Positions 1 through 61,565 of a DNA stretch of 61,565 nt are shown one piece after another. Under the pieces are notes generated by a model that made no database searches, was not told the DNA's origin, and was given only the letters and a program-made list of their open reading frames with translations. The position numbers and the translations under genes were made by a program. How positions within the stretch are numbered: the stretch's first letter is position 1; every line of letters starts with the position of its first letter. The stretch comes from an uncultured Gammaproteobacteria bacterium. Its GTDB lineage: Bacteria; Patescibacteriota; Patescibacteriia; Magasanikbacterales; UBA922. The DNA is taken from contig CAZKAD010000001.1 in NCBI GenBank assembly GCA_964550845.1, forward strand, positions 197,750-259,314, in the 5' to 3' direction.

Positions 1-31
1 TTGCTTCTGGTACATTGGTCTGATCCAATTC

Positions 32-403
32 TTGAATCAAAAGGTTAACGCAATGACGAATCTTCAAACGATTTGTTTGTTGATTGGATTTGTATTGGGT
101 CTAGTCGCGTTGAATCACCATTCGATTGATCAATTCGAATTTGTGATCATGCATTTGATTCGAATCGTGATAATTGTATTGTATGCAATTCTTTTAGCCA
201 TCGTTGTTGACGTCTTTTTCTTGCTCGTCTTCGTTGTAATCTTTTGGACTGCCGATGGGATCAAGTGGACACTTGATCGCCTTCAAATTGGCAAAGATCA
301 AAAAGCTCATCATATCCATGAGCTTCTTTGCCAATCAGTTGTAAATGTTTCTGAATTTTTGGAGAAACATTTGATCATCTGCCTCACCGTTACGTCAGAC
401 TAA
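32..403 (+). CDS. hypothetical hydrophobic protein (weak call)
   Basis: Only long ORF in 1..535. It is extremely hydrophobic (LIRIVIIVLYAILLAIVVDVFFLLVFVVIFW) and is followed by the convergent hairpin 491..518. No domain recognised; it may be an antisense artefact. Confidence 0.35.
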   Translation: MNQKVNAMTNLQTICLLIGFVLGLVALNHHSIDQFEFVIMHLIRIVIIVLYAILLAIVVDVFFLLVFVVIFWTADGIKWTLDRLQIGKDQKAHHIHELLCQSVVNVSEFLEKHLIICLTVTSD

Positions 404-428
404 CTTTTTTTGTTTACTTTTAACTTAA

Positions 429-480
429 GATAAAACTCGAAAAACAAACAAAAAGATAAAACTCGAAAAACAAACAAAAA
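429..480. repeat. 26-bp direct tandem repeat x2
   Basis: gataaaactcgaaaaacaaacaaaaa occurs twice, at 429..454 and 455..480. Confidence 0.9.
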
Positions 481-490
481 AAATCCCGGT

Positions 491-518
491 GATTCTTTTC
501 TTCTCGAAGAAAAGAATC
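491..518. terminator. palindromic hairpin between convergent ORFs
   Basis: Arms gattcttttctt / aagaaaagaatc, loop ctcg. Confidence 0.6.
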
Positions 519-535
519 ATCATCCTTTACTAATA

Positions 536-1921
536 TTACATCGTCATTTGTTTCATTTGTCGATAAGCTGGGTTATCAATTGAAGTAATTGGATACTCTC
601 CGTAAAAGCCAAAACATTTATCTTTTCTCAACCAATATCTCAATGAAGATGGATGCGAATAGGCAATCGCTAGTCTTGAAGATGAGTCTAACAAATACAT
701 CTGAGATTGGAAGTATTCATAATGCACAGTTTTCAAATCTTCATTTCCGACGAAAGTATTTACATTCAAGAGAAGTAAATAAGAAGGGATTGAAAAAGCC
801 GGAAGACTTCCTTTACTTCGTTCAGCAGTATCTCGATAAGATTCAGGAATTAAAGCATACAAATAAATTCGCTGTCCATCAACTTGAAACCAAGTATAGA
901 AAAATCGAAGACTTGTAACGTAATTATGATCATTAATCAAACCCTTTCCCGCTTTTCTTTCATCTGAAAGAACAAAATCAGAATCGTCAGACAATTGTTT
1001 CCTCTCTTTGACAGTCAAAAAACATTCCGATGGCAATTTACCAAGAGTGCAATTTTTTGCTAATTGATTCAAATAAGGAGTTGGATCCATGAAGAAAGCA
1101 AATTTTGATGCCTCTCCAACCAAAGGAGCGAAAAATGGATTCGGCATCAAAACATCTGGATTGTCCATTCCATTTTTTGTGTAGATCGCATCTCGAAATT
1201 GCTCATAAAAATCTTCTTCGAGATATGAATCGGGTGTAAGAAAATGATCCGGATGAAACACTTCAATTTCGGGGTGAGCAAACATTTGGATATAACCAGC
1301 CTTATTTTTTGTTAAACAGACAGGAAGATGTTTTCCATTCCAAAATGAAGGTGTAAATTGAAGAGGTTCGTCAAGACTTTCAAAAGCATCGATATTGTAG
1401 ACCGGATTATTGATTCAATGTTTGAGTGCGAGTCGAATTAATTGATCATAATTCGTTTTGTGAAAAATAATTGATCCATGGGGAATATATCGTTGCAATT
1501 TTTGGAAATTTAAATCATCGTCGAAATAAAGGTAGGCTGGATCAACGCGTTTAATTTTACCTGCAAAATCAGGCAGTTCAGATCGAGGATAATATTGCTT
1601 CGATTTCCAAAATTCTGTCAGAGCCTGAAAGAATTGATACAATTTGTTTTCACTCTGATCAAGGACCTTGAATCCAACTGAAAAGGTTGGAAAATAAAGA
1701 CCATAATATCCAATTACTTTCTCGGATTTCTTCTTAGTTTTACTCTTACTCTTACTTTTACTCTTTCTCTTACTCGTTTCAACAAATTTCTTTTCCTGGA
1801 TGACATTCTTGATTGATTTTGCCTCGCCAATTGAAGAAATGATATAATCTGGATGATGACGGGCAGGAAATAAATCGATTTCGTTAATCTCTAGTTCGGA
1901 CATTTTCTGAAGCATTAACAT
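536..1921 (-). pseudogene. nonsense-interrupted, C-terminally shorter paralog of the 6153..8189 gene
   Basis: ORFs 1415..1921 and 536..1285 are in the same frame. The 129 nt between them translate without a stop, collinear with the 678-aa paralog. The single in-frame TGA at 1415..1417 sits where the paralog has AGA. Confidence 0.7.
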
Positions 1922-1932
1922 TTGAAAAGGGG

Positions 1933-1962
1933 AAATTATTTTCTCGAATGAAAAAATAATTT
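1933..1962. terminator. hairpin downstream of 2032..2787
   Basis: Arms aaattatttt / aaaataattt, 10-nt loop. Confidence 0.5.
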
Positions 1963-2031
1963 TTACTTCAATTACTTTGATTACTTCAATTACTTTGATT
2001 ACTTCAATTACTTTGATTACTTCAATTACTT
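1963..2031. repeat. 18-bp tandem repeat x3.8
   Basis: ttacttcaattactttga repeated, between the stop of 2032..2787 and hairpin 1933..1962. Confidence 0.9.
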
Positions 2032-2787
2032 CTATCCGTACAGTCCAATTGCAAATAGAGACTTTTCAAGTTGTTGCCTCAATGTCACATTGACTGGCGG
2101 AATCACTGGATCCATTTCGCTTGGAGGAATAGCCGACCCGTCAGAATAGAAATAATTGTATTGCCCCTTCTTCCAAGGATTATTGAGAATATAATAACCG
2201 TTTTGATCGGCAAAGTAAGCGTACATGTAATAATAATCCGGAGAATCTGGAAAAGATTCAACGTAAATCCAACCTTCGTGAATTGTTCCTCCAGCCAGTA
2301 CCTTATAGTATCCTTGTTTAATTAATACTCTTTGATAGGAAAATTTTGGATCTTTAAGATTAATCGTTTTAGGGCTAAACGGGCGATAAACATAACTATA
2401 TCCCCGGTATGACAAAACAGGAGAATTTGAATTGAACCCAAACAGAGAAGAGGGAGGAGTGAATTTCAAATTTGTTCCAGGAACGGTACCATCGGAAAGA
2501 ACCGCATAGACGACGTTTGGTGGAGGAGTTTTTGGGTGAAACGTACCGGCGGGGCTTCCAAAATTGGGAGCTTGAAATTGATTAGGAGCTAATTGAGTTT
2601 GTAATCGAAGGAGATTATCATCTCCGACCAGATATCCCTTCAAAGTTGGTTCACTAAGTGTAACTTTCGCTTTAACTCCCGTCATTGATCTGTAATTCAT
2701 CAAACTAATTAAGACGAGAAGGAGACTGAAATAGAAGACAATCACTAAGAGCATCCCCCATCCGATTGCTGAGACCACTGCAGACAT
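2032..2787 (-). CDS. signal-anchor membrane protein with Pro/Tyr/Gly-rich ectodomain
   Basis: ORF 2032..2970 trimmed to the ATG at 2787 (MSAVVSAIGWGMLLVIVFYFSLLLVLISL). The longer version would run through terminator hairpin 2840..2867 and overlap the 2894..4285 gene. Confidence 0.6.
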   Translation of the reverse strand: MSAVVSAIGWGMLLVIVFYFSLLLVLISLMNYRSMTGVKAKVTLSEPTLKGYLVGDDNLLRLQTQLAPNQFQAPNFGSPAGTFHPKTPPPNVVYAVLSDGTVPGTNLKFTPPSSLFGFNSNSPVLSYRGYSYVYRPFSPKTINLKDPKFSYQRVLIKQGYYKVLAGGTIHEGWIYVESFPDSPDYYYMYAYFADQNGYYILNNPWKKGQYNYFYSDGSAIPPSEMDPVIPPVNVTLRQQLEKSLFAIGLYG

Positions 2788-2839
2788 TCTTTTTTTGGAA
2801 TCGAAAGGAAAAAGAATATTTTCGTTAGAAAATGAGGCC

Positions 2840-2867
2840 TTTTTCTTTCCTCGAGAGGAAAGAAAAA
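2840..2867. terminator. hairpin downstream of 2894..4285
   Basis: Arms tttttctttcc / ggaaagaaaaa, centre tcgaga. Confidence 0.65.
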
Positions 2868-2893
2868 TTTTTGAATGTTTAAACGTCCTTGAA

Positions 2894-4285
2894 TTAAGGT
2901 GATTTTGTACAACACCATTTGAGGAAGTTTGTCTGTAAATATTTCGGATTATAAAATATACTATCATCATAGTCCATTATTATTTGCCATGTCATAAAGT
3001 CGGAATTGTTATTGTCATCCAGGCATTTTATGATTAAGTCTTTATTATCATTTAAATATTTTTTATATTTCGGAATATCATACATTTTCTTTGTATCCTC
3101 ATTCTGACAGACAACGATAACCTGAATATTACCTAAGCTACAAAAATCTTTTAGCTGTTCTTCAATTGGAACATTTGCCGGATTATTTTTGGGAATTATG
3201 ACACATCTACATGTACTTTCAGAAACTAACTTTACATCATTTAATTCATCATTACGATAAAATTCAGAAGATTCAAGAAATCTTACACCAATCATAGTAA
3301 GTAAAGACTGTACCCATGTTGTCAGTAAACATTCATTATAATCATAAAATATAATTTGTTTTTCTTCACATTTTACTACCAAGTTATACATTAATTTTTT
3401 ATATTGAATTAATACATCATTCAATATTAATGATTTTAAAATATCTTCGACGATATTAATATTAAGATCGGATATGTTGTTTGTATTAAATATAATATTG
3501 CTACAGTAACAATTTTCGTATGCTAGTATTTTATCTCCAATTACTTCATCAAGAGGAGTAAATGTCATATTTATGGCATTGAATACATTATAGTCTTTTC
3601 CAGATTTGGAACATTGGCGCGGAACAACGTATTCGTGACGAGGGGTGTTATAAAATTTATAATCCTCTATACAGCATGTGTCAAGTGTATCTTTCCATAT
3701 TTTTTCGATGTCAAAACATATGTCTTTTTGACATTGTTTGATAAAGCCTTTCAAAGAGAATTCAGTAAACATATCGCCATGTAATGCTAACACTATCCAA
3801 GGACAACCCTTGTATTTTACGTACGCTTGTTTATATCCTGTAGTTTTAATAATTATTTTATCAATTCCGCTATATTTAATCCACTCTTTGTACGTCGTAA
3901 TTTGATTATTGGGATGGTTATTCTTTTTGACTTCATCATTAACCTTTGTTTCAACTTCATTCACACACTTCTTACCTTCATCTTTAATAACCAAATAAAT
4001 AACATCAATCATATTTCTATAATCGCCTTCAAAATATTCGTTACCGAAATCTTTTCTTTGTTTGAAATTTTGTCGAAACTTCTCAAGGACATCTTTTTCA
4101 ACACATACACAATCATTACAGATCATTTGAAATAACAAAACCGAACCTTTCGGATATTGGGCGAACCTTTTGTGATTTTCTTGAGTAGTTCGTCCAACTT
4201 TGTAGACATTTTCTTTTGTCTTGACAAATTCTCTCAATTGTAACAAATAAATATAGTTTGTTGTAATAACTTCATTTTCAGCCAT
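2894..4285 (-). CDS. T5orf172 / GIY-YIG-like N-terminal domain protein
   Basis: 463-aa ORF. The N-terminus NYIYLLQLREFVKTKENVYKVGRTTQ...GNEYFEGD matches the T5orf172 (MSV199-like) pattern common in giant viruses. AAAATTGA lies on the gene strand at 4324..4331, 39 nt upstream. Confidence 0.6.
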   Translation of the reverse strand: MAENEVITTNYIYLLQLREFVKTKENVYKVGRTTQENHKRFAQYPKGSVLLFQMICNDCVCVEKDVLEKFRQNFKQRKDFGNEYFEGDYRNMIDVIYLVIKDEGKKCVNEVETKVNDEVKKNNHPNNQITTYKEWIKYSGIDKIIIKTTGYKQAYVKYKGCPWIVLALHGDMFTEFSLKGFIKQCQKDICFDIEKIWKDTLDTCCIEDYKFYNTPRHEYVVPRQCSKSGKDYNVFNAINMTFTPLDEVIGDKILAYENCYCSNIIFNTNNISDLNINIVEDILKSLILNDVLIQYKKLMYNLVVKCEEKQIIFYDYNECLLTTWVQSLLTMIGVRFLESSEFYRNDELNDVKLVSESTCRCVIIPKNNPANVPIEEQLKDFCSLGNIQVIVVCQNEDTKKMYDIPKYKKYLNDNKDLIIKCLDDNNNSDFMTWQIIMDYDDSIFYNPKYLQTNFLKWCCTKSP

Positions 4286-4323
4286 TTGTAATCAGATATT
4301 ATTCAATCTTACTTTTTACTGAA

Positions 4324-4331
4324 TCAATTTT
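4324..4331 (-). promoter_or_regulatory. AAAATTGA octamer
   Basis: The plus strand reads tcaatttt, 39 nt upstream of ATG 4285. Confidence 0.6.
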
Positions 4332-4351
4332 TTTGATTCATTAATGGGTCT

Positions 4352-4379
4352 TTTTCTTTTCCTCGAGAGGAAAGGAAAA
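4352..4379. terminator. hairpin downstream of 4415..4912
   Basis: Arms ttttcttttcc / ggaaaggaaaa (1 mismatch), centre tcgaga. A second small hairpin, ccttctt-aa-aagaagg, lies at 4398..4413. Confidence 0.55.
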
Positions 4380-4414
4380 TTTTTTAACATGCTTAAGCCT
4401 TCTTAAAAGAAGGT

Positions 4415-4912
4415 TTAAAACAACGTCAGCTCTGGAGTGAAACGAACCAGATGATTGAGCCTTGGAAAGGCCTTTGGGTCCTTCTCGATCTTAGCAGTCA
4501 GCTGTGAGAGCTCCTGGAGATTCTGCGGAGGCTTGTCAACCAGGTAAACAACTCCGACGCCAGCGGTGTTCTTCGAGAACCTCTTAATCAACTCATCGAA
4601 GTTCAACCAATAATAGTCGATGTCAGAGCAGTCATCAGGATCAACCCCAACAGGGACAGACTCGGTTCTCAAGTAAAACTCGTCCTGTCCAACTGCGCTG
4701 AGGGAGATTTTATCTCCCTTCTCCTCGTAGTCGACCGACAAGATCGAGTTCTTGTCAGTCACGTTCGACTCGACGTGAGCAAAAAAGATCACGACACGTC
4801 CGAAATTCAAAGCTCCGATTCCGGGCTTTGCATCCACAACCTTCAACAAGATTCGCAAGGAATCGGAATTTCCCTTCTCGGGAAACTCGGTCAGAAACAG
4901 CTTCTTGAACAT
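4415..4912 (-). CDS. hypothetical protein with GC3-rich codon usage
   Basis: 165-aa ORF. Its codon usage differs from neighbours (GAG, AAG, GAC, ATC, TTC dominate). AAAATTGA on the gene strand at 4980..4987; hairpins lie downstream at 4352..4379 and 4398..4413. Confidence 0.75.
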   Translation of the reverse strand: MFKKLFLTEFPEKGNSDSLRILLKVVDAKPGIGALNFGRVVIFFAHVESNVTDKNSILSVDYEEKGDKISLSAVGQDEFYLRTESVPVGVDPDDCSDIDYYWLNFDELIKRFSKNTAGVGVVYLVDKPPQNLQELSQLTAKIEKDPKAFPRLNHLVRFTPELTLF

Positions 4913-4979
4913 GACTTTCGGAAGAGGAAGATTGAGACTTTGTATGTACGAAATTTACCAGAGTGTTTAAAGAAAAAAC

Positions 4980-4987
4980 TCAATTTT
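4980..4987 (-). promoter_or_regulatory. AAAATTGA octamer in the left arm of a 23-bp inverted repeat
   Basis: 68 nt upstream of ATG 4912. Confidence 0.6.
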
Positions 4988-5012
4988 CGAATATTAGTTA
5001 ATATTATATTCG

Positions 5013-5020
5013 AAAATTGA
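5013..5020 (+). promoter_or_regulatory. AAAATTGA octamer in the right arm of a 23-bp inverted repeat
   Basis: 49 nt upstream of ATG 5069. Confidence 0.6.
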
Positions 5021-5068
5021 GTTTTTTCTTCCCGATTGTGAAACAAGTTAATCAATTCATCCATTCCA

Positions 5069-6073
5069 ATGGAGCAAAAAGTCGAAGCGAAAATTCCTTC
5101 AAAGATTAAGAAGTTCTTTACTCGACTCCAACTTCAACGAAAGTCAAATCCGGACGAATGGGACATCAAATATCGATATGTGTTGAATCAAGTCAAATTG
5201 ATGACGAAGAGACAACTTCGTCGATTGAGGAAGTTAAATTCTCGTGTAACTGAAATTGGACCATCCGAGACGATGTCGGACCTTATTTCAGTTTACTTTG
5301 CCTTATTCAAAGGAGAACCACTTGAAGCGAATTTGATTAAGAGTGAATACAATAGTGAATTTTATTGGTGGTTGAACCCGTCCTTCCAGGACTTGAACCC
5401 GTCCCTCCTCCGGGACTCGAAGCCGGTCAATCAAAAAGGGTGTTATCCACCCTATTTCGCTTTGAATCAAAACTGGATTGCTTGGTTGAAGAAAATCTTT
5501 CCGTTGGCGAATATTCGACTTTCGCCTTTTTCCATTTATTCTTATTGTTCAGACGGAGAAAAGATTTCGTTCAAGAAGTACTTCCCAAAGTATCCAGTCA
5601 TTTATCTCGATTATGAACTGTCGACCGATAAGAACTTCTGGATAGACGTGAATTGGTATGAGAAATATCATCTCAAATCAGTTCGAAAGTATGCCAGTGA
5701 AATTCACTGTAACATCGAAGGATTGTTACAATTCCTTTTCCTTCCAGTTGATCAAGTTGAATGGATTCATGGTGATCCAGATTGTTATTCAGCTTTCCTT
5801 CAACTTGAAGCCGAGACCTATTCCGAAGTGAAAGAACGAAAAATTGTCGTCCATTCTTCCGAATGGCGTCGAGAGTCCAATCAAAGATTGTTTGAGAAGG
5901 TGAAGCAAGAGTTCGACAATGATCCAAACTTCATTGATCGAACTCTCGCCGCGTTAACTAAGTGGGGTGAATTCAATGAATTTTCAACCATTACTTTTCA
6001 ACGACCAATTGACGTTGAAAAGTACAAACAAACCGTGAAAGAGCTGTTGAACAGCCAAATTACATTTGAATAA
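5069..6073 (+). CDS. hypothetical protein
   Basis: 334-aa ORF with AAAATTGA at 5013..5020 and terminator hairpin 6076..6099. Confidence 0.75.
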   Translation: MEQKVEAKIPSKIKKFFTRLQLQRKSNPDEWDIKYRYVLNQVKLMTKRQLRRLRKLNSRVTEIGPSETMSDLISVYFALFKGEPLEANLIKSEYNSEFYWWLNPSFQDLNPSLLRDSKPVNQKGCYPPYFALNQNWIAWLKKIFPLANIRLSPFSIYSYCSDGEKISFKKYFPKYPVIYLDYELSTDKNFWIDVNWYEKYHLKSVRKYASEIHCNIEGLLQFLFLPVDQVEWIHGDPDCYSAFLQLEAETYSEVKERKIVVHSSEWRRESNQRLFEKVKQEFDNDPNFIDRTLAALTKWGEFNEFSTITFQRPIDVEKYKQTVKELLNSQITFE

Positions 6074-6075
6074 TT

Positions 6076-6099
6076 TTTTTGATCTTTCGAGATCAAAAA
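6076..6099. terminator. hairpin downstream of 5069..6073
   Basis: Arms tttttgatct / agatcaaaaa, loop ttcg. Confidence 0.65.
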
Positions 6100-6152
6100 T
6101 GCCGATTAATTAATTTATTTTCTTTCTTTCAAATTCGTCCGCTTAATATTCA

Positions 6153-8189
6153 ATGTCGGAGAATATTTCCACGGCGCTTCCGAACTTCAAATCCCTTTCA
6201 TCGTTCAATGGAGTTGGCCTCTTCATTCCACCTCATCCAATTTATTTGATTACTGCTGACGATATTCCAAGAGAAATTCGAGCTCTTAAAGATGAGAAGA
6301 AATTCTTGTCCCGAAGTCAAAAAGCTTTTCGAAAGAAGTCTCCACTTCCGAATCGGATTAACTTTCAATTTCTCGGTTTAGCCGAAGATTTTGGAGTTGA
6401 TGTTAACTTTCGTGATCCAAATCTCCAGTCTTTCTTTAAAAGTTTATCAGAGTTCCGAATTCCGGTTGAAAAGATTGCTGAAGATAAACATTTTAATAAA
6501 ACATTTATACGCCCTAATTATCCTAAGTATTATTACTTCAACGGTGATGAATCTTCGGATTTGTTCCAAAAGTTAGAACCCTTTTTTTCTTACGGTTCAA
6601 TTATCTTGACCAAAGTTAAATATGATTTGATGATTCGATTTGTTATGGAACATAGAATCAATAATCCAATTTATGATATTTTTCATCTCGACAATCAAGA
6701 TGATTCTTACCAATTTACTCCTTCATTTTGGAATGGAAAGAGACTTCCAATTTGTATCGTTCAATTTCAGTATCCGCAGATGTTTGCTCATCCTGAGATT
6801 GAAATCTTTCATCCTGATCATTTCCTGGATCCAGCTTGGTATCTTGAAGACGATATTTATGACGATTTTTTCGACGTAGTTCAACCAATTTTGCCAAGAA
6901 ATCCAACTGAAAGTCAGCGTAATGCAAGTGTGGCGGAAACTTTCCACCACTTAATGCCACCAAATCCATTTTTTGCTCCATTGGTTGGAGAAAAATCAAA
7001 ATTTGCTTTCTTCATGGATCCAACTCCTTATTTGAATCAACTTCGACGAAATTGTACTCTTGGTAAACTTCCCGAAGAATGTTTCTTAACAAAGCTTGAA
7101 AGAAAAGCACTCGTTAATGATTCTTTGTTTACTCTCGACAAAAAAGATAATTCGTCAACATTAAAACAGCGAACCAATATAGTTAATTTAGACTTCTTAT
7201 ACACTTGGTTCGAAGTCAATGGTAAAAGAAGGTATTTATATACATATCTTCCACTTTCTTACCGGGTGGCAGCTGAATATGCGAATGGAATACTTCCAGC
7301 TTTTTCAATTCCTTCTTATCTCTTGCTGATTCATTCAAACACCTTTTTGAGTGATATTCAACTGGCAAGCATTCATTTTATTTACTTTGTCCAACAAATG
7401 TACCAGCTGACTTCTTCATCAAGAATTGCAATTGCCCATTCACATGCATCTTCATTGAGATATTGGTTGAAAAAAGATAAATGTTTCGCCTTTTTTAACG
7501 ATTATCCAATTACCTCAATTGATAATCCGGTTTACCAACAAATGAAAAAAACTGAGTTTTACCATCAAACCGGGGAGAAAAAAACAGTCCAAATGTGGAA
7601 ATTGTATCAGTCAAATGACGATCCAAACATTGATGAAGAACTTCTTCCAGTTAAAGGGACTTTTCAAGAACTGGTTCAATATGAACAAAAAGATTGCGAT
7701 TATCTCCATTCAAAATTGAATTGTGAAGAGAGGAAATATTCTCCGGCTAATCTTTTGCCTCATATCGAAGTTCCATTTCGCAATGGACAACCCTACTTCC
7801 AAGATTGTCCAGATTGTTTCTTTCTATTCAAAGGAAAGAAATTAACTGAGATTGATGAAAAAGAGATTGATCGTTCAATAGTTTATTTAACTTATATTAA
7901 ACCTGAACTTCGATACATCGTTCGAAAAGAATACGAATATGATGATCCGCAAGTAATTGTTGATCGAATTCTGTACACCGATGCTCAAAGAAAGAAAGAT
8001 GACTGGACTGTGCTCAACATCAAGGGTAAGATTGTTCAACAAAATGCAACCCTTGAACAAGTCAAAAAGTTAATTGGTAAAGATATTCAAGTAAATAATC
8101 GAGTTTACTTTACCGAAGGTGAATATACAATTATTCGCTCTCCGTTATATGGTTTCCTTGGGTATGGAGAGGAATTGAATGTTTTGTAA
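6153..8189 (+). CDS. hypothetical protein, intact member of a two-copy family
   Basis: 678-aa ORF collinear with the disrupted copy at 536..1921 (MFAHPEIE.FHPDHF, NPFFAPLVGE.SKFAFFMDPTPYLNQL). Terminator hairpin 8202..8225. Confidence 0.8.
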   Translation: MSENISTALPNFKSLSSFNGVGLFIPPHPIYLITADDIPREIRALKDEKKFLSRSQKAFRKKSPLPNRINFQFLGLAEDFGVDVNFRDPNLQSFFKSLSEFRIPVEKIAEDKHFNKTFIRPNYPKYYYFNGDESSDLFQKLEPFFSYGSIILTKVKYDLMIRFVMEHRINNPIYDIFHLDNQDDSYQFTPSFWNGKRLPICIVQFQYPQMFAHPEIEIFHPDHFLDPAWYLEDDIYDDFFDVVQPILPRNPTESQRNASVAETFHHLMPPNPFFAPLVGEKSKFAFFMDPTPYLNQLRRNCTLGKLPEECFLTKLERKALVNDSLFTLDKKDNSSTLKQRTNIVNLDFLYTWFEVNGKRRYLYTYLPLSYRVAAEYANGILPAFSIPSYLLLIHSNTFLSDIQLASIHFIYFVQQMYQLTSSSRIAIAHSHASSLRYWLKKDKCFAFFNDYPITSIDNPVYQQMKKTEFYHQTGEKKTVQMWKLYQSNDDPNIDEELLPVKGTFQELVQYEQKDCDYLHSKLNCEERKYSPANLLPHIEVPFRNGQPYFQDCPDCFFLFKGKKLTEIDEKEIDRSIVYLTYIKPELRYIVRKEYEYDDPQVIVDRILYTDAQRKKDDWTVLNIKGKIVQQNATLEQVKKLIGKDIQVNNRVYFTEGEYTIIRSPLYGFLGYGEELNVL

Positions 8190-8201
8190 GTTAATGATTA
8201 A

Positions 8202-8225
8202 ATTTTCATCTCTCGAGATGAAAAT
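8202..8225. terminator. hairpin downstream of 6153..8189
   Basis: Arms attttcatc / gatgaaaat, centre tctcga. Confidence 0.65.
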
Positions 8226-8256
8226 AGTGAGTTAAAAAATTTAAACTACATTTCAA

Positions 8257-8856
8257 ATGGCTCGTGTTTTTCGAACAAATAATCGGTCGATTGAATTTCG
8301 AGATCCTCGTGACTTTTGGAATTCCCTCTCGAAACACGAGGTGACAAAGGAGTTTGAGGATGAACACTGCGTGAGCGGATTCACAGTTTTGCTTATCGCG
8401 GTTACTGCGTTCAAGAAAGATGTTGCTTATGGACCGATGATTGAAACAAAACAGAAAAATATTGGTGGTGCCCAATGTATTGATGGGGTGTTTGATCTTC
8501 AAGTTAGAAATGCAAGTTATGCTCGACTCACAACAGAAGAAAAATCTGACACCTTTACTCCGATCGAATTTGTCAATAAGAATGGAGTTTTTGTGCTTGA
8601 AGGTTGCGATCGAGATCATCCTCTTATTCTTCCTCACATCAATGTATTTTGTCGGGTTGAAAAATTTAAGATCGAAACCGATGGAGAAACAATTCAATAT
8701 CGTCAATTCGTGATGAATCCTGAAAAAATGAAGCAATTCTTTGCAGAAAAAGTAACAAATTGCTTTCCATCGATCTTTGCAAACGACAGAGTTGTACTTG
8801 CAAGTCTTGGATCACTTAGTTATACTTTCCAATTAAACGAATCTCAAACATCTTAA
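8257..8856 (+). CDS. hypothetical protein, member 1 of a four-gene tandem family
   Basis: 199 aa. Shares RDFWNSLSKHEVT, GVFDLQVRNASYARL, PIEFVNKNG, LEGCDRDHPL and IETDGETIQYRQ with 8863..9489. Confidence 0.8.
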   Translation: MARVFRTNNRSIEFRDPRDFWNSLSKHEVTKEFEDEHCVSGFTVLLIAVTAFKKDVAYGPMIETKQKNIGGAQCIDGVFDLQVRNASYARLTTEEKSDTFTPIEFVNKNGVFVLEGCDRDHPLILPHINVFCRVEKFKIETDGETIQYRQFVMNPEKMKQFFAEKVTNCFPSIFANDRVVLASLGSLSYTFQLNESQTS

Positions 8857-8862
8857 AATTAA

Positions 8863-9489
8863 ATGTCAATCCGAAAGTGGACAGATGGTCATTTTTGTTT
8901 TAAATTTGGCGATTCTCGAGAGTTTTGGAAATCAATTACAAAAGCTGAAGTTACAGATGAAATGATGAAGAAGTATAAAATGACCGGGATTTATGGTCTT
9001 ATAACTGGTATGATTGATAAGAATACCGAAGCTGCTTACGGACCTGCAGTGGAGACAAAAGACAAAATCATAACTCTTTCTGGAATTGATGCTCTTTTCG
9101 ACATTCGAGTCAAGAATGCAACTTACGCCCGATTGAAAACATTTGAGCATTCGAATTATTTTACTCCAATCGAATTTGTGAATAAGAACGGAATCCCCAC
9201 AGGAAGTGAAAACGTCCCTTCGGAACTCGAACTTGAAGGTTGTGATTTACATCATCCTTTGTTTATTGGTCCACAAAATAAGTTCTCTCTGAAAGAGAAA
9301 TTCGTGATCGACACTGATGGTGAAATTATTCAATATCGACAAATGGTTATAAGTCTATCGAAAGCTGATGAATTTTACAGAAAATTTGCAATTGCTCGTA
9401 CGGCGCCTTCAATCTTTTCGAATGAAAGAGTTATTTTGACTGGAATCGGAATTGCAAGTCTTACGTTTAATTTGAAGGAAGCGAGTTAA
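8863..9489 (+). CDS. hypothetical protein, family member 2
   Basis: 208 aa with REFWKSITKAEVT, ALFDIRVKNATYARL, LEGCDLHHPL and IDTDGEIIQYRQ. Hairpin 9501..9528. Confidence 0.8.
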   Translation: MSIRKWTDGHFCFKFGDSREFWKSITKAEVTDEMMKKYKMTGIYGLITGMIDKNTEAAYGPAVETKDKIITLSGIDALFDIRVKNATYARLKTFEHSNYFTPIEFVNKNGIPTGSENVPSELELEGCDLHHPLFIGPQNKFSLKEKFVIDTDGEIIQYRQMVISLSKADEFYRKFAIARTAPSIFSNERVILTGIGIASLTFNLKEAS

Positions 9490-9500
9490 CATTTGATCCT

Positions 9501-9528
9501 AAATTTTCATCTCGAGAGATGAAAATTT
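9501..9528. terminator. hairpin downstream of 8863..9489
   Basis: Arms aaattttcatc / gatgaaaattt, centre tcgaga. Confidence 0.65.
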
Positions 9529-9549
9529 TTACAATAATAAATGTGCCTC

Positions 9550-9660
9550 TTAACGTCCTCGAAAGGACTGGTTAAACGTCCTCGAAAGGACTGGTTAAAC
9601 GTCCTCGAAAGGACTAGTTAAACGTCCTCGAAAAAAGGACTGGTTAAACGTCTAGAAAAC
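9550..9660 (+). repeat. GTTAAAC-hairpin element, tandem array (~4.5 units)
   Basis: ttaa(a)cgtcctcgaaaggactgg repeated with period 23 (26 in unit 4), between convergent genes. Confidence 0.9.
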
Positions 9661-9663
9661 CAA

Positions 9664-10233
9664 TTAAATAATTTCAAATCGACTTACACGCAGACCTGAT
9701 GTCACATCATAATCAATCTCAATTCTTTTTCCATTTTCGAGCACTGATCTTGAAGTTGATTGAAGCAAATATTGTGATCGATGGGCATTTTTCATCTGAG
9801 CAACTTTGTAGTGTAAAGTATGACCATCGGTTTCAATTACAAACTTGTTATACAGAGAATTGAACAATGGATAATCAAGATTACAACCTTCGAGCGTCAA
9901 AATATTTTCGCTTTCTGCGGAGGCGAATCTGAAAGAGATAAAATCGAGATGTTGTTCAAACCCGTCGAGTCGAAGACGGGCAAAAGTCCCTCCAATCACA
10001 TACAAATCAAATAATCCGTCGAACAAAATTGGAATCGAAATTCTTCCATCCTTTATCTCTGCTTGACGAGACAAATAAACTACATCCTTCTCTGACATCA
10101 CATTGGTTGCGACACAAAGTTTGACGCTATCTGGCATCTCTTCGACATATTGATGATCATTGTCGAGCTGTTCGATCAATTCTTGTTGATTGAATTCCTC
10201 TTTGGAAAAATTTCTCCAGATTGTGTTATCCAT
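9664..10233 (-). CDS. hypothetical protein, divergent family member 3
   Basis: 189 aa with WRNFSKEEF, GLFDLYVIGGTFARL, LEGCNLDYPL and IETDGHTLHYK. AAAATTGA on the gene strand at 10267..10274. Confidence 0.8.
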   Translation of the reverse strand: MDNTIWRNFSKEEFNQQELIEQLDNDHQYVEEMPDSVKLCVATNVMSEKDVVYLSRQAEIKDGRISIPILFDGLFDLYVIGGTFARLRLDGFEQHLDFISFRFASAESENILTLEGCNLDYPLFNSLYNKFVIETDGHTLHYKVAQMKNAHRSQYLLQSTSRSVLENGKRIEIDYDVTSGLRVSRFEII

Positions 10234-10266
10234 TCCGGGTTTTTAATTCAATCGTTTAAAAAGTGA

Positions 10267-10274
10267 TCAATTTT
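10267..10274 (-). promoter_or_regulatory. AAAATTGA octamer
   Basis: 34 nt upstream of ATG 10233. Confidence 0.6.
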
Positions 10275-10344
10275 TTACTTCCCGTAAGACTCATAAAAAT
10301 GACTTAAATAAAATTGGACTAAATAAACTCTTTAGTTGTTAATC

Positions 10345-11055
10345 ATGGATGAAATGGATCAATTGGCTCGAGATCTTGAACAGAAAATTCAACAATTTCA
10401 TCTCAGAAATAATCTTCCAGCTACGTCCTCCGAAATTAATTACCGAGAAGAAGATGCCGAAGTAACTAAAGATCCAAGAAGCTTCTGGAGAGAATTGACA
10501 AAGGAAGAAATGACTGAGCAAAAATTGCTTCAACGATGCAGTCCTGAAAATCTCTCTGAAGTTTCAATTGATCAGCAGCTTTTTCTTGGACTTGCTATGT
10601 CCAAGAAAGATGTAGTGTATCATCGACGAAAATTGCAAATGAATTTCACAGGAGAATCTCTCTGGAAATGTCGACTCAACGATTATGACGGTGTCTTTGA
10701 TTTGAAAGTGAAAGGCGGGACATGGGCAGATTTAGTGATTTCTACAACTGGTTATGACCCGATTCGAATTAAATTTGCCGCTCGTTCATGTCAGCAAGGT
10801 GAATCTTCGGATGGAAAGATTAGTCATCAATTGGTGCTCGAAGAGTGCAACCGAGATAATCCTCTTTTTATTTCTGCTGCCCTTCGAAACAGATATTTTA
10901 TTGAAACGAATGGCTCGGAGATTGAATTTACAGGGTTCCGTTATCAAAATAATGTCCGCCGGCAAATTGATAAACTCAATCCGATGGCTTCTGTATCAGT
11001 TTTTGAAACTGGTCAAGTGATTAAAATTGGTTTACAGAGCCTCGTACTTATATGA
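10345..11055 (+). CDS. hypothetical protein, divergent family member 4
   Basis: ORF 10336..11055 trimmed to the first ATG. Motifs RSFWRELTKEEMT, GVFDLKVKGGTWADL, LEECNRDNPL and IETNGSEIEF. Confidence 0.75.
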   Translation: MDEMDQLARDLEQKIQQFHLRNNLPATSSEINYREEDAEVTKDPRSFWRELTKEEMTEQKLLQRCSPENLSEVSIDQQLFLGLAMSKKDVVYHRRKLQMNFTGESLWKCRLNDYDGVFDLKVKGGTWADLVISTTGYDPIRIKFAARSCQQGESSDGKISHQLVLEECNRDNPLFISAALRNRYFIETNGSEIEFTGFRYQNNVRRQIDKLNPMASVSVFETGQVIKIGLQSLVLI

Positions 11056-11105
11056 TTGATCAGTAAACACATTCTCTTGAATTGATTAAAAGTCTTTTTG
11101 AAAGA

Positions 11106-11113
11106 AAAATTGA
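11106..11113 (+). promoter_or_regulatory. AAAATTGA octamer
   Basis: Overlaps hairpin 11109..11136. It lies upstream of the small ORF 11141..11332 and of the 11316 gene. Confidence 0.45.
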
Positions 11114-11136
11114 TCATTTGCTTTAAAATGATCAAT
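11109..11136. terminator. hairpin downstream of 10345..11055
   Basis: Arms attgatcatt / aatgatcaat, 8-nt loop. Confidence 0.5.
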
Positions 11137-11315
11137 CGAAATGAAACGTTGTTCTTTTCATCATTCACTGAGAGAATATTTGTATCAACGAGCTTTTCTC
11201 CGTTCGCTTGGGACGTTTAACTTTGTCGACGTTAGCTTAATTAATTCGGGTAAATTTCCATTTACAATTTCGGAAGGTTTAGTCAAGTACGCTCGAACCG
11301 GAGATCGAAATTGTC

Positions 11316-11681
11316 ATGTCTTCTCGAATTGATGTACTTGCTAAAACCATCTTTACAATTGCTATATTCGGATTGGCCATCTTTTTCACTCTATTGTCAA
11401 TTTACCGAACACCGAATTATCAAGAATGCGATTATAAGTTTTGTACAACTCCTTGTCCGACAAATCCTGATATTTGTAGAGAATATGGCTGTAATGTGTG
11501 CTATAGCAAAGGATCTTGTATTGACAATTGCCAACCTTATCCATTGGCAAGCTTTATCATTTCTGTAATTGCTGCAATTGTAATGTGGATTACAATATTA
11601 TTTTGGCTTTATTATTTGATTAAGGCAGCTCGAAACCATCAGATCGAAGCTCAACAATACGAAGGTTATCGAACTTTTTAA
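11316..11681 (+). CDS. small TM - Cys-rich - TM membrane protein
   Basis: 121 aa: an N-terminal TM (IFTIAIFGLAIFFTLLSI), a 10-Cys segment, then a second TM. The stop TAA lies inside the first GTTAAAC unit. Confidence 0.75.
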   Translation: MSSRIDVLAKTIFTIAIFGLAIFFTLLSIYRTPNYQECDYKFCTTPCPTNPDICREYGCNVCYSKGSCIDNCQPYPLASFIISVIAAIVMWITILFWLYYLIKAARNHQIEAQQYEGYRTF

Positions 11682-11760
11682 ACATCCCTTCGGGATTGGT
11701 TAAACATCCCTTCGGGATTGGTTAAACGGCCCTTCGGGATTGGTTAAACTTCCTTCAAAT
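11678..11760 (+). repeat. GTTAAAC-hairpin element, tandem array (~3.5 units)
   Basis: ttaaacatcccttcgggattgg x2, ttaaacggcccttcgggattgg, and a partial unit. The first unit holds the stop codon of 11316..11681. Confidence 0.9.
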
Positions 11761-11769
11761 TGATATAAA

Positions 11770-11777
11770 AAAATTGA
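11770..11777 (+). promoter_or_regulatory. AAAATTGA octamer
   Basis: 65 nt upstream of the kinase ATG 11842. Confidence 0.6.
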
Positions 11778-11796
11778 TATTCTCTCGAATATCAAT
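11773..11796. terminator. hairpin overlapping the kinase promoter octamer
   Basis: Arms attgatattc / gaatatcaat, loop tctc. Confidence 0.5.
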
Positions 11797-11841
11797 ATTG
11801 AAGATTAAAGATTGAATCATAACTTATGTTGTCAATTGTGA

Positions 11842-12696
11842 ATGGACCATCTTTTAAGAAGTATTTTTGAATGTTCGAAAAATAAACTCTGGAATCATTA
11901 TCGGCTTCCCGAATTGGATGCCAAAGAATGTCTCGAGCGAGGATTTCAACTTGGCAAAGAAATTCATTCTACAAAGCATCACGCAATTCTATTGGCAGCT
12001 CGAGAAGGAAAGGTTTTTGCACTTAAAGTGACAACCAAAACTGCAGTGCTCGCTCAAAGATTGGCAACTGAATCAAAAATTCAACCCTCGCCTTATTTAT
12101 TAACTTATGTTGAAAGGTTTGAAACTCGATCAAGAATTGTTTCAGTCTATCCTTACATGGAAAAAAGAAGTCTAGATAAATGTCCACAGGAAATACTTCG
12201 TGGTAGTTTTATTAGTATCTCTCTTGATGTTTGTAGAGGAATTGAGGCTCTTCATCAACAAAATTTGGTCCATCGAGATATCAAACTTCAAAATGTCTTG
12301 TTCGATCAGAAATGTAAATTAATCGATTTCGAATTTTGTATCCCGGTTGGTGATCCGATTGACGCAATTGGAACTCCGAATTATCTGGCTCCAGAAAATT
12401 TCTTAACGAAAAACCTGAAAGCGAGTTGTTCATTGGATATTTGGAGTCTCGGTGTAGTTTTTTACAAGATTTTGACAGAAAAGCTACCCTTTGATGGACT
12501 TGATCTCCAAGATTTGATTCCAAAGATTAAAGCCCAACCGATTGATTTTTCAATTGTTCCAGAGCCTTACCGTCCATTAATTTCAAAGATGCTTGAACGT
12601 GATCCAATTAAACGGATTGTAATTGGAGACGTAATTCAAGCATTGAAATCCCTTCGATATCCACCATTTCGAACAAATGTCGACAAAAAGGTTTGA
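11842..12696 (+). CDS. Ser/Thr protein kinase
   Basis: 284 aa with HRDIKLQNVLF, DFEF and GTPNYLAPE, then DIWSLGVVFY. AAAATTGA at 11770..11777; hairpin 12722..12747. Confidence 0.9.
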   Translation: MDHLLRSIFECSKNKLWNHYRLPELDAKECLERGFQLGKEIHSTKHHAILLAAREGKVFALKVTTKTAVLAQRLATESKIQPSPYLLTYVERFETRSRIVSVYPYMEKRSLDKCPQEILRGSFISISLDVCRGIEALHQQNLVHRDIKLQNVLFDQKCKLIDFEFCIPVGDPIDAIGTPNYLAPENFLTKNLKASCSLDIWSLGVVFYKILTEKLPFDGLDLQDLIPKIKAQPIDFSIVPEPYRPLISKMLERDPIKRIVIGDVIQALKSLRYPPFRTNVDKKV

Positions 12697-12721
12697 CAAT
12701 TTACGTTACAACTTCAATTTT

Positions 12722-12747
12722 AATTCACTCCTTTCGAGGAGTGAATT
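12722..12747. terminator. hairpin downstream of kinase 11842..12696
   Basis: Arms aattcactcc / ggagtgaatt, loop tttcga. Confidence 0.65.
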
Positions 12748-12755
12748 TTTTGGGC

Positions 12756-12890
12756 TTACAAAATTTCAGCGAATTGCCAAGGGCGAGCGAGAAAATCGGC
12801 GCGTCTCTTCAGTGACGCCATGAAGTGAAATAGAAACGGAGCTGCAACATAATTTGGCAGCCCGCGATCAGGCTGGTAGCGAAGTTTCAT
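12756..12890 (-). other. GC-rich island: candidate 44-codon ORF or structured RNA
   Basis: Not in the ORF track because it is under 60 aa. The minus strand reads ATG..TAA as MKLRYQPDRGLPNYVAAPFLFHFMASLKRRADFLARPWQFAEIL. It is markedly more GC-rich than the flanks, and hairpin 12722..12747 lies just downstream. Confidence 0.3.
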
Positions 12891-13056
12891 GCGGATACTA
12901 TGCAATTTTATTTGGAAAAGGAAAAAAGGAATTTTTCCATTTTATCCTTTAACCTTTTTACGGGGATACAATGTGATTGACAATTGAAAAAATTTTGCGG
13001 CTATCTTTTATCTCCGAGACAAGACAACTTACTGTTTAGATGGATCTTTATAGAAC

Positions 13057-13064
13057 AAAATTGA
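13057..13064 (+). promoter_or_regulatory. AAAATTGA octamer
   Basis: 41 nt upstream of ATG 13105. Confidence 0.6.
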
Positions 13065-13104
13065 ATAAATTTTTTACTATATCTATTATTTACCAATTGT
13101 AAAA

Positions 13105-13491
13105 ATGCGTCTCTACATTGCAGTCGCAATTGCAACATTTTTGTTAATTGGTGGTATTTTGATGATTGCTTTTGGCACTCATCAAAAGAAATATGATTGC
13201 AATCAGCCAGAAAATATGTGTACCGGATACGACTCTAATCGGGTAGTTAATTGTTTAACTTATCCAGATGGATGTAATGGATGTAATGGATGTCTTTTGT
13301 ATCAATTTGACGGACCAGAATACGGTCCTTCCGAATGTAAACCTTTTGACTGTGATTCAAATTTGTTATCTCCAGGAGGTATTTTAATGATCGGATTTGG
13401 CTCTTTATGTACATTCGGAGCGGTATTAATTTGCATTCTTGCCTGCATTTGTTGTCGGAATCAAAAGACGGAAGAACAAATTAATGTATAA
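13105..13491 (+). CDS. small TM - Cys-rich - TM membrane protein
   Basis: 128 aa with the same architecture as 11316..11681. AAAATTGA at 13057..13064; hairpin 13511..13534. Confidence 0.75.
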   Translation: MRLYIAVAIATFLLIGGILMIAFGTHQKKYDCNQPENMCTGYDSNRVVNCLTYPDGCNGCNGCLLYQFDGPEYGPSECKPFDCDSNLLSPGGILMIGFGSLCTFGAVLICILACICCRNQKTEEQINV

Positions 13492-13510
13492 TGTATAACG
13501 CTCGTATAAA

Positions 13511-13534
13511 ATTTACTCTCCTCGGAGAGTAAAT
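13511..13534. terminator. hairpin downstream of 13105..13491
   Basis: Arms atttactctc / gagagtaaat, loop ctcg. Confidence 0.65.
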
Positions 13535-13547
13535 TCTTCTTCTCTGA

Positions 13548-13555
13548 AAAATTGA
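13548..13555 (+). promoter_or_regulatory. AAAATTGA octamer
   Basis: 39 nt upstream of ATG 13594. Confidence 0.6.
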
Positions 13556-13557
13556 TA

Positions 13558-13585
13558 TTAAAAGTCTCTTCGAGACTTGTTAAAA
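13558..13585 (+). repeat. GTTAAAC-hairpin element, single variant copy
   Basis: ttaaaagtctcttcgagacttgttaaaa, between octamer 13548 and ATG 13594. Confidence 0.7.
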
Positions 13586-13593
13586 TAAACAAA

Positions 13594-15849
13594 ATGAAAC
13601 TCCATCTGAAGAATTTTGGGGTTCATCTTCAACGAACCTTTGAGTTTCCTGATAAAGGAACAGTACTTCTTTCAGGTGTTTCGGGAAAAGGCAAAACTAC
13701 AGTGTTTCGTGCTATTCATTTTGCGTTAACTGGTGAGAGCAAAATGGTCACTCACGGAGAAAGTAAATCGTCAGTGATTCTCGAATATCCGCATGAAGGC
13801 AAATTAATTAAAATTACCCGCACTAATCGACCTGTCCGTGTGGTACTTGAAAAAGATGGCAGAATATGCGAAGATGAAGAAGCTCAAGGAGAAATTAATC
13901 GAATTTTTCCTTCTTTTACCATTGCCGGATATATCTTTCAAAAAGGCCTCAATTCATTTCTCGGAATGACTCCGATGGAGAAATTGAGGTTCCTTGAAGA
14001 AATTATTTTCACTGGTTTGAATCTTGATGAACAAAAGGAGAGAATCAAAGCAATGATTTCAGCAGCTGAACAAAGTTTTCTTCTCAAAAAAGGTGAATAT
14101 GAAAGTCTGCAGAAAAACTTTCCTGCTGTTCCTCAAAATAAATGGGACGCTGAACTGTTATCAAAGCAAACTGTTGAAATTCCACAACAATTAAAACAAC
14201 TTGCCGAACGTGTTGAGACTGTTCGCCTTTCACTTGAACGATGCATTCGACAGCAAGAGGAAAAAAAGAGACTTGAGCGAGAATTATCCAGCATTCGAAT
14301 TCAAGAAGTGCCCTCACAGTTACCAAACTATGATTCCTTAATTGAAGAATGGAAGAGATATCATCAATATCAATCTGATTTGAAAACGATTGCTGATCTT
14401 GAACAATATTGTAGCCAAGTGAATGCTGGACTATCTTCAACCAGAGAAAAATTAGCTCAACTTGATTTTCATCCTGAATTGAAAGTTGAACTCGAAAAAG
14501 AAGCTCTTCTTCTCAATAATCAACTTACACAAAAGAAGAGATATGACGATTATTTAATTGCGAAGCAAAAATATCAACCAGATCGAGAAAAAGAGTTGAT
14601 GAAGATGAAAGAAGAGCGAGAAACTTTTTTGACTTCGTATAGACTCGGTAGAGAGATTCGAAAATGTCCATCTTGCACTAAACCACTCAGATGGCATCAA
14701 AATCATCTTTATCTCGCCGAAACTATTAATTACTCGGTTGAAGAGGAAACCAAACTTTCTCAAGAATTAGAAGGATGGAAAAGAGAGCTTTTAGTGATTT
14801 CACGTGATAATTCGAATTTTATTCGATCATATCCAAATCCAATTGAAGATCCAAATATTTCGCTAAATCAAATCGAGCAATTTCGCAGTCGACTTTCTGA
14901 ATTATCCCAGTTAATCAATCTCGAAAAACAACGTGAACAAAACTTTCAACTTCTCTCAACACAAGAAAAAGCTTTTTTGGAAGCTTCAAAGAATCAAGTT
15001 CAGTTTGAAGCACAGATTATTGAAAAGAAAAGCAAACTGCTTGCGGTAAATGAACCTCCTCTTTCATTTCAAGAAGTTCAACGATTACAACAAGTTTATT
15101 TAACAAACGAAAAAACTCGAGATAAAATAATCGTCGAAAATCGAGTTCAAGAAGAAAGGAAATCGAAATTAACTCAAGAGTTAAATGCTGTGCAAAATGA
15201 TGTTAGTCTCGAGGGACTCGAAATTTTACGTAAAGAACTATTGTCTCTCCAAGAAGATCAAAGAAAAACTCAGCAAAAACAGCTTCAGCTTTGCACTGAA
15301 ATCTCAGAATATAATACTTATATTCGCGATTGTCAAAAATATAACGCTGAAGTGGAACGATTGACTCAGATTGGATTGCAATATGCTGCAACCGAAAGAT
15401 ATTTTACCAAGACGAAACAATTCCGAGATCTTTTTCTCTCAGCAGAAATGACTACTTTGTCAAGTTGCATTGACGAACTGAATTATTTACTTCAAAATTA
15501 TCTCAACATTTTCTTCGAACACCCACTCACAATTGAGATTTCGTTGTTTAAAGTTAATGAAAAGAGTAAAACTGTGCGCAATCAAGTCAATTTGATTGTT
15601 GGATATCAAGGTCACGCGATTGATTTGAATAGTTTGAGTGGAGGAGAACAAGATCGAGTTAATCTCGCCTTTACTCTTGCGTTAGCCGATTTATTTAATT
15701 TGCCATTAGTGATGTTTGATGAAACATTGAGTAGTCTTGATGCTCAAAGTGCTGAAAATGTGATTGAACATCTCCCGAAAGATCGTCTGACTCTTTTGAT
15801 TGCACATCAAGTCACCGAAGGTAGCTTTGATATCGTGATGAAGGTATGA
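13594..15849 (+). CDS. Rad50/SbcC-like SMC-family ATPase
   Basis: Trimmed to the ATG at 13594. Walker A is GVSGKGKTT, long coiled-coil segments follow, and a central CPSC resembles a zinc hook. The C-terminal signature and Walker B read LSGGEQDRVNLAFTLALADLFNLPLVMFDE. Confidence 0.85.
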   Translation: MKLHLKNFGVHLQRTFEFPDKGTVLLSGVSGKGKTTVFRAIHFALTGESKMVTHGESKSSVILEYPHEGKLIKITRTNRPVRVVLEKDGRICEDEEAQGEINRIFPSFTIAGYIFQKGLNSFLGMTPMEKLRFLEEIIFTGLNLDEQKERIKAMISAAEQSFLLKKGEYESLQKNFPAVPQNKWDAELLSKQTVEIPQQLKQLAERVETVRLSLERCIRQQEEKKRLERELSSIRIQEVPSQLPNYDSLIEEWKRYHQYQSDLKTIADLEQYCSQVNAGLSSTREKLAQLDFHPELKVELEKEALLLNNQLTQKKRYDDYLIAKQKYQPDREKELMKMKEERETFLTSYRLGREIRKCPSCTKPLRWHQNHLYLAETINYSVEEETKLSQELEGWKRELLVISRDNSNFIRSYPNPIEDPNISLNQIEQFRSRLSELSQLINLEKQREQNFQLLSTQEKAFLEASKNQVQFEAQIIEKKSKLLAVNEPPLSFQEVQRLQQVYLTNEKTRDKIIVENRVQEERKSKLTQELNAVQNDVSLEGLEILRKELLSLQEDQRKTQQKQLQLCTEISEYNTYIRDCQKYNAEVERLTQIGLQYAATERYFTKTKQFRDLFLSAEMTTLSSCIDELNYLLQNYLNIFFEHPLTIEISLFKVNEKSKTVRNQVNLIVGYQGHAIDLNSLSGGEQDRVNLAFTLALADLFNLPLVMFDETLSSLDAQSAENVIEHLPKDRLTLLIAHQVTEGSFDIVMKV

Positions 15850-15864
15850 GAGGAATTGAAAATT

Positions 15865-15884
15865 GAATCTTTCTTAAAAGATTC
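15865..15884. terminator. hairpin downstream of 13594..15849
   Basis: Arms gaatcttt / aaagattc, loop ctta. Confidence 0.5.
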
Positions 15885-15962
15885 AAAAAGAAAGATTCTG
15901 AAAGGAAATGCCATTTGACGCTGAAAAACTCTACTGTTCACTTGAGACGGTGGTAGAACAAT

Positions 15963-15986
15963 ATCTTTTTCCCTTGGGAAAAAGAT
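15963..15986. terminator. hairpin at the 3' end of RING gene 15986..16606
   Basis: Arms atctttttcc / ggaaaaagat, loop cttg. Confidence 0.55.
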
Positions 15987-16606
15987 TATTCGATAATTTC
16001 TTGTCTTAATTTGTATTGTGATAGTATAAAAATACAATGAATAGTATCAAAGCCGAGTAAAATTGGGCAAAAAAGAGGTTTTGGTAAAAAAACAACTGAA
16101 CAAGCTAATACTATTAAAATCCGATCGGCAACTGCTCGATATCCTCGAGTCCATTGATTTTGCCTGGGAGGTGAAGAGAAGATATAAGTTAATGCATGAA
16201 TGGGAGAAGCAAATAAATAAGGAAGAAAATTGTGTTCAATTTCCACACTATCAAGAGCAAATAAACAAATCATTGTAAGAGAAAATATCATGCTGAGTCC
16301 TCGAAGAACAAGAACGAAAATTGAAATGCGTATTCTTTCTTGCTGCTGAGGCGACACTTCTGGTCTCGGAGCGGGAAGATTGCAAAAAGGACATCTTTTA
16401 CATTCGTTTTGACAATCTTGACAAATTGGATGAATACAATTGCATTCTCGAATAAAAGAATAATTCAGCATCGAACCTTGACGAACCATACAAATTTTAC
16501 AAATTTTTTCATCGTCGATTGCAGGTGGACAAATTTTTTCATCGTCGATTGTAGGTAGACAAATTTTTTCATCGTTAACGATAGATAATTGAGACTCTAC
16601 ATCCAT
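15986..16606 (-). CDS. membrane-anchored RING-finger protein
   Basis: 206 aa. N-terminal DDEKIC repeats precede CKIC...CNCIHPICQDC...CKRCPFC, then hydrophobic C-terminal segments. AAAATTGA on the gene strand at 16641..16648. Confidence 0.8.
   Translation of the reverse strand: MDVESQLSIVNDEKICLPTIDDEKICPPAIDDEKICKICMVRQGSMLNYSFIRECNCIHPICQDCQNECKRCPFCNLPAPRPEVSPQQQERIRISIFVLVLRGLSMIFSLTMICLFALDSVEIEHNFLPYLFASPIHALTYIFSSPPRQNQWTRGYRAVADRILIVLACSVVFLPKPLFCPILLGFDTIHCIFILSQYKLRQEIIE
16501..16577. repeat. 30-bp coding tandem repeat x2.5 in the RING gene
   Basis: aaattttttcatcgtcgattg(c/t)aggt(g/a)gac, encoding the DDEKIC.P.I repeats. Confidence 0.85.
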
Positions 16607-16640
16607 TGCTGAGTTTTTAAATAGTCGAATGAAATCAAGT

Positions 16641-16648
16641 TCAATTTT
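16641..16648 (-). promoter_or_regulatory. AAAATTGA octamer
   Basis: 35 nt upstream of ATG 16606. Confidence 0.6.
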
Positions 16649-16696
16649 TCGTACTCCAAAGAGTATGAAATTTTTAATTGTTCGAATGGTTAAAGT

Positions 16697-17431
16697 TTAA
16701 TCTCGAAAGTATCTTTCAGATAAAAAGATACATTCAGGTTGATCTCGAAAATATTCATCCTTTTCAAGACCATTAATTGAGGTTTGATAACATGCGCAAA
16801 GTTCTGTTTCTGGAGTAAGTTCTTGAATCACTTTTGTAAAGTTAAACTTCTCAGTTGGAACTTCAAAATCATCAATTAAAGTGAATCTCTTTCCTCTGCT
16901 TTCGAACCAAGTGTAGCCAATTCTATTTCTGAAAAATTGTTCATAATTTACATCTCGATATTGAAGATTCTTTTGAAGTTGTTCGATAAATTGTCCAGTA
17001 CGAAACCAAAATGTTTGATCTCGAAATCCTCGATCATTGTCAAGTTGATCTGAAATAATTTTTATGTCATGGTAATAAAAGCTTGGTTCACGATAATCAT
17101 CTGAATCGAAACAAGGAAGTGATTTCGGAAGAGATCCATATTCATCGGGGAAATCATCAAGATCGATAATCTCTTTTCCATCAAAAATGCATAACGCTTC
17201 CATACGGTAGAAATCTGTTTTTCCGTTTGGACTTGCTCGACATTCTTCAAATGATACTAAATCTCCACGTTGTAAAGGAAGTTTCTTTGATCGAAGTTCC
17301 TCAAGAGCAAGATCAAGATGTTTCTTCTCCGGGAAATAAAAACATTCTTTTGGCTCAAGTTCAACTGGAACATTTGCTTTCCAACAAACGTTAAACGTCC
17401 GAGGTAAATCGAGATCTTTTTGATCGGCCAT
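16697..17431 (-). CDS. hypothetical protein
   Basis: 244-aa ORF with no recognised domain. Confidence 0.7.
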   Translation of the reverse strand: MADQKDLDLPRTFNVCWKANVPVELEPKECFYFPEKKHLDLALEELRSKKLPLQRGDLVSFEECRASPNGKTDFYRMEALCIFDGKEIIDLDDFPDEYGSLPKSLPCFDSDDYREPSFYYHDIKIISDQLDNDRGFRDQTFWFRTGQFIEQLQKNLQYRDVNYEQFFRNRIGYTWFESRGKRFTLIDDFEVPTEKFNFTKVIQELTPETELCACYQTSINGLEKDEYFRDQPECIFLSERYFRD

Positions 17432-17517
17432 TTCTGATTTATTTATATTGCTATTTTAAATGCGAACAAAATCATTTTTGCTTGTCGATTCAAGGATGCA
17501 TGTTGATATACCCTTTC

Positions 17518-17525
17518 AAAATTGA
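17518..17525 (+). promoter_or_regulatory. AAAATTGA octamer
   Basis: 104 nt upstream of ATG 17629, with a repeat element in between. Confidence 0.5.
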
Positions 17526-17580
17526 AATTTTTATCCAAAAAGAAAGCAATTTATCGTATAGCAATCAAGCAATCGAACCT

Positions 17581-17624
17581 TTAAACTTTTAACCACTTCA
17601 AAGAGTCTCGAAAGACGTTTAACG
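17581..17624 (-). repeat. GTTAAAC-hairpin element, long variant, reverse orientation
   Basis: ttaaacttttaaccacttcaaagagtctcgaaagacgtttaacg. Compare 39953.. and 43711.. (ttaaccacttcagagagtcc...). Confidence 0.75.
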
Positions 17625-17628
17625 TAAA

Positions 17629-18717
17629 ATGGATCGATCTTGTATGGTTTGCGCAGCTCATCATGTAATGACCACTGAGTGTGGACATTATATTTGCGGG
17701 GAATGTTTTGAGAACTACCTCGCCATTCGAATGGATGCCGGGTATCAATTCAATTGCCCAGAACCTAATTGCAAGCACATTTTTACTGGGAGAGAACTCA
17801 CCGGATTTATGTTCGGAGAGTTTGGTAAACGATTGAGCAACTATTTGTCTCAACAAATTACCTCAAATCTCTTTCCATTGAAATGTGTTCATTGTACATC
17901 TGAATGGACAATCCCGAAAAAGCCCGAAAATCCATGTGTCTTCTGTGAAACTTGCGCCAATTTCTTTTGTTCCGAATGTAACACTGATTGGCACGAAGGC
18001 AAGAAATGTTCACCGAAGAACGTCGCTCTTGATCTTCGTATTGACGAAGATCAAGACAAATATGGCAATTGTCCAAAGTGCCAACGACTCATCAACAAAG
18101 GTGACGGTTGTGATCATGTCAGATGTGTTTGCGGATTTGAATTCTGGTGGTCTACCAAAGAAGAGTTCAAGATTGCAAGCTGGGATCAAGCTGAACAACT
18201 TCCTTTCCATGAAGTTGTCAGACAAGAAGAGATGAAAAGTCCAATTCCTGGAGTTCGAGGACCTCGACTCGTGGAAGTACCTCGAGTTGTTGAACGGCGA
18301 CTCGCGCAAGTACCTCTTCAGGAAGTACCTCGACGAGAGGTTCCTCGACAAGAGATTCCTCGACCAATTCCACCACCTCTTCCACCTCGACCGACTGGAG
18401 CTCAAAAAGCTTTGCTCAAAGAGGTTCATCAAGACATCAAGATGAAAGAAAAAGCGAACGAGACGATTTATGTCCGCTTTTTCGAAGAACCTCAAATTCC
18501 TCTGAATCGGCAACAACCGAGAATCATCAATCATTGGAAGAAACATCTCGATAAATACGACAAGAAGTATCTACAAGAAAAGATGTATGAGATTGTTCAC
18601 TTCGCGCCTGTCTTTTACTCAAAAGAAGATTTTGTGAATGTACTTGCTTACCGACTGACCTATTATAGTTCAGTCAGTGTCGAGTATCTTCAAAAACTTC
18701 CTCCTCACGTAGCTTAG
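17629..18717 (+). CDS. RBR (RING-IBR-RING) E3 ubiquitin ligase-like protein
   Basis: RING1 is CMVC..CGHYICGEC..CPEPNC. The IBR is CVHC..CVFCETC..CSEC..H..C. RING2 is CPKCQRLINKGDGCDHVRCVCGFEFWW. A Pro-rich EVPR-repeat tail follows. Confidence 0.85.
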   Translation: MDRSCMVCAAHHVMTTECGHYICGECFENYLAIRMDAGYQFNCPEPNCKHIFTGRELTGFMFGEFGKRLSNYLSQQITSNLFPLKCVHCTSEWTIPKKPENPCVFCETCANFFCSECNTDWHEGKKCSPKNVALDLRIDEDQDKYGNCPKCQRLINKGDGCDHVRCVCGFEFWWSTKEEFKIASWDQAEQLPFHEVVRQEEMKSPIPGVRGPRLVEVPRVVERRLAQVPLQEVPRREVPRQEIPRPIPPPLPPRPTGAQKALLKEVHQDIKMKEKANETIYVRFFEEPQIPLNRQQPRIINHWKKHLDKYDKKYLQEKMYEIVHFAPVFYSKEDFVNVLAYRLTYYSSVSVEYLQKLPPHVA

Positions 18718-18740
18718 TTAGAGGCTACTTAAGAAAAAAT

Positions 18741-18764
18741 ATTCTTTCCTCTCGAGGAAAGAAT
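18741..18764. terminator. hairpin downstream of 17629..18717
   Basis: Arms attctttcct / aggaaagaat, centre ctcg. Confidence 0.65.
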
Positions 18765-18789
18765 GACCCACCCTTTTTCATCGGCCGAA

Positions 18790-18797
18790 AAAATTGA
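18790..18797 (+). promoter_or_regulatory. AAAATTGA octamer
   Basis: 107 nt upstream of ATG 18904, with a repeat array in between. Confidence 0.5.
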
Positions 18798-18823
18798 ATC
18801 TTTTTCCTCTTGAGGAAAGAGCA

Positions 18824-18903
18824 GTAAACGTCCCTTCGGGATTGGTTAAACTTCCCTTCGGGATTGGTTAAACGTCCCTTCGGGATTTTCTGAATTGGTT
18901 AAA
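18824..18903 (+). repeat. GTTAAAC-hairpin element, tandem array (3 units) ending ggttaaa-ATG
   Basis: gtaaacgtcccttcgggattgg, ttaaacttcccttcgggattgg, ttaaacgtcccttcgggatt, then ttctgaattggttaaa. Confidence 0.9.
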
Positions 18904-19779
18904 ATGAGCATGGAATGGGTCCTTCGAGGAGAAGGAGACAGATCACCTGAAACTATAAATATGTTAGAATGGGTCCGATATGATGAAAAAATTCCGGAGT
19001 GTTTGCTTGAAATTGCGAGATGTGCCCAACAAAATCAAGTTCCGGAATATTTGTTTCATCGTTGTTCCAATTTTACCAAACAAAAAGTCGGACAATTTCC
19101 CATAAAATTTCAAGTCGAGATGATAGATCTTTGGCAAAGTCCTCATACATTAGTTAATTTTCACCCATACACCAATCAACATATGGATGTTATTTTGATT
19201 GAAATGCTAGTCAATATCTCACATCCCGATTTCACTCGATTGAAATGTATTCCCGAATTTCTACGTGCTTGTACAGGAAAATTATTCTGTCTAATTAATG
19301 AAACCGGATTAAGACTAAGAGATGTTTTTGAAAAACTTCAAACATTTAGTTACATAGCTACAAGAATTGAGCCTGAAGATTTACTTCTTGTTGGCAAGAT
19401 AGAGCGTCTTCATCTTCAGGAGATTGACAGCATTAGTAAATTTCTGCTTGCCAATCAAAGATTTCAGGTTAATGAACTTAAATTAAATATACCTCCAGAG
19501 GAAAAAATTCCTCGAATGTTTTTCCCTGAAATGATCTTTGCATCTCGCGAGAAACCAAATGGATTTCTTCTTGAGAAAGAATATCAACGCATAGTTTCAT
19601 ATGGAATAAATAATGAAGGTTACATCTATGTCCTTCCTCAAGTGTTTGTGAACATCATTGCAACTGGATTGTTTGAACGGATACCTTTTCTTGTTGAAGA
19701 TCTCTACGATCCCAGACTTTTAATTCAGATTTGGTGGTTTGCTGATGATTTCTTTCTCGTAAGCAAAACGAAAAATTGA
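18904..19779 (+). CDS. LYDPRLL-motif family protein
   Basis: Trimmed to the ATG at 18904. C-terminal FLVEDLYDPRLLIQIWWFADDF; close paralog of 19822..20655. Confidence 0.8.
   Translation: MSMEWVLRGEGDRSPETINMLEWVRYDEKIPECLLEIARCAQQNQVPEYLFHRCSNFTKQKVGQFPIKFQVEMIDLWQSPHTLVNFHPYTNQHMDVILIEMLVNISHPDFTRLKCIPEFLRACTGKLFCLINETGLRLRDVFEKLQTFSYIATRIEPEDLLLVGKIERLHLQEIDSISKFLLANQRFQVNELKLNIPPEEKIPRMFFPEMIFASREKPNGFLLEKEYQRIVSYGINNEGYIYVLPQVFVNIIATGLFERIPFLVEDLYDPRLLIQIWWFADDFFLVSKTKN
19772..19779 (+). promoter_or_regulatory. AAAATTGA octamer overlapping the upstream stop codon
   Basis: 43 nt upstream of ATG 19822. Confidence 0.6.
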
Positions 19780-19821
19780 AAAAATCCCTCTCTTTTCGAA
19801 GAAAGGGGGAAGAGATTAATT

Positions 19822-20655
19822 ATGGCCATAAAATGGCTATGGTACAGCGATTCATTACCCCGATATTTTACCAAGTTTGCAGAATCTATTAAACATAATC
19901 AAGTTGAACCAGACTTGTTGGATAATTCCCTAGCGGCAACCAAGAGCATTATCCAAAATGGTATTCAAAAGATTGAAATAAATATTGGTTTAATCAATTT
20001 CGGGACAACAGATCCATGTCTACTGTTGATTTGCTGTTGTACTATGGCAAGAGATAACAAATTGGTTTGTCTGATTGACATCAAAATGAATATTTCACAT
20101 CCTGATTTCGATCGTATTGACTGTATTGCGAGTCTTCTTGATGGATGTAAAGGAAAAATTGCCAGCTTTTGGAATGAAAGTGAGAGAGAAGATATTTTTA
20201 AAGGACTTCAGGTTGATTCCTATTTTGCAACAAAAATTCCGCTTCAGAACTTACTTCAAATCGAAAAGTTTAAACGGCTTTTTCTTCAAGATATCAGGAA
20301 TATTCGCGAACTCTTGTTATGCGAACAAAAACTTCCAATTGATCGTCTCGACATTGATTTCAAACCCGGAGATGAACTTCCACGGATGTTTTATCCTGAG
20401 ATGATGATCGAACTTGATGGAAAACCAAATGAATCTCTTTTCCGGCAAGAATATCAACGATCATTTACACTTGGAATACATGATGAATTTTATATTTATC
20501 TTCTTCCTCAAGTGTTTGTTGAATTGATCGCAAGTGGTTTGGCTATTAGAATACCATTTCTGGTTGAAGATCTCTATGATCCAAGACTCTTAATTCAGAT
20601 TTGGAACTTTGCTGACCATTTTGATTTGATTTGGCGAGCCGCTTCACCATTGTAG
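19822..20655 (+). CDS. LYDPRLL-motif family protein
   Basis: 277 aa with C-terminal FLVEDLYDPRLLIQIWNFADHF. AAAATTGA at 19772..19779. Confidence 0.8.
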   Translation: MAIKWLWYSDSLPRYFTKFAESIKHNQVEPDLLDNSLAATKSIIQNGIQKIEINIGLINFGTTDPCLLLICCCTMARDNKLVCLIDIKMNISHPDFDRIDCIASLLDGCKGKIASFWNESEREDIFKGLQVDSYFATKIPLQNLLQIEKFKRLFLQDIRNIRELLLCEQKLPIDRLDIDFKPGDELPRMFYPEMMIELDGKPNESLFRQEYQRSFTLGIHDEFYIYLLPQVFVELIASGLAIRIPFLVEDLYDPRLLIQIWNFADHFDLIWRAASPL

Positions 20656-20663
20656 AAAATTGA
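20656..20663 (+). promoter_or_regulatory. AAAATTGA octamer
   Basis: 34 nt upstream of ATG 20697. Confidence 0.6.
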
Positions 20664-20696
20664 TTCTCTTTCTCTCTTTCCTCTTGAGGAAAAAGA

Positions 20697-21503
20697 ATGG
20701 AAACTTCAATTGAGAGAAAGAGTGAAAGTAAAGATGTTGAAAAGCCATTCAATCCAATTGAGATCTTTCGGATTGAAGCCAAGACTTTGATTGAGAAACT
20801 GGGCAAAACTTTATTCGGGCCTGTTACTGATAGAATATTTAATTTACATCTGAATGAAGATCAAGGAATGTTATATTTCCATTTTTCGCCGAACTTGTTC
20901 ACTCGAAGAACCGAAGCCGAGTTTGAAGATGATCACGGAAATACCGATCTCTCAAAGATACCGGGAATCTTCAAACTTGAGGATAAACCAAGATTTCTTC
21001 AATTTCTCCAACAATACAACGAAAACATTGTTACGATCCTGACGCGTGCTTATTATAAAGTCAAGGGATTGTCATTGATGGTGATCGAAGATTCGAAAGG
21101 AAATATTCAATTTCGTTACCACAGCATGGGATTTCTTGACGATAATACACACGATCTTGATCATTTGATAGAAATAATTGTTCGAATGCTTGGAGAAAAG
21201 ATTGATCGTGACTATGGATACGATCCATTGGCCGAGTTGACTCTTTGCGGATTGTCTGCGACGGAAAATTGTTGGACAAGTTTTCTACTTCGAGATGTAT
21301 ATGATCCTCGATTGCTAATTTTGATTTCACAATTTGCTTTCGGATACACTCAAAAAGAAATTGATAACATTGAAAAGCAATTTGAAGCTTGCTTCGTTGA
21401 TAATCACCACAAACGGCTAGAATATAAAATACCTCTTTGGACATCACGATGGATTCCAAAACGAACTCTTCTCGCTGCTCCACGTCGAGATTCAGAAGAA
21501 TAA
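20697..21503 (+). CDS. LYDPRLL-motif family protein (motif followed by a ~60-aa tail)
   Basis: 268 aa with LLRDVYDPRLLILISQFAFGY. AAAATTGA at 20656..20663; hairpin 21502..21525. Confidence 0.8.
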   Translation: METSIERKSESKDVEKPFNPIEIFRIEAKTLIEKLGKTLFGPVTDRIFNLHLNEDQGMLYFHFSPNLFTRRTEAEFEDDHGNTDLSKIPGIFKLEDKPRFLQFLQQYNENIVTILTRAYYKVKGLSLMVIEDSKGNIQFRYHSMGFLDDNTHDLDHLIEIIVRMLGEKIDRDYGYDPLAELTLCGLSATENCWTSFLLRDVYDPRLLILISQFAFGYTQKEIDNIEKQFEACFVDNHHKRLEYKIPLWTSRWIPKRTLLAAPRRDSEE

Positions 21504-21525
21504 TTTTTCCTCTTGAGGAAAAATT
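21502..21525. terminator. hairpin between convergent genes
   Basis: Arms aatttttcct / aggaaaaatt, centre cttg. Confidence 0.6.
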
Positions 21526-21549
21526 AAATGATAGAACTTTTTGAATTGA

Positions 21550-22197
21550 TTAATTCAACTCATTCAAACAAATAGCTGAATAGCGATAAGATCTTTGCTC
21601 TTGATTTGAACCAGGAATAAGCTTGACTTGATCTTTTTGCAACCAAACTTCAGTATCTTCAATGGCAAAGCGCATTCCATTTACTTGTTGCTTAAGTTTT
21701 TCAAGTTGTTCTGATGAAACAGTCCACATTTGGGCAAAAATTCGAGGTTGAATTCGAGATCCTCGGTAAGTGAAAGAAAATGAGAACGGACTACTTCGAT
21801 TCAAAAAGGAAGGAATTGAAATCTTCCAATCAAGTTTTGTGACTCCTTCTGGAACTGATAGTGAAGCGATTGGAAGATCGCCAACAAAAAGATGAATTGC
21901 GGATGTATGTTCAACTTCAGTGAAAGTAAATTGATCATAACCAGCGACATCAATGTTGATATTCTTTTCTGGACAGATCCAAAAAGCCCTCATCATTGGG
22001 CAGGGCAACTCCCGAATAGTTCGATGTACATCTCCCAAAAGCTCAGATAAGATTAAGTCCTTGTTCATGACGGCTTTATTAAGGGAGAAAATCTTTAAAT
22101 CAGTTTTATTGTTGTGATAATAAAACTGATTTTCCTCCAAGGAAAATTGTTGAAAAGAAATGTCTCTCAAAATTACCTCGAATGATTCGGATTGCAA
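21550..22197 (-). CDS. hypothetical protein
   Basis: 215-aa ORF, convergent with 20697..21503 across hairpin 21502..21525. Confidence 0.7.
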   Translation of the reverse strand: MQSESFEVILRDISFQQFSLEENQFYYHNNKTDLKIFSLNKAVMNKDLILSELLGDVHRTIRELPCPMMRAFWICPEKNINIDVAGYDQFTFTEVEHTSAIHLFVGDLPIASLSVPEGVTKLDWKISIPSFLNRSSPFSFSFTYRGSRIQPRIFAQMWTVSSEQLEKLKQQVNGMRFAIEDTEVWLQKDQVKLIPGSNQEQRSYRYSAICLNELN

Positions 22198-22675
22198 AGA
22201 TGATGAAAAAGATTTCGGCGATGGAGATACACGAGTTGTATCAAGTTCATTTTTCTTTGAATTGATGACTCAACGATTGTCTCGAAAAAATCTTGATCTA
22301 ATTCGAGATAAAACCAAGCAATTGCTCGAAAAAATTACAAAAGAAATCAACTATTCAATTTCATTCGAATTTCAAGAGGAAATTTTTTCAATGGCTTATT
22401 TCGACGATGAAATCTACGATCGAATTGAATGCAACTTGGGATGCGGTGAATTTCATCAATCTGAAAAATTTGATCGAGGACCAAGCCTCCCATTTCGAGC
22501 CAATTATTCGCTCTTGACTAACAATATTGTTTTGTTCTTTGAAAAAACCGATGGTTTTGCACAAGCTTGTTACAGCTTTTCACTTGATTTGGCTATTATT
22601 TCAAGGGGCGAACGACAAATCAACTTGAAAACTTATCTTCAAAACGCATTCGCATTGTTGAACCACGACGATTAA
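22160..22675 (+). CDS. hypothetical protein (start uncertain; alternative ATG at 22265)
   Basis: 171-aa ORF. The first 38 nt overlap the 5' end of the divergent gene 21550..22197. Hairpin 22678..22703 lies downstream. Confidence 0.55.
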   Translation: MSLKITSNDSDCKDDEKDFGDGDTRVVSSSFFFELMTQRLSRKNLDLIRDKTKQLLEKITKEINYSISFEFQEEIFSMAYFDDEIYDRIECNLGCGEFHQSEKFDRGPSLPFRANYSLLTNNIVLFFEKTDGFAQACYSFSLDLAIISRGERQINLKTYLQNAFALLNHDD

Positions 22676-22677
22676 TC

Positions 22678-22703
22678 ATTTCTTTCCTTTCGTGGAAAGA
22701 AAT
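22678..22703. terminator. hairpin downstream of 22160..22675
   Basis: Arms atttctttcc / ggaaagaaat, loop tttcgt. Confidence 0.6.
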
Positions 22704-22742
22704 TAACGAATTTCTTTATTTATAAAAAGAACGACATTTTGA

Positions 22743-23279
22743 ATGAAAGGTGAATTGGTACTCATCCTCGGATGTATGTTTGCAGGTAAAACTGAAACAT
22801 TGTTGGCCAAGGCACATCGGTATTTGATCGCAAAGAAAAAGATTGTTTTAATTAAGTATCGAGGGGATAATCGTTATTCAGTTCAAGACATTTGTTCTCA
22901 TAGTGCAAAAAGTATGAAAGCAACTTTTGCGGTTGATAAATTGAGAGACGTTGATGAGAAATCGATTACAGATGCCGATGTGATTTTAATTGATGAAGGA
23001 CAATTCTTCCCCGATCTCGAGCTCGCTGATGTCTGGGCCAAAGACAAAACTGTAATTATTTCAGCCTTGAAATCCGATTGGAAGAAAGAACCTTTTCCCA
23101 GCATTGCCAAAATTATTCCTTGTGTTGATGAATTGATTCCTTTACGAGCTATTTGCAGTCAATGTGGAGAAGAAGCATCTCATACGAAGAAAATGGTCGC
23201 ATCTCAAGAAACCATTTTAATCGGCGGAAGTGAGAGTTATCAACCTCGATGTCGGAAATGCTTCTATTTGAATGAATAA
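22743..23279 (+). CDS. TK: thymidine kinase (TK1 type)
   Basis: 178 aa with P-loop GCMFAGKTE, IDEGQFF, and the C-terminal zinc-ribbon cysteines CSQCGEE...RCRKC. Confidence 0.92.
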   Translation: MKGELVLILGCMFAGKTETLLAKAHRYLIAKKKIVLIKYRGDNRYSVQDICSHSAKSMKATFAVDKLRDVDEKSITDADVILIDEGQFFPDLELADVWAKDKTVIISALKSDWKKEPFPSIAKIIPCVDELIPLRAICSQCGEEASHTKKMVASQETILIGGSESYQPRCRKCFYLNE

Positions 23280-23324
23280 TGTTAATGGAAAAATGATTTT
23301 TTTCGTTACAGATAAGTACATTAA

Positions 23325-23359
23325 TTAAACGTCCCGTAGAACTCTCTAAACTAGTTAAA
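23325..23359 (+). repeat. GTTAAAC-hairpin element, long variant
   Basis: ttaaacgtcccgtagaactctctaaactagttaaa, 11 nt before ATG 23370. Confidence 0.75.
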
Positions 23360-23369
23360 TTGTCAATCA

Positions 23370-23733
23370 ATGGCTTCGAGTCAACCAAATCGTCTTTTCA
23401 CTGTTGGAGATTCTGCTTCGAGTCCTTATGGAACGTGTTCAAGTGAGCTGATCGCCATCTTCTCAGCTAAATCAAGAGAAGATGTAATTAATTATTTGAC
23501 AGTCAAGTACAAAAAGTATATTCCAGTCGATAAGTTGCGTCTATACTTTTTACGAAGGTATGACAAGAAAAAGCCTAGACACACCTTTGTACAATTCCCT
23601 CGATCAACTGTACACGGATTTCGGAGCTTGTGCTCCAGAAACGGGGAAAAATTTTATTTTTCTTGTTGAAGGATACATTCATAACACTTTTCATATTGTC
23701 GATCAAGGTGAAATGGAAGTTATCAAATTGTGA
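23370..23733 (+). pseudogene. frameshifted paralog of 23852..24190
   Basis: Frame 1 (23370..23669) matches the paralog up to RRYDKK. The C-terminal match (SLDTPLYNSLDQL...FIFLVEGYIHNTFHIVDQGEMEVIKL) is in the +1 frame and ends at TGA 23731..23733. The switch falls at the A5 run 23568..23572. Confidence 0.6.
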
Positions 23734-23851
23734 AGTATGAAATTGTCACATCGAAAAACAAAACTGATTTTTCCTTCTCTCGAGAAAGAAAAGATATTCA
23801 CTTTCCATTATTTTGAGTTCAAAATACAAAGAGTAAATCATAAATCGTAAC

Positions 23852-24190
23852 ATGGCTCAAGAAAAGTTTAACTTCATTATTCGAAAGAATGCCTATCCTA
23901 AACAGGATATTCTTGTAGCTGTCATGAAAGCACAAGACAAAGACGAGGTCTATCAATACCTTGTCAAGAATTTCAAAAAGTATGTCCAATTTGATTTGGT
24001 CAAAACCGGTGAAGAACTTTTTAATCGTCGAAATGGAAAGATTATTGAAGCAAAAACAATTTCACTCGCCTATAAGGATATCAATCAACTGCCTCAAGAA
24101 AATCGAGATAATTTTCTGATCGCTATTGATGGTTACGTTCGTACATGGTATGACGTGAGTGTCGATCTTACATTCGAGATTATCGAGTGA
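23852..24190 (+). CDS. hypothetical protein
   Basis: 112-aa ORF, the intact paralog of 23370..23733. Confidence 0.7.
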   Translation: MAQEKFNFIIRKNAYPKQDILVAVMKAQDKDEVYQYLVKNFKKYVQFDLVKTGEELFNRRNGKIIEAKTISLAYKDINQLPQENRDNFLIAIDGYVRTWYDVSVDLTFEIIE

Positions 24191-24214
24191 ATTAAATTAA
24201 ATGTTTAAAACTGA

Positions 24215-24240
24215 TTTTTCCTTCTCTCGAGAAGGAAAAA
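24215..24240. terminator. hairpin downstream of 23852..24190 (one of three near-identical copies)
   Basis: Arms tttttccttc / gaaggaaaaa, centre tctcga. Related copies lie near 23771..23795 and at 27009..27032. Confidence 0.6.
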
Positions 24241-24271
24241 TATTGAATCATCGAAATATTAACATATCAAC

Positions 24272-24892
24272 ATGTCAAACTCATCCGAACAAATTACTTC
24301 AATTCGGCTGCTCAAAGGTAGGCAAAATTATGATGCAAGCGAGATCTATAAGTATTTCGACGAAAGAGCTGAGTTTGATGTCATTTTCAAGAAGGGTGAT
24401 CAAGAAACTGAAGGTATCTTTTCAGTCGCTGAGAACAAACTTAACACAGACGATATCATCTTTGATGCTTCGCTCGACCCATCTGCAATTACGGCAATTG
24501 GAGTGAACTTTAAATGTAAAATGATTACAGCGAACTGGGACTACGGAAGCGGTTATTTCAGCTGGAGAGTACGTCTACGACCCCTTCATCATTTTTCTAC
24601 CTATCGTGGTGCTTCTCTTAAAACCCAACATATTTTGATTCGAATTTCAGATCATCGCCTGTTCATCAACGATGTGAAAGATTTTTTTGCTTGTTTTGCA
24701 AGATTTTTATCAATGCAATACTCTCCATTTAAGCTCGAATTCTCGTTTCGGTCTTGCAATCTTGAGAATGTCCCACAAATGACAGCATTGATACTCGAGT
24801 CGATTAAAAATACAAAAATCGAAGAGAAAAATTTTTGTAAGATCGAGCTGACTCACAATTTAAAAGAGTATACAGCAATATTCTCTAAATAA
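24272..24892 (+). CDS. hypothetical protein, paralog of 27055..27753
   Basis: 206 aa sharing ETEGIFSV, SPFKLEF and other segments with 27055..27753. Confidence 0.75.
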   Translation: MSNSSEQITSIRLLKGRQNYDASEIYKYFDERAEFDVIFKKGDQETEGIFSVAENKLNTDDIIFDASLDPSAITAIGVNFKCKMITANWDYGSGYFSWRVRLRPLHHFSTYRGASLKTQHILIRISDHRLFINDVKDFFACFARFLSMQYSPFKLEFSFRSCNLENVPQMTALILESIKNTKIEEKNFCKIELTHNLKEYTAIFSK

Positions 24893-24913
24893 TAAGTTCT
24901 TTCGAGAACCTAT

Positions 24914-25582
24914 TTATCGAATTCCAAATAACTGAATTGTCGAGCCAGGATGAATACCATAACCAAAGCCGTTCGTAGTGAATTTAACTGCTGTAATTGG
25001 AGCGGTTTGAGTTGAATGGTAAGAATTAAACATTTGAAAACCTCCCGAAGCTCGTTGAGAGGCAATTCCACTTTCATCTCTTCCGTATCCAATTCTCACT
25101 CCAGTTACTGCATAATTTGGAAAAATCAAATCATAGTGCCCCGAAAAATTAAGACCAAGACCGGGAACCATTGACCAAATATTGGTAACAAATCCTGACG
25201 AACTTGATTGCGAATAAATTTGACCGCTTGTTTTATGGGAGAAAAGCATCGAAAGCGTAAATACTTGACTCATGGAATAAGTAGTTCCTGCTGAAACATT
25301 ATTTAAAGTTAAACTGCCTAGAGTCAAGGTGGTTGATGTAGGATGTGAAGTTCTGACATCTGCTCTCACTCGAAGATGTCGATAAGTCTGAGGAATATTT
25401 GTATATTCGAGGAAGGTTCCAGTTGCAAGTACTTTTTGTTCACCGAGAAACACTTCACCAGATTGATAATCTCCAGTTGCCCCAGTGGATCCGACTCCTC
25501 CAGTAATTGTTTCTGGAAACGCGGTTTCGATTCCAGATTCTTGGGATAAAAGTTGATTCAACAATCGAATCGAAGTTGCCAT
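24914..25582 (-). CDS. short collagen-like stalk plus beta-rich C-terminal domain protein
   Basis: 222 aa with GGVGSTGATGD triplets, IPQTYRHLRV, and C-terminal GSTIQLFGIR. Paralog of the next two genes. Confidence 0.8.
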   Translation of the reverse strand: MATSIRLLNQLLSQESGIETAFPETITGGVGSTGATGDYQSGEVFLGEQKVLATGTFLEYTNIPQTYRHLRVRADVRTSHPTSTTLTLGSLTLNNVSAGTTYSMSQVFTLSMLFSHKTSGQIYSQSSSSGFVTNIWSMVPGLGLNFSGHYDLIFPNYAVTGVRIGYGRDESGIASQRASGGFQMFNSYHSTQTAPITAVKFTTNGFGYGIHPGSTIQLFGIR

Positions 25583-25614
25583 TTAATTGGATAAATATTT
25601 TTTATCTTTCATAA

Positions 25615-26292
25615 ATGAATTTCAAATTGACCAATCCGGAATTCCCAGTTCAACTCTTGAGTGCAGTCCAAAAAAATGTTGACACTCAATTTTCATTACT
25701 CAATCAAGCGTTAGTTACAGGTCCAACTGGATTACCCGGACCAACAGGTCCAACTGGATCTACAATAATTACAGCTGGGGGAGGAAATTTAATTGCATCT
25801 GCAGTTGTTAACTCTCCGACTGGTACAATCACTTTTGCAAACATTCCCCAGACATATAATCATTTGCGTTTGCAAACTCTTTTCCGCATTGCAGATCCAG
25901 GAGTCACATCTGGAGTAGGAATGCAAGTAAATAACAACACTGCGTCAGTCAATATTAATGCGGGACACATTTTTTCGGTTTTTGACAGAGATTCTTTTTC
26001 ACATGTTTCAACATTTGCCAATTTGATGACTGCTCCCGGTAGTGGAGTGCCAACTGGAATTTTTGCGACTGCAAACTTTAATATATTTAATTATACTGAA
26101 ACTGGTGTGTATAGATATCCATGCTACATGCAATCTCATAATGTCGGATTTTTCTATCCTGGAACTGGCTATCATGCAACAGTGATGGTATCGATCGCAG
26201 TTACTTTACTTCCTTTGACAGGAATAACTTTTTTCAGCACGAGTGGAGCGTTGTTCGCGACTGGAACGGCAGTGAAATTGTACGGATTTTAA
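25615..26292 (+). CDS. short collagen-like stalk plus beta-rich C-terminal domain protein
   Basis: 225 aa with [25 protein letters not shown], and C-terminal GTAVKLYGF. Confidence 0.8.
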   Translation: MNFKLTNPEFPVQLLSAVQKNVDTQFSLLNQALVTGPTGLPGPTGPTGSTIITAGGGNLIASAVVNSPTGTITFANIPQTYNHLRLQTLFRIADPGVTSGVGMQVNNNTASVNINAGHIFSVFDRDSFSHVSTFANLMTAPGSGVPTGIFATANFNIFNYTETGVYRYPCYMQSHNVGFFYPGTGYHATVMVSIAVTLLPLTGITFFSTSGALFATGTAVKLYGF

Positions 26293-26334
26293 TTTGAAAA
26301 ATAAATTTATTACCCCCCCAAAGATTAAAATCGC

Positions 26335-26976
26335 ATGTCAAATCTTTCATTCCTTGGAGGCTTAGCCCAATATTCCGTTTTAACCGGGGCAACCGGACCA
26401 ACTGGGCCAATTGGAGCGACCGGAGTTGCAAATGTTTCAACTTCGTCGTATTTTTCTCTCCGAACTGTAGATATCACATCTGCAACTTCAAGCATTAGCT
26501 ATAATGTAGATCAAAAATTTTCACAGATTCGAGGAATTGGATTTTTAAGATCAAATAATTTTTCCCTCTTTGAGCGAGTTGGTATTCGATTTAATGATGA
26601 TACAGGAGATAATTATGGGTTTAATTTACATTACGTTCAATTTTCTGGATCGATAATGCCATCGGGATCATATAATCATTCTTCAGTTTCTGGTGGAGAT
26701 TTGGGTATGGCAATTGGGAATAGAGGTTTAACAGGAACGTTGTCATTTTTCGAATTTGAAATACCTTTCTATACCGGGACATACAACTACAAAACTTACA
26801 GTTGTTATGCATGTGGTTATTTTCCAAGTGGAATTGTAGATGGTAGACATCTTTTTGCTACAATGATTCAAGGCATTTGGATGAATACCAATCCGATTAC
26901 GAAAATTACTTTGTATCAAATGAGCGGATTTAATTTTGAAACTGGCTCTTCGGTTATTTTTCAAGGAGAAAATTAA
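26335..26976 (+). CDS. short collagen-like stalk plus beta-rich C-terminal domain protein
   Basis: 213 aa with [13 protein letters not shown] and C-terminal GSSVIFQGEN. Confidence 0.8.
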   Translation: MSNLSFLGGLAQYSVLTGATGPTGPIGATGVANVSTSSYFSLRTVDITSATSSISYNVDQKFSQIRGIGFLRSNNFSLFERVGIRFNDDTGDNYGFNLHYVQFSGSIMPSGSYNHSSVSGGDLGMAIGNRGLTGTLSFFEFEIPFYTGTYNYKTYSCYACGYFPSGIVDGRHLFATMIQGIWMNTNPITKITLYQMSGFNFETGSSVIFQGEN

Positions 26977-27054
26977 TGTTCAAACAATAAGATGAATTGA
27001 AAAATGATTTTTCCTTCTCTCGAGAAGGAAAATATATTCATTTCTAATTGTCTC

Positions 27055-27753
27055 ATGGCTCAAGAAATAAATCGAGAACTCCCTGGAGTGGTTAAATGTC
27101 CCGAAGGACCGGTTAAAAACTCTAAACTAGTTAAAGTTAAATTGCTTCGTGCATACAAAGAGTATAAAGTCGAAAATCTTCTCAACTATTTTGATGGTAC
27201 AGAAAAGTTCGATGCTTTGTTCTCAACTGAAGATAAACAAGAAACAAAAGGCATTTTTTCGGTACATTCTCGAGACGATTGGTCAGACATTGATCTTGAC
27301 ATTTCGGATGTAGATGCTTCTATAATTGGTGCAATTGGACCTACTACTCAGTTTAAAAGTATGGTTGCATATTGGAATCTTGGATGTGGTCTTTTCGGTC
27401 CGATAGTGTACGAAAGAAATTTAAGATATCTTGATTTATATAGAGACAGACCTCTTAGAACGAAGTCCCTTATTATCAAGATTAAGGATATTGCATTTAA
27501 TGTGTATAGCATTGAAAGAGTTTTAAAATCACTTGCCAATTTTGTAATTTTCCAGCTATCTCCATTTAAATTGGAATTTGAATGGGGAGCAAATGTTAGG
27601 GAACAAAACGTTCAACAATTTGTAAACTCTTGCGAGAAGATTGCACGAGAAAAAATCGAAAATAAATTTGGAGTTCGAATCGAAACGGAGCTACTTTCGT
27701 TAGACAAATATTGTGGAGGTACATTTTTGTCTGTCTTACGTGCAATTCCATAA
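27055..27753 (+). CDS. hypothetical protein, paralog of 24272..24892, with an in-frame repeat insert near the N-terminus
   Basis: Trimmed to the ATG at 27055 because the longer ORF runs through hairpin 27009..27032. Residues ELPGVVKCPEGPVKNSKLVKV are encoded by element copy 27090..27140 and are absent from the paralog. Confidence 0.75.
   Translation: MAQEINRELPGVVKCPEGPVKNSKLVKVKLLRAYKEYKVENLLNYFDGTEKFDALFSTEDKQETKGIFSVHSRDDWSDIDLDISDVDASIIGAIGPTTQFKSMVAYWNLGCGLFGPIVYERNLRYLDLYRDRPLRTKSLIIKIKDIAFNVYSIERVLKSLANFVIFQLSPFKLEFEWGANVREQNVQQFVNSCEKIAREKIENKFGVRIETELLSLDKYCGGTFLSVLRAIP
27090..27140 (+). repeat. GTTAAAC-hairpin element inside a CDS
   Basis: ggttaaatgtcccgaaggaccggttaaaaactctaaactagttaaagttaa, read in frame as VVKCPEGPVKNSKLVKV. 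Confidence 0.8.
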
Positions 27754-27769
27754 CTGCTTTGAAATTCCT

Positions 27770-27793
27770 ATTTTGTTCTTTCGAGAACAAAAT
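27770..27793. terminator. hairpin downstream of 27055..27753
   Basis: Arms attttgttc / gaacaaaat, centre tttcga. Confidence 0.65.
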
Positions 27794-27818
27794 TTTTCCA
27801 TTCCATAAAAAGGTGTAT

Positions 27819-27850
27819 TTAAACGTTCCTGGGGAACTGGTTAAAATTGA
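27819..27850 (+). repeat. GTTAAAC-hairpin element
   Basis: ttaaacgttcctggggaactggttaaaattga. The stem gttcc/ggaac is a compensatory variant. Confidence 0.8.
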
Positions 27851-27855
27851 GAAAA

Positions 27856-28317
27856 ATGTCCTTTGAGGACCTCGATTTTACAATCAACGGAGTCGAAAGT
27901 TTTATCGATCTCCGACGATATCGAACTCCGCTCGAGCTCAAAAATCAGCGTGGAGAATGGTTTAATCATATTAATTTTCAAACAATAGTCACTTCACTGG
28001 TCAATCAGGATATCAGCTGGCTAGAGGATGAGAAAAAGAACGTTCGTACAATTCATCTTGAAAAACCAGTTTCCGAAAATTCCGATTCAAAAACAGTTAC
28101 TCTATCATGCTGTCTAAAGGCAAAGATCAATGCATTAATCGAACTTTGGGCAGAAAAACGAGGAGTCAAGGTGACCAGCATTGAATGGACGGGAACTCTA
28201 GACGAAGAAAAAGAACAGATCGATATTGTATTTGCCTTTACTCTTGATACACAAGATCAAACGCAGCTTTTTGTTGACTATACAAGTATTAACTTTTTCA
28301 ATGTTTGTGAAAGTTGA
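27856..28317 (+). CDS. hypothetical protein, paralog of 29135..29683
   Basis: Trimmed to the first ATG. Shares INALIELWAEKRGVKVTSIEWT with VINEWSKARGFHLKEIQWT in the paralog. Confidence 0.7.
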   Translation: MSFEDLDFTINGVESFIDLRRYRTPLELKNQRGEWFNHINFQTIVTSLVNQDISWLEDEKKNVRTIHLEKPVSENSDSKTVTLSCCLKAKINALIELWAEKRGVKVTSIEWTGTLDEEKEQIDIVFAFTLDTQDQTQLFVDYTSINFFNVCES

Positions 28318-28959
28318 TTACATAATTTCTCCGGAAGAGCCATCGTCGTAATAAGTACCAATGTGTGTTTTGGCCAAGTTAAATTTCTCGCGAATTTCTT
28401 TTCGTTTTGTTTGGCAAAGAGAAGTAATTTCATCATTCGAAACTGGCTGCCCATCCTTCATAACTACACATTTAAAATTCTGGTCTTTCTCAAGATCCTT
28501 TCGAGATTCATATCCAAGTTCAACCAGCCCATTATCTGGAATTTTTCCATTAACCATGCGCTTCAAATATGAGGCAAAAGAATAATCTTCGGTTTCTACG
28601 AGTCCAAAATAACGCCAAGCTCTCGAATAAGATTCGATTTGTAGTGCAGCTCGATACTCTTCACGTGAATGAGGAACTCCATTCTCAGACCAGACATAGA
28701 TCTTATCGTCAAAATTTCCATATTTCACTGATCGACGTAAAGCCGGGAAATTATGTCCCGATTGCAATTTTCCATCATATGTAATTGCAATTGTACTCAC
28801 CTTAGGTTGATTAATACCTTCTCGGTCGGGTATGCTATCGTTTAGCTCAGCTTCATACGGCCAAATGTGTTTCTTTTCATCATCAGTCAATTCGAATAAT
28901 TTGTCAGTGGTTGACTCCATAATTATGCTATCGCGATTTAATGATCTTGCTTGACCCAT
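28318..28959 (-). CDS. hypothetical protein
   Basis: 213-aa ORF counted from the ATG at 28959. Its stop abuts the stop of 27856..28317. Confidence 0.7.
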   Translation of the reverse strand: MGQARSLNRDSIIMESTTDKLFELTDDEKKHIWPYEAELNDSIPDREGINQPKVSTIAITYDGKLQSGHNFPALRRSVKYGNFDDKIYVWSENGVPHSREEYRAALQIESYSRAWRYFGLVETEDYSFASYLKRMVNGKIPDNGLVELGYESRKDLEKDQNFKCVVMKDGQPVSNDEITSLCQTKRKEIREKFNLAKTHIGTYYDDGSSGEIM

Positions 28960-29043
28960 CAAGAGTGGTTTGAATTGAAGGGATTTCTGAAATCAGTCGA
29001 TTTAATGAATCACTTTTTTAATTTCCTCAAGCCTTTTTGAATT

Positions 29044-29077
29044 GGTTAAACGTCCTTATGGGACTAGTTAAAATTGA
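29044..29077 (+). repeat. GTTAAAC-hairpin element
   Basis: ggttaaacgtccttatgggactagttaaaattga. Confidence 0.85.
29070..29077 (+). promoter_or_regulatory. AAAATTGA octamer fused to the end of a repeat unit
   Basis: 58 nt upstream of ATG 29135. Confidence 0.55.
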
Positions 29078-29134
29078 TTTTTTTCCGGTCTCAAATTGAA
29101 TTATTATTCTTTTGGCAAACAGAACTTTCCATCA

Positions 29135-29683
29135 ATGGCATCTGAAAATACATTTGATTTTATTGACGCGTATCAAAAGTCTTGGGTTTGGGATTTGGGT
29201 TATGGTTGTACGAATTTTAACACGGTAGCTCAAGAGAAAATTAAAAATCTCAAGTTGGCCGAATTAAATAAGTGGCTCGGTATCTTTACCTTTGAGAAAT
29301 TAATTGGTGATCTGGATCTTCAAGATAAGAGATATTTAAACGATGTTGTCACATCGGGAGTATTTCCTGACCCAAATCAATGTCTTAGATATTTTGTTGT
29401 ATTCTATATGGACAAGTCTCCATCAATTCCAGATCAAAAGGACCCAAATGATAATTGTATTTCAATTCCAAATCAAGTTCATTCATCTATTTTAAAAGTG
29501 ATTAATGAATGGAGTAAAGCTCGAGGATTTCATCTGAAAGAGATTCAATGGACTCGATTTAATGGTTCATTTAACTTGGAAATTTTGGTTCTTCCCGAAC
29601 CATCAGAACCATCAAATAACAAAAATGAAAATGTAAAACCCGAAAGTGTAAGTGAACATTTTATTCGACTTAAGTTCGAGTAA
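29135..29683 (+). CDS. hypothetical protein, paralog of 27856..28317
   Basis: Trimmed to the ATG at 29135, which lies 58 nt after AAAATTGA 29070..29077. Confidence 0.7.
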   Translation: MASENTFDFIDAYQKSWVWDLGYGCTNFNTVAQEKIKNLKLAELNKWLGIFTFEKLIGDLDLQDKRYLNDVVTSGVFPDPNQCLRYFVVFYMDKSPSIPDQKDPNDNCISIPNQVHSSILKVINEWSKARGFHLKEIQWTRFNGSFNLEILVLPEPSEPSNNKNENVKPESVSEHFIRLKFE

Positions 29684-29702
29684 ACCATTTGATATATAAA
29701 CT

Positions 29703-29729
29703 TTTGTCTACCCTCTCGAGGGAGACAAA
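29703..29729. terminator. hairpin downstream of 29135..29683
   Basis: tttgtct-a-ccctc / gaggg-agacaaa, centre tc(ga). Confidence 0.55.
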
Positions 29730-29769
29730 GAATTCTGTCAAAATTATTTTTTCCATTTTCAAAGAAACA

Positions 29770-30186
29770 ATGCCTCTCGGTGTGGATTCGGAATTATTTG
29801 AACTGATCGCGGTCGGTCTTTCTTTATTGATGACAATTATTGCCCTCTTTCGTGGAAATTCTTCCCAGGGGCCGTCTACAAACAAGTTCTTGATTATTAC
29901 TGCTCTTGCCTCTGTCCTGCTTGGAACAGGTTCGCTGGCACAACAAACGTATTACAGTCCACATACAACTGAAGGAGTTCGGCAATTATATCGACAGTTA
30001 GATGAGGAAGAGAGACTTGCCCGTCTCGGCAGACAAGCTGAATTTGACCAACATGTCACGAATATGATTGCGGAAAATCAGGCAGAGATCCGTCGGAGAA
30101 ACCAAGAAATGGGATATGAACCACCACTATTGCGAGTGAGACCGGAGAATGACGGACGACCGATTAAATATTTTGGAGATCGATAA
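29770..30186 (+). CDS. small membrane protein
   Basis: Trimmed to the ATG at 29770 because hairpin 29703..29729 lies in the longer ORF. Contains TM LIAVGLSLLMTIIALF and a second hydrophobic segment. Confidence 0.65.
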   Translation: MPLGVDSELFELIAVGLSLLMTIIALFRGNSSQGPSTNKFLIITALASVLLGTGSLAQQTYYSPHTTEGVRQLYRQLDEEERLARLGRQAEFDQHVTNMIAENQAEIRRRNQEMGYEPPLLRVRPENDGRPIKYFGDR

Positions 30187-30244
30187 AAGGTACGTTAACC
30201 CGCCAGAAAAAATGAATTCTTTTCTTTCTAAAAAGAAAGCAAAG

Positions 30245-30583
30245 ATGATTACGGTACAACGATCTGATTTATTGGCTAAAAGACCTCGAGATTTCTGGGT
30301 TTATATTTTGTCAGCGAATAAGGCTGCATATCCCACACCAGATACCAAGGCTTATCAAATGATTGACAAGTTGCTTGATGATCCAAAATGTAATATTTGG
30401 TTGATCAAACGTCCCGTAGGACTGATCAAACAAGAAGATAATAATGTAACTATTCTCTCAAATGATCAAGTGCTTTGGGAAGAGAGTTTCGATTCGAATG
30501 CCGATCTAGATACAATTCTCCTTATCTTTGAATTGCTTGACAAAAAAGATGATCAATCTTCGAAACGAAAACAACCATCCTGA
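30245..30583 (+). CDS. hypothetical protein with an in-frame repeat insert
   Basis: Start at ATG 30245 (alternative 30212). WLIKRPVGLIKQ is encoded by element copy 30399..30431. Confidence 0.6.
   Translation: MITVQRSDLLAKRPRDFWVYILSANKAAYPTPDTKAYQMIDKLLDDPKCNIWLIKRPVGLIKQEDNNVTILSNDQVLWEESFDSNADLDTILLIFELLDKKDDQSSKRKQPS
30399..30431 (+). repeat. element variant (GATCAAAC flanks) inside a CDS
   Basis: ggttgatcaaacgtcccgtaggactgatcaaac, read as WLIKRPVGLIK. Confidence 0.7.
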
Positions 30584-30600
30584 GATGAAGAATAAAACTT

Positions 30601-30634
30601 AATATTTGAATTGAATACATTCAATTCAAATATT
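30601..30634. terminator. 16-bp-arm palindrome between convergent genes
   Basis: Arms aatatttgaattgaat / attcaattcaaatatt. Confidence 0.6.
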
Positions 30635-30657
30635 CAAATGCTAAACAAAAATTTTTA

Positions 30658-30680
30658 CTAGTCCCACGGGACATTTAATC
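30658..30680 (-). repeat. element copy at the 3' end of the macro gene
   Basis: ctagtcccacgggacatttaatc, containing the stop codon 30675..30677. Confidence 0.6.
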
Positions 30681-31169
30681 ATCAAGAGAATAAACATTCA
30701 CTTTCACAACTGGACAAACTATTTTAATCAATAACATTTTCACAACATCCCATGAAAGTTGATCAAGTCCACAACCAATTCTCGGGATTGATATTTCTTT
30801 AACATTTAACGAATTGCATAATCGAACTAAATATTCTAAACATAATTGAAGAGTCTTCAATGTAGGTTTATGATAATATTTATCTTTAGTGACCAAATAA
30901 AATAGATATCGGTCATTTTCTTTCAAGTATGCAACTTGTCCAACCGAAACAGATTGCTTTTCGAGTTCATCGACGCGTCCAAATTTAAATCTAAAATGAT
31001 AAGCAATCCCCTTCATCATTTTGAAATCTCTACTCACACAGTGTCCAAGACTATTCTTGACATCATCGAAAAGATTTCCTCGGATCTCAGAGAATCGATG
31101 GGAAGGTTCAAGTCCCTTTGGGACGGTTTCAAGTCCCTTTGGGACGGTTTCAACTTGAGAGATGTTCAT
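30675..31169 (-). CDS. macro domain protein, TARG1/OARD1-like
   Basis: 164 aa with GNLFD...LGHCVSRDFKMMKGIAYHFRFKFGRVDEL...YLFYLVTKDKYYHKPT...ISIPRIGCGLDQLSW, collinear with the OARD1/TARG1 macro fold as I recall it. The N-terminal ETVPKGL x2 comes from a repeat. Confidence 0.88.
   Translation of the reverse strand: MNISQVETVPKGLETVPKGLEPSHRFSEIRGNLFDDVKNSLGHCVSRDFKMMKGIAYHFRFKFGRVDELEKQSVSVGQVAYLKENDRYLFYLVTKDKYYHKPTLKTLQLCLEYLVRLCNSLNVKEISIPRIGCGLDQLSWDVVKMLLIKIVCPVVKVNVYSLDD
31105..31154 (-). repeat. element variant (GTTGAAAC flanks), 2 units, inside the macro gene
   Basis: The plus strand reads ggttcaagtccctttgggacggtttcaagtccctttgggacggtttcaac. The 21-nt period encodes ETVPKGL x2. Confidence 0.75.
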
Positions 31170-31178
31170 TCACCTTTA

Positions 31179-31186
31179 AAAATTGA
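31179..31186 (+). promoter_or_regulatory. AAAATTGA octamer
   Basis: 35 nt upstream of ATG 31221. It forms an inverted repeat with 31204..31211. Confidence 0.6.
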
Positions 31187-31203
31187 TTCATCTTTTGATT
31201 AAA

Positions 31204-31211
31204 TCAATTTT
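31204..31211 (-). promoter_or_regulatory. AAAATTGA octamer
   Basis: 35 nt upstream of ATG 31169. Confidence 0.6.
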
Positions 31212-31220
31212 AAATCCAGG

Positions 31221-31484
31221 ATGATTCCAATCGACGAAGAGCAGCACCAACAATGCAGTTTATACAAGGAATTTACTTTTCAAGTGATCAAAGCTTTGCT
31301 TCTCCTTGGCGCCATTATCTATGGATTTGCTGAAACCAAATACACAACTTATGGTATTTTTATGACAATCGTTTTGACGGTATTTGTCCTCCTTCATATT
31401 ACTCGAGTTCATCGAATTTTCTTTCCAGTTCGTCCTTTACTTGATTCTCAAACCTCTCAAGAATCGACTGTTCAACTGAGATAA
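31221..31484 (+). CDS. small two-TM membrane protein
   Basis: 87 aa with AAAATTGA at 31179..31186 and hairpin 31489..31514. Confidence 0.6.
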   Translation: MIPIDEEQHQQCSLYKEFTFQVIKALLLLGAIIYGFAETKYTTYGIFMTIVLTVFVLLHITRVHRIFFPVRPLLDSQTSQESTVQLR

Positions 31485-31488
31485 ACAA

Positions 31489-31514
31489 ATTTTTCTCCTC
31501 TCGAGGAGAAAAAT
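31489..31514. terminator. hairpin between convergent genes
   Basis: Arms atttttctcc / ggagaaaaat, centre tctcga. Confidence 0.65.
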
Positions 31515-31522
31515 TATTTCAT

Positions 31523-31888
31523 TTACAAATAAGCTTTGATCTTAATCAGCAAGGTTTCAAGATAATTTAAGCTTGATTCAAAGATTTTACCTGGTCCTGT
31601 TAATTCTGAATTTAGATATAAGACTCGAAGATATTCAACTTCAATTAAGGAATCTTGTAAAACTTTTCGATTCATTTCGATTATATCCGGGTCGCATTGT
31701 GCGAACAAAACTTCTTTCTGTTGTTCAAGTTCAAATAAACACTCGAACTGTTCTTCTTCAGATAAATTTACAAATAGATTGGCTATTTTCTTAGCGTAGC
31801 TTGGCGTAGGCAAATCTAAATGTAGTCTTAACTGAATTAACTCTGAAATTTGTTGCAATTGTGAAAGCATTTGAGACAATAAATGCAC
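31523..31888 (-). CDS. hypothetical helical protein
   Basis: 121-aa ORF, convergent with 31221..31484 across hairpin 31489..31514. Confidence 0.6.
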
Positions 31889-31929
31889 AATCTTTTTTCG
31901 AAAAAGATCATTTTTCTATTGTTAGAGAA

Positions 31930-33966
31930 ATGAGTCGACTTGTTCGTTTCCCCGCATTTCGAAATGTCGGGCTCAATCCAAATCTTGCATTTGGATTTGG
32001 ATTTGGTCTCGGAACGGGGCCAACCGGGCCAACAGGTTCTTCTCCAACCGGGCCGACAGGACCCGCTGGAAATATTACAGGACCGACTGGACCAACTGGT
32101 CTTTCTGCAAGCCAAGCTGATAAAACTGGTCCACGAGGTATAACAGGACCAACTGGATTTCAGGGAAGTATTACTGGATCAATTGGTCCGACAGGTCCAC
32201 AGGGAAGTCTAGGTCCAACTGGAGCAACTGGAGCAAATGCATCTGGCCAAAGCTCCACAGGTGCAACCGGTTTAATGGGCCCGGCTGGACCAAATGGTGA
32301 TCAAGGTTTTCAAGGAGTGACAGGTCCAACTGGTGGAATCGGTCCTACCGGACCTGCAAATACACAAGGTGGAGTTCAAGGTATTCCCGGGCCTGATCCA
32401 CTTGATCAACATTCGAAAGCGAAAACTATGCTGATGGTCCACAATACTAATAACGGAGATGCAATGGAATATATTCCCGGACACTTTTATCGAAAATTTG
32501 TCTATAGACCAGATAGATTTATGACGGGTTCCTCATTTAATGCTAGTATTGCGGATGCAAATTCGTTTCTCTTTTTCTCTTTGACGGGAAATAAAGCAAT
32601 TGCTTTATATCGGAATTCCTCCTCATTACAGATCGACAATTTTGATGTTTCTCCAGTTACATTTAATATGTCAATACATTCATCAATTAATTTAACTTCT
32701 TTTAATGGATCAAATTCAATCGAAAAGATTGATGGAGCTTTAAGTGCAGATCAAACAAATGCAATTATCGTTGTCGATCAACCATCGCAAGCTGGTCATC
32801 GAATTTTTCCTCTGCATATTGTCAATGGTCGAGCAACAACCACCGGAGCTCTTTCTCTGGTTACCGATCGTTCAATTACCACGTCATATCGTGTCTTGGC
32901 TGCTTCAACCGGAAGTCGATATTATGCATTTTATCTTTTCCAAGATAACTCAGCACCTGTTGCAGGATTACTTTCTTATGTGATCACAGTTTCCGGTCCC
33001 GGAGGAGGTATTGGGCTTTCAAATCCAAGTTTATCTACGACAACTATTCAAGCATCCGGTTCAACTGGAGGAACTGGATCTTGTTTAATTAAATTATTAA
33101 ATACTGATGAAAATGGAACTGATAAGATTTTATTAGTTACCAATCAACGCAATCAAAATCGAGTGCAATGCTCTTTATTGGCTGGAAGATCGAATTTTTT
33201 CAACGGATTAACTCCGCCTCCTATTTCCATTTTATCTTCCGTAGTTACACCAGCAACCAATCTAAGTCTTCCTTGGCAGGGAGATTTAATTCACGTTTCA
33301 TCTTCAACTTGTTGGATAGGCCTACCCGGAACTGCTTCAATTGATTTAATTTCATTTCCTCTAACCGGAGGAACAATTTCATCGGGCTCAATTAGCTATG
33401 GAGGTGTATTCGATCAAGAATCGATGATTTCAAATGAGAAAAAACTACTCTTTTATAATCAAACTAATTATGGTTCGCGATTTGGCCTATTTGGATTTAC
33501 AGGTACACATGGAACCGGTAAATATTTTCATCGTCAATTTGTATTTAATCCGGTGTCGAGTACTGCAACAGTTTGTTCAAACTTTAAAATTTTCACTGGT
33601 TCTTTTGGTCAAGCCGGACTTCCATTTCAAGGACCTAATGGTGCTCTTGGATGTAGCGGAAACGGTTACTATTTGATGTCAAGTCCAATTAATACTACAG
33701 GCACCGCTGGATATTTTGTAATTGGAGAGTCTGGCTCTGACACAGCTGTTTCAGGCTCTCGAATTGATGGATTTATGATCGGTCCAGCATCGGGAGGAAA
33801 TGGAGGGACTATTGGATTTGATACGACAATTATTGGAGGGTTTCAAAACTTATCTCTTGGACCTATTTATATTAATCCTTCTAACGGTAGTCTGACTTCT
33901 TCTGTTACGGCATTTCGAGCCGGGAATGTAATTTCACCATCAGAATTTCAGGCAATACTCGATTAA
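31930..33966 (+). CDS. large collagen-like repeat protein
   Basis: Trimmed to ATG 31930 (MSRLVRFP, compare MSRIVLAG in the next gene). About 130 aa of G-X-Y (GPTGPTG...) are followed by a ~500-aa Ser/Thr/Gly-rich domain. Confidence 0.85.
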
Positions 33967-34014
33967 AATTTCAGTAAAAAGTTTTTATTCTTCAAAAAGG
34001 AAAAGAATTAACAA

Positions 34015-35982
34015 ATGTCGAGAATTGTGCTTGCCGGGTCTCGAATTGTACCATTCGCAGAGATTTTGAATACACAAATCCCAATTTTCGCTTTGTTCGG
34101 TCCGTCAGGAGCAATCGGAGTTGGTAGTCCAGGTGCAACTGGACCTGCAGGAACAACTGGTCCAACTGGACCTACCGGAGGAGTAGGCCCAACAGGGCCG
34201 ACTGGGCCCGTTGGTTCTGCTGCAACAACCGGTCCAACTGGAGCGACAGGACCAACCGGGCCAACCGGAGGAGTAGGACCAACTGGAGCGACAGGACCAA
34301 CTGGAATTCAAGGAAATACAGGTCCTACCGGGCCGGCAGGAACAAACGTTACTGGTCCAACTGGTCCAACTGGTCCAACGGGCCCCGCTGGATCGGCTTC
34401 AAACACAGGAGCGACCGGTCCAACTGGACCTGCAGGCCCAACTGGGCCAACTGGACCTCAATCGTCAATGACCGGTGCACAAGGCCCAACTGGAGTGTCG
34501 TCAACAACTGTCAAACAATATCGAACTTTAGATGACTTAAACACTGGAGATTTTGTTTCACTCTTCTTTACAGGGACTGAAGCAAAAGCTAGAAATTTTA
34601 ATTATCGAGAGAAATTTTTATCTTCAGGTGGTTCGACTTTATTTTCTGCTGGAAGTTTAATTACTCGACAAGTAATTTTACCATTAAGTGGACCAAGAGC
34701 AATTAGTTTCGGAGCTTCGAATGATACAATGGCTGCTCAACATAATGCAATTCTCGGAGATTTTGATTTGTCTCAATTTGCTCCGACTGCCTCACCATTT
34801 ACGATCGCACAGGAAAATACTGGCTTGATTGGTGCTGTTCATGATAATACCGGAAGTGTTCTTTTAATGTATCGGTCAGCTGGATTTTATATCTTCGAAG
34901 GAGTTACACTCAGTAATACCGGCTTTGTTTTGTATTGGGGTAATCTTGGTTTCCATTCAACTGCAGCTGGAATTACTGAATCAACCATTGCATCATCTTC
35001 ACGTCCAGATGCCTATTATGTATTGACCAACTCAATTGTCCAACCTTTTCTCGATCTAGTGCAATATACAGGTGGAACCGCACCAGCGGCTTCTCGGTTA
35101 TCAACTGGATTTACAGTTGGATCTGCAAGTGGAACATGCTTCCTTCGAAAAATTTATTCGGCAAGTACAGGATCGGGTGAAACAATTGATTATTTGACCT
35201 CAATTCATACAATCACCGGATTTACTGGAGCTGAAGTGAAATATTTTTCTGTCAATCCTTATTCTTCAGTTTATACTGAAATCGGAACCACTAGAGTTAA
35301 TCTACTCAACGGAATTCACCTCTGGCAAGCTGAAAATATTTTCAACAAAGATAATTATTCATATTTTCTTATTCCAGGAGGAACAAGTGGAGATATTTTA
35401 ACTGTCAATCATACAGGTGGAACTGCTTCAGTTTCGGCGAATGTGAATTTCGAAGATTTTCTTGGCTCTTACACTACTTCAACTTTAAAAACTCTTCTCC
35501 ATCGAGGTCGAAATAGTAAAAAATTTTTGATGGCTGCAGCCTCAACTGCAGGAGGATTAATCGCTCGAGAGTTTGGATTTAACATCGATTCAATTACAGG
35601 AACGTCTCCCCTCTTACATCTCACTCCATACATCGATACTCAATCATTTACCGTAAACAATCCTCAGATTTACGCTGCTCACTCCGGATATGCGTTGCTT
35701 GGTTCTTACAAAGAAACTGATACGTTAGAAGCGGGAATTAATTTGGTTTATGATTATCAAGGTTCGGCTACAACTGGATCTAATTTTTATGGAGTTGCAC
35801 GACAAGCAATTCTCCGAGAAGAAACGGGTCCAATTGCTTTGCACGGGGCGGTTGTAGGAGGTTACACAGGATTATCGCAACTATATTATTACATTTCTCC
35901 AACTGGAAGTTTAACTGAACATACGGGAACTTTTCGAGTGGGAAGAGCGGTATCACCAAATGACATTCAAATAAGGTATTAA
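34015..35982 (+). CDS. large collagen-like repeat protein
   Basis: 655 aa with ~125 aa of [14 protein letters not shown] triplets and then a beta-rich domain. Paralog of 31930..33966. Confidence 0.85.
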
Positions 35983-36036
35983 TCTTTTCAAATTTGATTG
36001 AATGGGTTTTGATTTCGTTAAAGATTAAAAGATTAA

Positions 36037-36063
36037 TTAAATCTTCCGAAGGACTGGTTAAAC
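36037..36063 (+). repeat. GTTAAAC-hairpin element
   Basis: ttaaatcttccgaaggactggttaaac, upstream of the patatin gene. Confidence 0.7.
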
Positions 36064-36090
36064 AATCGTTCGAGTTTCAAAAGGAAAGAA

Positions 36091-36987
36091 ATGTCCTTCC
36101 TTTCAACAGTGCCGCAGAAAGAATTTCCTCTCGATCAAACAAATACTTTGGTCATTTCTGGCGGAGGAATCAAAGGTATTTCTGCATTAGGAGCCTTGTT
36201 TTACTTTGAGAAAACGTATGACATGAAGATTAGTTCATATGCTGGAACTTCAATCGGTTCAATCATTTGTACCTTATTAGCAATTGGATATAAGGCAATT
36301 GAAATTAAATATTACATTGAAAAGCAAAAATTTTTCAATGACATTCAAAAGCTTCAACTACACAAACTTCTCAATGGTCAAGGCATTCTTCCTTGGCAAA
36401 TCATTAGTCATCATCTCGAAAAGATGATTCGAGATAAAGTTGGCTATATTCCCACTTTTCGAGACATTAAAAATCGATTTGGTAATCATCTCACTATTGT
36501 AGCTTTTAACGTGACTGACCGTCGTCCTGAGTTTTTTAATGTTGATACTCATCCAAATCTTTCGGTGATTGAAGCAATTCGAATGAGCGCAAATGTCCCT
36601 CTGTTATTTGATCGTTGTCGATACAATGGAAAGGAATATCTTGATGGAGGTTTAATTTGTAATTATCCAATTGAATATTATCATGAAGCACATCATAAAA
36701 TTCTCGGCATTAATCTCGGAGGAGAAAATATGGTTTTCGGAGATGAAAATTATATCCAATTTCTGCTTGCAATTCTCTCGATGCCATACAATTACCATAA
36801 TCCACACAAAATTAAGGGATGTATTCAAGACCTGAATATTCCTTCAACCGCGTCGGCATTTAATTTTAATTTGTCTGAACATCAGCGAAAAGAAATGTTT
36901 AATATTGGTTTTCAACTGGCCAAAACTAAATTTCCCCAACCTGAACCAGTTAGAAAAATGCCATTGAGGAAGAGCGCCTCATTTTAA
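36091..36987 (+). CDS. patatin-like phospholipase
   Basis: 298 aa with the oxyanion motif ISGGGIKG, the nucleophile elbow GTSIGS (GxSxG), and the catalytic Asp in DGGLICNYP. Confidence 0.9.
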   Translation: MSFLSTVPQKEFPLDQTNTLVISGGGIKGISALGALFYFEKTYDMKISSYAGTSIGSIICTLLAIGYKAIEIKYYIEKQKFFNDIQKLQLHKLLNGQGILPWQIISHHLEKMIRDKVGYIPTFRDIKNRFGNHLTIVAFNVTDRRPEFFNVDTHPNLSVIEAIRMSANVPLLFDRCRYNGKEYLDGGLICNYPIEYYHEAHHKILGINLGGENMVFGDENYIQFLLAILSMPYNYHNPHKIKGCIQDLNIPSTASAFNFNLSEHQRKEMFNIGFQLAKTKFPQPEPVRKMPLRKSASF

Positions 36988-37011
36988 CCAGTCTCCGTAA
37001 AGACGTTTAAA
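36984..37011 (-). repeat. GTTAAAC-hairpin element
   Basis: ttaaccagtctccgtaaagacgtttaaa, containing the patatin stop codon 36985..36987. Confidence 0.75.
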
Positions 37012-37046
37012 ATATAAAGTTACTGTTCCCCAAAGGGAAAAGTAAA

Positions 37047-37979
37047 TTAAATTTCGTACAGACAATCCCGACATCTCACAAAATTTTTGATTTTATTAAT
37101 TACATTGAAAGTTGTATAATCTTCATTCTCGTCTTCACTTTTAAGAAAGCTAGTAATCAAATTGAACACACGAGGATCATACAAATCTTTTGACAAAAAG
37201 AATGGCCAATAAGTTTCACTTTCTTTTTCAGGATGTTCCACGATGAACAATCCAACCTCAATCAAGGTGGCCAATTTATCTTCATGTGAATAAGGTAGAA
37301 AAATTCGTGGAACATCGAGACAAGTTTTCTTGTCTTGTTTCATCGCTTCCCGAATGGCAAGTCCTTCTATCATTTTATCAAGTTCAAGTATTCCTCCACC
37401 ATAACATATCCAAATTTTTAACTGTTGTATTGGCATTGAAACAAGTCCATCAATAGCAGTATCAATTAAATCGAATTCATCTTGGAATCTCTTATTGTTT
37501 GGTAAAAATTTACATCCAATCATACAAACATTATTCAAATGATAACCCAAATAATCATATTCGGCAAACAAAATCGAAGTGATTTGAGTTCTTTTCCCAG
37601 AATAAACGCGAACAGGTAATCGATTGAGAAATTCGAATAATACCGAGTACGAACAATATGGAAGGAAAATTGCTACCGAATGAAAACTAACTAAATTTTT
37701 TCTTTCTTTTGCCCGACGTTCAATCGGTTTCTTAGTTTTAGCAGCATTCTCAAAGGGATCTTTTTTATGCGTATCTGCAAATGCGACCAAGTCAAGCGAG
37801 GCGTCAAGGTCAAGGTTGAGTTTAAACCAATTCCAGCTGTAACTGTATTGGAATCTTGATAATCCAATAGTAATGCCAAGAGTTGATTTTTTCAGCATCA
37901 TCTGTTCAAGACGAGTTAAAAAAGGAATTAAATCTCGGTCGTCTGCCCGACAAAGATATCCAGTTCTCTGCTCGAACAT
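37047..37979 (-). CDS. LYDPRLL-motif family protein, subtype A
   Basis: 310 aa. N-terminus MFEQRTGYLCRADDRDLIPFL is paralogous to 39056..39931. C-terminal FLSKDLYDPRVFNLITSFLK. AAAATTGA on the gene strand at 38041..38048. Confidence 0.8.
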   Translation of the reverse strand: MFEQRTGYLCRADDRDLIPFLTRLEQMMLKKSTLGITIGLSRFQYSYSWNWFKLNLDLDASLDLVAFADTHKKDPFENAAKTKKPIERRAKERKNLVSFHSVAIFLPYCSYSVLFEFLNRLPVRVYSGKRTQITSILFAEYDYLGYHLNNVCMIGCKFLPNNKRFQDEFDLIDTAIDGLVSMPIQQLKIWICYGGGILELDKMIEGLAIREAMKQDKKTCLDVPRIFLPYSHEDKLATLIEVGLFIVEHPEKESETYWPFFLSKDLYDPRVFNLITSFLKSEDENEDYTTFNVINKIKNFVRCRDCLYEI

Positions 37980-38040
37980 ATTTGTTAGAGTAAATTAATA
38001 TTGAATATTGAATATTTTTAGTGAAGAGTGAATATTAATT

Positions 38041-38048
38041 TCAATTTT
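38041..38048 (-). promoter_or_regulatory. AAAATTGA octamer
   Basis: 62 nt upstream of ATG 37979. Confidence 0.6.
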
Positions 38049-38081
38049 GATTTTTCATTCTGTCTAAAGTTTATCAGGAAG

Positions 38082-38984
38082 TTAGTACATCAAAGCATTA
38101 TTCGTCGATCCGACTATTCTTGTAATATGAATTGCATTCATCATTTCCGCTACCTTCTGGAATAAATCAAAGTATTTGGAATCATCTGCGAATTGAGCTA
38201 TCAGACAAAGCAATCTTGGATCATACACTTCTCGGGTTAGAAAAAAGTTGAACACTCCTTTTGATTGAGATAAACCATTTACAACCAAGTTATCAAAAAT
38301 TGGCATCCAAATAAAAGCTCGACGGGGAGAAAAATTATCTCGGAATATTCTTGGGCATTCAACTCGATATTCGGCTTCTAAATCGTGAAAGATGCGTAAG
38401 ATAGCCGGAAAGAAATCATCCATTAGCATCGTGTACAACGAAATATTTGTTTTTGGAAGGACTTGAACAAAAGCACGATAATTGTCAGCAAATTTTTGAA
38501 CGAGAAACTCTCTCCGGGATGAATTTTGATCAAAGAAATAGTTAGCATACGATCTTGTATCCGAATAATTAGCAAGTCGAGCTTTTTGTTCGAGCTCTTC
38601 ATGATCAATACGATTATAGAATAATGCTTCAAATTTAAATGGAACTTGAGGAAGAAATGGAATAAAATCATTCTCAAAATTAATCTCGATGTTATATTGA
38701 TTTAATATCTCGCAAATTTCATCTGGAAAGAAATCAGATATTTTTTCTTTCCCATAGGTATTGAGAATAATTGATATTTGTTTTTGATTTACCAAATCAA
38801 CAGAATCTGGTGAAGTTTTACTTAATTTTGTGATTGAGACATAAATACATTTCCGTTGATTTTTTTGAAATGGATCATTTAAGATCCGAAATATTGGAGG
38901 TTTTCGTCTGCCCTTAACAGCATCTTTCCATTTATGATATAAATCATTCATTGTCGATTTAATCTCCTTCGACCTGATCATCAT
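38082..38984 (-). CDS. LYDPRLL-motif family protein, subtype B
   Basis: 300 aa. IPFLPQVPFKFEALFYNRIDHEEL is paralogous to 40042..40872. C-terminal FLTREVYDPRLLCLIAQFADDS. Confidence 0.8.
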   Translation of the reverse strand: MMIRSKEIKSTMNDLYHKWKDAVKGRRKPPIFRILNDPFQKNQRKCIYVSITKLSKTSPDSVDLVNQKQISIILNTYGKEKISDFFPDEICEILNQYNIEINFENDFIPFLPQVPFKFEALFYNRIDHEELEQKARLANYSDTRSYANYFFDQNSSRREFLVQKFADNYRAFVQVLPKTNISLYTMLMDDFFPAILRIFHDLEAEYRVECPRIFRDNFSPRRAFIWMPIFDNLVVNGLSQSKGVFNFFLTREVYDPRLLCLIAQFADDSKYFDLFQKVAEMMNAIHITRIVGSTNNALMY

Positions 38985-39055
38985 TGTTTGTGAGATTATC
39001 TGTTTTTGTAAGACGTTTAAATTGAATCAAGATTCAATTTATTGTGCGGAAATAT

Positions 39056-39931
39056 TTATCTTGTAAATTGATTGATTAGTATCAATAATCGAGGATCGTA
39101 CAAATCTTGAAGAAAAAAGGATTGTAATAATGATTCGGTATCAGAGAGACCAAGAATGATCAATCGATGAAACTTATTTTCGAGTAGACAATTGTCTTTG
39201 TATGGAAAAACTCTCTGAACATCTAAACAAGTCTTTTTCTTCTCTTGAATAACATCTTGAATAACATCTCGAATAGCAGTATCTTCGACCAACAAAAATG
39301 TTTCCTCTGACTCTGTGTATGAATTACCATCGTGAATCCATAATTGGAGATGTCGAACTGGAATTGAAAGTATCCCTTTGAGAAGAACCCGAACGAATTG
39401 TTTAAGAGGTCTTTCGGGATATTTAACCAGTCCTTCGGGACGTTTAACAAGACCTTGAGGATATATTTTAAATCGAAATATAGTAGTATTGTTTATGTGA
39501 TGTCCTGTATAAGGATATTCGGCGATGAGAATTGATGAAATTTTACTTTTGTTTCCTGAATAAACACGAGTTGGAAACTGATTAATAAAGTCAATAACCA
39601 TTGTGTGTTTTTCTTTTGGAATCATCAGATCGACACAATGAAACATAATTAAATTTGAATGATATTCACCTTGGTATCCAATATTCTTTGATTCCGAATG
39701 ACCATAGTAAACAAACTTTCTTTGTTCTCGTTCAAATTGTTCCAAATCTAACGATTCGTTAAGATCGAGATTTAATAAACACCATTCCCAGTGATAAGAG
39801 TATTCTTCATTATCATCAAGATAAATACCAAGCGTGGCTTTGTCCACCATCATATCTTTAAGATAATTTAAGAAAGAAAATAAATCTCTGTCATCAGACC
39901 GAGAACATAATCCCGATCTATCCGAAAACAT
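39056..39931 (-). CDS. LYDPRLL-motif family protein, subtype A, with a 3-unit in-frame repeat insert
   Basis: 291 aa with N-terminus MFSDRSGLCSRSDDRDLFSFL and C-terminal end FFLQDLYDPRLLILINQFTR. YPQGLVKRPEGLVKYPERPLKQ is encoded by 39400..39472. Confidence 0.8.
   Translation of the reverse strand: MFSDRSGLCSRSDDRDLFSFLNYLKDMMVDKATLGIYLDDNEEYSYHWEWCLLNLDLNESLDLEQFEREQRKFVYYGHSESKNIGYQGEYHSNLIMFHCVDLMIPKEKHTMVIDFINQFPTRVYSGNKSKISSILIAEYPYTGHHINNTTIFRFKIYPQGLVKRPEGLVKYPERPLKQFVRVLLKGILSIPVRHLQLWIHDGNSYTESEETFLLVEDTAIRDVIQDVIQEKKKTCLDVQRVFPYKDNCLLENKFHRLIILGLSDTESLLQSFFLQDLYDPRLLILINQFTR
39400..39472 (-). repeat. GTTAAAC-hairpin element, 3 tandem units inside a CDS
   Basis: The plus strand reads tttaagaggtctttcgggata tttaaccagtccttcgggacg tttaacaagaccttgaggatat. 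On the gene strand it is read as YPQGLVKRPEGLVKYPERPLKQ. Confidence 0.85.
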
Positions 39932-39945
39932 TTTCGGTGTGATTT

Positions 39946-40046
39946 TGGACGTTTAACCACTTCAGAGAGTCCTGGGACGTTTAAAATCAATTTATTTAAT
40001 CAGTCTCGAAGAAAAGTTTAATCAGTCCTTTGGACGTTTAATCAAA
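39946..40046 (-). repeat. GTTAAAC-hairpin element, array of 3-4 divergent units
   Basis: ttggacgtttaaccacttcagagagtcctgggacgtttaaaatc...tttaatcagtctcgaagaaaagtttaatcagtcctttggacgtttaatc. Confidence 0.8.
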
Positions 40047-40872
40047 TTTCATTGGTGTCAATTTCTAATATCGATCGAGCAAGTCGAGACTCCCAAGATT
40101 GCCCCGTTTCATCTCTAAACTCATTGATCAGACAAAGCAATCTTGGATCATATAAATCTTGAGTAAGAAATTGGAACAACGGACCCGATGAGTAAATCGA
40201 TATACTATTCACTACAAGATTGTCCAGCTTAACTAAAGATTCATTTGATTCAAATTCCTCAGATACTTGAAATGTCCTTTTAACTTCACAATTTTCTTCA
40301 ACCTGATGAAAAGCTTTTAAAATTTCAACCGGAAAACTTCGAACAATCACAATATAAGAAGAAATTTTTGATCTTGACAGCGCCTTAAGAAAAATGTGGT
40401 AATTATGTGAGAGTTCTTCGACGAGAAACTTTCGTCTTTCTTGATCTTCATCAAAAAAGTAATTTGTAAAAGAAGAGATAAAGAAATGATCATATAATGT
40501 CTGACATTTTTGTCTTAATTTTTTATCATCAATTTGATTGTAAAAAACTGCTTTGAATGCAAAAGGTATCTGAGGAATAAGATGAACTGAATTCATAATG
40601 AAAGAAATTGAGACATCACAACGCGATATTTTCTCGATTATCTTTTTTGGAAACAATTTATCAAAAGTTTCATTTGTTTGAGGTTCGAGAGAAATGGTGA
40701 TGGAATCTGGGCAAATAACTACATTATTGTACCGCATTGCACTTCTCCCGTGGGTATGAATGAATACTTTTTTCTTTCCTTCGAGAGAGAAAGATTTTTT
40801 CCAATCATCAAAGTGCTGAATTGTTACTGACGAGTGCATCTTTATTAATTGATCAGATAAAAAGAAGATCAT
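40042..40872 (-). CDS. LYDPRLL-motif family protein, subtype B
   Basis: 276 aa with LIPQIPFAFKAVFYNQIDDKKL and C-terminal FLTQDLYDPRLLCLINEFRDET. Confidence 0.8.
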   Translation of the reverse strand: MIFFLSDQLIKMHSSVTIQHFDDWKKSFSLEGKKKVFIHTHGRSAMRYNNVVICPDSITISLEPQTNETFDKLFPKKIIEKISRCDVSISFIMNSVHLIPQIPFAFKAVFYNQIDDKKLRQKCQTLYDHFFISSFTNYFFDEDQERRKFLVEELSHNYHIFLKALSRSKISSYIVIVRSFPVEILKAFHQVEENCEVKRTFQVSEEFESNESLVKLDNLVVNSISIYSSGPLFQFLTQDLYDPRLLCLINEFRDETGQSWESRLARSILEIDTNEI

Positions 40873-41193
40873 TTTATTTTTGTTTCTTAGTTACAAATGT
40901 ATTGATGTATTCGTTACAAATCTTTGTTCAAGATCACGAACGAAGGTAAAAATAAGAACAAAAATTGTTCTTTCATTAAGCTCATCATCTCATCAAAGTG
41001 TTGATAAACGCCTTAGACTAATGGTTAAACAACGTCGAGAAATGTTGATTTTTTGGAAATTTTGATTCAACTTCAACTAATTGGATTGAATTCAATCAAT
41101 TCAACTAATTCAATCAATTCAATTTCAAAACTTTTTCATTTCCGATTTCGAATTTATAGACTTTTGAATTCGACTTCTTCGAATTCAATTCAT

Positions 41194-42087
41194 TCAATTT
41201 AATCCATTCCATTTGCTCTTCAATTGTTCGGCATTTTCATCGAAAGTTAATCGCCGTTCGAATGAAAGTAATCGACTCTCAAAAGAAAGTATTCGTTGCT
41301 CAAATTTTTGTATCGCCGTGGAGGATTTCCCGTGACTCGAAAAATATTCACCGACAAGCAAATGAATAAAAGCTTGAAGAAAAGGCTCAACTTTTTGATA
41401 TTCTTTTTGGTCACGAGCCCACTTTTCGAACAAAAGATTCATTTTACCTTCTAAGGTAAAGTTATTGTACAATAAATTCATATAACTATTTAAATGTTGG
41501 CGAAAAAAGTCGAAAGATAACTTATCTTTCAACACTTGTTCTGGAATAATCAAGTTGATTTCTGAAGTAACGAGAAAACTTGCAGGAAAGAACTGTTGCA
41601 GTCGATCAACTTCTCGATCGACAAATTTTCGAAGCTCTTGTTCAGAAGTCTTATTTCTTTCACCAATTGCAGTAATCAAAGCTTCACTTTGTTTTATACG
41701 AATATTAATTGTATATGAAATTCGTTCCAGATTTTGATTACTGAAATCATGGCCTTGAAATCCGGGATAAAATCCGAGCAATGTGATTAAATCACTTCGA
41801 TGTTGATGAAAGAAATCCAGATGATCTTGATGGACAAAAAAGTATCTTGGAAATGTCTGCTCCTCGTCTTCTCGAATGACTTTAATGTGATATTTTGCCG
41901 CAAGCTCACGAAGTATAACAAAATCTTCGCCAAGAAATCGAGATATGCTTTTACCTTTACCAAAGAAATTGGCAGATTCAAATAGATAAATTCGAGCTTT
42001 TTGTGCAACCAAATAAATTTGAATCAGAGGATCGGCCAAGAGCGGAAACTCTTTCAACAAAGAGACAAGTTGTCTGATTCGAAACAT
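41194..42087 (-). CDS. hypothetical protein
   Basis: 297-aa ORF with a C-terminal RILSFESRLLSFERRL repeat. Hairpin 41165..41187 lies downstream. Confidence 0.7.
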   Translation of the reverse strand: MFRIRQLVSLLKEFPLLADPLIQIYLVAQKARIYLFESANFFGKGKSISRFLGEDFVILRELAAKYHIKVIREDEEQTFPRYFFVHQDHLDFFHQHRSDLITLLGFYPGFQGHDFSNQNLERISYTINIRIKQSEALITAIGERNKTSEQELRKFVDREVDRLQQFFPASFLVTSEINLIIPEQVLKDKLSFDFFRQHLNSYMNLLYNNFTLEGKMNLLFEKWARDQKEYQKVEPFLQAFIHLLVGEYFSSHGKSSTAIQKFEQRILSFESRLLSFERRLTFDENAEQLKSKWNGLN

Positions 42088-42153
42088 CTCTTTGACTCGA
42101 ATTCGAGATGTTTTGCTTTGAAAACTTTTCTTTTTTCGATTTTAAGAAAGGAA

Positions 42154-43710
42154 ATGTGGGAATGGATTATCCCGACAATTGTCGTGATTATTCTCCTTCT
42201 TTTGATTGTCCGAAAGATGAGTCCCCCAAAGATACAGACAACAGCGTTTGATCTTCCGCCTCAAGCAAGTAATTGGCAACAAGTCTTAAATGTTGATGCT
42301 CAACGTCATGCCGTTCAACAATGGTGTACTGCACAAGGGTATGATTATCGTGTTCCAACCTCAACTGGAGATTTCGGAGGATGTTTATACAATAAGAGTT
42401 CATGTTTGGCCGATTCAAATCCCCATTGGGTACATTGTACTGCAATCACTGGAACCTCAGGCGGAATTGATCATAATGGAAAACCATGTTCTCTCAATGC
42501 CAAACCTTATCTTGAATGGGATGACAATCGAGGAGTATGTGTGCAAAGTTTCTATCCACCAGCTTTAATTTCTGGAGTTTGTGAAGCTCGAGGACTTGGC
42601 CCTTGGTATCCAGGAAAATTGGATTGTGATGCAAGTGGATATTGTCAAATCAATCCAAATGATGCTCCCACTTGCCAACTTACTTCCGATTATTGCGATC
42701 GAATGGGACTTGATTATTCATCTTCAAATCAAGGAGATTGTACATTAAGTGATGCTCAAAATGTGATTGAAGGACTAATTGGAAAAACAGTCACTCGTAC
42801 AGTCAAACGAAATACCGAAGCTATGATTCGAGAATGTGGAGATAATGTGTTCAGTGGACGTTGCGCTGCCAGTATTGGCACTGAACTGACAACTTTTGAT
42901 CAAATTGCACTCAATACAGCTGAATCGGAATTCAAAGGTTATATGGAAGAGATGAAAAGTAAATGTTCTGGAGATCTTTATTCTGGAGTTGATAAATTTG
43001 CTGGCTGTGCCGAAAGTCTTTTCCCTGGTTTTTACATTGGACAACAAGCCGAGCACTTTGTCGACGGAATGTTAAATGGAGCTCTTGGCTGGATCCCAGG
43101 AATGCCTTCAGATTTAATCGCAAAAGCAAATGGATATATTGCTAAATATGGAATTATCGCATTTAATGCAATTGTGACTGTGGGGCAAGATGCGATTAAA
43201 GCTTTTGATATTGCTGGAGATATTATGTATTCAGCACTCAAGAAAATTGGTCCAGTTGGAACGATTATTTCAGGAGCGATTTCAAATGTGATTGCCTTCG
43301 GTGAGAAAATGGCCAGTATTATTGCCAATACAGCCGAAGAAGCTCTTCATATTTTTAGTAATACAATTGTTCCAGCTGCTTATCATGTGTTTGAAGCAAT
43401 TACAGACGCGGTGCTTCATCCAAAAGAATTTTTCACTAACATTGCCAATGATGTTGATCAATTCTTTAAAGATCCGGTCGGATCAATTAAAAGTGCAATC
43501 ACTGAAATTGCAAAGGTTGGAGGAGAAGTTCTTGATGCCGCCAAAATGGTGATTCATAAGCTAACCGAAGTCGCATCGAGAGTTGAAGCGGCTCTTGCCT
43601 CAGCCTTAATCGACATTGCCAATAAAATTGCCGAAGCATTTAGTACAGTTGGTCGAGATATTTCAAGTGCTTATCACGCTGTTAAGCATTTCTTCGAATC
43701 GATATTTTAA
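42154..43710 (+). CDS. membrane-anchored Cys-rich protein with an Ala/Ile-rich helical C-terminal half
   Basis: Trimmed to ATG 42154 (MWEWIIPTIVVIILLLLIV), which removes the overlap with 41194..42087. A ~200-aa segment with many Cys is followed by a long amphipathic A/I/G-rich region. Confidence 0.75.
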   Translation: MWEWIIPTIVVIILLLLIVRKMSPPKIQTTAFDLPPQASNWQQVLNVDAQRHAVQQWCTAQGYDYRVPTSTGDFGGCLYNKSSCLADSNPHWVHCTAITGTSGGIDHNGKPCSLNAKPYLEWDDNRGVCVQSFYPPALISGVCEARGLGPWYPGKLDCDASGYCQINPNDAPTCQLTSDYCDRMGLDYSSSNQGDCTLSDAQNVIEGLIGKTVTRTVKRNTEAMIRECGDNVFSGRCAASIGTELTTFDQIALNTAESEFKGYMEEMKSKCSGDLYSGVDKFAGCAESLFPGFYIGQQAEHFVDGMLNGALGWIPGMPSDLIAKANGYIAKYGIIAFNAIVTVGQDAIKAFDIAGDIMYSALKKIGPVGTIISGAISNVIAFGEKMASIIANTAEEALHIFSNTIVPAAYHVFEAITDAVLHPKEFFTNIANDVDQFFKDPVGSIKSAITEIAKVGGEVLDAAKMVIHKLTEVASRVEAALASALIDIANKIAEAFSTVGRDISSAYHAVKHFFESIF

Positions 43711-43766
43711 TTACTTCAGAGAGTCCCGAGGGATGTTTAACCAGTCTCAAAAGACGTTTAACCACG
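43707..43766 (-). repeat. GTTAAAC-hairpin element, 2 units
   Basis: ttaattacttcagagagtcccgagggatgtttaaccagtctcaaaagacgtttaaccacg, containing stop 43708..43710. Confidence 0.8.
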
Positions 43767-43771
43767 ATATT

Positions 43772-43800
43772 AAATTCATCTGTCTTGATCAGATGAATTT
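43772..43800. terminator. hairpin between convergent genes
   Basis: Arms aaattcatctg / cagatgaattt, 7-nt loop. Confidence 0.55.
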
Positions 43801-44327
43801 TCAATTTCCTTCAAGCATTTACTCACATAACTGGGAAAATTTTCGTTTTCTTCGGAAACTTTTTTATAGGTATCGATTTCTTTTTGGAAACGTCCGATAA
43901 GTTCTTGTATATCGAATTCTGGGTGAAGGAGAATTGAAGTAGATGAGTTGACATTTTGTTGCTCGGGGCTCAATTTTGCAAGGGTATCTTCCCGACGTTC
44001 AAAAATAAAGCTCAATTTTGCAAGTGCATCTTCTCGACGAAACCATGTTCTATACCTTCCTCCTACATAATGATGAGGACGAAGGCATTGCGCTTCAATT
44101 AAAGTGATGATATTTTGTTGAAGAAATTCTGCTAGTGGTTGAAGTATTTCTTTTTCTTTTTCAGTTAATTGATAAGATGCAAATGCATCTTTAAAAAAGT
44201 CTGGGTAAAGTGGTTGCGTCCAATTAAAAACTTCTTTAACTTCCCAACTACAAAAAGGACCAGACGAATTAACACGCACAAGGGTTTTCTCCATCTTTTC
44301 AAAAAGGAGAAATTTTTTAATATTCAA
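43776..44327 (-). CDS. hypothetical protein
   Basis: 183-aa ORF with an internal REDALAKLS / REDTLAKLS duplication. Its 3' end lies in hairpin 43772..43800. Confidence 0.65.
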   Translation of the reverse strand: MNIKKFLLFEKMEKTLVRVNSSGPFCSWEVKEVFNWTQPLYPDFFKDAFASYQLTEKEKEILQPLAEFLQQNIITLIEAQCLRPHHYVGGRYRTWFRREDALAKLSFIFERREDTLAKLSPEQQNVNSSTSILLHPEFDIQELIGRFQKEIDTYKKVSEENENFPSYVSKCLKEIENSSDQDR

Positions 44328-44328
44328 T

Positions 44329-44352
44329 ATTCAATCTTCGAGAAGATTGAAT
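44329..44352. terminator. hairpin downstream of 44401..45402
   Basis: Arms attcaatctt / aagattgaat, loop cgag. Confidence 0.55.
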
Positions 44353-44392
44353 AAACGTTCTTTCTGAATTGGTTATACGTCCTTCGGGGATA
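44352..44392 (+). repeat. GTTAAAC-hairpin element (degenerate unit plus good unit)
   Basis: taaacgttctttctgaattggttatacgtccttcgggga. It shares ttctgaattggtta with 18887... Confidence 0.7.
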
Positions 44393-44400
44393 TTAGAATG

Positions 44401-45402
44401 TTAAAACAAACCAATCAAATTGATCGAGCGAGGATCATACAATTCTTCTGTTAAGAAAGAATGAAAAATACTTGCATTTTTAGCATTTAACCAATCCGAT
44501 AGGACGTTTAACCCGTTAGCAATTAATTGGCAAAAATTCAAATCATTCCAGCACACCGACTTCGATCGCTGTTGGCAAAATCGATGTAGATAATCGATGC
44601 CTGGGTAATCTTCGAAATACCAACACGCAATTAATCTCGCTCCGTGTTTGTTATTTAACTCTTCTGTTTTGTCTGCTGCGAGATAGGAAATGTTTTCAAT
44701 CGGAAGTTTACCTGGATATTGAAGACAATTAAGCAGCATCTTTCGATTATTAATTTCAAGAGTTTTGATGCTTTTTACCTGATTAAAGTAACTCATATCG
44801 CCGTGAAAAAATGGAAACATATAGAAAAGATCACAGACAAGTCCGTTAAGAAATCGATATTGCTCAGTATCAACAAATGGCAACAAGTATCCGAAATGGA
44901 GTCCTTGGTAAGGAAAATTTTCTTTTGCTTGTAGAGAGTAAAATCTTTGAAGAAAAGACCAATCTTGTCTCGGTTCGTCATATGTAAAAAATGGAAGTTC
45001 AATATGGATCACGTTCAACTCGCTAATATCAATATCAGGTAAAGCAGTAACAAGCGCGAAGTTTTCTTTATCGGCTGGTTCCCGGGGTCGAGGTTGAAGC
45101 GAAATGATAAAAAATTCGGTATTTTGTTCACTCTCAAGATTATTTTCGTTTATTGGTTTTTCTCCGTCAATCTTTTGCAGACCGAGTAAATTCTCAAAAC
45201 TTCCAAGCGAAGTAAATATTTTAGCAATCCCATCCGGAAATCTACCTTGTTCAAATTGATCCAGCATATCTTCAAGTTCCTTTTTTGACGAAAGTTCAAT
45301 CGTTTGCGGGAGTTCGTAACGAAACATTTCAGTTGAACTTCTTTCGGAGGGGTGTTTGATTTGATAAACAATTCTTTGAATCAATTTTCTTAGCCAGGTC
45401 AT
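44401..45402 (-). CDS. LYDPRLL-motif family protein with an in-frame repeat insert
   Basis: 333 aa ending FLTEELYDPRSINLIGLF. GLNVLSDWLNAK is encoded by element copy 44486..44515. Confidence 0.8.
   Translation of the reverse strand: MTWLRKLIQRIVYQIKHPSERSSTEMFRYELPQTIELSSKKELEDMLDQFEQGRFPDGIAKIFTSLGSFENLLGLQKIDGEKPINENNLESEQNTEFFIISLQPRPREPADKENFALVTALPDIDISELNVIHIELPFFTYDEPRQDWSFLQRFYSLQAKENFPYQGLHFGYLLPFVDTEQYRFLNGLVCDLFYMFPFFHGDMSYFNQVKSIKTLEINNRKMLLNCLQYPGKLPIENISYLAADKTEELNNKHGARLIACWYFEDYPGIDYLHRFCQQRSKSVCWNDLNFCQLIANGLNVLSDWLNAKNASIFHSFLTEELYDPRSINLIGLF
44486..44515 (-). repeat. GTTAAAC-hairpin element inside a CDS
   Basis: The gene strand reads gggttaaacgtcctatcggattggttaaatgc, translated as GLNVLSDWLNA. 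Confidence 0.85.
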
Positions 45403-45428
45403 CAGAACGCTTAAGGTGATTGCTCACC

Positions 45429-45442
45429 GCCTCCGAAGAGGC
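45429..45442. terminator. short GC-rich hairpin downstream of 45462..46334
   Basis: Arms gcctc / gaggc. The loop reads UUCG on the gene (minus) strand. Confidence 0.5.
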
Positions 45443-45461
45443 TTTTTTATTTGAGAATGTT

Positions 45462-46334
45462 TTATTCTTCTGCGAATTTCCAGATCAAGATTAGCACTCG
45501 AGGGTCGTATAGGCCCATCTCAGGTGTATCGCAACAAAGAAACTTGGTCCAATGATTCGAATCCTTCTTTCCGGATAACCCAGCTAAGATTAAGGTATCA
45601 AAATCTTTCTGTGAGTATAGCCAATTCGTGAATCTATCTGGATTTTGGAGATGACGCTGATAATGTTGAATCAGCAAGCCCCCGTTTGGATACTTATCGA
45701 TCTTCTCAAATGTCGGAATTAAATCCGCTGTGAAAAAACCTGAAATTTCGATTGATTCAACCGGCAACTTTCGTGGATATTGAATCAAATCGATTAAGTC
45801 TTCAGGTTGAGAGATAGTCAAAACTTCAACACGATTCATCTTTTCGATCTTCTTCAGTGTAACTCCGTATTGCTCGAACTGCATCTCAAGAAATTTACAT
45901 CCGAGCCCGTCGAGAAGTTTTCCATAGCAAACAGAGTCAACCAGATGACCTATCTCGACGCTATAAATCCCATCGAATTTTGGAGTTCGTTGGGAATTCA
46001 TTCTTGAGAATTGGCGAAAAATACTATATAGATCTTCCGACAATTCGGGACTCTCGTAGTTGAAGATGAACTTGATCACTGTATTCTCAGGAGTGAAAAT
46101 TTTTTCCACCGTGATTGTATCTTCTTCATCATCTTCCAAGAAATGAGAAATAATGCTGACACATACTACAAATGGATTTTGTTTGTCAAGAATGTTCATT
46201 AGGCTTTTTTGTTCCTCATCCGGGTAAGAATCTTGGAACAATTCTTGGGTAGAGATCTTTCCATCGGTCAAATCTCTCAGCATCTGATTGCATTCATTAA
46301 GAGTAATTTCTCTTGATGAACTGAACTGATTCAT
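45462..46334 (-). CDS. LYDPRLL-motif family protein
   Basis: 290 aa ending EMGLYDPRVLILIWKFAEE. AAAATTGA on the gene strand at 46410..46417. Confidence 0.8.
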   Translation of the reverse strand: MNQFSSSREITLNECNQMLRDLTDGKISTQELFQDSYPDEEQKSLMNILDKQNPFVVCVSIISHFLEDDEEDTITVEKIFTPENTVIKFIFNYESPELSEDLYSIFRQFSRMNSQRTPKFDGIYSVEIGHLVDSVCYGKLLDGLGCKFLEMQFEQYGVTLKKIEKMNRVEVLTISQPEDLIDLIQYPRKLPVESIEISGFFTADLIPTFEKIDKYPNGGLLIQHYQRHLQNPDRFTNWLYSQKDFDTLILAGLSGKKDSNHWTKFLCCDTPEMGLYDPRVLILIWKFAEE

Positions 46335-46335
46335 G

Positions 46336-46363
46336 CTTAACTAGTCTTGAAGAGACGTAATTG
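46336..46363 (-). repeat. GTTAAAC-hairpin element immediately 5' of a start codon
   Basis: The gene strand reads ttacgtctcttcaagactagttaagc-ATG. Confidence 0.7.
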
Positions 46364-46409
46364 TAGATTGTCTGCGTGTCGAAAGTATGCGAGAATTTCA
46401 ATAAAAAAC

Positions 46410-46417
46410 TCAATTTT
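46410..46417 (-). promoter_or_regulatory. AAAATTGA octamer
   Basis: 76 nt upstream of ATG 46334, with a repeat element in between. Confidence 0.55.
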
Positions 46418-46516
46418 GATTATCTATCATGTGAGCTTCGAAAAATGAGATTTTTTTCGGGGTTTAGTGAAACTTTTTGAACGTTCAAACTTTGAAATAG
46501 AATCAACATTGTTAAA

Positions 46517-48244
46517 ATGTTTGAAGAACCTTTGATTCAAGATGTGAAAAATCATCTTGCTATAATTGGAGATAAAAGAACCTCATTTCAAACAAGATTC
46601 TTCGATTTACCTCGAAGATGGGCAGAAAAGAACAACGACCGAGCTCCTTTGGAGGTTGGATTTCGAGCGAGTGATTTGTTCGATCGTTTTCTTCGAGCTT
46701 ATCAAGGAGATTTACTTCAACTTGATCTTGATGCAATTTGTTGGGCAACCTTTTTAATTGCCAGTAAGATGACAAGAGCATGTTTAATTCATCTCTCGGA
46801 TATTCTTGCTCATGCTCACGTTAAAAATCCGAAAGGACCGACAAGCGACCCAAAGTTTAATAATCGGGTACTTGATGCTGAGTTACTTGTAATTCACACT
46901 CTCGGTGGTCAGCTTGACTATCTTTGTTCGTACCATTATCTTTGTTTCCTACTTGATCGTGAAGAAAAAGTAACCCAAGTTAATGCGATCTTTCAAATGA
47001 TGGAATTTACTTGCAACAGTATTAAATTGAACCAATCCTATTCATCATTTGAAATAACTATTGGATGCTGGTCTCTTTTTGCAGATCAAAAATCCCCTCA
47101 ACTTCAAACAATGCCCGAAAGAATTCGAGAAATTCGAGAGTATCTATTTGATCGAATTGAAGCTTACAACAAGGCTGGAAAACATCAGATTCGAATTACT
47201 CCATTTGCAATCAACCTTGAAATTCCGAAGTTTCCACGAAGAATTTTGAATGAGCCTCTTTTATTGAAGATGAAAGATCTTCAATATTTAAAAGTGCTCG
47301 GATCTGGCGTAACCGGAGATGTCGATTTGTATCGCTCTTTGACGAAACCAAAGAACTACGCGGTCAAAAAGTACTTTTGCAATCCGACAGTTGACTATTA
47401 TAAGAACTATGGTGTTCCGGTAGAATTCCTTCGTGAGATTTCAGTCTTACTTCGAAATTCATCGAAGCATCTAATTCAAGTGCATGGATTCGAAGTCAAT
47501 CTTCAATCAAAGATGATTTACGTTATCCTTGAACATGGAGGTCATTCGATTTACGACTTTGTCTACGATTATGACTCGGCGTTTCATAAAAACAAAGCTG
47601 AAATGTGTAGGCAAATTATTCGACAAATTCTCGAAGGATTGGAAGATCTTCATCAACGAGGAATCTTTCATCGTGACATTAAACCTACCAACGTGGTATG
47701 TCGAATGATTCGTTCCAATCGGAAGATTTTTCCTCATGTCAAATTGATTGATTTTGGTTTGGCAAAACGAAACACATCTGAACTCAAAACACCTCGGATG
47801 GTAACGCTCTGGTATCGTCCTCCTGAAGTTTGTCAAGGAGAGGAATATAATGAAAAAACCGACATTTGGAGTCTTGCTTGTATGATCTTTGAAATGATCA
47901 ACGTAACTCCATTTTGTCCAACTTCGATAGGTAAACAAGAGAACGAAACTCATATCATTAATATGAAGAAAATGTTTTCTTCGTATGAAGGACCTGCCAA
48001 ACAAGAAGAAATTAGCCGTCTTCTTTCTCTCAAATATCGAGATAAGAATTTGGTTGATTTACTTTCGAAAATGCTGGCTTGGAAACCAGCCGATCGAATC
48101 TCTGCCAAGGAAGCTCTTCTTCATCCCTATTTTCGTGAGGATCGGCAAGAAACCGAAGACGTCAGAATGACTGACGTTAATAGTCCCACAAAGATCGAAA
48201 TTCAAGTCGATTCAATGAAGACGATTCGAAAAGACTTAGAGTAA
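46517..48244 (+). CDS. CDK-like Ser/Thr kinase with a cyclin-box-like N-terminal region
   Basis: The C-terminal half has LGSGVTGDV, GVPVEFLREISVLL (PSTAIRE position), HRDIKPTNVV, DFGLAK, TLWYRPPEV and DIWSLACMIFEM. The N-terminal ~230 aa has DLFDRFL, LDAICWATFLIASKM and VLDAELLVIHTLGGQLDY, which fit a cyclin box. Confidence 0.85.
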   Translation: MFEEPLIQDVKNHLAIIGDKRTSFQTRFFDLPRRWAEKNNDRAPLEVGFRASDLFDRFLRAYQGDLLQLDLDAICWATFLIASKMTRACLIHLSDILAHAHVKNPKGPTSDPKFNNRVLDAELLVIHTLGGQLDYLCSYHYLCFLLDREEKVTQVNAIFQMMEFTCNSIKLNQSYSSFEITIGCWSLFADQKSPQLQTMPERIREIREYLFDRIEAYNKAGKHQIRITPFAINLEIPKFPRRILNEPLLLKMKDLQYLKVLGSGVTGDVDLYRSLTKPKNYAVKKYFCNPTVDYYKNYGVPVEFLREISVLLRNSSKHLIQVHGFEVNLQSKMIYVILEHGGHSIYDFVYDYDSAFHKNKAEMCRQIIRQILEGLEDLHQRGIFHRDIKPTNVVCRMIRSNRKIFPHVKLIDFGLAKRNTSELKTPRMVTLWYRPPEVCQGEEYNEKTDIWSLACMIFEMINVTPFCPTSIGKQENETHIINMKKMFSSYEGPAKQEEISRLLSLKYRDKNLVDLLSKMLAWKPADRISAKEALLHPYFREDRQETEDVRMTDVNSPTKIEIQVDSMKTIRKDLE

Positions 48245-48247
48245 AAT

Positions 48248-48255
48248 AAAATTGA
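48248..48255 (+). promoter_or_regulatory. AAAATTGA octamer
   Basis: 61 nt upstream of ATG 48316. Confidence 0.5.
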
Positions 48256-48315
48256 AAAAAATATTTAACTTCTTTTGTCTTTTTGTGTCTTTGCTTATCT
48301 TCTTGTGTGTCAATA

Positions 48316-48513
48316 ATGTCATCAGAAACAGACACTCAAATGTTTCTTGTTCAAATTGACCAAGAACATCAACGTTTCCTTGACCGACAAATGGAACTGT
48401 TTTGTGAACAACAACAGAAATTGTTTGAACAACAATTTCAATCTTCAAACGATTCGTTCAATCGGATGAATCAATTGAATTCTGCTTTCCAATCTCTTCA
48501 GATTGGAAAGTGA
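48316..48513 (+). CDS. small Gln-rich hypothetical protein
   Basis: Trimmed to ATG 48316. AAAATTGA at 48248..48255; hairpin 48519..48542. Confidence 0.45.
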   Translation: MSSETDTQMFLVQIDQEHQRFLDRQMELFCEQQQKLFEQQFQSSNDSFNRMNQLNSAFQSLQIGK

Positions 48514-48518
48514 AACTT

Positions 48519-48542
48519 TTCTTTTCCCCTCGGGGAAAAGAA
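48519..48542. terminator. hairpin between convergent genes (small ORF and topoisomerase II)
   Basis: Arms ttcttttccc / gggaaaagaa, centre ctcg. Confidence 0.65.
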
Positions 48543-48552
48543 TAAAAACCAT

Positions 48553-51500
48553 TCATTTTCTTCGATGAGTGCGCTTTGGTACTTTCTTTCGATTACCATT
48601 CTTATTTGGAATATCCATACTCATTTGATTTTCAGCCCATTGATTATAGTGTTCAATGTAAGCTCGTTCAAATTCATCGAGCTCCTTCTCCCACATTTGG
48701 CGAGCCGATGTATTCAGTAAGGTGTCATACTCTTTTCGAAGGAGATTATATTGTGCTGCCAGTTTCTCAATCATATCATAACAAAAGTTACTGACTGGAA
48801 TTTTAAGCAAATATTCGTGGCTCCCATCAATTTGTTGAAAGTTAGCTTGTTGAATTTTTTGGAGAATCTCGGCTTTCTTCTTTTTGAAGATAACAATTTG
48901 ATCACTCACAACTGCTTGAATAAAACGATATTTCTCAGCAGTGGCTGTCATTCTTTTCAACAAGTTAGCAAGAATGTATTCTTTTCGAACTTGATAAAGA
49001 CGGAGTCTCTCCTTTGCAAAGGTGAAAATAATCTGATCAACCGAATCAAAAGTTTCTGGAGGATGTGCATAATCAATAAACGCGGTCATATTACTGGTAG
49101 ATAATTTTGTCACTAAATTTAAATGTTTGAGAATATTTTCCGGATTTCCAATCAGTGTAAAATCAACTCGAACTGCACTTGAATGATCGATGAAATCTTC
49201 TATCACCTCCTTTTCGCGTAATTCTTTCAAAGTTTCTTTGAAATCTGATGTCCACTTTCCAATTGGCAGTTCGGTAATGTGAACTGAATTTTCGCTTGCA
49301 AGTTGAACCACACCTTCGGTTTGATAACGTTGATAACCAACTTTTTTGACTGTTCCACGAAAACCTCGATACCATGGAAGAAGTTCAGGAAGCTCTGAAA
49401 AAGTTATTTTCGATTTTCCTACATTAACAGTGGTGATTTCATCGAGATTTTCTCGGATCCATATTCTGAGAGCTCGAATAATGTCAAGAGGATTGAATGC
49501 TGGAATGGAAGTTGACCATCCAGTTCCAATTCCATCACACCCATTAACTAAAATGGTTGGGATGACTGGAACATAATATTCCGGCTCAATTGGCCCTTTT
49601 TCTCCTTGTCGATAAGTCAAAACGGGAAAATCTTCGGCCCGAAAAAGATAATGCATGATTTTTTCGAGTCGAGTCATTACATATCTTGTCTCAGCCGCAT
49701 CTTTTCCACCTTTCAATCGAGATCCAAATTGACCTGCAGGTTCAAGGTAGTTAATATTGCCTGCACCAATGAAATCTTGAGCCATGCAAACAGCTGCGTC
49801 GCTTAAACATTTGTCATTGTAGTGATATTCCGCAATTGCAGTGGTATGAGCCGCAACTTCGACAACTTTGATTTCATCACCTTGGCCAGCAACAATTTTT
49901 TTCTTAAAGCACGCGAAGATAATTTTTCGTTGTGATTGTTTGAGTCCGTCGAACACAGACGGAATAGCTCGGATATTGCTGGTGATTGAAAAATTAATTA
50001 CTTCAGTGTTGATAAAATTCGAATATGTGGTTGAGACATATTGAGCTTTTTCATCTCCGATAAACATGAAGTTATCTTCATTGTAAGCTCGAATCCAATC
50101 TTTTCTGGCTTCAGCATTGTTTTTACCGAATACTTTCTTAAAGTTTTCGACCATGTTCGGATCCGGAAGATAAAGTTGCATCCTTGATCCAAAACCATCG
50201 AGAATATCTTTGTCTCGATTGGTACCCAGTCCCTTAAAATACTTCGGTTTTCCATATTTACCTTCGTTATTGGCTTGAAAGTCTTTGAATGTTGATTGAC
50301 GATAAAATTTCCTTTCTTCTCCATTCTTCATTGTCAAACGGATGATTGGAGTTTTCATTGACATGACAAAACTCGGTGTTCTTGACATCAATCCGGGAAA
50401 CATTTTTAGCAGATTATTATGAATTAGACCTTCAATATGAATTCCATCATCATCTGCATCGGTGACTAACACCAAAGCTCCATATCTCAAAGTGACAAGA
50501 TTTTCATCTTTACTATAATCGACTCCAAGTTTGAGACCCAGTGCTTGAATAATGTTTTGAACTTGTTTACTCTCAGCAATTTTTTCAGCGTTCGCTTTTT
50601 GTGTATTGAGAATTTTACCTCTGAGAGGAAGGATTCCAAGATAGTCACGACCAGTCTTTCCATTCAGACCTTTTGCCAATCCTTTGGTCACAAAGGTGGC
50701 AGCTGAATCTCCTTCACAGATAAAAAGAATGCATTCCATTGAATGGATTGTTCCAGCTAAATTTGCATCATCAAGTTTTTCGATATTGAGATGTTTCTCA
50801 CCAGTCCCTTCCATTTTCTTCTTCTGCACTCGGTAAATCTTCGATTCAATCAATTCCTTCAACGTTGTAATCACCGGCCATTTCATAATCTTATTCAAGA
50901 ACTTTGCATCAAGATGAATTTCAGGCTTTGGCAAAGAAAGTTTCACCTTTTCTTGTGAAGTAAACTTTGGATTGTCTGCGCCATAATTGATGAATAGTGA
51001 AAAATGTGAGGCGACTTCTCGACCAGTGATTTTACATTTATCATCCTTCAGTTCAGCATTTAGACGAGAGGCAATTTCAGTGAATAAAACTTTGTGCCAA
51101 GCGTCAACATGAACACCTCCCTCTGGTTGAGGAATGCCATTGGTAAAAGCAACGATAGTTGGATTATTACTCGCCATAATTGCGACCTCGTTATCAGGTA
51201 AGCTAATGGCAAGGACTTCAGATTTTTCTTCCGAATACATCGAAGCATAATCAGCCAGATTTTTAACTGGAACTAAAACGTCATTGAAATAGACTTTTAC
51301 TTTAGTCAACATCGCAATATCATAGGCGTACTTTTGCAGCACAGCCATTGAAGAAGCAGTGATTCCTGGCATACCAAATTTTTGATAATCGGGCAGCCAG
51401 TGAACAAAAGTATAGCCAGTTCCACTTTTCGAAACGACCTGCGGAGCTGTTACTTCAGTCATATTGTTCATCCAAACCTGGGTGAAATGGAGATTTCTTG

Positions 51501-51987
51501 TCGCATCTTGGGTCTCAACTTTGAACCATTTGGAGAAAGTTGAGGTTAATTTGGAACCAAATCCATTTCGCCCTGAAGTTCTTCTCTTTTCATTATCATT
51601 GTAGTTTGTCGATGACATATAAACACCGAATACGATACTCGGATTGAACATTTGTTCATAACCGGGGATTCGACTTCGTTCAATGGGAATAGTTCTTCCA
51701 TCATTCCAGAAAGAAATACTTCCATCTTGGTAAATGTTCATTCGAATAGTTGTACATTTGGTTGTCGTACTTGATCTCCAAACATTATCGATACAGTTGC
51801 TTCCAATTTCGATTACAGTTCTTTCCCATGCTGGGTTGAAAGTGACATTATCGTAAACGATTTTTCCATTCTTCACCACTGGGACATAGAAACTATCATT
51901 TCGAAAAGTTCCAAGATAAGTATCGGGACGATGGAGAACATGCTCACGCATGTTTCCCATCACCCGAATTTCAGGATCATGTGCCAT
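48553..51987 (-). CDS. TOP2: DNA topoisomerase II (type IIA)
   Basis: 1144 aa with an N-terminal GHKL ATPase region, the TOPRIM motifs CEGDSA and PLRGKILN, VTDADDDGIHIEGL, and the active-site context AETRYVMTRL. Confidence 0.97.
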   Translation of the reverse strand: MAHDPEIRVMGNMREHVLHRPDTYLGTFRNDSFYVPVVKNGKIVYDNVTFNPAWERTVIEIGSNCIDNVWRSSTTTKCTTIRMNIYQDGSISFWNDGRTIPIERSRIPGYEQMFNPSIVFGVYMSSTNYNDNEKRRTSGRNGFGSKLTSTFSKWFKVETQDATRNLHFTQVWMNNMTEVTAPQVVSKSGTGYTFVHWLPDYQKFGMPGITASSMAVLQKYAYDIAMLTKVKVYFNDVLVPVKNLADYASMYSEEKSEVLAISLPDNEVAIMASNNPTIVAFTNGIPQPEGGVHVDAWHKVLFTEIASRLNAELKDDKCKITGREVASHFSLFINYGADNPKFTSQEKVKLSLPKPEIHLDAKFLNKIMKWPVITTLKELIESKIYRVQKKKMEGTGEKHLNIEKLDDANLAGTIHSMECILFICEGDSAATFVTKGLAKGLNGKTGRDYLGILPLRGKILNTQKANAEKIAESKQVQNIIQALGLKLGVDYSKDENLVTLRYGALVLVTDADDDGIHIEGLIHNNLLKMFPGLMSRTPSFVMSMKTPIIRLTMKNGEERKFYRQSTFKDFQANNEGKYGKPKYFKGLGTNRDKDILDGFGSRMQLYLPDPNMVENFKKVFGKNNAEARKDWIRAYNEDNFMFIGDEKAQYVSTTYSNFINTEVINFSITSNIRAIPSVFDGLKQSQRKIIFACFKKKIVAGQGDEIKVVEVAAHTTAIAEYHYNDKCLSDAAVCMAQDFIGAGNINYLEPAGQFGSRLKGGKDAAETRYVMTRLEKIMHYLFRAEDFPVLTYRQGEKGPIEPEYYVPVIPTILVNGCDGIGTGWSTSIPAFNPLDIIRALRIWIRENLDEITTVNVGKSKITFSELPELLPWYRGFRGTVKKVGYQRYQTEGVVQLASENSVHITELPIGKWTSDFKETLKELREKEVIEDFIDHSSAVRVDFTLIGNPENILKHLNLVTKLSTSNMTAFIDYAHPPETFDSVDQIIFTFAKERLRLYQVRKEYILANLLKRMTATAEKYRFIQAVVSDQIVIFKKKKAEILQKIQQANFQQIDGSHEYLLKIPVSNFCYDMIEKLAAQYNLLRKEYDTLLNTSARQMWEKELDEFERAYIEHYNQWAENQMSMDIPNKNGNRKKVPKRTHRRK

Positions 51988-52115
51988 ATTTGAATCGAGT
52001 GCAAATTTTTACTTGGGTTGTAATTTTTGAAATCATTTTTTCGTGCATGGATACCTAGCCGTAAACGGGCAAAAAGCACAACTTTCCTTCTTATTTGAGT
52101 CTTGAAGGTACCTGG

Positions 52116-52141
52116 ATTTTTCTCGTCAAAACGAGAAAAAT
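52116..52141. terminator. hairpin downstream of 52187..53200
   Basis: Arms atttttctcgt / acgagaaaaat, loop caaa. Confidence 0.6.
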
Positions 52142-52186
52142 TTCGATTTTCTGGGTATTTTTTGCATCGGTCGGCAATTTTTTCAA

Positions 52187-53200
52187 TCAATCAATTTGCG
52201 CCGGACCGTCGAGTTGTGGGTCTCGGAGAGGCCGAATTTGCTCGATTTCTTCTCGAAGTTCTTGATCAAGGTCTTCCTCCAATGTAAGCTTTGACTTCTT
52301 TGGAGCAACTATTGTCTGGTGAGTTTGCATTGTCGGTATAATTGGTTTGAGTGTAACATTCAAAGGTGGAATTTCATTCTCTTTCGCTTTTTCGAACATT
52401 TTTCTTGCATCAGTTGACTTCGTGTCCGATTTCATGAATTGAATTTGAGGCTGACTTGAAAGTACCGGGAATTGTGATTGTCTAGGAGAAACAATTTGTT
52501 GTTGAACTTGAGGTTGCGGTTGAACTTGAGATTGTTGCGGTTGAACTTGAGATTGTTGCGGTTGAACTTGAGGTTGCGCTTGTTGAGCTTGAGATTGTTG
52601 AGGTTGAATTTGCGGTTGCGCTTGTTGAGCTTGAGATTGTTGAGGTTGAATTTGCGGTTGCGCTTGTTGAGCTTGTGGTTGTTGAGGTTGAACTTGTGGT
52701 TGCGCTTGTTGAGCTTGAGATTGTTGAGGTTGAACTTGCGCTTGTTGAACTTGTGGTTGAGGTTGAACTTGTGGTTGTGGTTGAGGTTGAACTTGTGGTT
52801 GTGGTTGAGGTTGAACTTGAGGTTGAACTTGAGGTTGCGGTCGAGGAACTTGTTGGACTGGATAATAAACTGGGACTCCAAGTTGATTATATCCGTAAAA
52901 ATATTGTTGTTGAGCTTGTTGTTGAGCTTGTTGTTGAGCTTGTTGTTGAGCTTGTTGTTGAGCTTGTTCTCTTTCTTGTGTTTGGTCAGAATCACGTGGG
53001 ACTTCAGTGCCTCGTATTTCATTCATTTTGTCTTCGAGTATTTGAATTTGATGAGAAAGTTTTTCTATTATTTCTCCTTGTTCTTCGACAAGTTTTGATA
53101 GAGATGAAATCTGCCTATGGAAATAGATCCCTGCCACAATAAAAACGACACCTCCACCAATCAAAGGTAACAACTTATTGTTTTCCATTGAAAAAGACAA
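52187..53200 (-). CDS. N-terminally TM-anchored Gln/Pro-rich low-complexity protein
   Basis: 337 aa: TM LIGGGVVFIVAGIYF, a coiled segment, then (QQA)n and (PQ.QVQ)n repeats and a non-repetitive C-terminus. Hairpin 52116..52141 lies downstream on the gene strand. Confidence 0.7.
   Translation of the reverse strand: MSFSMENNKLLPLIGGGVVFIVAGIYFHRQISSLSKLVEEQGEIIEKLSHQIQILEDKMNEIRGTEVPRDSDQTQEREQAQQQAQQQAQQQAQQQAQQQYFYGYNQLGVPVYYPVQQVPRPQPQVQPQVQPQPQPQVQPQPQPQVQPQPQVQQAQVQPQQSQAQQAQPQVQPQQPQAQQAQPQIQPQQSQAQQAQPQIQPQQSQAQQAQPQVQPQQSQVQPQQSQVQPQPQVQQQIVSPRQSQFPVLSSQPQIQFMKSDTKSTDARKMFEKAKENEIPPLNVTLKPIIPTMQTHQTIVAPKKSKLTLEEDLDQELREEIEQIRPLRDPQLDGPAQID
52480..52980. repeat. coding low-complexity repeats (CAA/CAG/CCA-rich on the gene strand)
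   Basis: ttgaggttgaacttg / ttgttgagc type repeats. All six frames stay open here. Confidence 0.8.
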
Positions 53201-53228
53201 TCGGCAATTCTTTTATATTTCTAAAGCT

Positions 53229-53279
53229 AACGTTTAACCAGTTCAAAAAGTCCAAAAAGTTCTTTGGAAGGTTTAACTG
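53229..53279 (-). repeat. degenerate GTTAAAC-element copies
   Basis: aacgtttaaccagttcaaaaagtccaaaaagttctttggaaggtttaactg. Confidence 0.45.
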
Positions 53280-53289
53280 CGTAAAAAGG

Positions 53290-53349
53290 CTTTTAACTAA
53301 TTGATTTCGAAAGAATAAAAATCTTCTTTTGAAATCGATTAGTTAAAAG
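53290..53349. repeat. long imperfect inverted repeat in a divergent intergenic region
   Basis: cttttaactaattgatttcgaaag ... cttttgaaatcgattagttaaaag, about 22 of 24 positions complementary. Confidence 0.7.
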
Positions 53350-53399
53350 TATGTCCAGATGGCTAAAGGAAAGAATTGTCCATCCAAAGAAAAATTCGA

Positions 53400-55046
53400 A
53401 TGCGGAAGCAAGAAGAGTTGGAATTTGAGCTTGTTCGACTCCCACACAGGCGGAAAATAGAACCCCCCTTGTTCCCAAAAATGCCACAACTCTATCTTGA
53501 TCTGCTTGGAAACACGAAGAAGATGAAGAAAGATTATGTACATTCTGGTAAGGAATTTGTTCCAAACTATGATAAAGCTCCCTTCCCCAACTATTTTCAA
53601 AGTTCTAATTTTGATTATCAACCTGCCAAACGAGAAATTGACGACAGTAATTTTAATATTGACGATAAGGATGAACAAGAAAAGAATGACCATAGCCAAA
53701 CCGAAAAGTCTAATGACCGCGAAGATAAAAAGCAAAATAGTAATATTCATGACATTTTTCAAAAAGCAAGAGATCGTCACCGAGACAAAGATCGGGAAGG
53801 AGATCTGGAAGGAGATAAAGACCGACATCGGGACTCGAGAGACAAAGATCGAGACTCGAGAGATCGGCATCGAGACAAAGATCGAGAAAGAGATAAAGAC
53901 CGACATCGAGACTCGAGAGATCGGCATCGAGACAAAGATCGAGACTCGAGAGATCGGCATCGAGAAAGAGATAAAGACCGACATCGAGACAAAGATCGAG
54001 ACTCGAGAGATCGGCATCGAGACAAAGATCGAGACTCGAGAGAAAAAGACAGACATCGAGATTCAAGAGACCGTCATCGAGATTCAAGAGATTCAAGAGA
54101 CCGACATCGAGATTCAAGAGACGGAGATGATTCGGATAGAAACGAACACGGCGACCCTCTTACGGATTTTCTTCAAGGAACAAGACACATTCGCCACACA
54201 AAGGACGCGAGAACACATGTTTCAACTGTCTCCTCAAAGCCGGCTAACAGAATGCCTCCTTCTCTCACAGAAATCGAAGAGGGTGGAGCTTTTAGTGGAG
54301 GTATTCGCAATTTGAATTATGTCTCGAAACAAACCCTTGAAGAGGAAGCGAAACTTCGAGAATATTTGTTCAAATGGGAATTGATTCGTAATGCGAACAA
54401 AGATAAAGCCGCCGAACTTCCTAAGTTTACCATACACAATAAATTGGATCAAGTTGTATCTGCTTATGATGACTGGAATCGAAAGACGCAAATTCCTATC
54501 GTGATTAATCGCTATCGAAAGTGGCTAATTGGAAGTTTCCATGCTATTCAATGGCTTGCCCCTACAATAGGTCTTGATATGTCAGGATTTGTTGAACAAC
54601 AAAAAGAAGAAATGGACGAATATGAAAAATTGTTGATTGAACTTGGTGAAAAATCTTGGATGCCTAAATCGAGTTGGCCAGTAGAACTACGTATTGTTCT
54701 TGCTGTACTCGGTTCGGCTCTTTCGTTTGCTGCCCAGAAATTGGTAATTGATACTATTATGGGTGGAGAATCCAAGTCCGGACAACCCGGACAGCCAATA
54801 ACTCCTCCAAAACCTCAAAATATTTCAAAACCTATGCCCAAACCTTCAATTAAGCTTGCAGACTTGCCTGGAGCAAAGAAACAAGAAGAGAAAAAACCTT
54901 TAGCGATACCCGAAAAGGCGGCTCTAAATACTCAAAATACTCCGAGCACTTCGACCACTCAAAATGGAAAGAATAATTCGCCTCCACTCGAAGAAAAGAA
55001 ATCTGAGCCAGATAAAAAGCCGGTCATTCCAGTTAAACGTTCCTAA
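53400..55046 (+). CDS. Arg/Asp (RD) dipeptide-repeat protein with a C-terminal hydrophobic segment
   Basis: ORF 53376..55046 trimmed to the first ATG. About 120 aa of DRHRDKDRDSRD repeats are followed by a non-repetitive region with VELRIVLAVLGSALSFAAQKLVI and a Pro/Lys-rich tail. Confidence 0.7.
   Translation: MRKQEELEFELVRLPHRRKIEPPLFPKMPQLYLDLLGNTKKMKKDYVHSGKEFVPNYDKAPFPNYFQSSNFDYQPAKREIDDSNFNIDDKDEQEKNDHSQTEKSNDREDKKQNSNIHDIFQKARDRHRDKDREGDLEGDKDRHRDSRDKDRDSRDRHRDKDRERDKDRHRDSRDRHRDKDRDSRDRHRERDKDRHRDKDRDSRDRHRDKDRDSREKDRHRDSRDRHRDSRDSRDRHRDSRDGDDSDRNEHGDPLTDFLQGTRHIRHTKDARTHVSTVSSKPANRMPPSLTEIEEGGAFSGGIRNLNYVSKQTLEEEAKLREYLFKWELIRNANKDKAAELPKFTIHNKLDQVVSAYDDWNRKTQIPIVINRYRKWLIGSFHAIQWLAPTIGLDMSGFVEQQKEEMDEYEKLLIELGEKSWMPKSSWPVELRIVLAVLGSALSFAAQKLVIDTIMGGESKSGQPGQPITPPKPQNISKPMPKPSIKLADLPGAKKQEEKKPLAIPEKAALNTQNTPSTSTTQNGKNNSPPLEEKKSEPDKKPVIPVKRS
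53766..54125. repeat. coding tandem repeats (gatcgagactcgagagatcggcatcgagacaaa type)
   Basis: Encodes the DRHRDKDRDSRD repeats. Several frames stay open on both strands. Confidence 0.85.
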
Positions 55047-55060
55047 TGGGCTGGTCGAAA
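55032..55060 (+). repeat. degenerate GTTAAAC-element copy holding a stop codon
   Basis: gttaaacgttcctaatgggctggtcgaaa. TAA 55044..55046 ends 53400..55046. Confidence 0.5.
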
Positions 55061-55087
55061 TAAAATAAAATTTTCTTCTTTTTTGAA

Positions 55088-55624
55088 ATGGGATCATCGA
55101 CAAAGAAACGACAGAGTAAAAACACGGAGAGGAAGTCGAGACGAAAACGGACTTCAGGCCGAAAAAAGAAAAGTAAGCTTCGAAGTCCTTCACATCGAAA
55201 AAGGACAAAGAGCAAGCTTCGAAGTCCTTCACATCGAAAAAGGACAAAGAGCAAGCTTCGAAGTCCTTCACATCGAAAAAGGTCTTCGTATGGAAAAGCA
55301 TTTGCAATAGTTAAGTTCGAACTATTCGACGAAAGTACTCAGCTCAAATATCCTCCACAAGGAGATGAAATTCGAAAGTGGTACGATCAATTATTTGCTA
55401 AAATATCACCAATGTACAATGATTTGAACAAGGATGTTTATCTCCTCTCGAAAAGATGGCTAAGTGATGCTGAACTGAAGCTAACTTTTGTCACATCACT
55501 GAAAGATCAATCAGAAGTTGATACATTACTTGAACTTTTAACGGATCTTGATGATGACGGAAATTATCCAATTCGGGGAATGTTAGTCATACCAAAGGTC
55601 TTATCAATTGAATATTCATTTTGA
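55088..55624 (+). CDS. protein with basic KLRSPSHRKRTKS x3 N-terminus and a globular C-terminus
   Basis: 178 aa. A 39-bp tandem repeat at 55175..55284 encodes the basic repeats. Confidence 0.7.
   Translation: MGSSTKKRQSKNTERKSRRKRTSGRKKKSKLRSPSHRKRTKSKLRSPSHRKRTKSKLRSPSHRKRSSYGKAFAIVKFELFDESTQLKYPPQGDEIRKWYDQLFAKISPMYNDLNKDVYLLSKRWLSDAELKLTFVTSLKDQSEVDTLLELLTDLDDDGNYPIRGMLVIPKVLSIEYSF
55175..55284. repeat. 39-bp coding tandem repeat x2.8
   Basis: aagcttcgaagtccttcacatcgaaaaaggacaaagagc. Confidence 0.9.
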
Positions 55625-55657
55625 AAAAATTTTTTCTTCTCTTCCAAAACAAAACGA

Positions 55658-55933
55658 ATGGCGAAATCAAAATCGAGATCGCGGCGATCAAAATCGCGAC
55701 GATCGAAGAGTAAATCTCGATCAAAGCGATCAAAGAAGTATTCTTGCAAACGTGTCAAGCCAAAGAAGCGAAGCAAGTCGAAGAAATCGAAGCGAGCAAA
55801 GAAATCAAAGAAGGAGAAGGTTGAATCAACTCAGTCTCATTCTTTGTTGGCTAGATTGTCACGCACGAGTGCGAGCGCTGCACCTGCAGACGCGCCAATT
55901 GAATGGAAAGCAGGAGTAAATTGGGTAAAGTAA
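55658..55933 (+). CDS. very basic Lys/Ser/Arg-rich small protein (protamine/SR-like composition)
   Basis: 91 aa beginning MAKSKSRSRRSKSRRSKSKSRSKRSKK...KSKKSKRAKKSKKEK. Hairpin 55943..55970 lies downstream. Confidence 0.65.
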   Translation: MAKSKSRSRRSKSRRSKSKSRSKRSKKYSCKRVKPKKRSKSKKSKRAKKSKKEKVESTQSHSLLARLSRTSASAAPADAPIEWKAGVNWVK

Positions 55934-55941
55934 AAAATTGA
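55934..55941 (+). promoter_or_regulatory. AAAATTGA octamer
   Basis: 66 nt upstream of the Skp1-like ATG 56007. Confidence 0.6.
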
Positions 55942-55942
55942 T

Positions 55943-55970
55943 TTTTTATCTGGGGTTTCCCAGATAAAAA
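55943..55970. terminator. hairpin downstream of 55658..55933
   Basis: Arms tttttatctggg / cccagataaaaa, loop gttt. Confidence 0.6.
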
Positions 55971-56006
55971 TAACAAAATAACATAAATCTTAATCTCACA
56001 ATCGAA

Positions 56007-56624
56007 ATGTCTACTGAAGAACAAAAGATCGAAACGTCTACTAACGAACAAAAGATGGAAATTGAAGGACTTGATGCTGGAGTACAAGATGATTTCATCA
56101 AATTGAATTGTCGGGATAAAGTAATCGTTTCTGTGCATAGAAGAGCCTGTAGACTGTCTTCCTTGTTTCGAGGTTTACTCGAAACTCAGCCATGTGCGCC
56201 CGAGCATGAGGTTAAACAGATCGACTCTCATATCATGAAGCTAATTGTTGAATATCTTGAACATTATCGATACGAAGAACCGAAGATTCTGGAACCTCCA
56301 TTGAAGACTCCTGATCTAAAGGATCACGCCTCGGAATGGGATTGCAAGTTTGTTGCATACGACACCCCCGAACAGATGGGAACTTTTCTGACGCTGCTCA
56401 ATGCGGCAAATTTCTTGGAAATTATTTCGCTGAGAAATCTTTGCTGTGCAAAGTTCGCCACATTTCTCAAAACTAAAAATGTTGATGCATTGAAGGCATT
56501 GTTTAATGTGAAAGCCACGTTGACTCCCAAAGAAGAAAACGAAATTCGAAAGAAGTACCCCGAATACTTTGCTTGGTTGAAGTCTTCGCAAGAGACAAAA
56601 ACCGAGAGTAAAGTTGACGAATAG
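56007..56624 (+). CDS. SKP1: Skp1-like protein
   Basis: 205 aa. IKLNCRDKVIVSVHRRACRLSSLFRGLL is a BTB/POZ-like N-terminus. EWDCKFV...TFLTLLNAANFLEIISLRNLCCAKFATFLKTKNVDALKALFNV..TLTPKEENEIRKKYPEYFAW is collinear with the Skp1 C-terminal dimerisation region. Confidence 0.85.
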   Translation: MSTEEQKIETSTNEQKMEIEGLDAGVQDDFIKLNCRDKVIVSVHRRACRLSSLFRGLLETQPCAPEHEVKQIDSHIMKLIVEYLEHYRYEEPKILEPPLKTPDLKDHASEWDCKFVAYDTPEQMGTFLTLLNAANFLEIISLRNLCCAKFATFLKTKNVDALKALFNVKATLTPKEENEIRKKYPEYFAWLKSSQETKTESKVDE

Positions 56625-56772
56625 CCGAACTCATTGATGTGTGTAAATTCGATAATAAAATGATTTTAATTCTTCTCGAAGAACTAAAAATAATACGTAC
56701 TACTTACTTAAAATAATCTTCAGATGAGAAAGTAAAGTTATGCTAACTTTTATTTTTATTCGAAGGATCAAT

Positions 56773-57153
56773 ATGTACCATTTTCTTAAGAATTGTTTTC
56801 CTTCGTTGACACGCAAAACATACAATTACACTGTCCGATCTCCAAGCTTTCAAGGATGGGTGATTGGAAAACATCAAAATATTGATGTCTGTTGCTGTGC
56901 CATATTCCGTAAAGGACCAAAAATAAAAATGGGCTTATTTGCGGTGCTTCCACACTATCAAAACAAAGGTTTTGGGAGAGAAATGTACAAATATCTCTGT
57001 AATCAATATCATTCTTTCCAATGGACAACTAACACACAAAAAGCATACAATTTTTGGATCAAATGCGGAGCCATATTAATTGATACTTACATTATGGATG
57101 GAGTTAAATACCATCTGTTCAAGAACGCGCCAGTCGAAGAAAAAAAGAAATAA
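56773..57153 (+). CDS. GNAT-family N-acetyltransferase-like protein
   Basis: Trimmed to ATG 56773. AVLPHYQNKGFGREMYKYL fits GNAT motif A (Q/R-x-x-G-x-G/A). Confidence 0.6.
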   Translation: MYHFLKNCFPSLTRKTYNYTVRSPSFQGWVIGKHQNIDVCCCAIFRKGPKIKMGLFAVLPHYQNKGFGREMYKYLCNQYHSFQWTTNTQKAYNFWIKCGAILIDTYIMDGVKYHLFKNAPVEEKKK

Positions 57154-57172
57154 TTTCCTTTGGGAAATTATT
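57149..57172. terminator. hairpin overlapping the stop of 56773..57153
   Basis: Arms aataatttcc / ggaaattatt, loop tttg. Confidence 0.6.
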
Positions 57173-57174
57173 AA

Positions 57175-57248
57175 TTAAACGTCCTTGAAGGACTTTTAAG
57201 CGTCCTCGAGAAGGACTTTTAAACGTTCTCGAAAAGAACTCTTTAAAA
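57175..57248 (+). repeat. GTTAAAC-hairpin element, tandem array (3 units)
   Basis: ttaaacgtccttgaaggactt, ttaagcgtcctcgagaaggactt, ttaaacgttctcgaaaagaactc, between convergent genes. Confidence 0.9.
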
Positions 57249-57470
57249 ATATTTTTCAACCTTATCCTGCATGCTGTCAGGCACAAAAAGATGGTATCCT
57301 CCATAGAGAACTCCTAGAGAACCTCCAATAATCATGACGGTATGAAGGAAAGTTAGAATATTCATTTGAGTACTGGCAACTTGTTGACCATTTCGGCATT
57401 TTCGTTCCGAGTCAAGAGCCAATGAGGCGTAGACAAGAATAAAAGCAGCGACAATAAAAACTGCAAGCAT
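57243..57470 (-). CDS. small two-TM membrane protein
   Basis: 75 aa with MLAVFIVAAFILVYASLAL and LHTVMIIGGSLGVLYGGY. Confidence 0.5.
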   Translation of the reverse strand: MLAVFIVAAFILVYASLALDSERKCRNGQQVASTQMNILTFLHTVMIIGGSLGVLYGGYHLFVPDSMQDKVEKYF

Positions 57471-57506
57471 TTTCCTTTGGAAGGAAGAAAAAAGAATTTT
57501 CTTTTT

Positions 57507-58034
57507 TCAGGGAATGATTGGCTCCGAGACACAATAGACATACCCGTTATTGAACAAATTTCCATTGGTGGTGAGAGAAAGGGTTTGCATACTGCCATTC
57601 AAAAAGAGAGAAATTTTACGCTGAACGAGTGTAAGCTTAATCTTCGGATTTCGTGTTGGTAAAATAACTTGCTGGGAAAATAAGTCATCAGGTCCCCGAA
57701 CCAAGTCGAAAATATGAGCCCCAATAAACTGTGTTGCTTCGGCTCGATCAAGACTAAGCAACATTTTTTGAACATCTTTCGGAAGTGAATCGTCCGGTAC
57801 AACCAGTAAAGTCACTTTTGCTTTCGGATCATTGAGAAGATCTGGAAAATGTGTTTTTTCAACAAGAGTTTTGTAGATGGAAAAATTTTTATCTTGAAGA
57901 GCACTGTAAATTGTCCCCGGTTGAGGAGTCCAAGCAAGATAAGGATTTTTTGCAAGTGCTCGATCAAAACGAAGTTCACCTACACTGGGAAACTCTTTCG
58001 ACCATTCTACGTTATACCCGCTGGTGACTGACAT
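57507..58034 (-). CDS. fasciclin (FAS1)-like domain protein
   Basis: 175 aa. VTLLVVPDDSLPKDV, FIGAHIF and the C-terminal NNGYVYCVSEPIIP resemble the FAS1 H1/H2 and NGV.H.ID.VL.P pattern. Confidence 0.55.
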   Translation of the reverse strand: MSVTSGYNVEWSKEFPSVGELRFDRALAKNPYLAWTPQPGTIYSALQDKNFSIYKTLVEKTHFPDLLNDPKAKVTLLVVPDDSLPKDVQKMLLSLDRAEATQFIGAHIFDLVRGPDDLFSQQVILPTRNPKIKLTLVQRKISLFLNGSMQTLSLTTNGNLFNNGYVYCVSEPIIP

Positions 58035-58088
58035 CTTTTACAGAAAAAGATTTTATTTTTCTACGAATAAAAGTTTGACCCCTTCTAA

Positions 58089-59306
58089 ATGTCTTCTTTT
58101 TGGCTTGAGGATCCAACAGAATTGTTCCGAAATTTGGAGCTTCTTCCAAATCCAGGGAGCAATATCGCGTCAAAGTTGAATGCGCTTACGAGATTGGCAG
58201 TTGTAGTCGGACTTGGAATTTATCTTCTTAATAAGGACTCAAAAGAGTCGAGCTCTCTCTGTATAATCACATTTGGTATTCTTCTTTTGTTCATCGTAAT
58301 CACTGCTTATTATTCAAAGAGTAAGGAAGGTTTCCGACCTCCTCCGATGCCAGTAGTTGAAAAGCCTACGCCAACATATCCTCTATCTTCACCAACCGTC
58401 AACCTCTCTGGATTGCAAGCAACCCCATTGTGGTATGATCCAAAATACGGAGCTGGACCAAAAGAATATCGAGACCCTCCAGTAATTCCACCAAATCCGG
58501 CTGATGCTAAATTTTGGGGAGGATTTCAATCGAGGATTAATGAACCTCGACCACAAATTATTCACTCGAATGTTGAAAGTGTTCTGTTCAAAAATGAACA
58601 ACCTTATTCACAGCGAATTAGCCTTCCCTCTCGACAGAGAAAAGGATTTAAAATTCTTGGTGGACCTCATCAAGACGAACCTGAAATTCCATTTGTTATT
58701 GATGACCAGGGACTAAACCCCCCGAATTACACTCGTATTCGAGGATATTCGATGCATGATCCGAGTGTTCCTCCTTATTCGAATCTTGAGCTATTATCAC
58801 CAAGTCAATCTTTTGTTCCGGGAGCTCAAGTCCCTTCGGGACGGTCTCAACTTCATGCTTATGATGACTTTGCAAATGTTTGGTCTGCCGGAAACACTGA
58901 CTTTTTGACCTCTAAGATGGCTATTCATCGTACTCATCCCGCGGTTGATACTGGAGAATTCCGTCAAGCTTCCACAATTGGTCTGGCAGATTCAATGTAC
59001 AATCCAACATTTAAACCGTTTGACCCGGCAAGCACTTATTTTAAGACCAGTAATAACCCTTATGACGGTTTGTTCATTGGACGAAGTCTAATTGAACACG
59101 TTGATATGCGAGCTCCAAATGGTGAAGTTCTTCCCGGTTATTTGAGAATGGGATTTACCAGCGACGACTTTATGGATGAAGCGACAAGTCGTCAAGAAGC
59201 AGATGAATTGTACTTTCGAGAAGCAATGGTTGCCGATGTTCGTGCTCGGATGAATGAGCGAGAGCAAGAATTCCGAATGGCACCTGTAATGAATCATTTC
59301 ATGTAA
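58089..59306 (+). CDS. membrane protein (two N-terminal hydrophobic segments, Pro-rich body)
   Basis: 405-aa ORF with LNALTRLAVVVGLGIYLL and LCIITFGILLLFIVITAYY. Confidence 0.75.
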   Translation: MSSFWLEDPTELFRNLELLPNPGSNIASKLNALTRLAVVVGLGIYLLNKDSKESSSLCIITFGILLLFIVITAYYSKSKEGFRPPPMPVVEKPTPTYPLSSPTVNLSGLQATPLWYDPKYGAGPKEYRDPPVIPPNPADAKFWGGFQSRINEPRPQIIHSNVESVLFKNEQPYSQRISLPSRQRKGFKILGGPHQDEPEIPFVIDDQGLNPPNYTRIRGYSMHDPSVPPYSNLELLSPSQSFVPGAQVPSGRSQLHAYDDFANVWSAGNTDFLTSKMAIHRTHPAVDTGEFRQASTIGLADSMYNPTFKPFDPASTYFKTSNNPYDGLFIGRSLIEHVDMRAPNGEVLPGYLRMGFTSDDFMDEATSRQEADELYFREAMVADVRARMNEREQEFRMAPVMNHFM

Positions 59307-59342
59307 AGTGAGAAGTGTAAAGTCCTAAGTAAAAGAAGCATA

Positions 59343-59350
59343 AAAATTGA
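59343..59350 (+). promoter_or_regulatory. AAAATTGA octamer
   Basis: 45 nt upstream of ATG 59395. Confidence 0.6.
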
Positions 59351-59351
59351 C

Positions 59352-59379
59352 TCTTTTCTTCTTTTGAAGGAAGAAAAGA
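59352..59379. terminator. hairpin downstream of 58089..59306
   Basis: Arms tcttttcttc / gaagaaaaga. Confidence 0.55.
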
Positions 59380-59394
59380 TTTAATTAATACCCG

Positions 59395-60129
59395 ATGTCA
59401 CATTCGCCCCAAAAAGGAAATAATCACTGGTCACCAGAATTTGAACGATCTCTCCGAGTCATACATGATTATTGTGCTGGATATAGTTGGATGTATTCGC
59501 GAGATATTCAAGTTTACACAAAATATTCTTATTATTTGTCAGGTGCAATTTTCTTGGTAAGTACTTTATCAAGTTTACTCAATACAATTCAAACTTCTTT
59601 TTCAATTGACGATAAAATTTTTGATGCAATCATCGTGATCGTCTCGTGGTTAACTGTAACATTTTATACCGCATCATACATTAAAGATTATTCAGCCGTG
59701 ATTAAAGAATTGAACAATCACAAAGCAGAATATGTCGATTTAGCCAATACGATTGATCGGCAACTTCAACTTCCACCCGAAGAAAGAGAAAATGTTGAAG
59801 ATTTTCATCGATGGATTTCGAGTTATTATCAATTACTTGGAAGATGGTCAGTCGAAATTCTACCTCGGACAGTAGAACAATATCGCGTTCATGCCCAAAA
59901 AGAAAATGTTCCCTTCCCGGACGAATTGATCGATTCCTCGAGTAAGAGATTGACTCAAAAGGAAAATGAAAAGAAGATTGATTTGTTGATTGACAAAGCA
60001 CTTGCGAATCAAGAACAGAAAGAAGAAAAGAAAGAAGAAAAGAAAGGGACCCTTCGTGATAAAGATAAAAAAGTTAACCTTTATCAGATTCAATATGAAC
60101 TCGAACGACTTCGAGGGCACGCCGATTGA
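59395..60129 (+). CDS. two-TM protein with a helical C-terminal region
   Basis: 244 aa with YYLSGAIFLVSTLSSLL and AIIVIVSWLTVTFYTASYI followed by a helical tail. AAAATTGA at 59343..59350. Confidence 0.7.
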   Translation: MSHSPQKGNNHWSPEFERSLRVIHDYCAGYSWMYSRDIQVYTKYSYYLSGAIFLVSTLSSLLNTIQTSFSIDDKIFDAIIVIVSWLTVTFYTASYIKDYSAVIKELNNHKAEYVDLANTIDRQLQLPPEERENVEDFHRWISSYYQLLGRWSVEILPRTVEQYRVHAQKENVPFPDELIDSSSKRLTQKENEKKIDLLIDKALANQEQKEEKKEEKKGTLRDKDKKVNLYQIQYELERLRGHAD

Positions 60130-60233
60130 CAAAGATTGAAATTTTAATCCATTATTTTGAAAGTATAGATAAAATTTGTTTAGTATATATACTAAATAAA
60201 TTAACTGCCTCAAAGATTGAATATTGATTAAGG

Positions 60234-60241
60234 AAAATTGA
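60234..60241 (+). promoter_or_regulatory. AAAATTGA octamer
   Basis: 34 nt upstream of ATG 60275. Confidence 0.6.
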
Positions 60242-60274
60242 TCCTTTTTTTCTTTCAATCGGAAAGGAAAGCGA

Positions 60275-61565
60275 ATGGCTGTCTTCTTCGCAAAAAGTCG
60301 GGACCCATTTTCAAACTTTTATCCGGTCTCATTTACTGTCGATGATTTGAAATACTCGAGTTCGGAACAGTATTTTATGGCCTCGAAAGCGAGATTCTTT
60401 AAAGATGTTGAAGCGGAGGACCAGATTATGGAAGCGGAATCTCCGAAAGAACAAAGAGAACTTGGACGTTCAGTCAAAAAGTTTGATCCAAGAGAATGGG
60501 ATCGAGTTAAATTTAAAATCATGAAACAAGCCCTGTTGATTAAATTTCAACTTCCAAAGATGAAAAAGTTCCTTGTTGAGAGTCAACGAAAAGTTTTAAT
60601 TGAAGCTGCACCTTGGGACGCGATTTGGGGAATTGGAATGGATGCTGATAAAGCTGTGAATACACCCTTTCGTGAATGGGGAAAGAATGGACTTGGATTC
60701 TTATTGATGGAAGTTCGAGATTTTCTCCAAGGTAATTGGATTCAAGAAGACTTTGGTGTCTCAATGATTGGAAATTTCTATATCGGTGCACATCCAACTG
60801 AAGACCAAGCAAAGTTTCTTTTGGGAAAAGGAGTGAATCTATTTGTCTCCCTTGAGGAAAATCCAAGATATTTATCAGTTGTTGGTCAAGCATCGTCAAA
60901 AGTTTTTGCTCTTCCTACAGGAGGTATTCGAAATGATCAAGAGACACTTGAATTTCTCGGTTGGTTACGAGATCAATATTTTCTCGGAAAAATCATTTAT
61001 CTCCATAGTCGAAGAGGAATTGGAAGAACCGGATTGATTGCCAGTTTATTTCTGAACTTGTTTCTCGGATATCAACCAAGTGATGCGTTGGATAAAGTTC
61101 GAAAATCTATTCATAGTCGAACTAATTTTAACCAGTCCTTCGGGACGTTTAAGCTTAAATTTATGCCTATTCCAGAAACTGCTTCACAAATAACTCAATT
61201 CACTCGTCTTGCCGACGGTGATAAAACCGATATTGATATGTCTGCTTATACTCTTGAAGCAGAGAAAGCATGGATGACAAAACTTTCTGAAATTGAGCAA
61301 GACGACTTGATGACACGGGAAGATGTCGAATTGTATCAACAAATTGTATCTCCTTCCTCTTCTTCAAAGGAAGTGAAAAAGGAAGATGAAATTAAACGTC
61401 TTGAAAAGTCTCTTAATCTTCCTGTTGGTGCAATTGAAGATGAGCAAGAAAATGACCCTCTTGCGGGTGCACTCGCAGAACTTGAACTTCGAAAGAGTGA
61501 AGAGAAGGAAGAACTTCGAAAGAGTGAAGAGAAGGAAGAACTTCGAAAGAGTGAAGAGAAGGAAG
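60275..61565 (+). CDS. NADAR (DUF1768/YbiA-like) domain fused to a dual-specificity-phosphatase-like domain; 3' end outside the window
   Basis: Not in the ORF track because there is no stop before the window end. I translated it from ATG 60275: MAVFFAKSRDPFSNFYPVSFTVDDLKYSSSEQYFMASKARFF...APWDAIWGIGMD (NADAR), then ...IIYLHSRRGIGRTGLIASLF, a P-loop with Ser where the catalytic Cys is expected. AAAATTGA at 60234..60241. Confidence 0.85.
   Translation, partial: MAVFFAKSRDPFSNFYPVSFTVDDLKYSSSEQYFMASKARFFKDVEAEDQIMEAESPKEQRELGRSVKKFDPREWDRVKFKIMKQALLIKFQLPKMKKFLVESQRKVLIEAAPWDAIWGIGMDADKAVNTPFREWGKNGLGFLLMEVRDFLQGNWIQEDFGVSMIGNFYIGAHPTEDQAKFLLGKGVNLFVSLEENPRYLSVVGQASSKVFALPTGGIRNDQETLEFLGWLRDQYFLGKIIYLHSRRGIGRTGLIASLFLNLFLGYQPSDALDKVRKSIHSRTNFNQSFGTFKLKFMPIPETASQITQFTRLADGDKTDIDMSAYTLEAEKAWMTKLSEIEQDDLMTREDVELYQQIVSPSSSSKEVKKEDEIKRLEKSLNLPVGAIEDEQENDPLAGALAELELRKSEEKEELRKSEEKEELRKSEEKE
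61128..61153 (-). repeat. GTTAAAC-hairpin element inside a CDS (reverse to the gene)
   Basis: ttaaccagtccttcgggacgtttaag, read as NQSFGTFK in the NADAR-phosphatase-like gene. Confidence 0.85.
61484..61565. repeat. 27-bp coding tandem repeat, 3 or more units, running off the window
   Basis: gaacttcgaaagagtgaagagaaggaa, encoding ELRKSEEKE. Confidence 0.9.

What the first reader, a model, noticed from the sequence alone, without database searches (positions are those of the whole stretch)
46517..48244. Apparent covalent fusion of a cyclin-box-like domain to a CDK-like kinase
The C-terminal ~330 aa are a kinase with CDK hallmarks. These are GVPVEFLREISVLL at the PSTAIRE-helix position (compare GVPSTAIREISLL), HRDIKPTNVV, DFGLAK, TLWYRPPEV (compare TLWYRAPE) and DIWSLACMIFEM. 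The N-terminal ~230 aa contain DLFDRFL, LDAICWATFLIASKM and NNRVLDAELLVIHTLGGQLDYLCSYHYLCFLL. These fit the cyclin-box pattern (..DRFL.., ..A.(L/M)FIASK(Y/M).E, ...E..IL..L.F.L..P(T/S)). A single polypeptide combining activator and kinase would be a constitutively paired CDK module able to act on the host cell cycle or transcription machinery independently of host cyclins.
Basis: partly seen in the sequence, partly recalled or inferred. Interest (0 to 1): 0.65.

Follow-up and report, generated by a model that had tools for sequence, protein, structure and literature searches.

The report
Giant-virus cyclin fused to CDK-like kinase
This giant-virus gene really does encode a cyclin and a CDK-like kinase joined in one protein, probably a self-activating kinase, but a cultured giant virus already carries a protein annotated with this design, so this is a very divergent new member and not a new invention.

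Summary
ORF 46517-48244 (+) encodes 575 aa, and every quoted motif is present.

- **Kinase half (residues 253-541):** an intact CMGC/CDK-like kinase. Pfam Pkinase scores E=3e-49, and the nearest solved structures by sequence and by fold are CDKs.
- **N-terminal half (residues 13-219):** a double cyclin fold. It scores below Pfam's threshold on its own (17.4 vs 23 bits). However, two orthologues pass, profile-profile comparison to bona fide cyclins gives 96.5% (E=7e-10), and all of the top 50 PDB fold matches to its AlphaFold2 model are cyclins. K84 and E122, the cyclin Lys/Glu pair, are the only near-invariant residues.
- **Fusion is real:** it is conserved as one ORF in four orthologues (42-95% identity), with dN/dS of 0.15-0.18 in every segment.
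- **Domain arrangement:** the full-length model has pTM 0.82, which suggests a fixed two-domain arrangement.
- **Regulatory sites:** the kinase lacks Thr14/Tyr15 but keeps the T-loop Thr.

The architecture is not unprecedented. The best viral fold match is moumouvirus L7RCF3, annotated "Cyclin-domain fused to serine-threonine kinase". Nine of 79 giant-virus kinase loci examined carry such fusions, in both domain orders. Cis activation and the targets are inferred, not shown.

The parts
46517..48244 (+). Complete CDS, 575 aa plus stop: cyclin-like domain, linker, CDK-like kinase and tail
   Evidence: ORF. Conserved full length in orthologues P0001-P0004 at 95/83/43/42% alignment identity. dN/dS over the whole gene against the L001 orthologue is 0.16.
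46553..46900 (+). First cyclin box (residues ~13-128; helices 18-39, 43-61, 71-86, 93-103, 114-128). Contains K84 (46766-46768) and E122 (46880-46882).
   Evidence: Pfam Cyclin_N matches residues 47-132 at E=0.004, 17.4 bits, below the cutoff of 23. Orthologues P0003 and P0004 score 25.0 and 23.5 bits, above the cutoff. The PDB profile search hits only cyclins A2 and D3. hhalign gives 96.5%. K84 and E122 are the only near-invariant residues across 18 cyclin domains. Helices come from AlphaFold2.
46929..47173 (+). Second cyclin fold (residues ~138-219; helices 138-147, 155-166, 169-174, 177-188, 201-219)
   Evidence: AlphaFold2 secondary structure, pLDDT 83-92. Foldseek alignments to cyclins C, A, B1, D3 and T1 span 215-259 columns, covering both folds, with TM 0.55-0.64.
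47174..47272 (+). Conserved ~33-residue linker (residues 220-252) with invariant P237, P240, R241, R242, E246, L248 and K251-L255
   Evidence: Invariant columns in the 5-orthologue alignment. pLDDT 67-73. dN/dS 0.16.
47273..48139 (+). CDK-like CMGC protein kinase domain (residues 253-541). Landmarks: G-loop GSGVTG 262-267, K284, PVEFLRE 301-307, HRDIKPTN 385-392, DFG 412-414, T-loop T425-P426 (47789-47794), TLWYRPPE 430-437.
   Evidence: Pfam Pkinase E=3.2e-49. The best PDB sequence hits are PfPK6, PfPK5, a Giardia CDK, CDK1 and CDK11. The Foldseek top 50 are all CDK-family chains, with target-normalised TM 0.72-0.86.
48140..48241 (+). Acidic C-terminal tail predicted to be disordered (residues 542-575)
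   Evidence: pLDDT below 50 for residues 543-571. The tail is absent from P0003 and P0004.
46437..46475 (+). Conserved upstream block TTCGAAAAATGAGATTTTTTTCGGGGTTTAGTGAAACTT, 42-80 nt before the ATG. It is a candidate promoter or leader element and contains an inverted repeat (CGAAAAA/TTTTTCG) and an 11-codon uORF.
   Evidence: It is the only strongly conserved stretch of the intergenic region between the window and orthologous locus L001. Sequence. Function not tested.

Best explanation
The gene belongs to an uncultured nucleocytoplasmic large DNA virus (giant virus) found in freshwater and wastewater. It encodes one polypeptide made of a complete but very divergent cyclin (two five-helix cyclin folds, residues ~13-219), a conserved ~33-residue linker, and a catalytically intact CDK-like kinase (residues 253-541).

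The most likely mechanism is intramolecular. The tethered cyclin domain packs against the kinase N-lobe and its PVEFLRE (PSTAIRE-equivalent) helix. That would hold the helix in the active position, so the kinase would not need a host cyclin and would not follow host cyclin synthesis and destruction.

The glycine loop lacks the Thr14/Tyr15 pair, so Wee1/Myt1-type inhibitory phosphorylation cannot apply. The T-loop threonine (T425, followed by Pro) is kept, and so is the basic triad that binds the T-loop phosphate in CDK2 (R306, R386, K417). Full activity therefore probably still depends on T-loop phosphorylation, either by the protein itself or by a host proline-directed kinase or CAK.

The result would be a virus-supplied, permanently partnered proline-directed kinase that acts on host cell-cycle or transcription proteins, or on viral proteins, during infection.

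Shown here: domain identities, the reality and conservation of the fusion, intact catalytic and regulatory residues, and relatives in other giant viruses. Inferred: docking in cis, constitutive activity and the substrates.
For: Kinase identity: Pkinase E=3.2e-49. All 60 listed PDB sequence hits are CMGC kinases, with CDK-type kinases at the top (PfPK6 104 bits, PfPK5 96, CDK1 91, against MAPK/JNK 86-87). The Foldseek top 50 are all CDK-family chains. K33, E51, D127, N132 and D145 equivalents are intact, and the CMGC Arg in TLWYRPPE is present.

Cyclin identity: 4 of 5 orthologues hit Cyclin_N, best E=2.8e-6, and P0003 and P0004 are above Pfam's cutoff. A profile search of 1.84 billion proteins finds, besides the orthologues and two long proteins (P0121, P0122) that match only a ~35-residue stretch, just two proteins (P0123, P0124); both are cyclins. 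The profile hits only cyclins A2 and D3 in the PDB. hhalign gives 96.5%, E=7e-10. The N-domain AF2 model has pLDDT 83.9, and all of its Foldseek top 50 are cyclins across both folds. K84 and E122 are near-invariant and align to the Lys and Glu of cyclin A2's LLASKFEE and RMEHLVL motifs.

Real fusion: one ORF in five independent sequences down to 42% identity, with a conserved linker. Synteny with topoisomerase II is retained. dN/dS is 0.18, 0.16 and 0.15 for the cyclin, linker and kinase segments.

Fixed two-domain arrangement: full-length AF2 pTM 0.82 and pLDDT 81.7. The whole chain superposes sequentially on moumouvirus L7RCF3 at TM 0.63/0.67 over 575 columns, against a query-normalised TM of ~0.40 for kinase-only hits.

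Viral context: P9 minor capsid protein, DUF5767, topoisomerase II, collagen repeats and T5orf172.
Against: No coordinates or PAE could be inspected, so the cyclin/PVEFLRE contact itself was never seen.

The apparent preference for cyclin-bound CDK structures may only reflect AlphaFold's bias towards active kinase conformations and the way the PDB library is de-duplicated.

The window protein alone is below Pfam's Cyclin_N cutoff.

The MRAIL substrate-docking patch of helix 1 is not recognisable: it reads RFFDL(P), whereas the other fusion proteins have MRAI-type motifs.

The GDSEIDQL region and CMGC insert of CDKs are diverged or shortened.

The kinase is very divergent, at 30.6% identity and 76 bits to human CDK2, no closer than CDPK outgroups are to CDK2. 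A rough NJ tree does not resolve its position.

The best sequence hit, PfPK6, has been reported to be active without a cyclin (from my own knowledge), so the kinase may not need the cyclin domain.

Expression evidence is limited to a few short metatranscriptome contigs.
Confidence: 0.62

Rival explanations
1. Activation in trans, or host capture. The cyclin domain of one molecule binds the kinase domain of another, giving head-to-tail dimers or chains. Alternatively, it binds a host CDK while the viral kinase domain binds a host cyclin. The protein would then be a hub that rewires host CDK/cyclin pairs and not a self-contained module.
For: The Lys/Glu pair (K84/E122) that, from my own knowledge of the cyclin A-CDK2 structure, contacts the CDK is conserved, and it would serve trans binding as well as cis binding. 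Giant viruses also encode stand-alone cyclins (PMC8383183, PMC6450098). Nothing here measured oligomeric state.
Against: The monomer model is compact, with pTM 0.82. The same whole-chain arrangement appears in an independent model of a very distant homologue. The ~33-residue conserved linker is long enough for cis docking. Engineered cyclin-CDK fusions in the same N-to-C order are active, as seen in papers using such fusions (listed) and in the fission-yeast Cdc13-Cdc2 fusion, which I know of independently.
Confidence: 0.18
2. The cyclin fold is not an activator. The kinase is cyclin-independent, like PfPK6, and the N-terminal cyclin-fold domain serves only as a substrate-recruiting or localisation module, or as a transcription-factor-like or Rb-like cyclin-fold scaffold.
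For: The best PDB sequence hit is PfPK6, reported as cyclin-independent (from my own knowledge). The cyclin domain is extremely divergent, and the family is tiny: two 50%-identity clusters in 1.84 billion proteins. The MRAIL patch is not conserved.
Against: Fold matches are to true cyclins, including CDK-bound chains; no TFIIB or Rb chain appears in the top 50. The two residues most conserved across all fused cyclin domains align to the cyclin A2 Lys/Glu pair, which from my own knowledge contacts the CDK. The PSTAIRE-equivalent helix keeps L305, R306 and E307. The fusion recurs in both domain orders in many giant viruses, which is easier to explain by a functional cyclin-kinase partnership.
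Confidence: 0.15
3. Artefact: two adjacent genes (a cyclin and a kinase) merged by an assembly or sequencing error, or a chance motif resemblance in the N-terminal half.
For: The window protein alone is below Pfam's Cyclin_N threshold.
Against: The same uninterrupted ORF occurs in independent assemblies from ENA, NCBI and Logan at 95%, 81%, 42% and 41% identity, with a conserved linker. Purifying selection acts on all segments. Multiple independent homology and fold tests identify a cyclin.
Confidence: 0.02

Closest known systems
Acanthamoeba polyphaga moumouvirus protein L7RCF3, annotated 'Cyclin-domain fused to serine-threonine kinase' (Megavirinae, Mimiviridae)
   Same: Same domain order (cyclin then kinase) and similar size (536 vs 575 aa). 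It is the best hit in the viral structure library, E=2.5e-22, aligned over 575 columns with TM 0.63/0.67. That implies a similar relative placement of the two domains in two independent models.
   Different: Only 18% identity. The window's virus is not a close relative of any named virus: its topoisomerase II is at most 38% identical to the only named hit, a 'viral metagenome' entry. As far as I could find, L7RCF3 has an annotation but no published functional study.
Metagenomic giant-virus cyclin+kinase fusions with Pfam-recognisable Cyclin_N, for example P0035, P0066, P0067, P0070, P0245 (cyclin then kinase) and P0017, P0028, P0034, P0040 (kinase then cyclin)
   Same: Same two domains in one ORF on giant-virus contigs. 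P0035 lies beside an intein-split RNA polymerase Rpb1 and P0034 near an AEP/D5 primase. The K84/E122 equivalents and TLWYRPPE are shared. Nine of 79 IMG/VR giant-virus kinase loci carry such fusions.
   Different: Their cyclin domains score 63-112 bits on Cyclin_N and keep an MRAI-like helix-1 motif, against 17 bits here. In a rough kinase tree the window family forms its own clade with 100% support on a long branch, outside the main fusion clade, with deep nodes unresolved. Whether it shares their fusion event is therefore unknown.
Cellular cyclin-CDK heterodimers (CDK2-cyclin A/E, CDK8-cyclin C, CDK9-cyclin T)
   Same: Each half finds these as its best structural matches. The cyclin Lys/Glu pair, the PSTAIRE-equivalent helix, the catalytic residues, the T-loop Thr and its basic triad are all conserved.
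   Different: One polypeptide instead of two. There is no Thr14/Tyr15 (V265/T266 here, V/N in orthologues). Only 12 residues precede the first helix, so there is no room for the N-terminal degradation motifs of A/B-type cyclins. The GDSEIDQL region is diverged and the CMGC insert shortened.
Engineered cyclin-CDK fusion proteins (fission-yeast Cdc13-Cdc2 'minimal cell-cycle engine', Cln3-Cdk1, cyclin D-CDK fusions)
   Same: Cyclin N-terminal to the CDK in a single chain. These show that such a design yields an active, permanently partnered kinase. Papers using such fusions are listed; the fission-yeast example is from my own knowledge.
   Different: Those are laboratory constructs made from cellular proteins. 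This is a natural, highly diverged viral gene under purifying selection.
Stand-alone viral cyclins (herpesvirus v-cyclins; medusavirus cyclin B-like; clandestinovirus cyclin A2-like)
   Same: Viral capture of the cyclin/CDK axis to control host cell state (PMC10583209, PMC8383183, PMC6450098). K-cyclin is among the fold matches.
   Different: Those viruses supply only the cyclin and use a host CDK. Here the virus supplies both, covalently linked.

Membership tests
Cyclin (cyclin-box fold; Pfam Cyclin_N PF00134 / Cyclin_C) | Two tandem five-helix cyclin folds | tested here: met
   AF2 N-domain model has pLDDT 83.9 and pTM 0.83, with about ten helices between residues 18 and 219. All of the Foldseek top 50 PDB hits are cyclins, with 215-259 aligned columns and TM 0.55-0.64.
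Cyclin (cyclin-box fold; Pfam Cyclin_N PF00134 / Cyclin_C) | Significant sequence or profile homology to cyclins | tested here: met
   The window protein alone scores 17.4 bits, below the cutoff of 23. Orthologues P0003 and P0004 score 25.0 and 23.5 bits, above it. hhalign gives 96.5%, E=7e-10. An external cyclin HMM scores 36.6 bits. The only PDB hits are cyclins A2 and D3.
Cyclin (cyclin-box fold; Pfam Cyclin_N PF00134 / Cyclin_C) | Conserved Lys/Glu pair of the cyclin box (cyclin A Lys266/Glu295; numbering and CDK-contact role from my own knowledge) | tested here: met
   K84 and E122 are invariant in the orthologues and are the only near-invariant residues across 18 fused cyclin domains. 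They align to the K of LLASKFEE and the E of RMEHLVL in cyclin A2.
Cyclin (cyclin-box fold; Pfam Cyclin_N PF00134 / Cyclin_C) | MRAIL hydrophobic patch on helix 1 (RxL substrate docking; typical of A/B/D/E cyclins but not universal) | tested here: inconclusive
   By alignment, the window has RFFDLPRRW where the other fusions have MRAITVDW or MRIILIDW. W35 is conserved but the patch is not.
Cyclin (cyclin-box fold; Pfam Cyclin_N PF00134 / Cyclin_C) | Binds and activates a CDK | not testable with these tools
   There are only indirect indications: pTM 0.82 for the fused chain and whole-chain superposition on L7RCF3.
Cyclin-dependent kinase (CMGC group) | Complete catalytic core (VAIK Lys, alphaC Glu, HRD Asp, Asn, DFG Asp) | tested here: met
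   K284, E307, D387, N392 and D412 align to CDK2 K33, E51, D127, N132 and D145. All are invariant or nearly so in the orthologues.
Cyclin-dependent kinase (CMGC group) | PSTAIRE-type cyclin-binding helix | tested here: met
   GVPVEFLREISVL aligns to GVPSTAIREISLL. P, R and E are identical, I49 becomes L305, and the flanking GVP and REIS..L are conserved. This is a variant helix, as in many non-canonical CDKs.
Cyclin-dependent kinase (CMGC group) | CMGC signature in the P+1 loop (TLWYRxPE with the CMGC arginine) and a T-loop Thr with a basic phosphate-binding triad | tested here: met
   TLWYRPPE 430-437 is invariant. T425 aligns to T160. R306, R386 and K417 align to R50, R126 and R150.
Cyclin-dependent kinase (CMGC group) | Nearest relatives are CDKs | tested here: met
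   The top 14 PDB sequence hits are CDK-type, and all 60 listed are CMGC. The Foldseek top 50 are all CDK-family chains.
Cyclin-dependent kinase (CMGC group) | Phylogenetic placement inside the CDK clade | tested here: inconclusive
   In an NJ tree of 49 kinase domains, the window family is a long-branch clade with 100% support, and deep nodes have under 30% support. The score against human CDK2 is only 76 bits.
Cyclin-dependent kinase (CMGC group) | Inhibitory Thr14/Tyr15 sites and the GDSEIDQL / CMGC-insert region of cell-cycle CDKs | tested here: not met
   V265/T266 replace T14/Y15, and orthologues have V/N. The GDSEIDQL region is not alignable and the insert is shorter. These features define canonical cell-cycle CDKs (CDK1/2), not CDK-like kinases in general.
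Cyclin-dependent kinase (CMGC group) | Activity depends on cyclin binding | not testable with these tools
   Needs biochemistry.
Giant-virus cyclin-kinase fusion proteins (moumouvirus L7RCF3 type) | Cyclin domain and Ser/Thr kinase domain in one ORF of a nucleocytoplasmic large DNA virus | tested here: met
   Domains. Viral context. The L7RCF3 match covers both domains.
Giant-virus cyclin-kinase fusion proteins (moumouvirus L7RCF3 type) | Common descent from the same fusion event (orthology) | tested here: inconclusive
   18% identity to L7RCF3. The kinase tree does not join the window family to the main fusion clade and does not resolve deep nodes. Both domain orders exist, so fusion happened more than once.

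The most novel reading that the evidence does not exclude
The window family may be an independent, third origin of a cyclin-kinase fusion in giant viruses, alongside the main cyclin-then-kinase clade and the kinase-then-cyclin forms. In that reading, giant viruses have repeatedly converged on a single-chain, obligately cis-activated CDK that escapes every layer of host control: cyclin supply and destruction, Wee1/Myt1 phosphorylation, and possibly CKIs and Cks. It would be a natural counterpart of the synthetic minimal cell-cycle engine, used to lock the host into a replication-permissive state.
Probability: 0.2. Interest if true: 0.65.

Novelty: new member of a known kind. Interest (0 to 1): 0.42.

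Why it matters
Cyclin-CDK pairs are normally two proteins because their regulated association and cyclin destruction are what make the cell cycle oscillate. A natural single-chain version removes that control.

Giant viruses carry such genes repeatedly, in both domain orders and sometimes in tandem arrays. Yet I found no functional study, only a database annotation.

This divergent member has no Thr14/Tyr15, a Thr-Pro T-loop and a cyclin box that standard profiles barely recognise. That shows how far the module can drift while both halves and the linker stay under purifying selection. It also shows that Pfam-based surveys undercount these proteins.

It is a tractable target for expression, truncation and kinase assays. 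Those assays would test whether cis-tethered cyclins yield constitutive CDKs in nature, and would show what giant viruses phosphorylate in their protist hosts.

Tried and rejected
- **Phage/GenBank collection:** tblastn gave only weak hits to the kinase part and no useful relatives.
- **IMG/VR, exact peptide patterns from the window protein:** nothing found. The profile-based scan found kinases matched only in the kinase part, so I scanned those loci myself for cyclin domains.
- **Lineage assignment through the neighbouring topoisomerase II:** failed. The only hit with a source name is a 'viral metagenome' entry at 38% identity.
- **Profile search of 1.84 billion proteins with the N-domain:** showed a tiny family, so it could not deepen the alignment. 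Two long proteins (P0121, P0122) matched only a ~35-residue stretch several times and were not pursued.
- **P0005 (Spodoptera exigua):** it scored high against the fusion profile but is a tandem double kinase, not a cyclin fusion.
- **RNA evidence:** only 150-240 nt contigs in four RNA-labelled metagenome runs, none spanning the domain junction, and DNA carry-over is possible.
- **Mimivirus early-promoter motif AAAATTGA:** not significantly enriched, with 32 matches observed, 23.3 expected, and 5 of 100 shuffles reaching 32 or more.
- **Literature:** searches for natural or viral cyclin-CDK fusions returned only engineered fusions or stand-alone viral cyclins, and several 'cyclin' hits were really 'cycling'.
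- **Enrichment of cyclin-bound CDK chains:** I considered treating this as evidence for an active, docked conformation, then downgraded it. AF2 is biased towards active kinase states, and the PDB library keeps one chain per identical sequence.
- **First bootstrap tree attempt:** timed out and was redone with a faster distance method.
Full report
**Observation.** The window has a single ATG-initiated ORF at 46517..48244 on the + strand, 575 aa. The window is AT-rich, 32-43% GC. It carries hallmark genes of nucleocytoplasmic large DNA viruses: a P9-type minor capsid protein, DUF5767, a 1144-aa type II topoisomerase immediately downstream on the opposite strand, a collagen-repeat protein, a T5orf172 protein, an SMC-like ATPase and a patatin. 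Near-identical DNA occurs in freshwater metagenomes, and related DNA occurs in wastewater, sediment and runoff metagenomes. The topoisomerase has no named relative above 38% identity, so the virus belongs to an uncultured lineage.

**Kinase half.** Residues 257-539 match Pfam Pkinase at E=3.2e-49. Against all PDB sequences, the 60 best hits are all CMGC kinases. CDK-type kinases come first (P. falciparum PK6 at 104 bits, PfPK5, a Giardia CDK, CDK1, CDK11B), and MAPK/JNK follow at 86-87 bits. The alignment to it shows:
- The catalytic residues K284, E307, D387, N392 and D412 are intact.
- PVEFLRE occupies the PSTAIRE position.
- The invariant TLWYRPPE contains the CMGC arginine.
- T425 occupies the Thr160 position and is followed by Pro.
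- R306, R386 and K417 occupy the positions of the phospho-Thr160-binding triad.
- The inhibitory Thr14/Tyr15 pair is replaced by V265/T266, and by V/N in the orthologues.
- The GDSEIDQL region and the CMGC insert are diverged or shortened.

The kinase is very divergent, at 30.6% identity to CDK2. A rough NJ tree leaves its deep placement unresolved.

**N-terminal half.** On its own the window protein gives only a sub-threshold Cyclin_N hit (E=0.004, 17.4 bits against a cutoff of 23). The following tests make the assignment firm:
- Four full-length orthologues exist (P0001-P0004, 95-42% identity). Four of the five family members hit Cyclin_N and no other plausible family. P0003 and P0004 exceed Pfam's curated cutoff.
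- A profile of the five N-domains hits only cyclin A2 and cyclin D3 in the whole PDB.
- Searching that profile against 1.84 billion proteins recovers the two orthologue clusters and two long proteins (P0121, P0122) matched only over a ~35-residue stretch. The only other hits, P0123 and P0124, are bona fide cyclins (Cyclin_N E=2e-13 and 6e-21).
- Profile-profile comparison with cyclin domains from unrelated proteins gives 96.5% probability, E=7e-10, over residues 47-184. An HMM of those domains hits this ORF, and no other ORF in the window, at 36.6 bits.
- AlphaFold2 models residues 13-219 as about ten helices (pLDDT 83.9, pTM 0.83). All 50 best Foldseek matches in the PDB are cyclins (C, A, B1, D3, T1, K-cyclin), aligned over 215-259 columns, which covers both cyclin folds.
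- K84 and E122 are the only near-invariant residues across 18 fused cyclin domains. They align to the Lys and Glu of cyclin A2's LLASKFEE and RMEHLVL motifs. From my own knowledge of the cyclin A-CDK2 structure, these are the CDK-contacting pair.

**Is the fusion real?** Yes. The uninterrupted ORF is present in independent assemblies from ENA, NCBI and Logan, with conserved synteny to topoisomerase II. The ~33-residue linker has its own invariant residues. Nei-Gojobori dN/dS against the 81%-identical orthologue is 0.18 for the cyclin part, 0.16 for the linker and 0.15 for the kinase.

**How it probably works.**
- The full-length AlphaFold2 model has mean pLDDT 81.7 and pTM 0.82. A two-domain chain with about 40 disordered residues should not reach that pTM unless the relative placement of the domains is confident.
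- The best match in the viral structure library aligns sequentially over both domains with TM 0.63/0.67, while kinase-only matches give a query-normalised TM of ~0.40. Two independent models of very distant proteins therefore share a domain arrangement.
- I could not inspect coordinates, so the cyclin/PVEFLRE contact is inferred.
- Taken with the conserved Lys/Glu pair and PSTAIRE-like helix, the most likely mechanism is intramolecular cyclin activation. The kinase would be permanently partnered, independent of host cyclin levels, and immune to Wee1/Myt1-type inhibition because the target residues are missing.
- Retention of T425 and its basic triad suggests T-loop phosphorylation still matters. 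The Thr-Pro context would allow autophosphorylation or phosphorylation by a host proline-directed kinase.
- Only 12 residues precede the first helix, which leaves no room for the N-terminal degradation motifs of mitotic cyclins.
- Substrates are unknown. The cyclin half resembles transcriptional (C, T) and cell-cycle (A, B, D) cyclins about equally.

**Rival explanations.** The alternatives are trans activation or capture of host partners, a cyclin fold that only recruits substrates to a cyclin-independent kinase, and assembly artefact. They are discussed in their own section. The first two remain possible; the third is effectively excluded.

**Comparison with what is known.** The architecture is not new.
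- The top viral fold match is UniProt L7RCF3 of Acanthamoeba polyphaga moumouvirus, already named 'Cyclin-domain fused to serine-threonine kinase'.
- Many metagenomic proteins combine Cyclin_N and Pkinase in both orders, and they sit on giant-virus contigs.
- Among 79 IMG/VR giant-virus loci with CDK-like kinase ORFs, 9 loci (12 ORFs) carry fusions, 5 as cyclin-then-kinase and 7 as kinase-then-cyclin. These include a tandem array of four on one contig and three in a single 1.47-Mb genome.
- I found no paper describing or testing these proteins. Reviews and genome papers discuss only stand-alone viral cyclins. Older comparative-genomics papers outside the searchable library may mention them.
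- The window family differs from the others in three ways. Its cyclin box is far more diverged, so that precomputed Pfam annotation misses it in P0001, P0002 and P0004. It has lost the MRAI-type helix-1 motif. It forms its own long-branch kinase clade.

**Verdict.** The mechanism is plausible but inferred. This is a divergent new member of a kind already known from annotation, though not from study. Interest is moderate.

Noticed in passing
window 37047-46334, minus strand (ORFs 37047-37979, 38082-38984, 39056-39931, 40042-40872, 44401-45402, 45462-46334; 41194-42087 is doubtful): Directly upstream of the kinase gene lies a cluster of six or seven paralogous ORFs of 276-333 aa. They share a C-terminal motif, FL..DLYDPR.L.LI..F, and have no Pfam match. 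Two of them are syntenic in the orthologous contig L001. This looks like a lineage-specific gene-family expansion of unknown function.
   Followed up: partly
window 48522-48539: A perfect palindrome, TTTTCCCC-TC-GGGGAAAA, sits between the convergent ends of a small ORF and the topoisomerase II gene. It resembles the hairpin signals that mark transcript 3' ends in mimivirus-like viruses.
   Followed up: no
window 48283-48513 (+); L001 8761-8970, L002 3494-3703, L003 2026-2235: A small glutamine-rich ORF (76 aa from TTG; 69 aa called in relatives) lies between the kinase and topoisomerase genes. It is conserved in position in all three orthologous contigs, so it is probably a real gene.
   Followed up: no
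window 46437-46475: A conserved block upstream of the kinase gene contains an inverted repeat (CGAAAAA..TTTTTCG) and an 11-codon uORF. It is the only well-conserved part of the divergent intergenic region when compared with L001. It may be a promoter or leader element.
   Followed up: partly
window 11842-12696 (+): A second, stand-alone protein kinase ORF (284 aa) matches the CDK-like kinase HMM at 83.8 bits and has no cyclin domain.
   Followed up: no
L021 (IMGVR_UViG_GVMAG-S-3300000558-93), ORFs starting at 838, 2308, 3518 and 5044: Four tandem cyclin-then-kinase fusion paralogues sit side by side on one giant-virus contig. A 1.47-Mb viral genome (IMGVR_UViG_2974536336_000001; L012, L030, L047) carries three kinase-then-cyclin fusions.
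   Followed up: partly
window 32001-36000: A local GC rise to 0.41-0.43, against about 0.35 elsewhere, coincides with a 701-aa ORF that has no Pfam hit and with a 655-aa collagen-triple-helix-repeat protein (34015-35982).
   Followed up: no
run X7: One DNA run labelled with a named organism (coded 'organism A', 2025), not a metagenome, holds 46% of the gene's sampled words. It may point to a host or a culture carrying a related virus.
   Followed up: no
P0005 (Spodoptera exigua HW555_009225, 770 aa, on a 638-kb contig): The best hit from a named organism to the window kinase is an insect 'hypothetical protein' made of two tandem kinase domains. Its origin (cellular, viral insertion or contamination) was not examined.
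   Followed up: partly

Follow-up and report, generated by a model that had tools for sequence, protein, structure and literature searches.

A Skp1-family gene and a co-occurring family of LYDPRL-box proteins in an uncultured lineage of large DNA viruses

The window, by which we mean the whole 61,565-nt stretch that was analyzed (contig CAZKAD010000001.1, positions 197,750 to 259,314 of the forward strand), contains a gene of the Skp1 family. The source of this gene is a large DNA virus of the Nucleocytoviricota. The gene, the motif upstream of it and the parts of its product are as follows:

56007..56624, plus strand: Skp1-family gene, ATG start, 205 aa and stop
55934..55941, plus strand: AAAATTGA, candidate early-type promoter, an exact match 66 nt upstream of the Skp1 ATG
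56067..56084, plus strand: GLDAGV motif (aa 21–26) in the N-terminal extension, from alignments A1 and A3
56094..56270, plus strand: BTB/POZ-like domain of Skp1 (aa 30–88), PF03931, presumed cullin-binding half
56367..56576, plus strand: C-terminal helical domain of Skp1 (aa 121–190), PF01466, equivalent to the F-box-binding helices H5–H8
56547..56585, plus strand: clade-specific C-terminal tail RKKYPEYFAWLKS (aa 181–193), from alignments

In the ORF check, the opposite strand carried many stop codons. The start codon was backed by a homolog, P0002 (78% identical), which has an N-terminal extension of the same type.

Both Skp1 domains were recognized by Pfam above their cut-offs, PF01466 (Skp1 C-terminal domain) over aa 142–185 (E=9.6e-10; 38.6 bits versus 22.3) and PF03931 (Skp1_POZ) over aa 30–88 (E=2.6e-5; 24.7 bits versus 21.9). 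The generic BTB profile, PF00651, scored 15.5 bits, under its cut-off of 20.5. A phmmer search of the PDB sequences gave human SKP1 (7t1y_A, E=4.9e-11) as the best match, aligned to aa 31–183 of the viral protein. Plant and yeast Skp1 ranked after it, and Elongin C matched only the POZ part (aa 28–88, E=1.6e-3). The AlphaFold2 model had a mean pLDDT of 79.5, with values of about 90–97 in the core (aa 30–160). The top 50 Foldseek matches of this model in the PDB were SKP1 chains without exception (E 3e-10 to 2e-7), with target-normalized TM scores of 0.70–0.83 over 152–169 aligned columns.

Because of the two Pfam matches, the phmmer alignment to SKP1, the model and the Foldseek results, membership of the product in the Skp1 family is virtually certain, and the protein is Skp1 as opposed to a generic BTB protein. 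The Skp1 layout that a sequence-only reading had proposed for the 205-aa product was thus borne out, with the BTB/POZ-like N-terminus and the C-terminal F-box-binding helices both present. The peptides which that reading quoted were all found in the translation. The profile search that it had set as a check did not return a generic BTB protein lacking the Skp1 C-terminal helices; PF01466 matched.

The POZ half was predicted to contain strands at aa 30–35, 40–44 and 66–69 together with helices (pLDDT 89–97), and was 22% identical to human SKP1. The C-terminal domain, with predicted helices at aa 121–136, 140–156, 159–165, 174–183 and 185–188, was the best conserved part of the protein (35% identity to human SKP1). 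It kept the AAN[FY]L segment of helix H5, in which N135 and F136 were invariant across the viral clade. The same segment of human SKP1 contains N108 and Y109, which we take to be CUL1 contacts.

Cellular SKP1 (human P63208, Arabidopsis ASK1 and yeast Skp1) has the same two-domain layout and fold as the viral protein, and WD..F, AAN[YF]L.I and the H6–H8 helices are common to both. On the other hand, the identity was only 24–27%, and the viral protein lacks the acidic loops, carries a 29-aa N-terminal extension and has an altered, longer C-terminus. Within the extension, alignments A1 and A3 showed GLDAGV almost without variation across the viral clade but not in cellular Skp1; this region had low pLDDT in the model. 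At the other end, P185, Y187, F188, A189, W190 and L191 of the tail were invariant in alignment A1. The clade C-terminus reads KYPEYFAWL, also invariant, in place of the RKENQWCEEK that ends helix H8 of cellular SKP1. Cellular SKP1 places its C-terminal helix (aa 147–163) between F-box and substrate domain (PMC13237083).

Judged from its sequence, the Skp1 copy in the window belongs to a small divergent clade. The clade comprised about 14 clusters, and the gene was conserved with many invariant positions in about 12 viral clusters (40–78% identity). Among the accessions looked up for source samples, PRJEB12083 covers wastewater and river samples. IMG/VR, scanned with the Skp1 profile and with the pattern YPEYFAWL, gave no match to the clade. 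A relative with a 51%-identical Skp1 has retained the gene order Skp1-GNAT-75aa-fasciclin-P9. A strain variant (L002) was considered as evidence for purifying selection, and this argument was dropped. Its Skp1 differed by a single synonymous change, but the genes on either side and the DNA between genes were equally identical.

Nine ORFs in the window carry the motif LYDPRL within a C-terminal box, which is all that these paralogs have in common:

18904..19779, plus strand: LYDPRL-box protein, box at 19579..19752
19822..20655, plus strand: LYDPRL-box protein, box at 20449..20622; AAAATTGA upstream at 19772..19779
20697..21503, plus strand: LYDPRL-box protein, box at 21174..21347, then a 67-aa extension; AAAATTGA upstream at 20656..20663
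37047..37979, minus strand: LYDPRL-box protein, box at 37134..37307; AAAATTGA upstream at 38041..38048
38082..38984, minus strand: LYDPRL-box protein, box at 38178..38351
39056..39931, minus strand: LYDPRL-box protein, box at 39059..39226
40042..40872, minus strand: LYDPRL-box protein, box at 40105..40278
44401..45402, minus strand: LYDPRL-box protein, box at 44404..44565, at the extreme C-terminus
45462..46334, minus strand: LYDPRL-box protein, box at 45465..45635; AAAATTGA upstream at 46410..46417

The motif, described previously as LYDPRLL tails, is therefore real, and its placement is not restricted to the extreme tails. The N-terminal regions of the nine proteins were unalignable beyond subfamilies. 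AlphaFold predicted three helices (aa 253–263, 268–276 and 280–290) for the box of the 39056..39931 product at low pLDDT (about 55–66), and Foldseek with this low-confidence model returned nothing usable.

In public sequences the 45-residue box was found by profile search in at least 192 cluster representatives at E<=1e-3. An alignment of 153 sequences gave the column profile [LF]xx[LI][IV]xxGL ... WxxFLT[RK]GLYDPRL[LF]x[L]IxxF, in which D-P-R was invariant (153/153). The box is fused in a modular fashion to hypervariable domains, including WD40 propellers that bear it at the C-terminus (P0120, P0063 and P0105). Its position is mostly C-terminal, and N-terminal in P0091, P0150 and P0046. IMG/VR scanned with the box pattern gave no match. 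The box is a well-defined domain without a Pfam model and with a receptor-like architecture.

The sequence-only reading had suggested that these tails are F-box-like modules that dock on Skp1. Pfam found no F-box, F-box-like or PRANC match in the nine full-length paralogs at E<=0.01, and no F-box or PRANC match in the nine isolated boxes at E<=10 or in 20 box relatives. With hhalign, the 153-sequence profile matched nine F-box sequences at probabilities of 0.1–0.4%. The residues typical of F-boxes, LPxE(I/L) in helix 1 and a conserved (V)C(K/R)(R)W stretch near helices 2 and 3, were missing from the column profile, which had neither an LP start nor CKRW. A search of the PDB with the box profile retrieved no F-box protein, only designed helical repeats with 'GDPRLL'. 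These repeats suggest a D-P cap at the beginning of helix 3, and nothing beyond that. The F-box-like part of the suggestion was thus not supported by sequence, and a role in docking on this Skp1 is plausible from the architecture and from the strict co-occurrence with the Skp1 clade.

Every contig of at least 12 kb that carried a Skp1 of the clade also carried box ORFs. There were nine in the window, four in L013/L014, three in L010/L021, three in L019, one in L006/L007/L018 and one in L015/L016/L020. Three distant, AT-rich Skp1-like loci (L027–L029, 40 kb in total) had none. That two lineage-specific families are found together in the same genomes does not demonstrate that they interact.

Among the 100-nt regions upstream of the window ORFs, about 60 in all, 17 contained the octamer AAAATTGA, 11.5-fold above its window-wide frequency. 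Both the Skp1 gene and five of the nine box genes have it upstream. In mimivirus it is an early-gene motif, and it is found within the IIV-6 DNApol promoter (PMC5294985). The Skp1 gene probably starts from an early-type promoter of this kind, and would then be expressed early. The octamer was rejected as a family marker for this virus, being common to mimiviruses and the iridovirus IIV-6.

Two further candidates of the ubiquitin system are encoded in the window:

17629..18717, plus strand: RBR-type E3 ligase candidate, Pfam IBR and PDB matches; context, with no implied cooperation with Skp1
15986..16606, minus strand: putative membrane-anchored C3HC4 RING protein, from its cysteine pattern; context

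The first, called an RBR E3 in the earlier reading, matched Pfam IBR (E=1.1e-6; 29 bits versus a cut-off of 24.3). Over RING1-IBR-RING2 it matched HOIL-1 (E=3e-4) and ARIH1 (aa 2–175, E=2e-3) in the PDB. The RING1 cysteines and an Rcat-like motif were present (GDGCDHVRCVCGF; GDGCDHVRCVCGFEFWW; GDGCDHVRC). The claim is backed by the IBR match, by HOIL-1 and ARIH1 and by the Rcat-like GDGCDHVRCVCGF, and a RING1-IBR-RING2(Rcat) arrangement with a putative catalytic cysteine is supported. For the second, read earlier as a membrane RING protein, the C3HC4 spacing (C36-x2-C39-x17-C57-x-H59-x2-C62-x2-C65-x6-C72-x2-C75) and the hydrophobic segments after it agreed with the claim. The PDB matches were weak and were all IAP RING fingers (E 0.02–0.3), and Pfam gave no match at E<=0.01.

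Pfam scans of the 60 window ORFs found no cullin, Rbx1, E2, ubiquitin or canonical F-box, and tblastn of the window with ubiquitin, NEDD8, UBE2D2 and RBX1 found no gene. This upheld the earlier statement that cullin, Rbx1, E2 and ubiquitin genes are missing from the window. One ORF (9664..10233) that was hit by UBE2D2 in tblastn (E=0.04) was rejected as an E2, as it had no HPN motif and no Pfam or PDB match. Since none of the four is encoded in the window, the virus must take the core of the ligase from its host or encode it in another part of its genome.

Our favored explanation is that the Skp1 gene is expressed from an early-type promoter and that its product is an adaptor bridging host cullin-1 and the LYDPRL-box receptors. 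The BTB/POZ half would bind a cullin-1 at its N-terminal domain, the cullin presumably being that of the host because none is encoded nearby, and the C-terminal helices (the H5–H8 equivalents) would hold a substrate receptor. The virus would so assemble SCF-type ubiquitin ligases, by which host or viral proteins may be marked for degradation, as with A039L of PBCV-1. The most likely receptors would be the virus's own box proteins, which join hypervariable target-binding domains to a constant box with three predicted helices, and the invariant KYPEYFAWL may be the matching surface for the box. An SCF adaptor role for the viral Skp1 is quite likely, and the explanation as a whole is rather probable. 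That the box family is the partner of the viral Skp1 is a tentative proposal, somewhat less likely than not. Still more speculative is the idea that the box is an undescribed, non-F-box Skp1-docking module, co-evolved with a dedicated viral Skp1 whose KYPEYFAWL C-terminus recognizes it.

Alternatively, the viral Skp1 may work with host proteins only, either recruiting host F-box proteins and Cul1, so that the host SCF is retargeted, or titrating host F-box proteins or Cul1 as a decoy, by which host cell cycle or immune SCF functions would be blocked. The box would then serve another partner, such as another adaptor, a receptor for virion or viral-factory targeting, or itself by self-association. 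The F-box-binding half is the part most like cellular SKP1 (35% identity), which would suit canonical F-boxes. The box showed no F-box similarity by Pfam, hhalign or the PDB profile search, and there were no canonical F-box proteins among the 60 window ORFs. The partners of chlorovirus Skp1 can also bind Skp1 of divergent species, and cross-talk with the host is known (PMC7019647). However, KYPEYFAWL replaces the very end of H8 that contacts F-box proteins, which points to a changed and dedicated partner. The strict co-occurrence with the box and its receptor-like architecture would also stay unexplained. We consider this alternative rather unlikely.

A role independent of cullin, such as that of cellular Skp1 in the CBF3 kinetochore complex and further non-SCF complexes, would make the protein, for example, a scaffold of the viral factory. 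The Foldseek matches did include non-SCF Skp1, from yeast CBF3 (6gyp) and from the oocyte cytoplasmic lattice (12dl and 9xrl), and the conserved GLDAGV has no counterpart in SCF biology. On the other hand, the AAN[FY]L segment of H5 is conserved, the only characterized viral Skp1 acts in SCF mimicry, and the neighborhood is rich in E3 components (RBR and RING). Such a role is therefore judged highly improbable. A generic BTB/POZ or Elongin C-like protein with superficial Skp1 likeness, in keeping with the sub-threshold PF00651 score and the Elongin C match over the POZ part only, was ruled out by Pfam, PDB phmmer and Foldseek and has next to no chance of being correct, given a Skp1-specific C-terminal domain above cut-off, an SKP1 alignment spanning both halves and top 50 structural matches that are all SKP1 chains, aligned over 152–169 columns.

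The favored adaptor model has a precedent in PBCV-1. A039L is a characterized viral Skp1 that binds viral ankyrin proteins through their C-terminal motif (PMC7019647), and SKP1 is also listed in the Yellowstone Lake phycodnaviruses (PMC4602308). Like the virus studied here, PBCV-1 encodes its own Skp1, and its ankyrin-repeat partners, A682L and A607R, are multigene-family proteins in which a protein-binding domain is followed by a short motif at the C-terminus for interaction with Skp1. The box proteins resemble them, with docking being putative. The cullin in the PBCV-1 system comes from the host, in a form of SCF mimicry (PMC7019647), and the same is proposed here. In contrast, the candidate partners in our case are not ankyrin proteins, and no resemblance of their box to F-box or PRANC was detectable. 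The Skp1 itself is placed in a separate divergent clade with GLDAGV and KYPEYFAWL, and is set apart from A039L on these features.

Skp1-like proteins of other giant viruses share the fold: those of Solumvirus (A0A3G5AGC1), Bodo saltans virus (A0A2H4UTP4), Sylvanvirus, Pandoravirus japonicus, Pithovirus LCPAC304, Aureococcus anophagefferens virus, Fadolivirus and Cedratvirus. Foldseek against BFVD matched such proteins with E values of 2e-11 to 5e-5 and TM scores of 0.5–0.7. They were only 10–29% identical to the Skp1 of the window, the nearest being that of Solumvirus (29%), and are therefore not of the same orthologous group. No LYDPRL-box partner family is described for them in the literature searched.

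The ankyrin/PRANC proteins of poxviruses and AnkB of Legionella offer a second comparison. They too are expanded pathogen families in which a constant module of about 40–50 residues, a docking module there and a candidate one here, is combined with variable target-binding domains. PRANC sits C-terminally in poxvirus ankyrin proteins, and the placement of the box matches this. The AnkB-SKP1 structure (5k35) was among the Foldseek matches of the viral Skp1 model. The PRANC and AnkB modules, however, are recognizable F-box derivatives that use the Skp1 of the host, whereas the LYDPRL box is not recognizable as an F-box derivative and the virus supplies a Skp1 of its own.

A viral Skp1 is not a new kind of gene, because such genes have already been described in chloroviruses and several other giant viruses; the gene in the window extends a known phenomenon by a further lineage. 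By capturing the SCF adaptor, a virus reveals the host pathway over which it needs control. If a dedicated Skp1 is combined with a large receptor family, the virus would reprogram host protein turnover broadly. If the box is indeed a docking module recognized by the viral Skp1, the two would constitute a private, orthogonal SCF-like system, in which dozens of interchangeable receptors, with WD40 and many novel domains, are plugged into the host cullin. The LYDPRL box is the part worth following, with its at least 192 protein clusters and a concrete candidate partner. Binding to the viral Skp1 would make it a new motif for adaptor docking and a handle for finding what this uncultured lineage of giant viruses targets in its host.

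The ORF at 56007..56624 opens with ATG and codes for 205 residues plus a stop, and the strand opposite is interrupted by stops. The sequence-only reading had assigned the product to Skp1, the adaptor of SCF ubiquitin ligases, and all the peptides it quoted were found in the translation.

56007..56624, + strand, Skp1 gene
55934..55941, AAAATTGA upstream of Skp1, 66 nt before the ATG
19772..19779, 20656..20663, 38041..38048 and 46410..46417, other copies of AAAATTGA
17629..18717, RBR ligase candidate
15986..16606, putative membrane RING protein
48553..51987, type II topoisomerase
58089..59306, minor capsid protein P9 homolog

In Pfam, Skp1_POZ (PF03931) was matched at aa 30-88 with 24.7 bits (curated threshold 21.9), and the Skp1 C-terminal domain (PF01466) at aa 142-185 with 38.6 bits (curated threshold 22.3). 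The generic BTB model stayed under threshold. Among PDB sequences, human SKP1 matched best (E=4.9e-11, aa 31-183), with Arabidopsis ASK1 and yeast Skp1 next; Elongin C aligned to the POZ part only (E=1.6e-3). An AlphaFold2 model built from 14 homologs (mean pLDDT 79.5; approximately 90-97 in the core, aa 30-160) contained the strands and helices expected for Skp1. Its best 50 Foldseek matches in the PDB, without exception SKP1 chains, had E from 3e-10, target-normalised TM of 0.70-0.83 and 152-169 aligned columns. Since the three kinds of matches all pointed to SKP1, the product is, with near certainty, a Skp1-family adaptor, not a generic BTB protein devoid of the C-terminal helices.

A virus-encoded Skp1 is not new. 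The chlorovirus PBCV-1 encodes one, A039L, which binds two viral ankyrin-repeat proteins via a C-terminal Skp1-interaction motif, F-box-like in function (PMC7019647, review), and SKP1 genes are listed for Yellowstone Lake phycodnaviruses (PMC4602308). Among predicted viral structures, the nearest by Foldseek was an annotated Skp1-like protein of Solumvirus (E=2e-11, 29% identity). Further matches so annotated were from Bodo saltans virus, Sylvanvirus, Pandoravirus japonicus, Pithovirus LCPAC304, Aureococcus anophagefferens virus, Fadolivirus and Cedratvirus. The window gene adds a divergent member, and as a Skp1 it is ordinary among giant viruses.

Word-indexed searches across 5.8 billion proteins found only about 14 clusters of relatives, about 12 of which formed the clade proper (40-78% identity, many invariant positions). 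An N-terminal extension with a near-invariant GLDAGV (aa 21-26) set this clade apart from cellular Skp1. GLDAGV (56067..56084) lay in a low-confidence part of the model and had no cellular Skp1 counterpart. The C-terminal half was closest to human SKP1 (35% versus 22% identity) and kept the AAN[FY]L of helix H5. The acidic loops of cellular Skp1 were missing, and the C-terminus was longer, with RKKYPEYFAWLKP where cellular Skp1 has RKENQWCEEK; P185, Y187, F188, A189, W190 and L191 in it were invariant. In complexes, the last helix of cellular Skp1 is wedged between the F-box and the domain that binds substrate (PMC13237083).

Short contigs of sequencing-run assemblies carried the identical protein, as did a contig of an NCBI metagenome assembly; one of the more distant clade relatives came from a wastewater and river project. 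The order Skp1-GNAT-75aa-fasciclin-P9 was conserved in a relative with a Skp1 only 51% identical. Near Skp1 in distant relatives of approximately 50% GC were a 258-aa histone-fold protein of doublet size and TBP (locus L010, 5360..6136 and 10353..11051; locus L013, 17831..18607 and 7592..8290), a hint of the affinities of that branch. Other Skp1-like proteins (P0030 and P0031, loci L022-L029; 26-33% identity), from contigs very rich in AT (GC 16-26%), were without the KYPEYFAWL tail and ended in a CaaX-like SCCIIF or SCCTIF; their surroundings held no LYDPRL-box ORF. They are probably from another lineage, possibly cellular.

The genome is that of a large DNA virus of the Nucleocytoviricota, with approximately 36% GC in the window. 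Besides the topoisomerase and P9, the window encodes a DUF5767 protein, two Ser/Thr kinases, a thymidine kinase, a patatin-like phospholipase, an SMC/Rad50-like ATPase, a macro domain protein and collagen-like proteins. Two adjoining large paralogs with similar C-terminal ends (31930..33966 and 34015..35982; 678 and 655 aa) may be fibre or surface proteins, because the second contains collagen triple-helix repeats (Pfam E=1.6e-10). Similar C-terminal sequences also suggested small tandem paralog families at 8257..8856/8863..9489 and 24914..25582/25615..26292/26335..26976, whose ORFs had no Pfam match. The 463-aa product of 2894..4285 has an N-terminal T5orf172/MUG113 (GIY-YIG-like) domain, typical mobile-element cargo of large DNA viruses. 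Consecutive ORFs right upstream of Skp1 (53400..55046, 55088..55624, 55658..55933; + strand) encode highly charged repeats of low complexity: arrays of DRHRDSRDKDR in the DUF5767 protein, SKLRSPSHRKRTK repeats, and a 91-aa KSKSRSRRSK-rich basic protein. These repeats gave rise to several spurious overlapping ORFs. Between two strains (the window and L002, with 57507..59306 facing L002 2168..3969), window 55340..57470 including intergenic DNA was 99.8-100% identical, the fasciclin gene 96.0%, a 244-aa ORF 94.3% and the P9 gene 87.8%. This mosaic pointed to recombination or to rapid evolution of a protein on the virion surface.

Of about 60 upstream 100-nt regions, 17 contained the octamer AAAATTGA, an 11.5-fold excess over the frequency of the octamer in the window; its total count, 32, was barely above shuffles (23.3 +/- 4.5). 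It marks early genes in mimiviruses and is also in the IIV-6 DNA polymerase promoter (PMC5294985), so it does not fix the virus family. It is likely an early-promoter motif, and its position suggested that Skp1 may be expressed early. A second intergenic element, resembling (C)CCTTCGGGA..TGGTTAAACGT, recurred, for example upstream of 18904 (three copies), 27856, 29135, 36091, 39931, 52187 and 55088. GGTTAAAC and TTAAACGT were enriched 6-7.6-fold upstream of ORFs, and many short GC-rich palindromes (CTCTCGAGAG, TCTTCGAAGA) lay between genes. The second element and the palindromes may be late promoters and/or hairpin transcript-end signals.

The LYDPRLL motif was borne out in nine window ORFs. 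Their N-terminal 200-280 residues could not be aligned outside subfamilies, and the sole common block was a box of approximately 45 residues. A profile from these nine boxes matched 192 proteins at E<=1e-3 among 1.84 billion cluster representatives. The consensus of 153 boxes was [LF]xx[LI][IV]xxGL - loop - WxxFLT[RK]GLYDPRL[LF]xLIxxF, with D, P and R invariant. The box was mostly C-terminal; in some relatives it was N-terminal and followed by 300-480 residues. In three relatives examined individually a WD40 propeller preceded it (in P0120, WD40 at aa 5-356 and box at 363-400), and twenty others examined had no Pfam domain. The AlphaFold model of the box had three short helices at low confidence. 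From this layout, the box proteins appear built like a substrate-receptor family, a constant docking module with many target-binding domains. In the box gene 44401..45402, AAAATTGA lay just within the annotated start (45381..45388), so the true start codon may be a downstream ATG.

The proposal that these tails are F-box-like found no support in the sequence. Pfam gave no F-box, F-box-like or PRANC match to the full-length paralogs, or to isolated boxes even at E<=10. Hhalign of the 153-sequence profile against nine F-boxes, better read as a lead than as a strict test, gave probabilities of 0.1-0.4%. The PDB profile search matched designed helical repeat proteins containing 'GDPRLL' and nothing else, which suggested no more than a D-P cap where helix 3 starts. 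The F-box signatures LPxE and CKRW were missing from the 153-box profile. The box was therefore left out of F-box and PRANC.

Every contig that extended for 12 kb or more around a clade Skp1 had box ORFs.

Box ORFs on contigs carrying a clade Skp1
Window: 9
L006/L007/L018: 1
L010/L021: 3
L013/L014: 4
L015/L016/L020: 1
L019: 3

These lineages had 35% and 50% GC, and LYDPRL was unaltered across them despite Skp1 identities to the window protein of only 40-51%. No box ORF was found on L027-L029 (40 kb in all), distant AT-rich loci whose Skp1-like proteins are without the KYPEYFAWL tail. Neither the box family nor the Skp1 clade was found in IMG/VR. Exact AAAATTGA copies stood upstream of Skp1 and of five of the nine box genes. 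The evidence for a box-Skp1 link is associative, yet consistent, and makes the two a tentative candidate pair.

The RBR ligase at 17629..18717 was credible: Pfam IBR was matched, HOIL-1 and ARIH1 aligned across RING1-IBR-RING2, and an Rcat-like GDGCDHVRCVCGFEFWW was present. ARIH1 is an RBR ligase working on SCF-bound substrates, and the ARIH1/SCF structures 7b5l-n were among the matches of both the Skp1 model and the RBR ORF. By analogy, a functional tie between the RBR and the viral Skp1 is conceivable. For the membrane RING protein at 15986..16606, the C3HC4 spacing and hydrophobic segments stood, while IAP RING matches were weak and Pfam gave none. Scanning of 60 ORFs and tblastn turned up no cullin, Rbx1, E2 or ubiquitin gene in the window, as the sequence-only reading had stated, and no NEDD8 or canonical F-box gene there either.

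By analogy with chloroviruses, the Skp1 product would probably link substrate receptors to a host cullin-1 at an early stage of infection. The main rival, which we consider rather unlikely, is that it targets host F-box proteins or cullin, either hijacking them or serving as a decoy, the box having another partner. For the bridging Skp1, the receptors would be the virus's own LYDPRL-box proteins; the family is the best candidate set, an assignment we consider somewhat less likely than not. The altered Skp1 tail would probably be the surface matching the box. This box family, which may be privately paired with a dedicated Skp1, is the part worth experiment.
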